Shown here one piece after another: positions 1-64,000 of a DNA stretch of 64,000 bases. Origin of the DNA: Octopus vulgaris (Eukaryota); assembly GCA_951406725.2 (NCBI GenBank), contig OX597830.1, positions 53,258,001 through 53,322,000 on the forward strand. The letters run 5' to 3'. Under the pieces are notes generated by a model. That model was not told the origin of the DNA and searched no databases. It worked only from the letters and a program-made list of their open reading frames with translations. The number at the start of each line of letters is the position of its first letter. Position 1 is the first letter of the stretch. Made by a program: the position numbers and the translations under genes.

Positions 1-166
1 ATCAACCACTTTACAGAGTGTACTGGGTGCCTTTTTTCCTGCCACCAGCATTAGTAAAAGTTGCCTTCATGCTAGGAGATGGGGGATAGTTTAAAGTTTG
101 AGAGAAGTGGGGAAGCAGAGAAGGTTCGTGGCTAATTAGTAGGAGCTACAAACAATAATATATATA

Positions 167-620
167 TCATCATCATCATCATTTAACGTCTGCTTTCCAT
201 GCTACCATGGGTTGGACAATTTGACTGAGGACTGGCAAACCAGGCTCCAATCTGATCTGGCAGAGTTTCTACAGCTGGATGCCCTTCCTAATGCCAACCA
301 CTCCGAGAGTGTAGCAGGTGCTTTTACATGCCACCAGCACTGGCAACAGCCATGCTCAAATGGTGTTTTTTACGTGTCACCTGCATAGGAACCAGTCCAG
401 TGGCACTGGCAATGACCTCGCTTGAATGTTTTGTTCACGTGCCAGTAAGGCGATGCTGGTAGCTATCTTGCTCAAATGGTGCTTTTTATGTGCCACCAGC
501 ATGGAAGCCAGTTAGCTGCTCTGGCAATGACCACGCTCGGATGGTGATCTTAGCACTCCACTAGCATGGATGCCAGTCATGGAATTTGATTTCGATTTCA
601 CTTGCCTCAACAGCAGAGTT
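167..620 (-). mobile_element. Retroposon with RTE-like 3' tail and (GAT)n end; representative of many copies (e.g. 3367-3555, 18365-18604, 20487-20820, 23100-23235, 25468-25697, 26316-26518, 42687-42856, 51577-52410)
   Basis: Recurrent block CATCATCAT-TTTAACGTC-CATGCTAGCATGGGTTGGAC...TTTCTACAGCTGGATGCCCTTCCTAAYGCCAACCAC occurs in both orientations throughout the window. Confidence 0.85.
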
Positions 621-2429
621 TAGCACACACACACATTATATATATATATATATATATAAAAAGAACACAGCCAGTTTATCAACATTTATTTTTAAAACTC
701 CTAAAACAAATGATTGGATTGTGTTGCTTGAATCAATAAATAATCAAATTAAAGCAAATATTAGAAAACTCTCTTATGAAAATGTTGCAAAACAACTGAT
801 TAAAATGTTAATTAATCTTGAGATTCTTCAGATTTCTTTAAAAAGTTCAGTGAATTATTTCAGAAATACACTGATATTATCAATCAATTATTTACACTCA
901 CCCATAATGAATCATTTGAATGGGTTGTTATTTAAAAAAAAAATTCTATATAATTTCTTTGAACAGCTGTCTTCATACGGTAGAATTACTGGCAGCACTT
1001 AACCATCTCTGACTACAGATTTTAAAATAAACACCACCAGGTTTTCAACCATGACCTCCTCCCACAAACAATTATATAACATTTAATTAAAACTATTTTA
1101 ATAAACAATAACAATATAAACTTTTAGCTTTAATCTATTTCCTGTTGTTTTTCTCAATATTTTGAATAATTTGATTGTAATTAAAACAACTGGTACTTTG
1201 ATCAATTGGGTTTTGTTTACTGAATGTCATGGCATAGAAGATGCAGAGGCATATTAAGTGCAGTCCAATTTCTGGATTAGACTATAGTGGTGATCATTAG
1301 GGACAAAATTAGCTGATGAGTAGTCCCATTTTGCATGTAGGATCTAGGATATTTTTGAATTATTTTTTCTTTTAGAAAACACTGTCATATATGTCATCAT
1401 CAAATACAGTAACTGCTTTCAGTCTACTGACACCAAACCAAATGTGTGTGTGTCCCCAGTAGCAGAACAATTCTGATATTAGACAAATGTCTCGTAACTG
1501 TTCTGCCCTAAGAAGTCTGATTTCATATCCCACTGATGTCAAGCTGGCCTGTCATTCTTCTGGGGTCAAGTCAATGAAATACAAATTTACTGAAATTCAT
1601 CAATTCCTCTCATGTTGATGCCTGCCGAGTTACTGTCATACAAAGAGAGATGATAGCTGGCTCCAGGTAAAGGGGAGGTCTTGGGATAGAGGCTAGCAAA
1701 CACTTTTCAGAAAAAAAAAAACAAAAAAAACTTGTCACTGAAATTGTCCAAAAAACACCATTGTATCCTTGAGACAGACATGGTAGGCATGAATAGACTG
1801 TAACACACAGACTGGGTCAGATCAAAGAAAGAACAAAATAGATATATATATATATATATATATTAGTTTGAATCAGCTTCTATTTGGAGTTATTGCCCTC
1901 TAAGATGGCTCAAGGACCGGGTTTCATTTTTAGCTTGGTTTCTTGGGCTGGATGCCCTTTTTATCACTAACCCCTTTAGAGGGTACTGGATGCATTTATG
2001 GCACCAGTACTAGAGTGATTATAATGTCTTTGATAAGACAAAAGGATCTTCTCGATCTTACACTGTCTCAGCACATTTACCAGTCACGTAAAGAGAAAGC
2101 ACTGAATGATTTAACTGTGGCACCAGCACTAATGGGGTCACCCTTTATCCCAGGAGACCAAAGAGTCCTCACTGCTTTAATGTGTTTGTTCACAAAATGC
2201 AATGTAACCAAGGAAGTGCGAATGTTTGTGTGTGTATTCATTTAGCTTTAACCTATTTTTTAATCCCTTTTTTCTTCTTATTTATATATAATTCATAAAC
2301 AGAGCCAGAAAGATTTGCTTTAAGAGACATGGTGTATTTTATAAACATGCCTGTTCAAGTATCATAATAGCATGAAACTATTAGTAGCTCTCTCAGCTGC
2401 GTATTTAATTTGAGACATATATATATAAA

Positions 2430-2697
2430 AGAGAAGAATACAGTGTACATTCAAACACATAAGAGATACCCAGGAAATAGGATATCTGACTCACTAGAAA
2501 GAGCAGTTAAACTCCAAGCTACTAATTGTTGTAATTCCGAAAGTGATTGAAAAATAAAAACTTTTACCTTTATTTTTCAATCACTTTCAGAATTACAACA
2601 ATTAGTGGCTTGAAGTTTAACTGCTCTTTCTAGTGAGTCAGATATCCTATTTCCAGGGTATCTCTTATGTGTTTGAATGTACATTGTATGCTTCTCT
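2430..2697. repeat. Long near-perfect inverted repeat (arms ~129 bp, loop ~10 nt)
   Basis: 2430-2558 is the reverse complement of 2569-2697 with about 6 mismatches by eye. Confidence 0.93.
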
Positions 2698-4100
2698 GAA
2701 TAATGTATAGTCTATGGACTAAATTTTTTCCTTCTCGCTAGACCACTGGTAGCTAAGAAATTTCCAATAAATATTCTTGCTACCCTAAGATTTTAATTAA
2801 TGATAATATATATATAAATATGTATGTATGTATATATACACATAAGCACCACAGCACACTATTAAGTGGTTGGCATTAAGAAGGGCATCCAGCCAAAGAA
2901 ATCAGGTCAAAGCAGACACTGGAGCACAGCACAGCCTTCCAACATGGTGGATGCTGTGAAACCATCCAACTCATCCTAGCATAGCAGACAGACATATAAT
3001 GATGATGATGATGATGACATTCATATGTCATGTCTTGAAATATGTTAAAACAGCAGCAGCAGCAATAAATGTGAATTCATGGCCCTGGAAAGATCTAGCA
3101 GAATAATAAGCTTGGTAATATTTGTTTCACCTTGACTCTTTAATCACAAAGACACGAGTTCTCATGTAAGGGAATTCTAACAAGATCACAATGTTCCAAA
3201 GATGTGTATACCTAAAAAAAAGCAACCCCAGAATTTCAGTGGTACTTAGTCGTCCACAATATTTTACTGGTGTTTATTTTAGCAAACCCAGAAGGCTGAA
3301 AGTCTAAATAAATCCAGGCAAGAAGATATGATATCACAAAGTCATGGACTTAAGTGAATACTACAATCATCATCATCATCGTTTAATGTCCGCTTTCCAT
3401 GCTAGCATAGGTTGGACGGTTCGACTGGGGTCTGGGAAGCCGGGAGGCTGCACCAGGCTCCAATATGATTTGGCAAGGTTTCTACAGCTGGATTCCCTTC
3501 CTAATGCCAACCACTCCGTGAGTGTAGTGGGTGCTTTTTATGTGCCACCGGCACAATAATAATAGTAATCCATTCTGAAGAATGCCTGAAACTTCTGGGG
3601 AGAGGACTAATTGATTACATTAACAACCCCAGTGCACCTTATTTTATTGATCCTGAAAGGAAGAATGGCAAAGTTGATCTCAGTGGAATTTGAACTCAGA
3701 ACATAAACGTAGAATAAAAGCCACTAAGCATTTTGTCAAGTGTGCTAACAATTCTGCCAGCTCGCTGTCTTAAAGAGCTGCAGTAGATACCACCATCATC
3801 ATTGTCATTGGTATCACTGACATCTTCACTATCACCAACATCTAAAGAAGAATGTTAAAAAGAAAAAAAAAAAATCCAAGAAAGTAATACCACAAATTAA
3901 GTAAACAAACAAAAATAAACATTCATGTTTTCACATTATTATATTCTATAATATATTTCCTATACAAACAATATTCTTTTATGGAACATTCTCCAGTAAT
4001 ACATTGTCCTTTCCTGTTATAATCATTCATCAGTTCATTATCCTTTGATTGAAAAAAAAAAACAAACCCATATCCATATGGTATAAGTGTCCTTTCTGTC

Positions 4101-4133
<33 letters not shown>

Positions 4134-5182
4134 TATACACACATATATATACACATATACATATATATATACACATATACATATATATATACACATATAT
4201 ATATATATACACACATATATATATATATACACACATATATATATATATACACATATACATACACATATATACATATACATACATATACGTATATATATAC
4301 ACATATATATACATATACGTATATATATACACATATATATACATATACGTATATATATACACATACATATATATACACACATACATATATATACGTATAT
4401 ATATATACACATACATATATATACGTATATATATATACACATACATATATATACGTATATATATACACATACGTATATATATACACATACGTATATATAT
4501 ACACATACATATATATACGTATATATATATACACATACATATATATACATATATATATATACACATACATATATATACATATATATATATACACATACAT
4601 ATATATACATATATATATATACACATACATATATATACATATATATATATACACATACATATATATACATATATATATATACACATACATATATATACAT
4701 ATATATATATACACATACATATATATACGTATATATATATATACACATACATATATAAGTATATATATACATATACATACATATATATACGTATACATAT
4801 ACACATATATATATACGTATATATATATACACATACATACATATATATATACACATACATATATATATACACATACATATATATATACACATATATATAT
4901 ATACATACACATATATATATATACACATACATATATATATATACACATACATATATATATACACATACATATATATATACACATATATATATATATACAC
5001 ATATATATATATACATACACATATATATATATACATACACATATATATATATACACATATATATATATACATACACATATATATATATACACATACATAC
5101 ATATATATACACATATATATACACATACATACATACATATATATACATATATATATACACACACATACATACACACACACAC
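4101..5182. repeat. ~1.08-kb compound (TA/CA/CG) microsatellite with 30-bp higher-order unit in ~4491-4740
   Basis: Uninterrupted alternating purine-pyrimidine tract; identical 60-nt lines at 4561 and 4621. Confidence 0.97.
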
Positions 5183-6088
5183 CAATCAACTATATCCTCA
5201 TTGGATGTCAATCTTTGTGGATCAACAATCCATATCACATTCCAGGCCAGTGAGATGAACGTCCCACATCCAAACAAAACTATCTCTAGATCAGTCTTTT
5301 TTCATGCATACATAAACCACATTTCTCATTATTGCAGGTCTTTTTATCTGTGTATGTGTGCATGTGTGTATGTGCATATATATATACACACACATACTAT
5401 ATATATGACAATATCCCCACAGAAGATAGTAGTCGTTTGTGAATGTAGTTAGCGTATCAGTTTCTGATCAATATAAATCACATACCTTTGAAGCTGAGAC
5501 TGTCCAAAACCCTTTTACATAAAAACAATATTACTGATATTTGATTTAGTCGACAGTGTTGTAGGGTGGTAGTGGTGGTGGAGGTTGGGAGGTAGAGAAA
5601 AGGATCTACTTTGGAAGGGTGTCTGTGTGGGGGGAGTAGTTTTTTTTGGGGGGAGTTGAGAGAGAGAGAGAGAGAGAGAGAGATAATGACAGAAACAATA
5701 CTGAGAGAAGTTGTCCAAGCAAAGAGAGACTTAGAGAGAAAGAAAAGGAAGAGAGAGAAGACGAGAGGAGAAGAATGGGAAGGAGTAGGAAGCAAAACAA
5801 TATGGAAGGTGTTATAAAGATGAGACAATGTTATGGGAAGATATTTTATTTTTTTTACTATGCTTTCTTTGTAAAGAGACAATGGAAGAGGATGGGAAAC
5901 AAGAGGGGTGGCTGAGTGCATGACGTGTGCATCATCATAGTCTCACATCTTTATATACATCATATATATATATTGTTATGTATATTTATATTCATGTCAG
6001 CGTCTGTATTATATATATATATAATCCAACATTATAATATCCGAAAGTTGATGAACAAACTAAATTTGTTTCTCCATTTTCTTATTTG

Positions 6089-6143
<55 letters not shown>

Positions 6144-6144
6144 T

Positions 6145-6175
<31 letters not shown>

Positions 6176-6254
6176 ATTACAAAAGAAATCCAACAACAAC
6201 AAAACAATGAAATAATAATAATAATAATAATCATAATATTAATAATGATAATAA

Positions 6255-6481
6255 TTAATCGAAACTAATCAGCTCTGCTTCGTTTTGTGGCAGCACCATT
6301 TGCTGTGGTGGTGCCTGATATTGCTGGGTGGGAGGCCCAGCCATGTATTGTTGTTGCTGTTGGGGCTGTGGCTGCTGCTGTTGCTGCTGTGGTGGTGGTT
6401 GCTGTTGGGGTGGTTGTGCAGGTATTCCACTGTACACACTTGGTTGAGATGCACCGACTGGAGGAAGAGTATTTGCCAGAT
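6255..6481 (-). CDS. HGS: HGS terminal coding exon ending in clathrin box EAELISFD*
   Basis: TTTGCACAG acceptor, phase 1 matches the previous exon; LISFD is the established Hrs C-terminal clathrin-binding motif; TAA stop. Confidence 0.94.
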
Positions 6482-9294
6482 CTGTGCAAAGAGAGAAAGA
6501 ACAAAGGTATACATATCTATATATACAAAAGAGATTCCTTACTTGAAAGCCAGTCACAGGTTAGCATCAAAGAGGGGCACATAGTTATAAAACAAAACCT
6601 CAAAGAGATATATGCTTGCCAGGAAAAACAAATGTAAACACACACACAAACAAAATATGAGTGCATTAAACATGACACTGGCACGAGTACAAATTATGCG
6701 GCACTGGCACGAGTGCAATTGACGTGGCACTGGCACGAGTGCAATTGACGTGGCACTGGCACGAGTGCAATTGACGTGGCACTGGCACGAGTGCAATTGA
6801 CGTGGCACTGGCACGAGTGCAATTGACGTGGCACTGGCACGAGTGCAATCCACATGACACTGGCACGGGTGCAATTTACGTGACACTGGCACTTGCAAGA
6901 CAAAAACCTCTTGGCTGAGAGGGAGAGTGGGTGGGTGGCCAGAAAGGAGATATTTTTAAATTAAGAAATTTTGTTTATTAATTATATACTTTTAAGTTCA
7001 TTATAATTAATGTACATGATGGAAGTTGATTAGCTGATCCTTGATCTAAGTTATTGGTGCAATTGCTCCATCATGGCCGATACCATGTTGATGTTGAAAA
7101 GGAAAAATACAAGACAAAGCAAATGTAAGAATCAAACTTAAAAGGAAATACTGAGGCCCAATGGTGGTTAAAATGCTAGACCATCATGGTCAAAATTCAA
7201 ATCTCGGTACAGCTGTTGGTTTATGTTCCATAGGAAGAGGCATAACTCTGCTAGCTCCAGTTGAACTGACTGAAAACAAAAGTAGTTGATTGCCATTGTT
7301 ACTTGAAGGTTAAAGTGACAATCAGCAGGAAATACAACCCTGAAAAACTCCAGCAAATATGTAAAAAAAACAACAACAAACAATATACTAAATGTCCAGA
7401 TTACGCAATAAGGGTAAATATGGAACTACATGGATATGAAGTGAACTTAACCACATAACAATGACTGTTATTTCTAGAGAGTTAAGCAACCATGTAGAAG
7501 TTTCCTTGTTGGAATATACTGTGTATACTGAGCTCATATATCTGGGCATCTTCCCTTTTTAAATATATCACCCCACCTGCATTCTGATCTATACTCCTTC
7601 CTGAGCCACCTCTATCTCTCTCACCTTACCCTTTCACCATACTACTACCCCATCAACTGTATCTCCATCCTCGGTCATCATCACACACTACATTCACTTT
7701 TAACCCTATCTCTAACCATGTTATTCTCCCTTCACACTCTCATGAAACTACACCCCACTTCAATGCACAGTTTATATTCTCCCTCGTACTCATCTCCTTG
7801 TCTCTTGTGTTGCTCTGGCAACATCATCTAACCTTATTCCAGCTATGCCCACCCACTCTTATATAAGGTAGCCATGTATCTTCTCTCTAGCAAGACCCTT
7901 GGGCTTCTCCCTCTATCATACTTTAGCTTCTCCTAGTCTCATATATTTCCCCCCTCCATTCACATGCTTTACTGAGGGGTCTGTTTCCTTTTCTTCCACT
8001 TGTAGGTTTTTTAACGATTACTGATTATCCGATTACTGTTGTTTTACATAAAGGGAGAACATCTCTTCCTTATTTGGATTCTTGCTGTTTAGCATGCACA
8101 CCATAAATTATTATGAGGGGATGCTGACAAGCTCTTGGCATTGGGTAAGAAAAAATACAGGAGGATCATTTAATTATGATTTTATTGAACATATTCCCCT
8201 CTCAGGTTCACACACTTATTGCAGTGGTCCTTCAGTTTTTCTAAGCCCTCTAAAAGAACTCAAGAGGTTGGGCCTCTAAGTAGGCCTTTTGCAAAACCTT
8301 TAAAACCTTCCCTTGTCACAAGAAAACCTAAGGAGAGGACACGCAAAGTTGATAGTAAACGCTAATGGGGGAGTCTCCATAGTCATTCAACTTGCTAGAA
8401 ATGGAGACCAAATGCCTCATAACACAATCTACTATCTTAGATAAATGTGATACTAGATACTCTCCACTAAAGGACAAAGCGATCTCCACTCAGAACTGAG
8501 CTGGGGCTTTATATATCTCATTGTTTTTAACATCCATTTTTCCATGCCTGCATGGATCAGATAGAGTTCACGGAGGCAGATTTTCTATAGCTGGATGCCC
8601 TTCTGGTCATCAACTCTCACCTGCTTCCGAGCAAGGTAATATTTCTACATGGCCAGGCAGTTATTTCACGGAAAACTAGACACCAATGACATTGTTTATA
8701 TGATGACAGTGACACACATTTACAACTGCCACATGATGTTAAGGCAAGGAGACACAAACATACAAACAATCAAATACACACATGATGGGCTTCTTTCAAG
8801 ATTATATTAGAAACCAGTTGGCCAAAGTGACACACAACAGTACTGAATCCAAAACCATGTGGCCAGAAAGTATCTTAATCACCCCTCCACTGCCTCCAAT
8901 CATCTTCACAATTTAACATCCACCTCTCTGCTTGCATGGATCAGACTAAATGTGTATATTCATGTGTGTGTGAGAGAGAGAGATCATTTAACGTCTGTTT
9001 CCCATGCTGGCATGGGTAGGATATATATATATATACACACACACATATATACATACATACACACATATATGCATACATACACACACATATATACATACAT
9101 ACACACATATATACATACATACACATACACACATATATGCATACATACACACACACATATATGCATACATACACACACACATACATACACACACATATAC
9201 ATACATACACACATATACATACATACACATATATATACATACATACACACACACACACATATATACATACATACACACACACACACACATATAT

Positions 9295-9325
<31 letters not shown>

Positions 9326-12300
9326 TATATATACATACATACACACACACAAATATATACATACATACACACACACACACACACAATATATATATATATA
9401 TATATATACACATTTATATATAAGTCAAGCACAGTTTTAAAATTGACATGCAAAGTAATATAAAAACAAGCCAAGGGGACACAAATACTAAAACAATATT
9501 TCATACATACTCTGCATGCTTAATGAGGAATATTCTGGATTAGGGATTGATGTATAAATTGGTCCTGCAGAAGAAATCTGTGATAAACTTGACGGCTGAC
9601 TCGATGCTGGATTATAAGATTGGTAAGAATTGGAAGAAGCCTGTATAACATCTGTGCCCATTGCTGGTTGGTAACCTGCAGTCTGTGCAACCGTTTGAGA
9701 CGGGTGACCAAGAGCAGGAGGGTACTGACCACCAGCAGGTTGGCTGTAGTTTGTGGAGTTGGGTGCATTTGGGATCTGTGGTGGTGTCGGTTGCTGTTGT
9801 TGTGGTGGTGGTTGTTGTTGTTGCTGTGACGGTGGTGGTTGCTGTTGCTGCGGTGGTGGCTGTTGTTGCGACGGTGGTGCACCAGGTGGTTGCATGTAGA
9901 TCTCATTTGGTGCACTGCTGTTGACCGGGAGGGATGGTGGCGGCGGCGGTGGTGCCATGCCTGGTGGAGCACCAGGACCTGGCATCATGCCAACTGGCAA
10001 ATAACCTATTCGATGCATCTGGTGGACCGGGGAGTTTTCAAGTGAGCTGCCAGGACTAGGAAAGTTTGGGGCACCATACGGGTTCTGGAAGAGAGAAGAA
10101 ATTTAGGAGTCAAAGAAACATTCTACAACGTTTATGTGCATGTGTGAACAGCTGAGCATTCTCCTGCATCAGTCAATAAACAGATGATTCACAAAATGAG
10201 AAGATATAGATGAGAGTGATATCGTCCTGAGGTCAACAGGACCCATTGCCTCAATGGCTATATCTGACCAGAGAAAAATCATACAACCCATTAAAATTAC
10301 AAGACATAGTGAATATCAAAAATTAAAAGATAATAATTAATATTACAGTGGTGTGTGTATGTATAACTAAAATACAACCAAGAATATTGACTGATTTGTG
10401 TCAGTAGTTTGCCAAGGTTGTGGAAATTACCGTTATATCAGCACCAAGCAGTGTTTAGGTTAGTTAAAATGTGTGTGTGACATATTTTAACTGCTAAAGG
10501 CAAATTCACTGCAGTTACCATGGAGAAAAATTCTCTCTTGTGGAAAAAAGTATAAAAACACCATATCTGTCCAGTGTCACCCTTATCAGAATTCCCGGAC
10601 ATCAATGTTTCTAGCTCTTCAGCTGGTATCAAAGGGAAATACCTAAGCATAGCATTGACCAAAATACAGTCCATATTGACTGATTTGCACTAGTATATTG
10701 CCGAGATCATGGAAATTACCGTTATATCAGTGCCAAGTAGTGTTTAGGCATAAGCAAAGTTTAGGTTAGTTAAAACATGTTTATGACATATTTCAATTGC
10801 CATCATCTTTTAACATTCATTTTCCATACTGGCACCAGTTGGATGGCTTGACCAGAACTGGCAAGCAGAGAAGCCCTTCCGAATGCCAACTATTTTCCAA
10901 GTGTGCTGGGTGTTATTACATGGCGCTACATCATGGGTGCTGATTACATGGCACCAGTAAGGGTGCTTTTTATGTAGAACCAGCACAGGGCTCTTGCACT
11001 CCAATCCTCCTCAGGAGGGGGAGCAGCATTAACACTTCTGCAGTGGAGGACAGGTCTTCATATTTATAGACAACTGCAGATGAACACCATTCCTCCATGT
11101 GATTGGCTTGAAAAATTAAGATATTAAGATGCTGTTCTTAACATAAAACCAATGGTAGCCTTAATACACAAATAAAGAAATTTTATCTGCCAATGTGGTG
11201 TTGAACACCCATTCTTGTTGTTTGAAATTTATGTGTGTGTATGTGTGTATATAATTTAAATAATGAGGGAGATAAATTGAATATTAATTGAATTAATATC
11301 AATTTAAAACCAGTAGCCTAGCATATATAAATCTGAAAAATCAGAAAAAAATTTCAATATATGTGTATATTTAACTGCAGTAAATTATTTGCTGCAGAAC
11401 TGTTTCCGGAATTTAGCGCACCAGAACTTATACATTTGAAGATAACTCCAATATAATCGATAGAACTGAGCACATGTCTAGTTTTATATAGATAAAAAAC
11501 CTTTACCTGGCCGTAGCCATAAGCCTGCATCTGCCTGATCTGAGTGAGGTGTTTCTGTTGCTCAAGACGAATCTGATATTCTCGCTCCTGTTCATGCATT
11601 CGCTGGAAAGCTAACTGGCGTTGCATCTCAAGGTATTCCTGAGAAGAAATAAAAAAAAACAACCAAAGAATTAGTGACAAGGTGGATACGAAGTCAATCA
11701 AGGGTTCAAATCATCTCATTAGTACAGCTGGATTATATCTCATGATATTCAGTTCTCTATGGTTGAGACCACTTAGCTGTGAATAGGTTTTTGTAGGAAG
11801 GAATGGACCAACCCCCACTGTTGCTTAACCCTAGGTTAGCACTGATTAAGCAGATCTATTATCAAAGGAATACCAGCCAAGTCTTTTACCAAGTCTCACT
11901 ATATCCATGATTACTTTAGCCAATTAGTCCTTCCTTTTTAAGGCACTATCATCAAAGATTTCAGCTACGGCCATACCATCTGTTTCCCACTGAGTGCATG
12001 AGAAAATAAGTACCAGTAACAGAATAACCAGCTTTTGTGATCTTAGCCTAGCCAAAATGACCCTCATTATACTCATCCAACCTGCCATCATACTGTAAAA
12101 TGGTTAAAAAAAGGGACTGATTTGAAAATGTAATGTTGGATACAACACTAGGTTTTGTAAAAGGCTGAAATGGCCAGGCCTGGAATAGATATGATTATAA
12201 GGTTGTCTAACCTGAACCAACTTGGAACTAAACAACAAAGATGAACAAAGTGATTAATGTAGTCCCTGATACACTATGAATAACAGAGACGGCCATGGGC

Positions 12301-15300
12301 AGGATGTCTGATCATAGATTCACTTAGTCAGGACTAATACACCAAACATCCCTTATAAAAACTGGGGCCAGACAAGAGTGCAGAATGAAACAATACTACC
12401 ATCATTTCTGGATAAAAATACAAGTCATGTAGTTACAAGTTCAATTCTAGTGCATGGTACCTTTGTCAAATGTTCTCAATTATAACCTTCAGATCACTAC
12501 AGGTGCTACTGGTTAAATGAAAAATGTGTGAATACCACTCAGCTGGTTGTATCTTGTCTAAGGCTGTAGATTCAACCCTTCATCCAGTTTCACATCTCCT
12601 ATCTGGCCCTCAGGTGCCTTTAACAAATTCTGGACAAGGCATGGCTTTGTGGTTTCAGATTCAGTCCCAGTGTGGCACCTTGAGCAAGTGTCTTCTACTA
12701 CAGTGCCACACCAGCCAATGTCTTGTGAGTGAATTTGGTAGATGGAAACTGTGAAAGTCCATCACGTACGTGTGTGTGTTTGTATGTTTGTTCCTTCCAC
12801 TTCTTAACACTTGTTTACATCCCCATAACCTAGCAGTTCAGTGAAGGAGACTGAAAGAATAAGTACCAGACTTCTAAAAGAAAAAAAAAAAAAAAAGTAC
12901 TCCAGTCCCAAGGTACCTAGATCTGCAGCTTGTTCTTGTAGTGTAAACAGCGTAGTGGTCAACAATGTTGGATAGAATGAATGCCTTGCAGTATTTGTCC
13001 TGACCCCCTGTGGTCCATGTTCCAATCCTACAGAGGTTAACTTTACCATTTATTGTTTCAGAGTCGGTAAAGATGCATCAACCAGAGTAGCAGATTGGTA
13101 GAACTGTAAGAACATCGAACCGGGTGCCTTGAAGCATTTGTTCCATTTTTTTTTTTTTAATTCTGAGTTTGAATTTTATTGGGAAGGAGACTTAAACCAG
13201 GATTCATTTTAACACCACACTACTCGGCACCTTTAGCAGAGTCCATTCTTTAGCAAGAATTAGGGTCTAAGTGTTCAATTTGAGGATACTTTCTTATGTC
13301 AATTTCAGCGGTCCTGTAAAACTCATAGTTCCTGCTTTTCCAGCAGCCAATTTGGAAGGGACTATAAAACTCATTGGTCCTACCATTCATCCTTTTATGA
13401 ACCCATTAAGAAACATTAAAATGATATCGAACAACCAAGTTTAGAAGATAAGAAATTTGAGATGAGGAGTTTTGTTTGTTGTAGCCACTCTAAAGACTTA
13501 CGTGTTTCTTTTGCCGCATAATTTCCAACTTCTGTGACATCTGAATCTGTCTAAGTCTCTCTTGTTCTTCTTGTTCACGTCTTCGTTTTTCACGGTGATC
13601 CTCCCGCAAAGCATCAAGGGCTTCCCGAGCATCTCTCAGCTGAGCAAGTTTGTCCTGGAGACATTCGTAGTGGCCTGAAATTAAATCAAGTATGGTTGTG
13701 AGTGTGTGTCATGTGGTTGTGTGTGTGCTTTGTGCTGGTGCATGTGTATAATAATAATAATAATAATGAAATTATTGTATACAGTGCTCAGGTGCACCAC
13801 AACTTGTCAAAAGTGCGTATAAAGCCTATGCAGTAATGGAAAGTGAACAGTGTATGAATCAGAAACATGCTTGCGTGTGTATGGAGGGGAGAAAATCAGG
13901 TGTAGTGTTGGCGAATCTCAGGAAGCATGGAAGTTTTGAAGGATGCAGTGCTCCGACAACTAACAACTGATGCCGGCAGTCTGTTCCATGCTTCAGCAAC
14001 TCTCAGCGTGAAAAAATGTTTCCTGAAGTCATGGGAGCTGTACTGTTTTCTGACTTTGTAAACATGTCCACAGGTGATAGACAGATGGAGTTTGAAAAGG
14101 TACTCAGAGTTATTGCTCGTAAGATGGTTTGTATTATTACCTTGCTTGGAAATAAGAGAAGGTTGGTAACACGGAAAACATTCTGCCTCAACAAATCCCA
14201 ACTGACTCATGGAAGAGTAGACATTAAAATGATGATAAATGCAAGCATGTGTGGGAGAGAGAGAGAAAGAGACAGAATGTGTGCACATGGAGAGAGAGAG
14301 AGTAAGAAAGATGATATATGATATAAAGACTCACGCAGCACATTCTAGTACAGAAAAATGTCAGAACAGTGTGGGTGACACATATATTTTATACAAAGTC
14401 ATTATAAAGCACTTGTGCAATTTTATGTTTCTAGAACTTTATTTTATATATGGTAAAATTATTAGAGGAAGAATTTTCATAAGTCTTATCTCCCAATCAC
14501 TGTATCCACCCCTCAACCTTACATAATCTCAACAGTTGTCACCTACTCTCCCCTACTTACCATCCCTCAATGCTTGCTCTTCATTCATTATACTCTACCC
14601 TTCACTTGTCCATCTCTTTCTATCTCCCACACTTCTGTACATTTTTGCAACCTCTACCCATCCACAGTCCCTGGTCTGGTCCCCACTGACTTTTACTCAT
14701 TTCATAACTTGAAGATCAATCCTGACACATCACCACAATTTTACCTCTCCAACTCCCCTTCCCAATTACCCTTACCCTCTCTTCTGAAATGTGAGGAGCC
14801 ATGTAGCCCTTCTACTACCTGCTCTACACTGGCCCTTGCCTATCTTAACCCTCATCTATCTTAAAACTGCCTCATTTGGAATTTGTAGTCTTGTAACCTG
14901 CATAGTGACCTCACGAGTACTAATGCAATGAAAGACACTCTCAGGTGAGTATATTCAAAGCAACACAATGTGACCGAGACAACAAATAGATAACAGATTT
15001 CTGTGTCAGCCAGGAGATGGAATGATGACAGATGTATATATCTTTTGGTGATATGTACTGCTGAAGGATGTAAACATTAACACGGACACTGGAAAACTGG
15101 TTTCTGAACTTACTCATCAATGCAGAGTTCTGCACTGAGTTACAGACACTCCCTTGTCATTCTTGCTGATGGGAATGTAGTGAACTAGCAATTGGTCAAC
15201 TGGAAATCTGTAACCAACAACTCATATTGTGATATGATATAATATATACACACATACATGTATAATTAAAATAAATACCAGTGTGATAGTGTGTATGTGT

Positions 15301-17901
15301 ATATTCCCAATTTATATTCATGTATGTTATATTGTAATAATTACTGGTATCTTTATATATTAATATATTTTATATCTTATATGTAAAGCATAATATGTTA
15401 TACATGTATGTATATTCTTGTAATTGTCAGTTTAGTAAATAAATAAGTTGACATAATATGATGTCTAAAAGTTGATGAACCACCTATTGATCCCCTCCAT
15501 TTTCTTATTGCTCTCTCTCTCTCTCTTTATTTATATATATATATATATATATATGTTTGTGTGTATGTATAGCCCAATACATGCCAGTATGGAAGATGGA
15601 CATTAGATGATATATAGATATGTGAGTGTGTGTGTGCATACAGAGTGAATATGTGTATGTGTGTGTGAATTATGTGCTAGCAAGAGTTAAGTATGTTGGC
15701 CAGAGAGACAGCTTGAACCCCTGGACACTAGATCCTTCAGTTTGATCAGCTGACACCTTGGCCTTGTTGTGCAACTTACTTCGGGCATCTTCTTGCTCTT
15801 GAATATATTTCAGCAACTGTGGGTGCATGTTGCTTATGACATTGAAAAGGGATTGCACAGAGGTGTCGTTGGTTATGCTTCGACCTCTCATCGAATTACT
15901 GCGCATACGATTGACAAATATCTCAACACTGCTCTGTAGAGCACCCAAGAATTGTTGTTGGTCAATGTCAATATCCCCATTCTGAAAAGACAGAAACAAA
16001 TTGGAAAAATATTAAAAAATAATATTGAGGTACCCCAATACAATCAGCTGGAACCAGGAGGGAAAAAAAAAATCGAAATTTATCTTTCTACAAAAAAAAT
16101 TAAGGATTCATATAACAGGTAGGTAGCTGTAAATGTTAGTTAGTTAGTTAGTTAATTTGGCTCAAAAGCAAATAGCAAGGCCATGTAGGGGGACATGGAG
16201 TTAAGTACAGGGTGGTGTTCATGTAAAGAGTTCAGGCCACTTGAGGTCAAGGGAGGCTTTGAACAAAGCGGTCGTCGGCATCTTCACCATCTCGTCTGGC
16301 AGCTTGTTCCACGGATCAAGTGGAACAAGTGGATCAAATGTTTAGTGGCCGAAAGCATGAACTGAGTTACTAAGGCAACCAGGTAGGTGTGACACCAACA
16401 ACTGTTTGTTGAATGCCCATGTGTGTGTGTTGTGTATTTTACCTAATACTGCAGCTCTCTAAAGTGCTGGAATAAACAGATGATTTTCATGATACATTAA
16501 GCCATTTTTGCATGTTAGAAAATCCTTCTCTTTAACAAATGCACATTCCAGATTTGAGACCAATCTCCAATTTTGTTGTAAAACTCTTTCTTTCATTTTG
16601 TTATATAATGCACTTGCATTCAGTTGTTTTCAGATACCTTCCGTCATTACAGGATCAATGTCCTGCTATGCACTATCACATTTGTCTAAATGTGAAGCAA
16701 AGATAATTATATCATCATTGTTAGTCTCATTATACCTCAATCAAAAAAGGGCATCAACATGTGGAATACTTTAACACAGAACATGCTTAATGACGAAATC
16801 ATACTGAGATAGAATCAAACTCCATCTGGCCATATTTTTGTGAAGCACGTCAAGATACATCTAAAGCCTTCACAAACAGGGTTTTTAAAGGCTGGCTATC
16901 TGTTTCCAAATAAAACTGCTTTCCTAGAAGGAAATGCTGCAGTCTATCTACATACCATACCACTGTATAAGCCTCTCTCTCTCTGTTCAACCACTTTCAT
17001 TGTACCTGGCTAAAGGTGTGGCTTCTGAATGTTACTGGGTCTCCTTCCTGGGACAACACCCCTGCTACTGCAATCAAGGATGCATCTACAGTGAGAGTGC
17101 TTCTCTATTGAGTACAGCTTCAAAACTGGAGCCTCCGAAAGATGAGTGATAAGCATATGGAAGGCCTCATCTTGCTCTTTATCCCACTTAAATTCTTTAG
17201 ACTTAGCTGATGAGTGGTTTTACATTTTCAGCATATGCTGGGACAAATCTGTAGTAATTCGTCAGACCCAATATTTTGTCAATATTTTCCTTCAATTTTG
17301 GTACTTGTATGTCCTTTAGTTTCACTACCAATTCCTGAGAAGGAGAAATACCCTCTTCAGATATGTTAATTCCTGAGAAAGTCAAATTTCTTCTTCTGGG
17401 AAATGACTTTTCTTTGTTAATGAAGAACTGCACCTTGGTTAGCCATGCAATTACCACATTCTCTCTGCTTGTCAATTTTGCTTTGCTACTAGTAATGTTC
17501 AAGTCGAAACAAAATGAACTGTCTTTAATAATCATTTTCAATCAGCCCCAAAAACTATGGGCCGTCTACCACAATAAATTTACATGGCTCAGTGTTGTTG
17601 AGTTTGAATATCACTTGGATTGATCCAACAACCTATAGATATGAACTATCAGTTTTGCTTTGAACTGTATCAGCCAGGCATTAGCTTTTTCCAAGTTGGT
17701 TCAAGTTTAAATATTTTCCAGATCTCATCCTTGTTGCCATAAGTTGTGTTTCACTCATTAGAAAAGATATTGAATGTTCATAACTGCAAGTTACACAGCT
17801 CACGTCCAAGGGCCATACTGTACAGTTCCTAACCTCATCCTCCCTGTGCATAGCAGTATCACCCCTTTTATGGTTGCTAGAGACTTCCCTTGAGAGTAAT
17901 A

Positions 17902-17969
<68 letters not shown>

Positions 17970-20900
17970 GATACCAAAATTAGCAACCCAATGCAACTAT
18001 CACAATGTCTAAATAACTCGTGTTTTGTTTCTTAATATCAAACCCAAATAAATTTAAAATATTCCATGTAGGTGTAACGAAATTCGCTTTGCAACCACAT
18101 GATCCCAGATTTGACTTTCGGTAATATTCTATCACAGACTTGGATCAGTCAAAGCTTTGTGAATGAAATCTGGTGGACAGAAACTATGTATGAATGTGTA
18201 TAAATCTACACATTATCTAAATTCACAAATCAGAGGAAAGGAAAAATGGTAAAAACCATGGAAGAAATTACATTTGAAACTGAAGCTGCTATTCATTGCT
18301 ACTTTGAATTTTGTGTCTGTGTGTTTGCTAAGGCAATCAGAGTTAATTTACAAGCAACTGTACTGTACGTAAAAAGCACCAACTGATCATGGCCGTTGCC
18401 AGCCTCCCCTGGCACCTGTGCTGGTGGCACGTAAAAAGCACCCACTACACTCACAGAGTGGTTGGCGCTAGGAAGGGCATCCAGCTGTAGAAACACTGCT
18501 AGATCAGACTGGAGCCTGGTGCAGCCTCCGGGCTTCCCAGACCCTGGTCGAACCGTCCAGCCCGTGCTAGCACGGAAAACGAACGTTAAACGATGATGAT
18601 GATGTACTTCTGCTGACAAATGGAGAACAAAACTCAGAATAGCAATGATAGAAAACTTTTGCTTCAAGTGTGCATGTGTGTGTATATTGATGGAGGATGG
18701 CAAAACCAATAGTTGAATGGTGTACAAAATATCTTGTGATATTTGGTTAGATTTGTATAGCGACATTGACACCCATACTCCAGAAATCAATAAAATAAGT
18801 ACAGGAGCAGGTAGCAGTGACATAATCCATGTCTGAACATGGCTGCAGTCCAAAGCCTGAAACAAATACAAGAAGAAATGAATGCAAGAATATCAGTTAA
18901 TGTTTCCGTACCATTTCATGTGTCTTCATAATCGTTGTCTTTGGTTCAGCGGTAGCAATGGGAGCAGAAGGTGTTGTTGCACTCTGTTCTGACCTTTGCT
19001 GCCAGTAATTTCGGTTAAGGTAACGAGCAAGTTCTGGATCCATATCTGAAGTGTCTATTGCAGGAGCTGAAACAGTCTGAAATATCAAAATGTAGAAATT
19101 AAACTTCAGAATATTAAATTTCAGAAATTATGTTAAGGTATTCAATTCCTATGAACAGACAATAGTAATAATGATTTCTAAAAATTGATTTCAAATTTTG
19201 GCACAAGGCCAGCAATTTTGGGGGAGGGAGTAAGATGATTACGTCAACTCCAGTGCTGAATTCGTACTTATTTTATCAACCCCAAAAGGGATGAAAGGCA
19301 AAGTTGACATCAGTGAAATTTGATCTCAGAACAAAGAGACATAATGTTGCTAAGCATTTTGCCTGGTGTGCTATCAATTCTGCCAGCTCACTGCCTTAAT
19401 TCATTCTAATATTGAGTGGTTTGGGGCACACATACAAATGCAAATTTCGGCAGAGGGTATTTAAGTACTCCAAAGTACTCAGTAAATACATTTTATCCAG
19501 AAGGATGAAAGGCAAAGTTGATCTCAGTGGGACTTGAAAACAGAACCTAAAAAGATATAAATTAGGTACCACAACCTGTATTGTCTATAGCTCTACCAAT
19601 TCTGCTAAACCGTTAATATTTTATCTGTCTACTAATTTCCCATCATTTTGACACTGGACACTAGTAATCCTGGCAATCCACCACTATTCTGTTCGTTATT
19701 CTACCAATTTTATCAACACACGGGCTGAAAAGTAAAGGTGACCTAAGTGGGGATTAGAAATCAGAATTTAATGTGCTGTTACTAAATACTACACAGAGAG
19801 TTTTTTTAAATATTTGTCCCCCTCTGGCCTACAAGATCTAGTATATTTCAATCCAGCCAACGCAGCAAAATGAGTTTGACCCATTGATGTAGAAGCCCCC
19901 TTCAAATCACAGACACGCTATACTCTTAACACAGGTCTCACGCCAAATCAGCATAACACAATGTGAAAAAGCGAACCCTGGAATTAATGGTACAATCCAG
20001 AGAGAGAGAGAGAGAGAGAAGTGATCCCAGTACACGACTGATACTTTATTGACCCCAAAAGGGTGAACGACAAAGTTGACCTGTTTTTGCTAAATTCAAT
20101 TTGTTAATCTTCCTCTGCATAGTACCTTGGGCAAGTATCATCTACTACTACAGCCCTGGGACAACCAATGTCTTGTGAGGAATTTCTGCACATACGTGTG
20201 TGCTTACAACCTGCATTGAATAATGGTTGTAAACAGTGAAATCATTTGCAGCTCAGCTACAAACAATAACAATACTTGTTGATATTTCCTATCAACAAAT
20301 TATTCGCTAGATCTGTGCTTTCAAATTCCTCTGCAATATAAAATCCCTTTTTTAAAAAAAGGGGGTAAGGGTTGGAGACAGAAAGAGCCTTTGGTTCTAA
20401 AAATCTTGATTCAATTACTTCTCATGAAAGCCATGTCAGCTAAGCAAAATGAATGATTTTATATATCTATACACACACACAATGAGCATCATCATCATTA
20501 TCATTTAACATTTATTTTCCATGCTAGCATGGGTTGGACGATTTTGACTGAGGGCTGGTGAACCAGATGGCTGCACCAGGCTCCAATCTTGATCTGGCAG
20601 AGTTTCTACAGCTGGATGCCCTTCCTAACGCCAACCACTCTGAGAGTGTAGTGGGTGCCTTTTTACGTGCCACTAGCACGGGGACCAGTCAGGTGGTACT
20701 GGCAATGACCTCGCTCGAATCTTTTTACACATGCCACCGGCACAGGTGCCAGTAAGGCGACACTGGTAACGATCATGCTTGAATGGTGCCTTTTACATGC
20801 CACCGGCACGGAAGCCAAGGGATAAATCATCCAAACAGGTACCATAAGAGCTCTCGGGTATAGTCCAGGTTCTAGTTAACTGCATCAATAAGAAGCACCA

Positions 20901-22316
20901 AGGATTGCTTAGGGTGAGCAATCCCACTGTAATTTTTCTGATAAGTAAATCCAGGTTTGCTTCACTGGATTATATTTTCTGGAGTGCAAATCCAAAACAA
21001 TCACAAAATATGTAGAAACTGGTACATCTTCACAAACTTTTCTTTTAATTTTAACAGTCAATTATACAGCATAATTGGTTAAAATGACCAACACGTGTTT
21101 CTGCTGCATAGAGAATATGCAGTTGCACATGTAACCTGCAATATTCTGCTATGCACCTCTATTCACAGTCTTTCTATAAGTGTGGTCCAAAGCAAACTGA
21201 ATTTATTTAAGCATGGCTAACTTATTTATTTTACTTTGGTTTAAGATACAAAAGGAAAGTGAAGGGGGGAGATGTTGAAATTTGATATGGCTCTGAAATT
21301 TACTTTGTATCTGATCTCATGTAGACCTTAGTTCCAGGACAAAACAAGGTCAAAGTATATCTTAGTGTTTTAATACAACTTCATCTATGTATTAAAAGAT
21401 ATTAAATAAATATAAATCTAATTAAATTAAGTGAAAGAATTCTGCCATATATACTTAAGATGTCCATATGGAAGGTGCACTTGTTTAGTCTATGTGGTAG
21501 ATGGAAAGTGAAAGAAGCCTGGCATGTGTGCGTCTTGACATTGCATGATAGTTTAAATGAGAGTCACAGTCACACAAGCAGTGTTATTTCCAAAATTCAG
21601 TAAGAACATGCATGGCCATGGAGAAATATTACCTTGCTGGGAACTAGGTGAGGGTTGGGAACAGAAAGAGCATCTGACAATTGAAAATCTACTTCAACCT
21701 TTGTCCAACCCATGCAAAACATAGAATAGTGGGCATTAAACAATGACAAGAGTTCCTTTCAAACGTTGGGCCTCAAAGAGGCAAAGTGGCCAAGTTCCTT
21801 TCGAGCGACGGGCCTCACAGAAGCAAAGTGGTTGAGTTTCTTTTGAGCATTGGGCCTCAGAGAGGCACAGTGGCTGAGTTCCTTTCAAGTGTTAGGCCTC
21901 ACAGAGGCAATGACTGAGACTTTTGGTATTATGTTGTGCTTGAGAAGATCCATCAAGCCAAGCGAAATTGCAGTTGTGGCAGATACTGGTGTCATGCAAA
22001 TGGCACATAAAAGCACCCATTACACTCTAGGTGTGGATGGCATTAGGTAGGGCATCCAGCTCACCAGCCCTGATCAAACCATCCAACTTATGTCAGCATG
22101 GACAACAGACATTAAATGATGATGATGACATGTTGCAGTGGAATCATGTCAAAGACCAGGTCACAACTGCTGTGATGAAAATTTTGACACCAAATGTTTG
22201 AGTGAAGTTTATGTTCTTGAATGGCTAATATGTGGGTGTCTTCCACAATATAATTGATTTAGTTTTAGACACACAGTCTCATATCAAATCACTTGCTCAG
22301 CAAGTACACTCCTGAA

Positions 22317-22347
<31 letters not shown>

Positions 22348-25300
22348 TTGCATGGGTGTGTGGTAAGAACTTTGCTTCCCAACCACATTGTTCTGGATCC
22401 AATCCCACTGTGCAGCAGTCCTGCACCACCAAAAGCCTTGAGAGTTGATTTGGTAAATGGAAACTGAAAGAAGCGCATCATATGTGCGAGCGTGTGTGTG
22501 TGTGCGCATGTACATGCGTGTGTGAGCATCTATGTGCCTCTCCTTGATTTGACTGTGTAATTTATAAATGATTGTCACTGACATACACACAGTGTCCTTC
22601 CTTTCCAATACACTGTGAGAACATGTCGAGCCTTAGGAAAATATTATCTTGCTTGGAAACCAGTTGAGGGTTGGCAAGAGGAAGGGCATCTGGCCATAGA
22701 GAATTTACTTCAATAAACATTGGGACTCAAAGGGGATGGCAGGTGACTGAGATCCCTGGTGGTTTGCTGTGCTTGAAAAGACATGTCAAGCTAAGTAAAT
22801 GTGTGGTTGCCCTTGCATACAGGACCGTCCCTTGCAATGCTCATCAGCTGAGCATCCCTAATCTTGCAGGTTATGATGATGAAACTGTCTGACCCATGCA
22901 GGCATGGAATTTTATATTTTATACATTTTTTATTAATTAATTTTATTTCTATGTATTGGTTTATGATTTTCACTGTTTGATTTGCCTAACAGTGGTTTTA
23001 TCTCTAATTTAATATACATATTTATACTATAAAATTAGATTTAATCCTAAATCTAATTTTTCCCTGTAAGTTTGGATTTACTCCCTAATATTATTATATC
23101 ATCATCATCATCATCATCATCTAGCGTCCGTTCTCCATGCTAGCATGGGTTGGACGGTTCAACTGGGGTCTGTGAAGCTGGAAGGCTTCATCAGGCCCAG
23201 TCAGATCTGGCAGTGTTTCTACGGCTGGATGCCCAAATAAAAGAAGAAATCAGAACATTTGTTTTTCCAAGTTTGTGTATGTGTATTCATCATTATTGAC
23301 TAACATAGAAACTTTCGTTTTCTATGCTAGTATGGATTTGACTGTTCAACAGGAATCAATAAGCCAGAGGACTGCATCAAGCTCCTACGTCTGTCTTGAT
23401 AGGGGTTCTAAGGGTGGATGCCATTCCTAATGCTAACCACTTTACAGAGTGTACTGGGTGCATTTTTTCTTTTCATAGCAATGACACTAGTGAGGCACAT
23501 TATATATGCATGTGTGTGTGTATGTACACATACATCTATGACACAGAATGGATTAGAAGTTGTCAATAAAGACGCAATTAGATAAAAGCCCCCTCCCCTC
23601 CCCCTATCCTTATCTACCCTCAAGTCAGCAAACTCGTATGTAGCTGTGTCAGCACTGTCGAAGCAGAAATTACATGACAGAAATATATTATTCCTAACAG
23701 GACGTTGTTGAAATGAAAGATTTCTACAAAGCTTTGTTTATTCTCTAGTAAATAGAAAACAACAGAACATTCATAACAAGAGTTTGTGTATGTGTGTGTG
23801 TGTGGGAGGGAGAGAGGGGGGGCAAGAGAGAGAGAAAGAGAATGGATCTTAATATGAAACCAGTTAAACACCTAACTTCACAACTTACTATTCAAATCAT
23901 TTGTCAGACACATTTGATCTGGACTATCATTTTTGGAACTTTTCTAAAAATTTACAAAAGCCCTAGTTGTAAATGAGGAGGCTTATAATGATTCATTAGA
24001 AATCCCATTTCAGTATTTGGTTCCCTTTTGTTCTTGAATCAGCTGCATTATAAAATGATTTGGTCGCTTTGGCTACAATAACCAAAACTTCTGCTGTTCT
24101 GGTTATTGATCACCAAATTTTGAAATCTACCAAGTCATCTTTTTGCAAAATTACTTTATCATGGGTCAGGCAAGAGTATGTTGTGACAAACTGGCACAAG
24201 TTGAGCAGCTTGCCAGCAACTGGCAAGGCCACAGGCCGTACCAGGTTCCATAGTCTGTTTTGGCTCGGTTTCTACAGCTGGATGCCCTTTCTAATACCAA
24301 CCACTTTACAGAGTGTACCAGGTGCTTTTTACATGGCACCATCACCAGTGCTTTTACGTGCACCAGCAGATATGATGGGCCTTTTTCAGTTTTCATCTAC
24401 AAAATCCTCCCACAAGGCTTTAGTCAGTTTGGGGATATGGTAGAAGACACATGCCCACAGTGATACACAGCGAGACTAAACCCATCCACAAAATGGACTT
24501 CTTAACCACATAGTCATACTGGCATCTAACTCTTGCTTTGTCTTAAATTAATATAGATTTCAAATTGTGGCACAAGGCCACCAATATCAAGGAAAGGAGT
24601 AAGTTGATTACATCAACCCCAGTGTTCAACTGGTACTTAATTTATTGACCCTGAAAGGATAAAAGGCAAAGTCAACCTTGGTGGAATTTGAACTCAAAAT
24701 GAAAAGTCAGAAGAAATACATATTTCTTTACTACCCACAAGGGGCTAAACACAGAGCAGACAAACAAGAACAGACAAACGGATTAAGTCGATTATATCGA
24801 CCCCAGTGCGTAACTGGTGCTTAATTTATTGACCCCGAAAAGCTGAAAGGCAAAGTTGACTTCGGCGGAATTTGAACTCAGAGCGCAGCGGCATACGAAC
24901 GTTTCTGCCAGTTTGCCACCTTAAAGTCAGAAGAAATACCACTGAACATTTTTTTTTTCATTGCAGTAATGATTCTGCTAGCTCGCCACCTTTTAGCAAA
25001 TCAATATTAAGATTTTCTTCATAGCAATTGTGTAATGTCTAAATGATAATCTAAAACAAATTACAACTTTACCTACAGCATATGTTAATGGCATGATCTG
25101 TCATTTCTAACACACCTGACCTTATTACAACTGAAGTCAGCTGAGCCTTCAGTCAGCACCTCTGTTCATGCTGGAGTTATTTTTAGCTCATCTGCACAAC
25201 ATAAAAACACCATTTTATAACCGACTTTTTGTTCATCTGACACATACTTCATAACTGTCAATGCTTGCTCACTTATTCTCCTGTATTAATGGGCATTTCA

Positions 25301-28180
25301 TTCTTCCTGAGGAAAATTTTAATCAGCAATAACTTCAATAATCTTTTCATACACTCACCTGTCATTTCTGCTCAACAAGCAAGTGGAAACATTCTGGTTA
25401 ACATTTACCTATGAATTTCTAAATATTTTGCTAAACTAAACTCTAAGAGAAGAACTTGGAAACAATATCATCATCATCATCGTTTAACGTCGGCTTTCCA
25501 TGGAAGCATGGGTTGGATGATTTTGACTGAGGTCTGGCGAGCCAGATGGCTGCACCAGGCTCCAATCTTGATCTGGCAGAGTTTCTACAGCTGGATGCCC
25601 TTCCTAATGCCAACCACTCCGAGAGTGTAGTGAATGCTTTTTACGTGCCACCAGCACAGGGTCAGTCAGACAGTACTGGCAACGAGCTCGCTCGAATATA
25701 TATCCAAGAAATTAGATAGTTCCCACTTTTCTAATGTATTTACCATTGCAGCTGGAAGATTTTAGAGAAGTGTGATAATTTCAACCTTATCAAGATGCAG
25801 GCATGGCTGTGTGGTTAAGGAGCTTGTTTCCCTTACGCCTTCTCGGTTATTTTTTAAATTAATTTTCTCTTTTGGTACATGTCTTCTGCTAGAGATCTGG
25901 GCCAACCAAAGATTTGTGAGTGGATTTGGTAGATAGAAACTGAAAGAAGCTGTAGTGGGTGGTGGTGGGGGAGGCCTTGTTTTGCCATCATATAATGGTC
26001 GCATATGAGCAGTGCTCATTTCTTACCAACACACCTGAAACCGCCCTTAGTCCTATAATACAAACTTCCAATTTTAAGTTATCTAAATTAAAATTTCATG
26101 TTAATTTATGTTCCAAATCCCAGATGAATAATGTCAGAGTTATTTAAAATATTTTTTTATTATTTATTATTTTCAAAATTAATTGAGAAAAAAAGCAGAG
26201 TATTTCAACAGAAATATGTTAATGAAAGGGTTAAACAAGGTGGATTTTAGGTAGAGGGTAGGTATGGTTATTTTAATTCACTTCAGTACTTAATCAGTAA
26301 ATAAATTTTATCAAGCACCAACCGATCGTGGCCGCTGCCAGCCTCCCCTGGCACCCACTACACTTACGGAATGGTTGGCGTTAGGAAGGGCATCCAGCTG
26401 TAGAAACACTGCCATATCAGACTGGAGCCTGGTGCAGCCTCCTGGCTTCCCAGACCCTGGTCAAACCGTCCAACCCGTGCTAGCACGGAAAACAGACGTT
26501 AAACGATGATGATGATGACATTCAGAAAGAAAGGTGGAAGGCAAAGTTGACTTGAATGGTGTTTGAAAGCAGAATACAAAAATACACAATACCACCTGTT
26601 AGTCTACAATTCTGCTTAACCACTTAACTTTGCCATTCTACAAAACCATGATCACTGCCTTCTGCTCAACCAACCAACATTCTACCCACTAACTTGTCTA
26701 TATGTTATTCTTTTACCTGCCACTTGTAATCTACCATTATCTTGCCTACCAATTCTACAGATCTGTCATTTGGCCTGCCACACACTACTATCATTTGGTC
26801 AACCCATTTTACCAATAAAAACCACTCAATTATTTTTTTGCAAAACAGACGAAAGTTTTTGGTTTAACTCACCAAGTTGATCACATATATGAAATACTTT
26901 TATCTCATCCTTCTTTACTATGTCAACTGTCTCATGAAGCTATGTTCATACAAATATACAAAAGCTATTTCCCCTCACTTTCAATGTACCTTTTTGGTCA
27001 GGGTCGCAAAAAATTTATCACAAGAAGATTATTTTGTGAAACTTCAAGGGTGACCTATAAGGATTATCTTGAAAATCTAGCCCGGCCGATAAACCCCTTG
27101 TGTTGTGTCTGTTGATTTCACTGAAATACTACGATGGAAGGAAAATGACAAACAAGTAAAAAGATACCTATAAGTTAATCTGTTGTCGTTAATTCTTCCC
27201 GTTTACTACAAGGAAATAGAGAGTCAGTCATCATCTTATCACTAAACTTTACCCATCCCATCATGGACGATGGCGACAGATGGAGAGCCAGTCATCACCG
27301 CATCACCAAACTACCCATCCCTTAAGATACAGCATCTTTTCATGTCGACAATGATCAGATGCCCCCCCCCCCCAGCACCTCACTAAACTACATCTATGCT
27401 CTCTGGAATATAAACAGCCTTGGCAAATTTTAATAATTTATAGTACACTCAGAACTCAACACTTTACGCCAACATTCTAGTTCCTCGTATTATTTGTGGT
27501 ATCAATTCAACCGAAGTCGACTTCGCCTTTCATCCTTTCGGGGTCGATAAGTACTAGTTGAGTACTGTGGAGGTGGGGGGGGGTCAATGTAATCGAATTA
27601 CCTACCCCCTGCCCTGAAATTGCCAGCCTCAAAGGCAAAATTTTGAAATCAATATTATTTGTTAGTACTTATGTTTGCGCGCGAGCGCGTATGTCTCACT
27701 CTGTGTCACCAGTGAGACTGTTTTCGATAAATAAAACATTGACCTAAAAACAAAAACAAAAAAACCAACACTTCTCTATTTTCACGCACAACTTGGATTC
27801 TAATAATCAGATATAAATTATTTCATACATATTTAGCTTCATGTGTGTGTGTGTGTGTGAGGGGGTCGATAAAATAAGTACCAGTTACACACCGACACAA
27901 ATTCTACCGACGATAACCACTCCCATATATAATGAGGCATCCTGTCAACAAATTTAGAAGTCATTTTGATACAAAACTTAGAGCGGCAGACATAACTAAC
28001 GGCTTTGTGGTATTTATACTCCGTGTTCAAATCCTGCCAGAGTACTCAGACTGCCTCTCGTCCATCCACGATCGACCACGGAAGTCCATCTAGTTGATAA
28101 TGATTTAGAATCAACATTACTGTCCGTTCACCGGATGACATATTACAAGGAATGAGGGTCGTTACAACTCGAGACCTAAC

Positions 28181-28239
<59 letters not shown>

Positions 28240-30840
28240 TGTGTGTGTGTGTGTGTGTGTGTAATACTAAATATTTTTTAGAGGTTGATGTAATTAAAGC
28301 AGAGCTCCAGCCTTGTTAACAATCCATAAAATGAAAGATAGAAAATAACAAAAGTTGTGTTTCGCTTCAGCAGGATTTCCAAGGCGACATCGTCAAAGTG
28401 AGGTGTCAAAAGTTTTTGTCGGCAATAACGAAGGAATTAGTTTGTGTTTTATAATATACAACACAGCAATAAAAAAAATTCGGTGTGTGAATATATATAT
28501 ACGAGATACCAAAACGCGAGAGGAAAGAAAACACACACCCAACCAACATCAATGAATTAATTAATAAGCATGCAGAGATAGAAAAAAAACAGAGGTGGGA
28601 GATAAACAGTAATTATAGAGGAAAAGTACAGTTCAGTTTCGTTAATAGAGATGATGTAGGTGGTTAGAAACCATCCAGAAAGATAAAGATATATATACAT
28701 ATATATATATATGAGAGGGAGAGCAAAAGAATACCGGAAGTCTCCTTGTTTACTCACGTAAACCCCAGAAGCAAAAGATTTTAAGTAGAGTCCAAGTTTG
28801 CAGAAAAACAAGACAGGAGAGATTTTTACTAAATTAGCAATAACCAATGGAGAGAAAAACGAAGTATATATGCTGGTGTAGCACTTACTTGGAAACATAA
28901 TCCGACGGTATAGTTAGACATACGTGCATTTATGACACATATACATGTAAATATGTGCGTGTGTGTGTATGTGGCTAAAACGTGTTAGGGAGGGGAAGTA
29001 ACTCGAAACGTCTTAAGCCGCATCACATGACTTGAACCTGACTGGCTGAGAAGAGGAAACTTCGTAACTAACGAAAGTAAAATGGGAATTATAATAATAA
29101 CAATGAAATAAAAATAAAAGGAAAAAGAAACCTTCACAAATAAGCAAATAAATTAAAACACAAACCCGTGACACGGCTCTGTTTATCGTTTTAAGACTTG
29201 CTCTAATAGCGAAATAGGCTGACTGGGTCGGTGTGAAGTTTTTGTCTACGTAACATAGAGGCGACCAGCTTGGTTCGAAGAGCAACTTAATGGAAATTGA
29301 GATGATGATGGTGATGTGTTTTCCCAACAACTGTTAGAGAAAACCTATTTTTAAAACCATTCAGATGTTTAAGAGTAATGATAAAAGTTTTTTTTTTTTT
29401 CTGTAGCTCTAATTCATCCACTACCAACAGAAAAGGATTTTTAGTGAAAAATAAAACGATTATTCAACGTAAATTAATATTGATAAGCATTTGTAAAACG
29501 TCTCCACATCCTAAGAGTACAGAAAATAATTCATTTTGATGCTGTAAAAATGTTTGGAATTTAGATTAAATAGTAATTTTGATTTCTCACTCCGAGTAAT
29601 ATTTATCGTATTTCCTAGAAATTTACTGTTTTATTTTAAATAATAACCAACAGATGACGCCACAGAAGCAAGTGATAACAATGGAAGCATCAAACTAGAC
29701 TAGACAAATAAAAGACATTTCAGAAAGTTATTTTAATCTCTGACGTTTAATAAAATATCTCTACAATGTGACACAGCTCTCGTGATTTGACACTCAAAGA
29801 AACTATTTTAAAATTAGGTTGGTGGAGTGATCAACAGCTCAGCACCACTCCCCAACCAAGGTGGCTCCGTCCTTAACACTCCCAATAAGAAAACTTCTAC
29901 CGTTACTGCTTGCTTTATTTCCAATTCCATATTATACAGAGTAAAACTCTTCACCAGTCTCAGTAATACTGAGTACTGCCACTAAATACGATAACACTTC
30001 TGCTCATTCCAACCTAACTATATAACCAACCTTGGAAAACAGCACCCTATCCTTGCCAAATTCTGAAATCACTTTTTGGTACACTGATCTTTGAAAATAT
30101 ACTGTCCCAAGGGAAAATTCTCTAACCCTGTCGACTACCGACCTATTACACTCACTACCAACATCTTAAATGTAGAAAACACATTAAAAGCCGCCTCTTC
30201 CATAACCTGTCTGATCCTTTAGTGACCAGCAGTATGGTTTCCATAAAGCAAGATTTACAAGTGATTTTATTCTTGTGAGTCATTCACTGGCAGTCACTTC
30301 CTCCACTATTTTTAAATAATACACCCAGGGGGACATGGGAGGGCCAGGGCCATGACATCATTGCCAGACTTCTGTGGTTATTGACAGAAAAGTAGGCAGA
30401 TCCTGATATCCTCAAACCAAAGACCTGCAGTAGAAGAATCTGTTAAAGAAACCTTGTCCATATAGCATTCACATCCCAAAGTACATTAAAGTACAATTCA
30501 CATATCTGACAGTGCTGCTGCTGCTGTTACACACCCACACAAATATCTGAGGCCACATTCAAAAGTCACTCATTCAAATGGTTGACAAAGCTTCCATTCA
30601 CCAACAACAAACAAAACCAACAAAGAGATATACTAATTCTGCTCTCTGAATATTCTGTTACAACTAATAACCTATACTCCTCTTAACTAGCTTAAGGGCC
30701 TATCCATCCTGAGCCATTTCCCCTACTGTGCTCAACTCCTAAATTTTACACAAAACACATTAAGCAATCCTTACCCTTTCCCCCCCAAACTTCAATCTTC
30801 TACTGTCTTCCTCTGTACTTCTGCATTCTCTCACCACCAC

Positions 30841-30874
<34 letters not shown>

Positions 30875-33800
30875 TCGAACAGAACATCAAGCATATCATT
30901 GATTACGGAAAGTGGTTTTGAGCACTGTCCCTCACCAAGAAAAAGAAAAGAAGAAAAGGAAAGAAAAAGACTGAATTTAGTTGTGTCCATTTACGTATAT
31001 TTTGAGTTCAGTTTCTGTTGAGGAGGGAGAATAGACTTTGCTTTTTCATTCCTCCTGTCAATAAACAAAATATCAAACATATTCAAGTCAATCCCACTGA
31101 CTCTACCCCCCACCCCCACCCTCCCTCACAAATTTGTGAACTTAAGTCATTTCAAAAACTAGTTACTTTACTGTGAAAAAGTAACTAAAATGGTCAAAAA
31201 GCAGGCTAAACATTTTAAAATATTTATTTTTTTGTCTAGGCGTAGGAGTGGCTGTGTGGTAAGCAGCTTGCTTACCAACCACATGGTTCCAGGTTCAGTC
31301 CCACAGTGTAGCACCTTGGGCAAGTGTCTTCTACTATAGCCTCAGGCTGACCAAAACCTTGAGTGGATTTGGTAGACGGAAACTGAAAGAAGCCCGTCAT
31401 ATGTATATATGTTTATGTGTCGGTGTTTGTCTCCCCAACATCGCTTGACAACCGATGCTGGTGTATTTACGTCCCCGTAACTTAGCGGTTCGGCAAAAGA
31501 AACCGATAGAATAAGTACTAGGCTTACAAAGAATAAGTCCTGGGGGTCGATTTGCTCGACTAAAGGCGGTGCTCCAGCATGGCCACAGTCAAATGACTGA
31601 AATGAGTAAAAGAATAAAAGAGATACATTATGAGTTCAAGCTCTGCCAGGGTCAGTTATGTTTTCCATCACTTTGGAGTTGATAATTTAAGTACTACTTC
31701 TATATTTATGTAAATTTATATATTTCCTTTTTTTTTCTAATATGATAAACCTTATAATAAGCTATTTTTTTTTCTTCTTATTTGTTTGCTATTGCTAGCA
31801 TATGAAGCAATTGTTTGCTCAAGATAGTGAAGTTCATGTAAATGGTAGGTAGTTACACTGGATATATTCAAAGAATTGCTGCATTATTCCATGCTTCTGA
31901 GTTTAAGTTGTGCCAGAGGACTTTTTTTTTTCAATCTCAAAACTTTTAAAAACAAATGGGAGTCCCATTATTTTGTTCTGGGTTTCTACGTAGTTATTTT
32001 TGATCAATTTGACACATTCAATACCAGACTGAGCTTAACACTATAGAAACTTTGCTACTCATTCAGTCAAATCATGAAGTACCAGTAATACAAAGGGGTC
32101 AAACCAGTCAGCTGTGGCTCAACATTAAAATGTAATATATTTCTTTATTGCCCACAAGGGGCTAAACATAGACGAGACAAACAAGGACAGACAAAGGGAT
32201 TAAATCGATTACATTGACCCTGAAAGGATAAAAGGCAAAGTCGACCTCGGCGGAATTTGAACTCAGAACGTAACGGCAGGCAAAATACCGCTAAGCATTT
32301 CACCTGGCGTGCTAACGTTTCTGCCAGCTCGCTGCTTATTAAGATGTAATATACAGGGCTCATACCAGCCAAATATGGCTTAACACACCATATAATCATG
32401 TGATATACAGGGATCAAATCAGCATCTATGGCTCAACACAATCAAATTATGTGATATACAGAGATCAAAGCAGTCAACTATGACTCAATACATTGTAAAA
32501 TTATGTGATATACAAGAATCAAAGAAGAAATTGTCTTCAATATAGCTGCAGATGGGTAGAATCAGCATTAAAGTTAATAAAATTCATAGTCAAGTCAGGG
32601 GTTAATATCACTGATAATATTCTTGAAGGACATGGTATACCTACTCTAAAGCAAATCAGCATTTTAGGTTTTTTTTTCTTTTATCTTTCAGTATGAATGG
32701 AAAAACTCTCCATCAATGGTTGAATTTAATAATAGTTCACAAGACATGGTGAATATTTTTATTTATTAATATATGTTGTCAGTGTCATTTCATTTAAAGG
32801 TTGTTTTTCTATTCTGGCATAGCTTAGGTAAGAGGTGACTGTAACAGGATTTTTATGGCTGGATGTTCTTCCTGTCATCAACCCTTACTTGTTTATGAAG
32901 TAAGAGGGATGATTTGTTGACAGGATGTCAACAAACATCATAGGTTGCAAATGGCGATGTCAATGTTTGTATCTGTAGCTCAGCATTCACTCCTACCCAC
33001 AGACACGACAAGCTTTTTTTTGAGTTTCTATCTGCCAAAATTCCTCACAAGACATTGGTCAGCTTGAGGCTATAGGGAAAACTCTTGCCCAAAGTGTTGT
33101 ACAGTGGGACTGAATCTGAAGTCACAAAGTTGAGAAACAAGCTTCTTTGCTCACTCATGCCTTTGAGTATATGTGGAGGTATTTTTCTAGTTTCTAATCT
33201 GTGTCTAACTTCTGCTTCTTATGTTGGATCCAGAGTAGAAAGTAGAGCAAAACATCTTGTGAGTGGAGTATGTGTCAATATTTTCATAGAAATAATGATT
33301 TTTTTTCAAATTAAAATAAGAAATTTAGAGTAAAGAAATCAGATTTTTTTTTCAACAACGTATACATTTTCCAAGTCATTTAGAAAAGAAAATGACAGAC
33401 AAAAAGAAAATTAAACATACATAAATACACAAAGCTATGTAATTGCAAGCAAGCAAAATACATAAATGATGTGAAGAATAAAGGCAAAACAAATAAGATG
33501 GTGGTGATGAAGATGATGCCAGAATTGTGTACCTTGAAACAAATTATGTAATCATTCTGTGCATCATGGTTGTGTGTATGTGCATATTGTAGAAATGTGT
33601 GTGTATGCTGTTGCTATGAGGGGAGAAATCTTTGGGAAAACTGTTTAAAGAGATTAAATAATTGTTCCAAACATGTCTGCTACTGCCACAGATGCTCCCA
33701 CCAACACTACAACTGTTGCAGTAATTAACTGCAATTTTGTTGATTACTTATTTATCAAAATTTTGCTCTCAAAGTAAAATTCTTCATTATCTGTTAAACC

Positions 33801-36737
33801 ATCATGAAATTAACTACCAAGATTTCCACAATTGGTAATAATCATTTTAAGTATCATTCTGTGAGAGAAAAAACCCAAAACAAAGGCCAACTAATGGGAC
33901 TTGAGCCACATTCTCATTGTTTCCTGGGCAACTGTGTTACCAACTACACTACAGGGTACCTGCTATTTATTTGTCCAATTCAATACTATAAATAATTATC
34001 TGTTATATAAAATGTGCTATTATATATTCACAGAACAGTTTCAGGACAGGTTATACTTACAATTTACCTTCAAAAGATAATTCATCAATCTCTTAGTTTA
34101 CTAAAATGGTGTGTGCCTGGTGGTTGTATGAGTGTGGTGGTGGTGGCAATGGTGGTGATATTGATGTCTGTGATAGTAGGTGCCTGATTAAAATCGTTGC
34201 AGTGGAGTATGCATTACAGTTGTGGTGGAATGTGCATGGTGGGAGTGGTAGTGTTGTATCATCCAAAGTCATCTTGAATTAAGTATGATCAAAGTCATGA
34301 GCTTCACATTTCTTAGCATATTTAGGAATACATTATAAAATGTTTCCTTCCTTTTACCAATATAGTATGGTGTCTGTGAAGGAATTTGGTTGCTATGTCT
34401 AGCAGTTCAAGTGATCATGCAGAAGTTTGTGCTTTGACTCACATGTAGTAAATGTGTGTGTTTGTACAATCATGGTTGTGAGTGTGTGTGTGAACATGGC
34501 GGTGGTTGTATGTGCATGTGTGCCTATGAACATGGTGTGTATGTGAAGATGAAATGGCTGTGTGGGCAAGGTATTTAACTACTAACACAAGTGAAAAGTG
34601 TTCTAATATGCTGTGGTTCATTGATGGTGCTACTGTGGAAGATTACTTTTGAACTTTGCATGTCTTAGCTGTAAATGAGGAATAAGGTGCCATATTCCCA
34701 GATAAGATCTTTAAGCACTATTTTGTATTCACCTGAAGACAGCAACAAGAAACACCCTTTGTCAACAATAAGACCAAAAGTCTCTTTGACCTTGGTGATC
34801 TTTGACATTGCTTTCCATTATATGTATACTGATTAATTTAAATACTATTAAAAAACAAAAAAAACCTTGTGCACATGCACACAGGCCCATGGGCACATAC
34901 ACATAAAGATCTAAACGCACTAAATTTGAAAAACATTGTAAACTGTGTATAAATTCTTAAACTATAGAATACAGACTACATTGGAAATAGTGAGGGTCTG
35001 AGTTTGAAACAAGATTCAGAACTTAAAACACTTGATTGTGGGGAGGACTCACACCTGTTACCTGTGAGTGACCCTTGTACAACTAGGAAATATAAACTAA
35101 GAGCATTATTAGAAAGAGTAGGGATGTGGGTTCTAAATAGAATCGGAACTTACAACAGTCGATGGTGGTGGGCTCACATTTGTCTTGCTGGGAGTATATC
35201 CGTTATATGTACGTACTTTATGGGTAGTTTTCTCTCGCTGGAAAGTAAAAACCAACATCACAACAAATAATGCACTGCAATCCAGTACCCCCAACCTCTC
35301 TCCCAGGTAGACATAGGCTCATTTATGAGGTCTTGATACATCATAAGCATCATCATCATCATCATTCTTTTTATTGTTTCTATTAAAGAATTCTTAAGAT
35401 TTTGTGTCAGTGTATACACTTGTGCCTCCAAGTTTGCACAGGCTTGTATGCATCCACATCTCACCCTGTGTACGCATGTGAGTGTATACACACCACTCCC
35501 TCTCTCTATAGTTGTGTGTATAAGGATGGCCAGCTGAATGTACAGGTGTCTGCACATGAATGTGTGTGTGCATGTCTTTGCCTGTCTGTGCTGCACACTT
35601 ATGCATCTCTGTATAGTTTAGCACCAATACATCTGTGACTATACATATTTATGATCAGCTACCAAAGAGACGTGTTGCTCGGCATTGGCAAGACATATAT
35701 TAGTAAAACTGACAAAAAGCATACAGTGAACTTGCCATGGTCAGTGGGAAATCCAACATTTCAGACAGAGTCCTGCTTTAGGGAAAAGTTGACAGGAGAG
35801 AAATTAAAGAGAGATAGTAAAGTTTTCAAACTCTGGATAAAAAACTGCTGTTTCTCTTTAATTTCTCCCGTCAACTTTTCGTCACAGAAGGGCTCTGCTG
35901 ACTGGATTTTCCACGGTACTCTTTTTGTCAATTTTTTATATAGATATATATGACATACAAAGAATATAATTCAAGTGGTGGATATAAGATTGTTAGCAAC
36001 TCCCAAATTCTCACTTCTTGTTTAATGTGTTGAAACTTGAGAAATAATTCTGATAAAATACATTAGTGATCCACAGCTGAGATATTTTGATAAAATATAT
36101 TAGTATAGTGATATGTGCCTGAGATAATTATCATGATAAATGCATTAGCACCTGCATTGTTCCCAGCTTTTATAAACAAAGCTACAAGCTGTGTTACCTA
36201 TCTTTATATTAGAGAGGAGATTTTGAATTGTTTTTAACAGAGAAAGAGAGACAGAGGAAACTCAGAGTATTGATGCAAAATAGCTTGAGGTTTTGTTAAC
36301 TCCATTGAGTGTGTATGTTGTTGTTGTTCAGGCTCTTGATCTATCAGAACAATAACCAAAGGTGTTGTTCTGCCACAGCCATTTTCTCATCTTTTATTCA
36401 GCCATAATGTGTCCGAGACTGCATTATCCAACATCCCTTTTTTTTTTTTTTTTTTAAGTCAGCAGAGTGTAATTTGAGGGAGGTTTGATTGCTGTTTCGA
36501 GCTACATAGAGGTTACCCCATTGACTCAGTATCAAATAATGTCAATGTAAAATGTTTTGCTGGGGTAGATATCATAGATATCAACAAGGAAGTAATATGG
36601 AAAGAAAAATGTTAAAAAGCCAATTTGAAATAGAAAACTAAAATACAAATGCAAAGAGAAAAAAGTTCAAATCAGAATTGTTAAATTGAGATGGCCACCA
36701 TGCATGTGATGTGTGTGCGTAGAGTATACAGTGTATG

Positions 36738-36801
<64 letters not shown>

Positions 36802-39800
36802 ATAATATATGTATATATATATAATATATGTATGGTGTATAGAGTGCATCTTGAATGCAATAGCATCATCATTTTAATGTCCCCTTTTCCCTGTTTCCAT
36901 GGGTCAGACAGAGTTTGATGAAGCAGATTTTCTATAACTGGATACTCTTCCTGTCATTAACACTCACCTGTTTCAAAGTAAGGTAATATTACCCCTATAA
37001 TCACATGTTTTTTTTTTGAAGAATATTAGTAACTAATGACACTGCTTGTATAACAGTGATAATCATTTACAACTAAAACGCAATGTCAAGATACACACAC
37101 ACACATATATATGTATATATACAACAAGCTCCTTTCAGTTTGTCTACCAATTCACTCACCACTTACAAGACTTTGGTTGACCTGGGACTATAGTAAAAAA
37201 TGCTTGCCTAAAGGGTCATACAATGGGACTGAACCTGAAACCATATGGCTGGGAAGCAAACTCCTTACTACATAGCCATGCCTGATAATATAGTGCAAGG
37301 CATATAGTGTATGTAGTGTGTGTGCATGTGTGTAAGGTATATGTAGCTTGTGTGTGTTTAATAAAGACTAGTTAATTATTTGTGTAATTACTAGAAATGC
37401 ATAAGGACGACAAACTTATTACTAAGCTTTTCATTTTTGACAAAACAGAATACTAACTAATCTACCATTTATTCAAAGACTGCACTTAAAAGATGTTGTG
37501 TTATTATCCGTTTATTGTTTTATATTAATTTTCCCAAACTTCCAGTGGTGTAACAAATTATTAGTTGGATCATACTATCTATCTATCCACTCAGTCGAAG
37601 TCGACTCTCGGTTACTCGTTGGATCAGTGTCCTCCAGTCAGTTCTATCCTGGGCCACTTCTTTCAGATTGGCTATGTCCATTCCAGTATCACTCTTGATG
37701 GTGTCAAGCCAGCGGGTTCTTGGTCGGCCTCTTCCTCTCTTGCCACTGGCTGTGTATTTTAGAATTTACAACCATATGGTTTTGGGTTCAGTCCCAACAT
37801 ATAGCACCTTGGGTAACAATTTTCAGTGACTTGTAGGTGGAATTTGTAGATGTAAACTACATGGAAGCCTGTCACATATGCACATTTGATACATACACAC
37901 ATACATACAAACACGCATACATATATATATACATACATACATATACACATTCCTTTTGCTGACATACATTAGCAAAAGACACACAAGAGAAAGGCAATAA
38001 ACTGATGCTTTTGAAATTAACACCTTGTATTTACTCTCCTCAAGGGAAACAATGACTGGTCCATAGTAAACCTGCAACTAAAGATGCTATTGTTCACAAA
38101 AGGAAATAAGGAAATAAAAATCATTTTAACAACTTCTGACCCATTTTTAATTGAGTTACTACTAACCGATTAACTATGATATAGAAATGGAGTCTCTTTT
38201 TCATTGTTTAGTTTTGTTTTGTTTTTTAAGTCAAGCAAATTGGACTCTGCAAAGTTATGTTCCTTGCTCAAGGGTCACAATGCTACAGTTGTGAAAGCAC
38301 GATTTGATCTCAGCACCTCAACCTCACAACTATTGTGACTACTGCTTTTAGTGGTAGATCTTGAGCTATTCACATACATGCACATATGAACACATGTATA
38401 GCTGTATGTATAACTCCACAAACAATAACATACACTGACACACAGACACACACACATCATGGAGGCCATTTTCATGAAGCTGTGCAAAAACCAAGCAGAA
38501 GCCAAGTGATAATTCAAAATTCAAACAAAATCAATGAAAGCGGGTTATCTAGGAAATATGATCCGGGTACACCTACCTCCTTCTCTTTGCTTTCATGTTC
38601 ACTCTTTGACAATGCTAATGCCAGTTGTAGCTCCTCCTCCTCTTGGATTTCCTGGTCACTCTTCGAAGGGGGAAGCTGCAAAAGTACAAGTATTTCACAG
38701 ATAAAACAAAGCATCACAAGCCATTCTTTAGATGGTCACTTGGCTTTCTAGAAATGGCAGCCAAATCACCCACAAATGTCTTCCAAAAGGGAAGGACATA
38801 CAAGCTAATGTAGTTCTACAGTGTCTGCTCAAGCAGACATTATCTCAGTACCATTATCTTGGTACCTTCCAACAAGGCTTTGGCTCAAAGCCTTAATGGA
38901 TCACATGGTATAATTCACATAAAAACAACTAGGAGCAAAAATATTGCACTAAGATAAGCTCAGAGCCCAGAAGTCTAAATCCACCACTATAAAGTATTTC
39001 TACAAGCTAAAGTTCATTATTATTATTAAAAGCTGCAGAGTAGCAGAATGGCAGAATAACAGAATGACAAAATGTTATTAAATTTTGTACTGTGTTTAAT
39101 TCTGTCTGATGTTGGCTTTGCCTTTCATTCTTCCAGGGTCAATAAAATACAACACTAATCAAGAAGACATATATTAAAACAATTCTATCAATTATAATCC
39201 ACTTCTAAAATGGCCTTGTGCCTTTGTTTGAAATTATTGTTATTATTAGTACCGAGTGAAAGTGAGGGCAGAAATGATAATGTAGAATGAGATGTTGTGA
39301 GAAAGTGTTCAATGACTCGTTAGTTTGACAGATTAAGTAATCTAATATGATACATTTAGAGGGACTTTGTTCAGTTCAAATCTCACTAGATCCAACTTTT
39401 GGTTTTTATCTGTTGGGAATGGAGGAAAGGAAAAATAAAATTGGACCCAAGGAATTTAAAATTAAGGCAATATTTCACAATACATCCCTTCTAACAAGGG
39501 CTAATGCTTAGGGAAGAAAAATTTTTAAAAAGTCTATGGAGGCTACTGAAATAATCCAGGGAGCAGTTACTGATATACAGGGATGCAGTTAATGCATACA
39601 GAACATGTTATTGCTCCAGTTATATGGTTGCTCACCATTAAAAATAGCAATCAAATTTACCACAATCACACATCAATGTCAGAGAGAAACTAAAGGACAC
39701 ACTGGATATGCAGTCTTAGATGTCAGTAAAAATTAGGACAGTCATGGCTGGAATGTCTTTGATCATATGCCAACATCAACGAATTATTTAAAGTTTATAA

Positions 39801-40788
39801 ACATATTTGATATTTATAAATACAATTAATCGTTGCATCAGAATCTGTAGAGAGACAAGACTAATTACTGTAATGCAATTTAGTTCACCATCTTTTATGA
39901 AGAATAACCTTCCAGATGGTTACTTCATCAATTAGAAATAGCACACTCCTCCTTTATCTTAGACTGCAAACACTTGACTGATTGGCATAAATCACTGGTC
40001 TGTGACTGACATAAAATCACTTAGTCACTCACCAGTTTCTGACTCACATATTATTGTGTCCTCTCTCTGCCTTTCTTACCACTACTACAATGTCCTCTGC
40101 TCCTGGAAGCTAGCTAGTCTCATGCCATTTCCATTCAGCCATGCCAAATGTACTTGACCATCTCTCATTATCCATGTTGTGTCTATCCCACATAAACCAC
40201 AAAGCCTAGTCCTTCTGCCCAATAGTATAGGCCCACCTTGGAATTCTCTCCAGTCAATTTGCAGCAGTTTAAGCAGGACATTAACAGCATTAGTCTCATC
40301 GGCCTTGAAGGGAAGGCCTGTGAGGGCTGTGGGCATTGTCCCTTTCTCCGTACTTAGCAAATAAAATTTAAAATATATTCTGCTGGATCATCGCTGGGCT
40401 GAGACTAAACCAAACCAATTCACAGGTCGTTTTGAGGACTTAATATGCATCTCGTGGCAGGTATAGAAAATAAGCAACCTAATACACACTTGGACATTGG
40501 AACATCTACATGCAACAAATGAGATTCATGCTTTTTTTTTTTTTTACTCAAAAACAAAAGGAGACAGACAGAAAAAAAAAGGGGGAAGGAACAAAGCAAC
40601 ACAAGCCAGTGTACAGACAGAACTGAGAATTAGTAAGAGGGAATAAATAAAGCAAGCAGCTAAACAAACAACTACAACAAAAAATATATATATATATATA
40701 TATATACATATAACTGAAGTTTATAGTAATCAACATTTTGATACTGTTTCAAAATACAAACTATGTAGCAATTACAATAGCCTTATAG

Positions 40789-40849
<61 letters not shown>

Positions 40850-41037
40850 AATATGAAGGAATATTATGAACACATGTTGGTATTCTACTAAATATATACA
40901 TTTTATTAATTTTTTTGCACATTACTTAATCATCGTTATATTTTTTTATCTTATATTTAATCTTTCTATTATATGTAATTTTCTAGATGGTGTAATTTAA
41001 TTTTTCATTTTGAATTGACAAAAGGTGTTTTTTCCTA

Positions 41038-41068
<31 letters not shown>

Positions 41069-44000
41069 TATAATACTTGATATACATATATATATCATAC
41101 TTAATATACAAACACCATTGATAGGTCAATTACTACAGGATTCATCCTGAGATAACATCTTATGGAAGTGCTCATAGGAACTGGTGTATCAACAGTGTAT
41201 ATACATTAAGTATGATACGAACATAGCTATTTTAATTTAATACTGCCTCAACTGCATTTGCCAGACTTTTATTTAGCCAGGTGAATATTTACAACACCAG
41301 TGAATGTTTTATTCACTCTTTCCTATATAGGAGGTAATAAATTCTTGTTCAATTATGTGGGCAATCAGTGAAAAGGCCCCAAAAAGACTGAAATGCATTT
41401 GGCATTCTTGTTAGCTGCTCCTGGGTGAAGCTATTGTCTCCTTTCAATACATGTTTTTAACACATGTCCATGCAAGTTGTAATCTCAGAGCAAACACCAC
41501 AGTAACTGGCCTATAAATGATGTATATTAAGTATTGTACATAAATGGCTGTTTTAATTTAATACTGTCTCAATTGTTTATAAGATTTTTAATTAACATTT
41601 ATTAATATATTTTATGCAAACAGCATCAAAAAGTTAATCAGAAATAATTGTGCAGTCAGATAAAAAGAGCAACATTAATCAATGACTAATTATATATAAT
41701 TACATAATTACATAACATTTTATATGAAAATAAAAAAAATACTCATTTTAAATATACGAGATCTGATCAATAAGTATCCGGACTGTTGTCATAGTAACAA
41801 AGCTAAAGCAGAGTGAAGCCACTTGGCACAGATTAATGCTCACTAAGTTTAACATTCTAGCTCACTTCTGCTGTTTACAGCAGAGCTTGGAAGGAAGGTG
41901 TGTAGCATGTGATCGTTACATTGACTATGATAGAGAAAGTTGTCATGGCGATACCTGCTCAGAGGCCTATGCAAAATGCAGAAAGTGTATGGAAAGGAGT
42001 GTATGGGTTGCACACAAGCATATGAGTGGTTCAGAGGTTCCCAAGATGACTGAAAAAAATGTTGATATTGACGAACATTCTTGGAGACCTGCAACCATCA
42101 GAACTGAGAAAAACATCTCAGCTGTGAGGGGAAATTGTTGAATCATCATCCGTGAGTTATCAGAGGATGTGCAGATTAGTTATGGTTCAGTTCAGTCCAT
42201 TATCACTGAAGGTTTGGGTATGAGATGAGTGTCTGCCAAGTTTGTGCCAAAACTGCTTTCAGCTGAACAAAAAGACACTCGGGTTTCAGCTGTACAAGAT
42301 CTCGATTGTGTTGAGAACAATGAAAACGTTTTGAAAACTTTGCTTAGGACTGAGCAGGTATCACCAATGAATGAGAAGAAGAATAAGAACAGATTGGTTG
42401 TAGAGAAGATTTCTGACTATGCCACATTATATATGGGTGGGTAGGAGTCAATGAGGTGAAGCTGGAAAGAGATAAAGGTGTGATGATGAGATCTAGAGTG
42501 TATCTTCAATGTCAAAGAAGGTGAATAGCAGACAGTATGAAGACAAACAGTCAGAAGGGGTAGGTAAATATTGCAAGGGTGTGAGGGCAGAGTGAAAGAT
42601 GGTTAGAAATTGGTTGTCTTCCTCCCGCCATATACTCAGGCAGCCTTTACACACCCACCTGATCTCCTTTCTCCAATATGTAAATACATCATCATCATCA
42701 TCGTTTAACGTCTGTTCTCCATGCTAGCATGGGTTGGACGGTTCAACTGGGGTCTGGGAAGCCAGAAGGCTGCACCAGGCCCAGTCTGATTTGGCAGAGT
42801 TTCTACAGCTGGATGCCCTTCCTAATACCAACCACTTCATGAGTGTAGTGGGTGCATGAAGCTTCCTATCTCTGACATGTGAGCATGCACACAACAGCCA
42901 AACACCATGTTGCTGGAGCTATTAAAGCACACAGTTCTATACAAGGATATATATATATATATCACAAGATTCACTAGAAAGGACTTAAAGGAAAAGGAAA
43001 CAATATGAATAATATCTTCAGTAAACAAATGTGGTGGCTAATATAATCTAGTCTTTGTGAACAGGAAGTTATATAAAATAAAGCGGTTTAGGAGGATGTG
43101 GTGGGAGTAAGAAAAAGAAACACTACAGAACAGTCAGACAGGAAAATATCTGCTTTAAAAGACCGACCAAGAAAATAGCCTGTTTACAAATCAAGAAGCC
43201 TTATTGTGGTCACTTGACCCGCTAGAAACAGCAGCCAAATTATCTCCCTCAACTTACACTACTTTATATACTGAATGTTGTCTCGGGTCCACACAAAGAC
43301 AAGATGGTCAATGTCTAAACGTCTTTTACTGTAGACCTGCTCATTCAGGCCCGACTGCATAATAACAATCCGTGTTGCCTTTTTTGGGCTCTGAAAAGGG
43401 AAAAGCTCACAAAAACTAGTAGACTGGTTTCCTATACATGCATGTTCATGTAGTTAAGAAGCTTGCATTTCAACCATGGGGTTAACAATTGGAATGATGG
43501 GTTGTTAAAACAATCCATCTCAAATGAAGCCTCAGCAACAGGCATCAAATAGTGTGATGATGATGATGATCACAAATATCTCATCATCTCTGTCAATATC
43601 AACTTGTACCATTTACAGCTCTGCCTAGGGTTATTTGAAACACATATTATATCATGTATATTGTGAACAGTGGTGGCTCATAGATGAAATTAGTAGGGGT
43701 GCTGCTTCAGAAATTTTTAGACATTGTTTTAATATTGTGTAAAAGGAAACAAACATAAAAAGAAAATTTATACATAAACCTGATCGGTTCATGTTTTAGC
43801 CACTGCCAGGTTGTGTGTTTAATTTGTTCACTGAACACTGCCGCGAAGTCCCCCTTGTTTTTCAAAAATTCCCCCTAAATCACAAAATAAGGGGGGAAAA
43901 TATGCCCTAATTTTCAAATCCTGGCAGCAATAGGAATCAGAAATAACCAATAACTGTGGTTTAGTCACATGACAACCTGAATGGAAGAGACTATAATTAA

Positions 44001-47000
44001 AGACCGCCTAGCCATGTCCAAGTAATTTTTCGTGTACCTACGACTTCACTGTGTCCTTCCTTTAGTCATAAAATCACCCTCAAACCATATTCTACTAACA
44101 ATATAGAGACTCTCTTGTTGGCTGAGAAACAATTGTGTTGTAATATACTATGATGCATTGTACTATACGGTAATGTATTATAGCATAATGTACTGTATAC
44201 TATAATGCATTTTAGTATATTATGACATATTGTAATATACACTGGCACATGAACGAAATTTGCTTGGGGGGTGCAAACTCAGGTCCAAAAATGTTTACAA
44301 ACAAGGTCTTTTTTTTTTATTTTTGTTCTTTGAGAAACCTAACTCCAAGCTACTTTTTACAAACCACTTTTTACTCACTGTTTTCTAAACCCGAGAAAAG
44401 TAAACAGGGGTGCAAATTTTGATTTAGCACCCCACAAAAATTCTATGAGCTGTGCTTGCACCCCCTGTTATCAGGCCTATGGTAATATATTATAATTTAT
44501 TAAGGTGGCAAGCTATCAAAATGCTTAGCAGCATTTTGTCTGTCTGTCTGTTCAAAGTTCAAATTCTGCTGAAGTTGACTTTGCCTTTCATTCTTTTGGG
44601 GTCAATAAAATAAGTATCAGTTGGACATTGGTAACAATGTAATCAACTTACCCACTCTCACAAAATTGTTGGCCTTGTGCCAAAATTTGAAAAAAATATA
44701 TTATGTGTTATACTATATCAGAATGTATTATAACAGATTACAATGTATTATAGTATATTGTAATGCATTGTATTTTATTGCAATCTACTGTAGTATATTA
44801 TAAAAGGACCAAGAGAGAAAGGAAGGGCAATAAGTTGATCCTCTCAGAGAAAGAGTACCTTCAAATATCATCAAACCGGCACAGGAAGTTGAACTTCCAA
44901 GAGAACACAAAAGCTGAGGTATCTAGCAAATATGGAGACAGAAGCCTAAATAAGGATTTCACCACAGCAAGTATGACTTGAGAGACAGCAAAGAGAATGA
45001 GGAGGGTTAGTAGAATTAAGTGTGAGGAAGAAACATTGTGTCCCATATGTTTCACAGGATCTTATTTTTTTATATTTTACTTGTTTTAGTCACTGGACTG
45101 AGGCCATAATAGAGCACTGCCTTGAAAGGTTTAGTCAAAACAAGCCCAGTGCATAATTTTTTTTAAAGCCTGGTACTTAATCTATCAGTCTCTTTTGCCA
45201 AAGTGCTAATTCAGAGGAATGTAAACAAACCAACACTGATTGTCAAGCAGTTGGGTGAGGGACAAACAGATACATACATAATAATACACAAACACACACA
45301 TAGATATTACAATGGGTTTTTCTCCATTTTTGTCTATAGAATCCATTCAAGGTTTTGGTTGGCCTGGGCTCATATTAGAAGGCACTTGCCCAAGGACTGA
45401 ACCTGGAACCATGTGGTTAGGAAGCAAACTTCTTACCACACAGCCACATCAATGTTGAAAATATTAATAGTTATGATAGAGAATAAGCAGTTAAGTAAAG
45501 ATAATTTTAAGAGAAAAACACAAAACAAAACACAAAATATTTGGAAATCTAAATTATAAATTTTGGTTGGAAGTTTTAAAATCAAACAGCTATTATCTCA
45601 TTTGAATCAGTTTAAAAAAAATACTGTATATATGTTGAATCCTTAAGTTTCATAAAAAAATATTAGGGGTTAGATAATACAAAACACATAATAGAAACAC
45701 ACCAAAACACAAGCAAACACACACTGGTCAATAAAAACAACACACATAAGCTATATATATATATGTATGTAAGCATCAAGAAGCGGACAGTTATAACAAG
45801 AAAGCACGCAAAAAAATATAAAAAACTTCTGCTGTAATAATAATAAATAATAATAATAATAATAATGATAATAATAATAAAAGAGTATAAAAAGTGGCTT
45901 ACATTCTCCTGACCTCTTGATGCCTTCTGTATGAGCAGATAGATAGAGAAGGGGATTAAGGGTCAGATTTAGGACATTTGTGGTAGTAAATGCAAACAAA
46001 AAGTAGTTCAGTGTTTATGTGCGTGTGTGTGTGTGTGCGTGTGCATATATATATAGAGAACCAGAAGTATGGTAGAGGTAAGACAATGACCATCAATGAC
46101 TTGGTTAATGACACAACCACACACACACACACACACAAAAGCCAAACAAAGGATGAATATATTAAAACCAACTGCTGACACTGTTGCCATTAGCAACCAG
46201 CACAAGTTATAATCAGAAGCTGAAGAGGATTAAAAGAAAACAACTAGAGCACCACCACTTGCACCAGCAGCATGAGTGACAGATTTGAAATCAATATTTT
46301 ATTAACCCCTAATTGTGAGAAGTTAGACATGACTATGACACACAATCATTCCTTTCCATTGAGCAGCCATGGTTGTGGGGGTTAAGATGTTTAATTCATA
46401 ACCAATGGCTTCTGTGTTCCGTTCCAGTGCACAGCATCATGGATGTCTTTTACCATAGCCATGAGTTGACCATGACTTTGTGAATGGCAAACAGCTGGTG
46501 GAAACTGCAGAAGCTCAATAGACACACACAAACACAGCATGGTTAAGAGGTTAACTTCTCAATCTCATAGTTTTAGGTTCAAACCCACTCAGTGACACTT
46601 TGGGCAAGTATCTTCTACAACAAATATCCATGTTCCATGCTGGTATGGGTTGGACCATTTGCCAAGATCCAACAAGTTCAATGACTGCATAGTGCTCCAC
46701 TGTCTGCTTTGGGAGGATTTCTACTGCCCTTCCTAGTGCTAACCACTTTACAGTGTGTAATGGGTGCCTTCTTTGTGCTACCAGCAAAAGTAAAGTCACT
46801 ATGCAGTCTGAAAAATTACAAACCCCAAAGAGAAGTGACATTATGCCAGGAGATGAAAGGTTACAGTTTGAGAGAAAGGGCCAAAGCAGAACAGAATCTT
46901 GCTGTAGGGGAGCTACGTGACTACTCACATTTTAGAAAGAGAGTGGTGGTGATCAGGGTAGAGCAGGAAAGAAATAAAATAGTGGTCACGAGATGTGCAT

Positions 47001-48441
47001 ATGACCCTCAAGGTATGAGATGAATAGAAGTTAATGGAGGAAGAAGAATCAGGAGAGTGGGTGGGTGGGTGGTGGTTGCAAGAGAGAGTGAGAGATGGAG
47101 AATGAGTGAGGAGAGTAAAGATAAAGAATGCTGAGTGCATGGGTAAGGAAGAGTAGAAGACAACTATAGAGATTGGATAGGGTTGAGGGGAAGGTAGATA
47201 TAATGAATGGTGGGAAGTGACCAATGATGCATGGGGTTGAAGAGTAGCAGAATGATAATGATGATGATACAGTATAGAGGGGAAGGGTGAGAAGGAGAGA
47301 GAGAGAAAGATGATGAGTGGTTGGATAGATTGTGAAAGTGTGGGGGAAGGAGAGAGAAGTAAGCATAGTGCATGGTGATAGATAGATAGATAGATAGTAG
47401 AGAGAGAGAGAGATGGTGGTGGAGAAGACGAAATGATTTGGCAGCTTGAGGAGACACAGCAAAGTGTTGATAGAAAGGGCAGTATTGGTTTCAAATTTTG
47501 GCACAAGGCCAGCAATTTCAGGGAAGGGTATAAGTCAATTACCTCGATCCCAGAGTCCCACGGGTACTTTTATCAACACTGAAAGGATGAAAGATGAAGT
47601 CAACCGTAGCAGAATTTGAACTCAGAAATGTGAAGACAGACGAAATGCTGCAAAGCATTCTGCCTAGTGTGCTAATGATTCTGCCAGCTCGCTGCCTTAT
47701 GAGAGGACGGTATTAAGGGTGACCATTGCTAAAGGTTAGTGGTATCAAGGAAAAATTGCAGTTGGAGAGATGAAAGGTGGTGGGAGTGTCTTGAGGTAGG
47801 AAATTTGGCAAAGGGCCCTGCTGTACATGCACACACAGTGCTTCTAGTACTGCCAATCGTCTTGGTACGCTGTCATCTCCTCCAATAGTTTAAATATGTG
47901 TCTGTGTATGTTTATATCTTTTGTTGTATACTAGTGAAGAATACAAGCATCAATGAAAAACTAGGGCTCTTCAAACTGTTCACAAACACTCCTCCCTTAA
48001 TTAACTGTCATAAATACACTGAACCAAAGATTGGCTTGATGTAAACTAGTAACTAACAATAACACAATTGTGATATAAAATTATAAAACAGAGTGAAGAA
48101 CTTGTAGGGTTTGAGATCTCTTTGGTCCTGTCTGGCAGAGAGCTATTCAATCTCTAGTGTTGCTGCTATGGGAAAATGCACCCAGTACACATGGCAGAAC
48201 TGTTGGTGATAGGAAGGGAACCAAGTTATAGAAACCTAGCCAGAATATGTATGAACACATGTATAAGGGAACAGCAGCTCCCCATAAGAAATAACATGAA
48301 CTGTAACAACGCCTCCAACTCATGCCAGCATGGAAAATAGACATAAAATGATGAGGAGATTAATAAATTTTCTTACGGATGATCTTGTTAAATATCAGAC
48401 CAAATCCAGTCATGTTTAAACTATTTCTCTCTCTGTCTCTC

Positions 48442-48497
<56 letters not shown>

Positions 48498-51400
48498 CTA
48501 TTATGTTAAACTGTCGTATGTCCAAATTTAGCCAAATGTTTTTTGTTTTTTTTTTCAATATTTAATTTTGCTTGCAATAGCCAGTTCTTTGGTCAAACTA
48601 TCATATCTCACCAGCTGCTTCAGATGAAAATTGTGAAAGTGAAGTACAATGGTATAGCATTTTTCAAAAGTAGCAAACCCCCACATATGACACTTTTGCA
48701 AAAATATTTCTGACTGAAAACATCATACATGCATGGTAATTATGATTTTATGCATTATTGTTAGGCCGAAACTGTTGCTAAAGTAAAAAGAAGTGGAATG
48801 GTGAAACTATTTTTTCATTTTCTGAAAAAGCAACATTTTGGACTTACGGTACTTTTGCTTAGTAGCAACATATATATATATATAATAATTTGAGTGAATA
48901 TTATTCCTAACTTACAGGGAAAAATTCAATTTAGAAATACTAAATCAAATTTCACAAAATATAATATATATATACGAGAAAAATTAGAAAAACCACCTTT
49001 TATCAATTCAAAATGAACAATTAAATTACACCATCTAGAAAATTACATATAATAGAAAAATTAAACATAAAATAACAATAATATATCGATGATTAAGCAA
49101 AATAATAAATAAAACGTATATATTTGGTGGTTTTTCTAACTTATATATATATATATATATATATGACTGACTCGACAATGGACTGTGAACTGACCAGTCC
49201 CACAATGTACAGTGTGAGGTGACCAACCTTGCAATAATACATGTTAAGAAGATAGGAAAACATTTTAATAAATTACAATAACAAACTGAGAGAGTGAGTG
49301 CAATGTGTCCAAGCTATGAGAGAAGAGAAAGTTAAGTCTATCGTCCAATTCACACTTCACAGCATAATTTCTGGAGTCCAGAATATGGAAACTTCAGTTA
49401 AACAGCCAAGAGGTGAATAGTCTATTGAGTCTACATTTGATTCTATACCCACAACATACACAGATGGCTCAATCTAACTTGTCAATAGAAACATCTTGCT
49501 GTAAACAGTGGGAGCACTGTTAGTGTAGCTTTATCTAGTGTCTCCCTCCCACATCCCTTTTTCAAAATAGTAGTGTCATCAACGAAAATTTGGCTGCTAT
49601 TTCTAACAGGTTATAGAGACTTGTTGATTATAATGAGGATAGTTGTAGGCTGTCAGAGAGAGAGAGAGAGAGGATTATTATTTTAGAGGAGAAAAATTCT
49701 TCCAACCTAACAATTCTGAGAATAAAGGAATCAAATGGAGACACCAAACGAGCCCCAACAGAGTCAATCGGAGACAGGCCAGGTCTATAGTAAAATATTA
49801 AGTAGAAAACATTTTGTTGTTCCATCCACTTGGTTGCAATGATTGACATCTCAATTATATTTTCATTTAGGTAATCAGTCCTGCACTGGAGTTATTCTGA
49901 AGCCGACTATACCCTTCTCTTCCAATTTTGTTGCCTTAGTCCTATATTTTAAAACAATTATTTGCTTTATATTTCAACATTGTCATAATACTACTTTAGA
50001 AAATTCAATACTAGTTAGTGAAGAATTGTCTAACAGACATTATTGCTATGAAGAAAGAAGAGAATTCAAAGTCTTATTGTTGTTATTATTAAGGTAGTGA
50101 GCAGGCACAATTGTTAGCATGTCAGGCATTCTGAGTTCAAATTCTGCAGAGGTTGACTTTGCCTTTCATCCTTTTGGAGTTGATAGAATAGGTTCCAGCT
50201 GAGTAATGAGGTTGATGTAATATGACTTACCCACTCCCCTGAACTTACTGGCCTTGTGCCAAGATTTGAAACAACAACAACAATAAATATTCTTTCTCAC
50301 AACTGTAAGAATGTCTAACCAGTTGTGGCCCGATAGTCTTAAATTTACAGTATTGGTTCCAGTTCTTTGTACTCTGAATTCAGTTTCTGCCATGGTTCAC
50401 TGGGCTCATAGACTTAGCTAGTCACTTGGTTTAATACTATCACCTGGCTCCTAGGGTGCCTTTACCAGATTCCACTCTTTACCAGATTTCTGGCTCAAAG
50501 TTAACTTCCTTCCTACCAATGCCACTATCCCACCTATCTCAGAGACCTAGTAAAGGGTCATGGCACTGCCTTTCCTTCTGATTAACAGATTAGCAAGATA
50601 AAAGAAGGGGTACAAGGTTTGAAATTTGGGAGAGCCAGGGTACTCAATCTGACTCCAGTAGTTAACTGCTACAATATTTCATTGACCTCAGAAGGATTTG
50701 AACTTGGTATAACAATATTACTGAGGCTTTCTAACTTAGCACAAAGGTTGATTAAATTGTCCTCTATACTTGGTTAGTGCTTATTATGTCCTTTTTGGAT
50801 GAGTAAAGAGCAAAGTTGACTCTGAAACCCCAGAATAATAACTATTCCTCAGATGATACAAGAGCCACAAATTTGGTAGTGGTGTGGAGGGGGAAGTAAC
50901 ACAATAGATTAAATCAACACCAGCACATTGTCTAATATTTATTTTATCAACCAAATGTACTCTAAAACCAGTTGGAAGTTGGGAAAGGTACCCAACCATA
51001 GAAATGCTGCAATAGCATAAATGTACAAATCTAGTCATTCTACCAATCTACCACCACCACAGTAAACACTATTAGGTATTTTGTTCAGCAATCAGAGAAT
51101 TCTACTAATTTTCTACAGGAATGGAGTGGTGAGGGTGAGAGGGAGAGAGAGAGTTGATTGCAATAACCTACCTAGTACACTACTTGTATTTTATCAAAGC
51201 CAGGGGAATGAAACAGAAAAAATGATAACTGAACTCAGAATCTTGAATTAGAAGAGTAAATATAGTAAAGCATTAGTAAATTTAATTAACTCCACAAGTT
51301 GACCAGTACTTTATTTTATTGACCACAGGAGACATAGCTGACCCTAGCAGAATTCGAACTCAGAATGTAAAGAGTCATGACTAACTACAGCAGGGCTCAA

Positions 51401-54400
51401 CCAATTCTGCCAGGGCAAGGGAAGTCATGTGTTCACCTCTTCAGCAAGACACCTGTTCTTGACCATCTATCAAACTTTCACATCCTTCAATACTATGACC
51501 CACTCAGTTGAAGGGGTCTTGTCATGCAAGTACTTAGTGACCTCACTATGAGAGAAAAAAAGCACCCAGTGCACTCATCATCATCATTTAACGCCCGCTT
51601 TCCATCATGCTGGTATGGGTTGGATGGTTTGACTGAAAATTGGTAAGTGGGGGTGGGGGCTGCACCAGGTTCCGATCTGATCTGGCAAGACCTCTACAGC
51701 TGGATGCCCTTCCTAAGGTCAACCACTCTGAGTGTAGTGGGTGTTTCTTTGTGCACAACCAGTACAGGTGCCATTGACCTGACACTGGCATCAACCACAA
51801 CTATGGTCTCACTTGGCTTGACAGGTCTACACAAGCGCAGTATATCACCAAAGGTCTTGGTCACCTGTCACTGCTTCCATGTGGTCTAATGCCTGACCAG
51901 TGCTTTTTACATGCCACTGGCATGGGTGCCAGTCAGTTGGCACTGTTATCAGCGATGACTACTATTTCACTCAGTTCAACAGGTCTTCACGAGCACAGCA
52001 TATTGCCAAACAACTGAAGGGTGCTTTTAGCAGGCCAGCTGCACGACATTGGCATCAGCCATGATTACAATCTCACTTGGCTTGATGTTACTGCCTCCAT
52101 AAAGCTCAACCCCGGAATGGTGCTTTTTACGTGCCACTGGCACAGGTGCCAGTCAGACGGCACTGGCATTGGCCATGACTACAATTTCACTCAGTTCGAC
52201 AGGTCTTCACAAGCACAGCATATCACCCAACGATTGAAGGGCGTTTTTATAAGGGACATTGACATTGGCTCCAACAATGTAATTGGCATTCAGCAGTAGA
52301 AACTATTCCAAAGCAGACACTGGAGTTTGATGCAGCCCTCTGGCTCAAGGTTTCTGTTGAATCACTCAACCCATACCAGCATGGAAAATGGAAGTTAAAT
52401 GGTGATGATAAAACCCTAGGAGTGGGAACAATAGATCAAACAATAAATGAGGGGAGTTGATCTCCCGTGTAACAAATGAAACCAAACAAAATATTTCGTC
52501 TGCTGTTCCATTAATTCTCAGCTTTAATTATGGTAATTATGATAGTGGTGGTAGTAATAGAAACATTATGTTGTTGAAGACTGAGTCTTTAGATCGGTAT
52601 GATGTGCAACAATCCAATCTAAATACAAATTAATCTGTTTCAATGTAATCAAACCCACAACAACCTTTTTTCAGTTATTGTTAAAGTATAAATAATTTGA
52701 TCCCATGTGTATTGTAAATAAATATAACAGAATATTCAACACAAGTGCTGCTGTTGTTTACCTGCGACTGCTTGGACAGTGAACTGGCTAAATATTCAGA
52801 AGGCAGAGAGTCTGTATCAGATGCGGTCTTCTTATCTCTGCAATGAATAAAGAGAATGAATCTATCAGAGGTGGCTACATACAAACAGAACAGTAGTAAA
52901 AAAAAAAAATAAGGGAAATAATTTGAAGAGGTAAAAAGGTATAAATTTGGACAAATGAGTCAGTACTGTGTATCATATGTAAAATATTTTCAGCTAAAAT
53001 TTACCATTTAGTTGGAGAAAAAAAAAATTAATGGCAATTGAAAACTACAGTCCTAAAAGAGGAGATAATTTTTTTAAAAACATTAATCAATTTCTCAGTT
53101 ATTTTATACATGTTATGGTCCCTTGAGGACAAAAAAAAAAACTTCTCTAAGGCTGGTGCCACAAAAAAAAAAAAAAAAAAAAAAGCATCTAGTATACTTC
53201 ATAAAACATTGTTAGGAAGGAGCATCTAGCCACAGAAACCAAGGCAAAAATGAAATGAATGAGATGAAATCACCTGAGTCATCCAGGTGAGCAGTACGCA
53301 TGAATATGTGCTGACTTCCATCATGATGACAACTCATCAAACCCATGCCAGCATGGGAAATAGATGTATAATAACTATGATATTGGGAAAGTCTGAACAT
53401 TGTTTGAAGGCAAGGGATAATTAAGGAAATGCCTCAGTCTATTAGGTTTCATCAGCACAGTATATACTTCATAATGTATAAACTATAGCATATAATTACT
53501 TCAAAACTGCTCAATCAGTTGACAAATATCCTTATATAAAATATTTTTTTATGAGAATAATTTGCATAATTAAAACATGAGCCAGGTGAAATTATTCAAA
53601 GGACATAATGGCATGGATAAGTTAAAGAGTGATGCATTTAATGCAATGTGCAAATATTTTAATTATAATACCTTTCTTGTTAGTGATCTCTAAACAAACT
53701 GGGAAATAATTTCAAGGAATTAGGAATTAATCCCTCAAAGTTCAATTATACAAACTTAGAGGAAGGAAAGTATGAGCCTTGTTTGCTGGCAAGGATGACA
53801 ATTATGAAAAATTTCACTGTAAAACAGAGTGAATTGCTCAAGGACAAAATGTACCACCCAATGTAAAAATCAAACCCACAACCTATCAATTCTAAGCCCA
53901 ATACCTCAAGCGTTGGGTCACACATCCTCATTTGCAGGACAAACAACAGTAAATATAGCCAAGAGTTTATTAACTAATTTATAAAACAGTTCTTGACTGA
54001 CTGACACAGAATCAGTACAATGCACAAAATATTAAAATGTAATACATAAAATATAAAATAGACAACATTTACAACTGAACCAGTAGTTGGTAGATATAGC
54101 ACATGCACACAATTACCACCATCATCATCTTAACATCCACTTTTCCATGCTTGAATAGTTAAAACAGAATTCTTTGAGGCAGATTCTCTACAGCTGGATA
54201 TCTTTTCTATCATCAACCATCATCTATTTCAAAGCAAAGTAATGACCAGGCATGCTTTCTTTGTAAGACTGGAAACAAAGATTACTTGTACAGGATGGGC
54301 CAAAAGTCACAGAGAGGTTGCAATATTTAATAACTTTTTGAAAATTAATTTCTATTTTCTTAAAAATTTCATATAAAAGACTTTGAAGATTAACCATGGA

Positions 54401-57400
54401 AAAGTTCACAACCAAACAGTGAACAAAAATTGTGAAATTTTACTATCAAAACCAAGGATCAATAAGTCTAACTCAATGAACATATCTCTACCATTACAGT
54501 GCGAGGGATTTGGAAAATCCGAGGATGATTCACCAAAGTGAATTGCATCCCCTAGTGTGGGGTGAGATCAAAAGAAGTGATCAGACATTTTTTTGAAGAT
54601 GATAAAGGGAACCCTGTTACTGTTACAAGAGATGAATATCAGTTTATGATCAAAAATTTCTCCCAGTCGTTCAAGATAAACTTGACATATAGTTCAAACA
54701 GGACAGAGCCACAGTTCACACAGCAAGGACCACAATTCAACCACTCAAGCATATTTTTGAGGGAAGAATAATTTCCTGCAGTTGCAACATATGCTGACCA
54801 ACATGTTCTCCAGATCTGATGGCTCCTGACTACTTCCTATTGAGTTGTCTTAAGGGGGAAAAAAATGTATGTTAACAAGCCTCAGGCACTTCAATAGCTT
54901 AAGAGCAATATTCAGGCTGAAATCAGAGTGCTGGGACCTGAATCATTAAGGACTGTCATGGAAAACACATTAGAAAGGGTGAGTTTATGCAAAGTAGAAA
55001 ATGGATGCCATTTATGATATGTAATTTTTCATACATAGTGTAAATATAATTTCTATATGTATTGTATAGGATATTCTGATGTAAATTTAAGACAAAAAAG
55101 GAGTTATTAAACATTCAAACCCCTTCATGACTTTTGGCCCACCCAGTATAATGGTGACACTCATTTATAACCGTCACAACACGTCAAGACAAGGTTAAAC
55201 ACAAACATGCACAATGGATTTCTTTTAGTTTCCATCTACCAAAACCACTCACAAAGATCTAATTGGACAAGGGCTATAGTAGAAGACACTTGCTCAACCT
55301 GCTGCACTTGACAACCACATGGTTGGAAAGCAAGCTGCTTTTCAAACACACAGCCAGGAACAGGGAACATTGAAGTGCTTACAATCTTGTACATAATATT
55401 AAAGCAAAACTTGTGAAGGAATGGAAAAACAAACTGTTCACATTCTGTTACACAAGGAATGTATGAGTAACTACAAATCAGAACCATCTTGGACCATGAG
55501 AACATATCCAATCCAAGCTAATATGGAACACTATAAAACGATATGAGAGTACTCTTTAGAGCATATCACAGAAAACCTCTCTACTGTTAGACCAGTACTT
55601 CATTTGACTGACTGGTACTTGATTTTTATCAGAACAAATGGAATGTAAAGTTGATCTTTAGTGAATTTTGTACTCGGAACATAAAGAGCTGGAACTAAAT
55701 ACTGCAAGACCTTTTTATCTGTTTATAATGATTCTGCAAATTTACCACTTTGTTTGAAAAAATTGTTTGAAATTAAAATGATGTCATCATTCCTTAAATT
55801 TTCTCTCATTTACACCACTAGGTTTAGAATCCATGGCTTCAGCAGACAGCTTTTACAAACAAAAAAGGAAAGAAGATGAAATGGAGAGCTTACCTGAGTT
55901 TATCAAAGCAAGAATCACAGACTCGCACTTCACGTTCTATCCCAAAGCGAGGAATGGTTGACACTTTTGAAGAGCATTTACTACACATTACTTCTCCACA
56001 GTTGCGGCAATGGTGCTAGAAAAAAAACAAAATAGAACTAAAAAGTCTGCTGTCACAGTTTTCATTATATAATTACTTTTCATTGATTATAATTAAATTA
56101 AATCATTACTAATATGATTTGTATTTTTTTCTTTTTAATAACTTTTCTCACATGCAAGATTGGTAACTGGAACAAATGCATCAAAAGAAAAGGAAATTTT
56201 TTCCACACCTTATGTATGTGACAGAAAAACAGTTAGATGGAGGGAAGTCCATAATTTGTAACTAATCACTGGTGCTATGCTGTGTCTATGGCCAGAACAT
56301 TTAATTTTCAAATAGCAGGTTAATACATGGATAACATTTTAAATTTAGGAGGTACTATAAAAGAGATGTAATATCTATGGAGCACTGCAGCATGAATAAA
56401 GTATAGATTCTATGGAGCACAATTATGTAGAGTCTAGGATGTACTATGGGTGAGATAGAGTGTAGGGTGGTCATGGATAATATGCAGTCCTTTTGACTTC
56501 CTGTATGGGACAATTTTATGATAATACTAACAAAACTTTTTCCAGAGTTGTTTGCTAAAATAGTCAAATCAAATAGGAGTAAATACATTGGTGTGGCCTG
56601 AATTATGAGGATCAATACCTCGTGCAGCCTGCTAGTCAAACAAGGTTGACCATATCTGGGCATTGAGTGATATAGCATCTGGAAGGCACTCTCAATGAGA
56701 TGAAGAATGTGGGTGAGATATAGGGTCTACAAGGTAATATGGACAAGATGTAGGGTCTATAAGATATTATGGATGAGCTGTGGGGTCCTATAAAGGTACT
56801 ATGGACAAGATGTAGGGTTTATGAAGTATATGGATGAGACAAACTCTTGAAGGTGATGGATTAAAAGAGTTAAGGAACAACTACTCAAAAATCAGTGAAT
56901 ATGTATGAATAACATTTGTTGCTCATCCGTAGTTTCATGTTAAGAGAGAGAATTGTTTATTCATTGGGGCAAATTCTTTTTTACAGCTTAGGCATCAGTC
57001 CCTTCCTGCCACTAACCACTCAACTCTGAAGTAGGGTTTCTTTGTTTTGTTTCAATGACTCAGAGTGAGGTGCTATTTCTCAGAGGCATGGCACAATGTG
57101 CCATAGATCTGAACACATATGGTCAGTTGTCCAACATTAACTTCACAATCAGTGCTTAAATCATTTGCACAGCTTAAATCAGCTTTTCAGTCTTGGGTCT
57201 GTAACAAAGTGTGTATGTTGTTCAGTATTATAAGATGATGGGGTATAGCAATCTTATAGGGTAAGTGGTATTGAGGTGAGGGGCACTAGGATGATACACT
57301 GTTATAGGAAAGGGTGCAGTGGGGTAATACTGTGTTTCAAGGTATAAGGTACTGAGTGGTGCTACTGCATAGACCTTATAGGATGGATGGTATTGTGGTG

Positions 57401-60400
57401 TTATAGAGTAGATGCTATTGTGGTAGTAGTATTATAGGATAGATAGTACTGGAGATGAAGAATGAAACTGACCGAAAAACTTTGGGATTCATCAATTCTG
57501 TTTTAATATCCAGAATTTGGACAGAATTTGTTAAGGCAGATTTTCTATAACTGGATACCCTTCCTGTTGCAAACCCTCACTTGTTTTCAAGAAAGATATT
57601 TCCCCATGGCGGGACATATTTTCACAGAAGATTGGAAATGAAGGGAACTGTTTGAATGATTGATGGTGACACTCATTTACAGCAATTATGCAATGTTAAG
57701 AGAAGTAGACACCAGCTCCCTCTCTCTCTCTCTCTTTAACACCCACACCTTGCAGTGGGACTGACCTCAGAACCAAGTGTTTCGAAAGCAAGCTTGTTAA
57801 CCACACAACTATACCCATTTCTTGTATAAAATAAAAAATGCTTCTCCAGGTCCCACCCAACCCTAAAAAAATGAGACCTATATAAACCAATGGAGGGAAA
57901 AAAAATGAAATAAAGCCAAAATAAACGTACCTTTCTTTGAACAACACTGAATCCCACACGGCAACGAGTACAACACTCACCATCTTTCCATTCTGGTGCC
58001 TTTTCTGCCACAAACATTGCATCCGCTTCTTTTAAAGCAGGAAACGTATAACCTACAATGTAAGACAATTTAATGTGTAGTTAGTAAAATTACTTCATTA
58101 ACTTAAAACTCTGTAGCTGAAAATGGTAACTGTTTTGAGATATTTAAGTAACTAATAAGGTTATTTTTGCACATTGACGGGATAATTGATGCTTTGCTTC
58201 ATGCACTTGCTTGATGAAGCTGGGGTCATCCCAAGTCAGTGGTCCCAGACAGAGATCGCCTTATCCATAGAGCTGACTGGGTCCATCAGTGATCTCCATC
58301 AATAGCAGTCTCGTGTCACTCCCTCTGCATCCTCCGAGTTGACATTGAGCTTCTGGTGATCTTCCCCAATCACGTCCAACCATCTGGTCCATGGCCTGCC
58401 ATGAGGCCTCTTCCAGCCCACAGCTCTTGCATCAAATGAGAATAAAGTCCTCGTAGGATGATCTAGCATGAGACAGAGAACATGTCCATACCAGTGCATG
58501 CAATGGATAGCTATGAGGTGGGAGGCTATGGGCTGATGCATGCACACACGCATTTCTTTGTTAGAAACGCGATGGTTCCATCTGATGTATTTGATGGTTT
58601 TCAGGGCTCTGCTATCAAAGTTAGCAATCCTCTGTTTATTCAAGGAATTGAAGTGAGGCTGTTTATTTTTAGAGAGTGATATCTGATAGAGCCAATAAGG
58701 TGCAGAACAACCAACCAAAAGGTCAGTGGTTCATGTCACATCCCCAGTCCAGTATAAATAACCAAGACACCTTTTTGCTCTGCCTAATTTTGTATCAATT
58801 AGTAGGATGAATAGAAGACATTACCTTTAATCCTAACTTTCTTCAAGTGTTTCTAGGATGAAAGATAGGGTTAATTGATTGTAGAGTGAAATTAGTGTAG
58901 TTAATACCTAATAAGAACTTTTGTTGAAGGTCTGAAGGAGACATCTGTGAAAAGAGTGGCTGAAGGGGACATTTGTGAATAGCTAGTCAGGTTTTGGTGA
59001 TAAGAGGTGGACAAGAGGAATTGCAATGATTTGTTTTTCTTTGTAAAAAATGTGAGGTGGAAAAGGGGCAGGGCCCATGACCTTTGTATGGTCATTTGAC
59101 CACATTCACGGACTGATGAGGCTAATATGACTGATGAATAACCTGAACATTTGTAGGTCACAATGTTCAAAGGAAAAGTGAGATGCAATGAGAGAATTCC
59201 AGAGGAAGGCCTGAATGAAGTATTTATGTAAGGTCTGAGAAGTAATGGATGAATCAAGTGGGTTAAAGTTGGTTTGTTCAGCAGATGAAGACTAACACAA
59301 AATAACTAGATGGTGATGGCACTGAAGAAGTCAAAATATTGACTCACCCTCCATTTTCATTAAATGGTATGTGTCTTGCACTGCTTTGTAGCTGGGTTCA
59401 TTGCGGAAGGCATGTGACCATACCTGGATCAGTTCCAATATTTTCTCTTTGACAGGGGGTGGTCTTGTCTGGAAAGAACAAAAAAAACATACAGAGAACA
59501 GCAAAATAGTTTCCTATGAAAAAGCATTATTATAGATCATTACAGGTTTTTACAGGCTGGCTGTAGCATCGTTACAGGTTCTTACAGGCTAGCTATAGCA
59601 TCATTACAAGTTATAACTGAAACTCTATTTTATTGACTCTGGAGTGAAATTTGACAAAGAGCTAGAACAACACATTTTTACCAATGTAATGTTGTAATGA
59701 TTGTGGAAGTTTACCCCCTGCACAAGTATGAAGCAATAATAATTTGTTTCAAATTTTTATATAAGCCAAGCAATTTTAGATGATGGAGTATAGTCAATTA
59801 CATTGACCCCCCCCCCAGTACGTGTTTGATAGTTATTTTATTGAATCCAGAGGGACGAAAGGCAAAGATGATCTCAGCAGAATTTGAACACCGGAAAAAA
59901 TGCTTAGTATTTATTCTGGCTCTGTTTCAGCACTAAGAATTCTGCTAGTTCACCATGTTCACAAATATGAAGCAATACTATGTGGACTAGAAAGCAATAC
60001 CTTGACTTGTTCCTTCAGAAATTCCATGAACTCTTTTGAAGCAACTTCTTGGTGAATCAATGAGGAGCAATTCTTTACACAGGACTCCAGTGTCTGTAAC
60101 GAAAAACACAAAACCTTTTATTTCACATCACTGATAGGTTTACATATGGGATTGAACTCAATTCTTGCCCTTTAGAGTTATACACACACAATATGCACGT
60201 GATGAATGTTGCCCAGATGGAAATAAGTGCACACCTGCTCAAACACACACTCAGATGAATGTTGCGAAAATACAAATATGCACACATATGCACAAACACA
60301 CAATTTGAAACCTTAACCCAGTTTAGATGATCAATAAGTAACAATCAATAGCTGAAATCTATTTATAAACACAATATGGACATTTTACAAAATACAAAAA

Positions 60401-62884
60401 AAAATTTGTGTGTGTGTGCACACGTGCATGTGTTCTTGGTGCATGTATTTGTTGATATTTGAGCTTCACTGAAAATCAGTCAGCTGCAAGTGGTGACATT
60501 GCTGTCATTTCCCCCTATGGATGGCTTTGTTCCTTTGAAGACATGCTTCTTAAGAAGCATTAAAAGGTTTTTTTTTTTTCCTTGGTCTTTTTCCAAGGTA
60601 CTTGGTGAGCTCACTAGTGCCAGGAGCATGAGAATGTCAAAAGCACCCAGTAGACACTGTAAAATGATTGGTGTCAGGAAGGGTATCCAGCCATAGAAAT
60701 CATATCAAAGCAGACATTGGAATACTAATGACTTGTGAAGATTCACTTTCCTATAATGTGTGTCTGACATATTTCACCACCTTCTCTCTTTTCGAAATGG
60801 AGTGGCCCCCTACAAGACACCTGTTCTTGTCCTTCTGTAATACCTTCACCTCCCATTACCCAGCATAAAGTCATCTATGACAATATAATATTAGTTTTGA
60901 GTCATGTCTTGCAAGTTACTTAATGACCTTACAAGTGCTGGCTCCATATGTAAAGCACCCAGTACACTCTGTAAAGTGGTCAGAATTAAGAAGGGCATCC
61001 ATCTGTAGAAACTACACCAAAGCTGACATTGAGGCTTGGTGCAGTCCTCTGGCTTACTGGCTCCTCTCCAACAGGATGAAAAAAAATAGACGTTCCAAAC
61101 ACCAACCACTGAAAATGGTAGGGACAGCACAACCATGTCTTGGGTATTTGAAATACTTGTCAACTCACCAGGTCTGGCCACAGTTGATTTCTGTGTGTGC
61201 GTGTGAGTGAGTGAGGGAGAGAGAGATGTCAACCCTAGTGCTTGACTGATACTTTATTCACTCTGAGAGGACGAAAGGCAGAATTGATCCTGACAGGATC
61301 TGAACTGAGAGCCTACAAAGACTGAATATTGCAAAGCACTTTCTGACATTCTATTAAGCAATTCACTCTGAGGCAATGACAAGTGATGGAGACCTTTGGA
61401 GATATGCTGTGCTTGAGAAGACCCGGCAAGCCAAGTGAGACCATAACCATGGCCTATGCCAGTGCTGTATAACCAGCCCATTTAAGAGTACCCTTCAATC
61501 ATTGGACAATAAGTTATGCTTGCGAAGACCTGTTGAGTCAAGTGAAATCACTGTCGTGGCCAATGACAGTACCGCCTGATTGGCACCAGTACCAGTGGAA
61601 TGTTAGCACCATTTGAGCATGATCGTTGCCAGGGCTGTTGACTGGCTCCTGTGCAGGTGGCACATAAAAAGCACTATTTGAGCGTGGCCGATGACTGACT
61701 GGCCCTCATGCCGGTGGCATGTAAAAGCACCCACTACACTCGCAGAGTGGTTGGCATTAGGAAGGGAATCCAGCTGTAGAAACTTTGTCAGATCAGATTG
61801 GAGACTGGTGCAGCCTTCTGGCTTGCCAGCCCTCAGTCAAACCGTCCAACCCATGCCAGCATGGAAAGCGGACGTTAAACAATGATGATGATGACAAATT
61901 CACTATCATACACACACACACACACACAAATATATATATATATATATAATCATCATCTTTTAATGTCCACTTTCCATACTGGCATGGGTTGGACAGTTTG
62001 ACTGAGGACTGGTGAGCCAGAGGCTGCACCATGCTCAATCTGATCAGGCAAAGTTTCTACAGCTGGATGCCCTTCCTAATGCCAACCACTCCAAGAGTGT
62101 AGTGGGTGCTTTTACGTGCCACCAGCACAAGGCCAGTCAGGCGGCTCTGGCAACAACCACGTTCAAAAGGTGTTTTTACGAGCTACCTGCATGGGAGCCA
62201 GTCCAACAGCACTGGCAATGACCACACTCAAATGTTGTTTTTCACGTGCCGGTATGGTGATGCTGGCAATGATCACACTCGAATGGTCCCTTTCACGGGT
62301 CACCGGCACAGGAGTCAATCCGTGGCCCTGGCAACGATCACACTCGGATGTGCTTTTAACGTTCCACTGACACGATTGCCAATCAGGCAGTACTGTCATG
62401 TCATGGGCCATGTCAGCAATTTTGATTTGCTTACACTTGCATCAATAAGTCTTCGAAAGCAAAGTTCATTGTTCAATGAATGAGGGGTACTCATAAGTGG
62501 GCCGGTTACACCCCACATTCAGATGTGCTTTTAGCGTTCTACTTGTATGAGTGCCAATCAGGCAGTACTGTCATTGGCCACATCAGCGATTTTGACATAT
62601 ATTTATATATTCCAACAAAGTTGATTTTGTCTTTCAACATTTTGGGGTCAAAATATGTACTAGGGTTAATGTAATTGACTAGCCCTATACCCCAAAATTT
62701 CAGGTGCTGCAACTGTAGCAGAAAGAATACATACACACACACACACACACACACATACATATATTCATAGTTGGCAAAGCTAAAAATGAAAATTATCAAC
62801 AAAGTTACCTGGAGTGCAAACATTGCAACATGAGGATTATCAACAGCTAATTTCTTCTTGATTGCAGCCAGGGCATATTTGGGT
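6255..62884 (-). CDS. HGS: Hepatocyte growth factor-regulated tyrosine kinase substrate (Hrs/Vps27, ESCRT-0); multi-exon gene, 5' end outside window
   Basis: 14 exons with GT-AG boundaries join in frame (2266 nt). Domain order is VHS (partial), FYVE (RKHHCR...RVC), UIM ([12 protein letters not shown]), [12 protein letters not shown], coiled coil, P/Q-rich tail, LISFD*. This architecture is diagnostic of Hrs. Confidence 0.97.
6675..6895. repeat. 26-bp minisatellite (GCACTGGCACGAGTGCAATTGACGTG) x ~8.5 in the last HGS intron
   Basis: Five identical central units from 6701, with degenerate outer units. Confidence 0.95.
9021..9420. repeat. Compound (CA/TA) microsatellite
   Basis: Directly visible. 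Confidence 0.95.
9511..10084 (-). CDS. HGS: HGS exon, Pro/Gln-rich region, 574 nt
   Basis: Open frame NPYGAPNF...YSSLSMQ; CTCTTCCAG acceptor, A|GTATGT donor; phase 0/1. Confidence 0.88.
11507..11638 (-). CDS. HGS: HGS exon ([44 protein letters not shown]), 132 nt
   Basis: EYL..QRQLA.QR..EQERE Hrs motif; CTTCTCAG acceptor, CAG|GTAAAG donor. Confidence 0.94.
13502..13674 (-). CDS. HGS: HGS exon, coiled coil ([57 protein letters not shown]), 173 nt
   Basis: Read from sequence; LQDKLAQ.RDAR and [10 protein letters not shown] Hrs motifs; TTTCAG acceptor, CAC|GTAAGT donor; phase 1/0. Confidence 0.95.
13750..14105 (-). mobile_element. 5'-truncated CR1-type LINE 3' end with (ATT)n tail
   Basis: Translates to [26 protein letters not shown], typical of the CR1/L2 ORF2 C-terminus; simple-repeat tail at 13750-13768. 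Confidence 0.82.
15780..15981 (-). CDS. HGS: HGS exon, helical/GAT region ([46 protein letters not shown]...EDAR), 202 nt
   Basis: FVNRM.SN..RGRSI.ND..V.SLF Hrs motif; TTTTCAG acceptor, A|GTAAGT donor; phase 0/1. Confidence 0.95.
16136..16318 (-). mobile_element. Short CR1-type LINE 3' fragment with (TAAC)n tail
   Basis: Minus strand reads [23 protein letters not shown]...; (TAGT)n on plus at 16136-16154. Confidence 0.7.
16600..17620 (-). mobile_element. Degenerate Gypsy-like LTR retrotransposon pol fragment (RT end/RNase H)
   Basis: ORF 17203-17541 contains [15 protein letters not shown]...[21 protein letters not shown], matching the F.G..IS..GI.P / FLG..NYYR.F+P.+A....PL pattern; boundaries approximate. 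Confidence 0.75.
18912..19076 (-). CDS. HGS: HGS exon with [13 protein letters not shown] and PSAP (TSG101-binding) motif, 165 nt
   Basis: Highly conserved Hrs peptide; TTTCAG acceptor, ATG|GTACGG donor; phase 0/0. Confidence 0.94.
21750..21920. repeat. 42-bp tandem repeat x4 inside a retroposon body
   Basis: Unit GAGTTCCTTTCRAGYRTTGGGCCTCAMAGAGGCAMAGTGGYY. Confidence 0.8.
24720..24922 (-). mobile_element. tRNA-derived SINE nested in an older related SINE, 17-bp target-site duplication
   Basis: AAAGTCAGAAGAAATAC at 24703-24719 and 24923-24939; B-box-like GAGTTCAAATTCC on the minus strand. Confidence 0.85.
31238..31622 (+). mobile_element. Full-length tRNA-derived SINE
   Basis: A box TGGCTGTGTGG, B box GGTTCAGTCCC, central GCACCTTGGGCAAGTGTCTTCTACTATAGC core shared with many degenerate copies, and an A-rich AAAAGAATAAAAG tail. 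Confidence 0.88.
32140..32337 (-). mobile_element. tRNA-derived SINE (second family) with 16-bp TSD, inserted in a ~52-bp degenerate tandem array
   Basis: ATTAAAATGTAATATA (32124-32139) vs ATTAAGATGTAATATA (32338-32353); head GAGCTGGCAGAAACGTTAGCACG...GAGTTCAAATTCC. Confidence 0.85.
35053..35082 (-). CDS. HGS: Candidate HGS microexon LYKGHSQ (21 nt, ends 35062) or [10 protein letters not shown] (30 nt, ends 35053)
   Basis: Follows a 71-nt intron with CTAAT branch-like motif and TTTCCTAG acceptor; two in-frame donors, CAG|GTAACA and GGT|GTGAGT. Confidence 0.55.
35154..35237 (-). CDS. HGS: HGS exon, post-UIM linker ([28 protein letters not shown]), 84 nt
   Basis: TTTTACTTTCCAG acceptor, GTT|GTAAGT donor, open phase 0/0; Y/P/S-rich linker expected between the UIM and DPELARYL. 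Confidence 0.82.
35700..35945. mobile_element. Fold-back/MITE-like element with long imperfect inverted arms
   Basis: AAAACTGACAAAAAG / CTTTTTGTCAATTTT outer pair and GAAAAGTTGACAGGAGAGAAATTAAAGAGA / TCTCTTTAATTTCTCCCGTCAACTTTTC inner pair; TA-rich flanks. Confidence 0.75.
38577..38675 (-). CDS. HGS: HGS exon, ubiquitin-interacting motif ([33 protein letters not shown]), 99 nt
   Basis: Canonical UIM; TTTTGCAG acceptor, GAG|GTAGGT donor; phase 0/0. Confidence 0.95.
41755..42350 (+). mobile_element. Mariner transposon remnant (left TIR plus decayed N-terminal transposase)
   Basis: TA-CGAGATCTGATCAATAAGTATCCGGACT mariner-like TIR; frameshifted HTH (...AYEWF...[16 protein letters not shown]) and [15 protein letters not shown], equivalent to the WVPHEL linker. 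Confidence 0.85.
45903..45926 (-). CDS. HGS: Candidate 24-nt cassette microexon of HGS (KASRGQEN)
   Basis: Pyrimidine tract CCCCTTCTCTATCTATCTGCTCATACAG, 24 nt with no stop, donor AAT|GTAAGC. Lies in a phase-0 intron, so the frame is preserved. Confidence 0.55.
48493..48870. mobile_element. MITE with ~33-bp imperfect TIRs inserted in (TA)n
   Basis: Left TGTTGCTATTATGTTAAACTGTCGTATGTCCAAA vs reverse complement of right end TGTTGCTACTAAGCAAAAGTACCGTAAGTCCAAA. Confidence 0.7.
48984..49139. mobile_element. 156-bp AT-rich MITE-like element with 14-bp perfect TIRs; diverged inverted copy at ~40885-41040
   Basis: TTAGAAAAACCACC...GGTGGTTTTTCTAA; internal AATTACACCATCTAGAAAATTACATATAATAGAAA is the reverse complement of 40963-40997. 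Confidence 0.72.
52762..52837 (-). CDS. HGS: HGS exon, post-FYVE linker ([26 protein letters not shown]), 76 nt
   Basis: LPxEYLxSxLSxQSQ Hrs motif; TTGCAG acceptor, CAG|GTAAAC donor; phase 2/0. Confidence 0.92.
54291..55146 (+). mobile_element. Internally deleted Tc1/mariner element of DD41D (rosa/Visitor) type, TA TSD, nested in a retroposon
   Basis: TIRs CAGGATGGGCCAAAAGTCA / TGACTTTTGGCCCACCCAG flanked by TA; N-terminus [18 protein letters not shown]; catalytic segment QDRATVH...SPDLMAPD with 41 codons between the last two Asp; contains stops. Confidence 0.88.
55894..56015 (-). CDS. HGS: HGS exon, FYVE core ([40 protein letters not shown]), 122 nt
   Basis: HHCR and RVC PI3P-binding motifs plus Zn-ligand cysteines; TTTTCTAG acceptor, AG|GTAAGC donor; phase 0/2. 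Confidence 0.96.
56710..56840. repeat. Degenerate ~30-bp tandem repeat x4
   Basis: Unit approximately ATGGAYRAGATGTAGGGTCTATAAGGTAHT. Confidence 0.7.
57931..58052 (-). CDS. HGS: HGS exon, VHS-FYVE linker and FYVE start ([41 protein letters not shown]), 122 nt
   Basis: FP..KE.DAMF.AE.APxW Hrs signature; TTGTAG acceptor, AAG|GTACGT donor; phase 1/0. Confidence 0.94.
58200..58715 (-). mobile_element. RTE-clade LINE 3' fragment
   Basis: IRWNHRVSN...WYGHVL...[14 protein letters not shown] matches the RTE ORF C-terminal W.GH / R.RGRP..RW motifs. Confidence 0.85.
59348..59468 (-). CDS. HGS: HGS exon, end of VHS ([40 protein letters not shown]), 121 nt
   Basis: KILELIQxWxxAF VHS motif; TTTCCAG acceptor, G|GTGAGT donor; phase 0/1. 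Confidence 0.93.
60001..60093 (-). CDS. HGS: HGS exon, VHS ([31 protein letters not shown]), 93 nt
   Basis: Read directly from sequence (not in the ORF track); [11 protein letters not shown] motif; TTACAG acceptor, AAG|GTATTG donor; phase 0/0. Confidence 0.93.
61467..62510. repeat. Tail-to-tail inverted pair of RTE-tailed retroposons, ~55-nt spacer
   Basis: 61467-61894 is the reverse complement of 61948-62510 (with indels), joined by a CA/TA microsatellite. Confidence 0.85.
62809..62884 (-). CDS. HGS: HGS exon, VHS domain ([25 protein letters not shown]), 76 nt
   Basis: Acceptor TTTTCCAG, donor CAG|GTAACT; NPHVA motif of VHS. Confidence 0.93.
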
Positions 62885-64000
62885 CTGGAAAACAAAACGA
62901 AAAAAAAAAAATGTTTAACAGAACATTACATTCAAAAAATAAAAACTCAACAGTTGGATCTTGACAGTAGAAAAATAACTAATTTTCACAAATCACTCAT
63001 ACCTAGTCACATTAAAATGCTTTAGCCTCAGGAAAACTCCAGCCATTTACTTCAGTTTATCATTTTCATGAAATTTCTAAATGTATCATTCACCAAAAGT
63101 TATATTTTTATAATTAAATATAAGGAACTGTATTAAAAAATTGTTAAAACATCTTGCATATTGTAGAAGTATAACAAATTTATTGCACATAAACTTTAGC
63201 AAAATCTCATATGGACCCTCAAAGGTTATAAGGACCCCAGTTGAAAACCACTAGTTCACATCAAAGCTGCATTGCATTCTATAGGAACAGATATGAATGT
63301 GTGATAAAGAAGTTTGCTTCCCAACAACATGGTTTTGGGTTCAGCCTTGCAGTATGGCACTTTGGGTATGTGTCCTGGGCTGAACAAAGTGTTGTTAGTA
63401 GATTTGCTTGATGGAAATTGAAAGCCCTTTGTGTACACTCATGTGTATGAGCGTGTGCACATTGTGTCTGTGTGTGTGTGTGTGTGTGAAATCTGAATGT
63501 CTCTCTTTGTCTTGACATCGCATAATAGTTGAAATAAGCGTCATTGCTACACAAATAGTATCATCCATTTCCAATATTCTGCAAAACCATGTCATGGAGA
63601 AATATTAGCTAGCTTGGAAACAGGTATGGTCTGGTGATAGAAAGGAACATACAGCTGTGAAAACTGCTTCAACCAAGTGGGACCAATCCATGCGAGCACA
63701 GAAAAGTGGACATTGATGATGGTGATGATGAACTTGAATAAGGGCTGTGGATTTAGCTATATTGGGACTGAACAGATTCTAAGAATAACTGAACTTGTTA
63801 TTGCCCAGTTGCAGATCAGACGTTCTCATTAACCTCACTTTTAACCGAAACTCATCACAGCAAGACTAGATGTATTTACATCTTTTTATCTTTTATTTAT
63901 TTCAGTCGCTGTACTGAGTCCATGCTGGAACACTGATTTGAGTTTTAGTTGAACAAATCGACCCCAGTATTTATGTAAATAAAAACATAAAAATCACGTC

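What the first reader, a model, noticed from the sequence alone, without database searches (positions are those of the whole stretch)
45903..45970. 24-nt microexon candidate with upstream UGC, inserting KASRGQEN just before the Hrs UIM
Seen: midway through the 14-kb phase-0 intron, the minus strand reads CTGAC/CTTAAT (branch-like), a pyrimidine tract, TGC at -11..-9, then CAG|AAGGCATCAAGAGGTCAGGAGAAT|GTAAGC. The surrounding ~500 bp has no recognisable SINE. Established: neural microexons (27 nt or less) controlled by SRRM3/4-type eMIC proteins are frame-preserving, carry a UGC just upstream of the 3' splice site, and are enriched in vesicle-trafficking genes. Inference: this is a neural ESCRT-0 isoform with altered FYVE-UIM spacing.
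Basis: partly seen in the sequence, partly recalled or inferred. Interest (0 to 1): 0.72.

Follow-up and report, generated by a model that had tools for sequence, protein, structure and literature searches.

The report
Optional microexon in cephalopod Hrs gene
An octopus gene for the endosomal sorting protein Hrs carries a real 24-base optional exon, matched in cuttlefish and already in public gene models, that adds eight amino acids just before the ubiquitin-binding helix and is likely switched on in neurons.

Summary
Real and alternatively spliced; neural control likely but untested. The 24-nt exon lies where described, in a phase-0 intron of the Hrs/HGS gene. O. bimaculoides RefSeq X1/X3 contain KASRGQEN and X2/X4 skip it. 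O. vulgaris and O. sinensis models include it. Sepia pharaonis has KGTRNQDN in one model and lacks it in another. The 3' splice site has the eMIC/SRRM4-type layout: UGC at -11, branch motifs, UCUC tract and a 171-nt AG-free zone. The genome encodes an eMIC-like exon. I could not test tissue bias, eMIC dependence or function, and the read-laying gave no junction. New detail: the insert splits a conserved block whose PxEY-motif-to-UIM spacing is 13 residues in 195 of 262 scorable sequences, and other molluscs have isoform-variable inserts at the same junction. It is a new member of a known class.

The parts
45903..45926 (-). 24-nt alternative cassette microexon of Hrs/HGS, phase 0-0, encodes KASRGQEN
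   Evidence: identical peptide in XP_052830010.1, CAI9735381.1, XP_029646862.2; absent from XP_052830011.1
45927..45972 (-). 3' splice-site module: branch-like motifs at -46, -40, -33; pyrimidine tract with TCTC at -23; TGC at -11..-9; CAG acceptor
45929..46099 (-). 171-nt AG exclusion zone upstream of the acceptor
   Evidence: 20-74 nt for 10 other exons of the gene; second longest of 756 AG-free gaps in the intron
45897..45902 (-). 5' splice site GTAAGC (5 of 6 to GTAAGT)
52762..52837 (-). Upstream exon: end of the variable linker and the conserved LPxEYLxSxLxxQxQ motif
38577..38675 (-). Downstream exon with the UIM; skipped in O. bimaculoides isoform X5
   Evidence: Pfam UIM 22.7 bits, cut-off 21
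35154..35237 (-). Second alternative exon, 84 nt (28 aa), after the UIM exon
55893..58053 (-). Two exons encoding the FYVE domain (58053-57931 and 56015-55893, tblastn limits)
6255..62886 (-). Hrs/HGS gene within the window (VHS, FYVE, UIM, Hrs helical domain, Pro/Gln tail); the first 40 codons were not matched in the window

Best explanation
This is a 24-nt alternative cassette exon of the single-UIM ESCRT-0 subunit Hrs that is likely included in neurons through the eMIC isoform of Srrm234, and the eight inserted residues would loosen the fixed spacing between a conserved linear motif and the ubiquitin-binding helix. Shown: the exon, its splice signals, include/skip isoform pairs in O. bimaculoides and Sepia pharaonis, and an eMIC-like exon in the genome. 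Inferred (about 0.7): the branch point and pyrimidine tract sit back from the AG, so the tiny exon is skipped by default, and eMIC acting at the UGC rescues early U2AF/SF1 recognition in neurons. Inferred (about 0.4): the insert is predicted to be disordered and to leave the UIM helix intact; it moves the UIM from 13 to 21 residues from the PxEY motif, which would tune partner binding or cargo reach rather than switch sorting on or off.
For: Isoforms: P0001 vs P0068 and P0070 vs P0072 differ at this junction only by the 8 residues; Logan proteins P0004 and P0077 are otherwise 100% identical. The octopus and cuttlefish inserts share 4 of 8 residues, BLOSUM 24, reached by 0 of 97,301 8-mers from the other fetched homologues. 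Cis-layout matches the eMIC-exon code in PMC8797185 (long AG exclusion zone, UGC near the 3' ss, UCUC tract, strong branch point; passages) and 10.1101/2024.09.17.613571 (passages). It is the only such site among 73 candidates in the gene. PF15230 matches once in the genome, over its cut-off (32.6 vs 27 bits). AlphaFold2 puts the site in a pLDDT<50 stretch (243-248 skipped, 241-257 included) with the UIM helix kept. Spacing is 13 residues in 195 of 262 scorable sequences, of 332 examined; the set is redundant.
Against: No tissue-resolved data were obtained. The included form dominates cuttlefish-type Logan contigs (92 vs at most 20), and the single O. vulgaris and O. sinensis models include it. 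That fits broad inclusion as well as neural-biased sampling. UGC is neither necessary nor diagnostic (79% and 74% of SRRM3/4 targets carry one). The eMIC-like exon was not linked to the cwf21 exon 1.5 Mb away. Conservation of the intronic UGC in distant species was not shown. Inserts of unrelated sequence and length at this junction in other lophotrochozoan models suggest the site tolerates insertions. Most of 45 zebrafish microexon deletions had little or no phenotype (PMC12626420, abstract).
Confidence: 0.6

Rival explanations
1. The exon is real and regulated but not neuron-specific: it is the majority form in many tissues, or follows another programme (muscle, secretory cells, developmental stage).
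For: Included form in 92 vs at most 20 cuttlefish-type contigs; default models of O. vulgaris and O. sinensis include it; strong donor GTAAGC, whereas fly eMIC exons have weak donors.
Against: The complete eMIC-type 3' splice-site layout is unique to this exon in the gene; tissue origin of the contigs is unknown.
Confidence: 0.25
2. Whatever its regulation, the insert is a nearly neutral spacer in a disordered segment, kept only because it preserves frame. This can hold together with neural inclusion.
For: Predicted disorder; only 4 of 8 residues identical in cuttlefish; varied inserts at the same junction elsewhere; weak phenotypes of most single microexon deletions.
Against: Same length and a homologous sequence in octopus and cuttlefish, whose Hrs proteins are 83.5% identical; the flanking block is highly conserved and its spacing is usually fixed.
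Confidence: 0.3
3. A chance pseudo-exon or a gene-prediction artefact.
For: Loose AG..GT matches are frequent (226 in this intron); no junction was seen in the runs laid (but these were unsuitable).
Against: Independent models in three Octopus species and Sepia, and full-length ORFs on 2.7-4.2 kb Logan contigs, carry the insert at the same junction.
Confidence: 0.02

Closest known systems
RefSeq/GenBank cephalopod HGS isoforms (XP_052830010.1 vs XP_052830011.1; CAI9735381.1; XP_029646862.2; CAE1167119.1 vs CAE1167120.1)
   Same: The same insert at the same junction; identical peptide in the three Octopus species.
   Different: Automated models only; I found no paper on its regulation or function.
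eMIC (SRRM3/4, Srrm234)-dependent neural microexons
   Same: 24 nt, frame-preserving, UGC before the AG, strong branch motif, UCUC tract, long AG-free zone, trafficking gene.
   Different: Neural bias and eMIC dependence are not shown here; the donor is strong as in mammals, not weak as in flies.
Recurrently evolved neural microexons (spg/DOCK3-4, syd/JIP3-4 hotspots; 10.64898/2026.09.05.749416, passages)
   Same: Isoform-variable short inserts in the same region of one ancestral trafficking gene in several lineages.
Human and fly HRS isoforms (PMC2796970, passages)
   Same: Same gene, alternatively spliced.
   Different: The described isoforms affect residues 517-605 (human) or the VHS domain (fly), not the FYVE-UIM region.

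Membership tests
Hrs/HGS/Vps27 (host gene) | VHS + FYVE + UIM + Hrs helical domain in order | tested here: met
   Pfam on matching proteins; exon map on the window; best PDB matches are HGS
eMIC/SRRM3/4-dependent neural microexon | Length 3-27 nt, frame-preserving | tested here: met
   24 nt, phase 0-0, no stop
eMIC/SRRM3/4-dependent neural microexon | Alternatively spliced cassette | tested here: met
   Include/skip pairs in O. bimaculoides, Sepia pharaonis and Logan proteins; 6,835 and 7,227 nt flanking introns. No skip form was seen for the species closest to the window.
eMIC/SRRM3/4-dependent neural microexon | UGC between branch point and AG, UCUC tract, strong branch motif, long AG exclusion zone | tested here: met
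eMIC/SRRM3/4-dependent neural microexon | Genome encodes an eMIC domain | tested here: met
   PF15230 over cut-off at G000:C25:37317492-37317626; one exon only, expression not tested
eMIC/SRRM3/4-dependent neural microexon | Inclusion enriched in neural tissue | not testable with these tools
   Run labels are coded and contigs give no levels; the octopus tissue annotation in PMC9699675 was too large to read
eMIC/SRRM3/4-dependent neural microexon | Inclusion depends on eMIC | not testable with these tools
   Needs a minigene or knock-down
eMIC/SRRM3/4-dependent neural microexon | Conserved upstream intronic elements | tested here: inconclusive
   1 of 4 runs laid covered the site: one contig of run X1, 122 nt identical, distance of the organism unknown
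SARA/endofin Smad-binding domain (for the motif upstream of the insert; lead recalled from memory) | Sequence similarity to PF11409 | tested here: inconclusive
   No PF11409 match at E<=10 in 9 queries; the genome's SARA motif scores 2.8 bits on the Hrs-motif profile, reached by 91 of 2000 shuffles; only PSEY is shared

The most novel reading that the evidence does not exclude
The FYVE-to-UIM connector of Hrs is a recurrent splicing hotspot in animals. Cephalopods, and possibly a periwinkle with the same ancestral exon (3 of 8 residues shared; 0.3% of control 8-mers score as well), insert a microexon inside a conserved, uncharacterised PxEY-motif/UIM module, while sharks, pulmonate snails and oysters insert nine residues one intron upstream. 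In neurons this would act as a switch that uncouples a partner-binding motif from ubiquitin capture and gives a neuron-specific ESCRT-0.
Probability: 0.2. Interest if true: 0.6.

Novelty: new member of a known kind. Interest (0 to 1): 0.33.

Why it matters
It is a clean, testable candidate for an eMIC target in cephalopods, where individual neural microexons are barely described in the papers I could search. It also points to a conserved Hrs motif, without a known partner in what I read, whose distance to the UIM is usually fixed and is altered by splicing in several lineages. If isoform-specific sorting were shown, it would link neural splicing to receptor degradation. As it stands it is one more likely member of a well-known class, already present in automated gene models.

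Tried and rejected
Junction reads: the run search listed no RNA holder on record (no evidence either way). The four runs laid on 45600-46300 gave no joints: X10 and X15 matched only low-complexity sequence, X17 covered 45600-45825 only, X1 gave one unspliced 122-nt contig. The flanking exons were not in that stretch, so junctions remain untested. SARA-like Smad-binding idea: weak sequence support; the complex prediction of the Hrs motif with an octopus Smad2/3 MH2 domain returned 'no answer' (0.08, mark 0.34), which is no evidence either way. A Nedd4-type PPxY reading: human Hrs has PPEY (PMC2172688, passages), but octopus has PSEY and that position is A in 47% of 99 aligned sequences, so it does not explain the conservation. 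Rbfox control: no TGCATG or GCATG within 500 nt either side. A counterpart of the shark/snail/oyster 9-residue insert in the octopus intron 55892-52838: none passed the scan. 'hgs'/'hrs' in supplements of three microexon papers: 0 hits in 1, 8 and 12 files; such tables may use other identifiers. The 2019 eMIC paper is not held. Two exons were dropped from the AG-zone comparison because my acceptor coordinates were off, and one was not entered. No fold search was run, since the host protein is known.

Full report
Observation. The sequence is as described. On the minus strand the upstream exon (52837-52762) ends in ...SKQSQ with donor GTAAAC, the candidate (45926-45903) encodes KASRGQEN between CAG and GTAAGC, and the downstream exon (38675-38577) encodes the UIM. 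All three junctions are phase 0. The 121 bases around the candidate gave one match in the 2.8-Gb genome (the tool skips common words, so this does not prove uniqueness). The gene is Hrs/HGS: VHS, FYVE, UIM and Hrs helical domains map exon by exon across the window.

Is it more than chance? Loose exon-like strings are common: 226 open AG..GT pairs in the 14,086-nt intron. With a strict donor there are 6, against a mean of 4.8 in shuffles. Only this one adds UGC, a CTRAY branch motif and a pyrimidine tract, a combination seen in 0 of 300 shuffles. It is also the only one of 73 donor-bearing candidates in 56.5 kb of the gene with all features. Its AG exclusion zone is 171 nt, against 20-74 nt for 10 other exons (two more dropped for wrong coordinates, one not entered), and second longest of 756 gaps in the intron. 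The criteria were chosen after seeing the site.

It is a real alternative exon. O. bimaculoides XP_052830010.1 and XP_052830012.1 contain [10 protein letters not shown]_052830011.1 and XP_052830013.1 lack exactly these residues. O. vulgaris CAI9735381.1, which matches the window's exons almost letter for letter, and O. sinensis XP_029646862.2 include it. Sepia pharaonis CAE1167119.1 has KGTRNQDN and CAE1167120.1 lacks it. Unnamed Logan proteins of the same cluster occur in both forms: 92 contigs with the insert, at most 20 without. Their contigs are 2.7-4.2 kb and carry the whole ORF, so they are inferred to be spliced transcripts. The one Argonauta model and one other Logan cephalopod-like protein lack the insert. 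The octopus and cuttlefish inserts are homologous: 4 of 8 identical, BLOSUM 24, reached by 0 of 97,301 control 8-mers. The split of these lineages is roughly 270 million years old (recalled, from no call).

Regulation. PMC8797185 (passages) describes eMIC exons as having long AG exclusion zones, UGC near the 3' splice site, UCUC-rich tracts and strong branch points, and says eMIC is neuron-restricted in non-vertebrate bilaterians. The site has all four features. The genome holds one PF15230 match over cut-off; a cwf21 exon lies 1.5 Mb upstream on the same strand and contig, but I did not link them. Against over-reading: UGC is present in only 79% and 74% of two classes of SRRM3/4 targets and is not strictly needed (10.1101/2024.09.17.613571, passages). 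The included form dominates the cuttlefish-type contigs, which may reflect neural sampling or broad inclusion. I obtained no tissue-resolved data: no RNA holder was on record, the runs laid gave no joints and covered the exon in 1 of 4 cases, and the octopus tissue annotation of PMC9699675 could not be read. Neural, eMIC-driven inclusion is therefore inferred, at about 0.7.

Effect on the protein. In an alignment of 99 homologues, residues 221-229 vary, but L230-E272 form one conserved block; the insert falls between Q244 (93%) and P246 (89%). The distance from the PxEYLxSxLxxQ motif to the UIM is 13 residues in 195 of 262 scorable sequences (332 examined; isoforms and alleles make the set redundant), from a rodent and sharks to insects and molluscs; the cephalopod included form has 21. 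AlphaFold2 models of both O. bimaculoides isoforms keep a short helix at 232-235 and the UIM helix, and place the junction in a low-confidence stretch that grows with the insert. This agrees with HRS being unstructured outside its three domains (PMC13376570, passages). The likeliest action is a tuning of the spacing between a linear motif and the UIM (about 0.4); near-neutrality is a serious rival, since most zebrafish microexon deletions show little (PMC12626420, abstract). The partner of the motif stays unknown; a SARA-like reading got only weak sequence support.

Other lineages. Isoform-variable inserts occur at the same junction in Littorina (9 residues, cassette-like, 3 of 8 shared with octopus, weak), and in Aplysia, Biomphalaria, Tubulanus, Mya, scallops and Gigantopelta. 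The latter all begin with Val, as a shifted donor would give; Physella and Haliotis inserts end in Gln, as a shifted acceptor would give. This reading is from protein models only. Nine-residue variable inserts occur just after the FYVE domain in sharks, Biomphalaria, Physella and Crassostrea. No insert at the microexon junction was seen in the oyster, mussel, Pomacea, Patella, shark or rodent sequences fetched.

Novelty and verdict. Searches (listings) and passages of PMC2796970 gave no description of this exon; the 2019 eMIC paper was not held. Earlier notes of this scan show nothing on this gene. New member of a known kind; interest 0.33.

Noticed in passing
window 35237-35154 (-): A second alternative exon (84 nt, 28 aa) right after the UIM exon; present in O. 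bimaculoides X1/X2 and the O. sinensis model, absent from X3/X4 and the O. vulgaris model. It differs from O. bimaculoides at 3 of 28 residues and lacks the eMIC-type layout.
   Followed up: partly
window 38675-38577 (-): O. bimaculoides isoform X5 skips the microexon, the UIM exon and the 84-nt exon in frame, giving a UIM-less Hrs. Shark models P0053 and P0054 also skip the UIM exon. Possibly a recurrent ubiquitin-blind isoform.
   Followed up: partly
window intron 55892-52838 (-); proteins P0055, P0153, P0132, P0391, P0401: Sharks, pulmonate snails and oysters each have an isoform-variable 9-residue insert of unrelated sequence just after the FYVE domain; no candidate passed my scan in the octopus intron.
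   Followed up: partly
L003 (G000:C27:9915-13046) and L004 (G000:C25:35788396-35791467): Two cwf21 loci: an uninterrupted Srrm2-like reading frame on C27 and an intron-split exon on C25, 1.5 Mb upstream of the eMIC-like exon L002. The eMIC-bearing gene may be very large or duplicated.
   Followed up: no
window 52836-52762 (-) and L005: The conserved Hrs motif after the FYVE domain shares PSEY with the Smad-binding domain of octopus SARA; similarity not significant.
   Followed up: yes
window ~4040-5250 and ~8990-9420: Long AT/AC-type microsatellite tracts that give spurious long reading frames.
   Followed up: no
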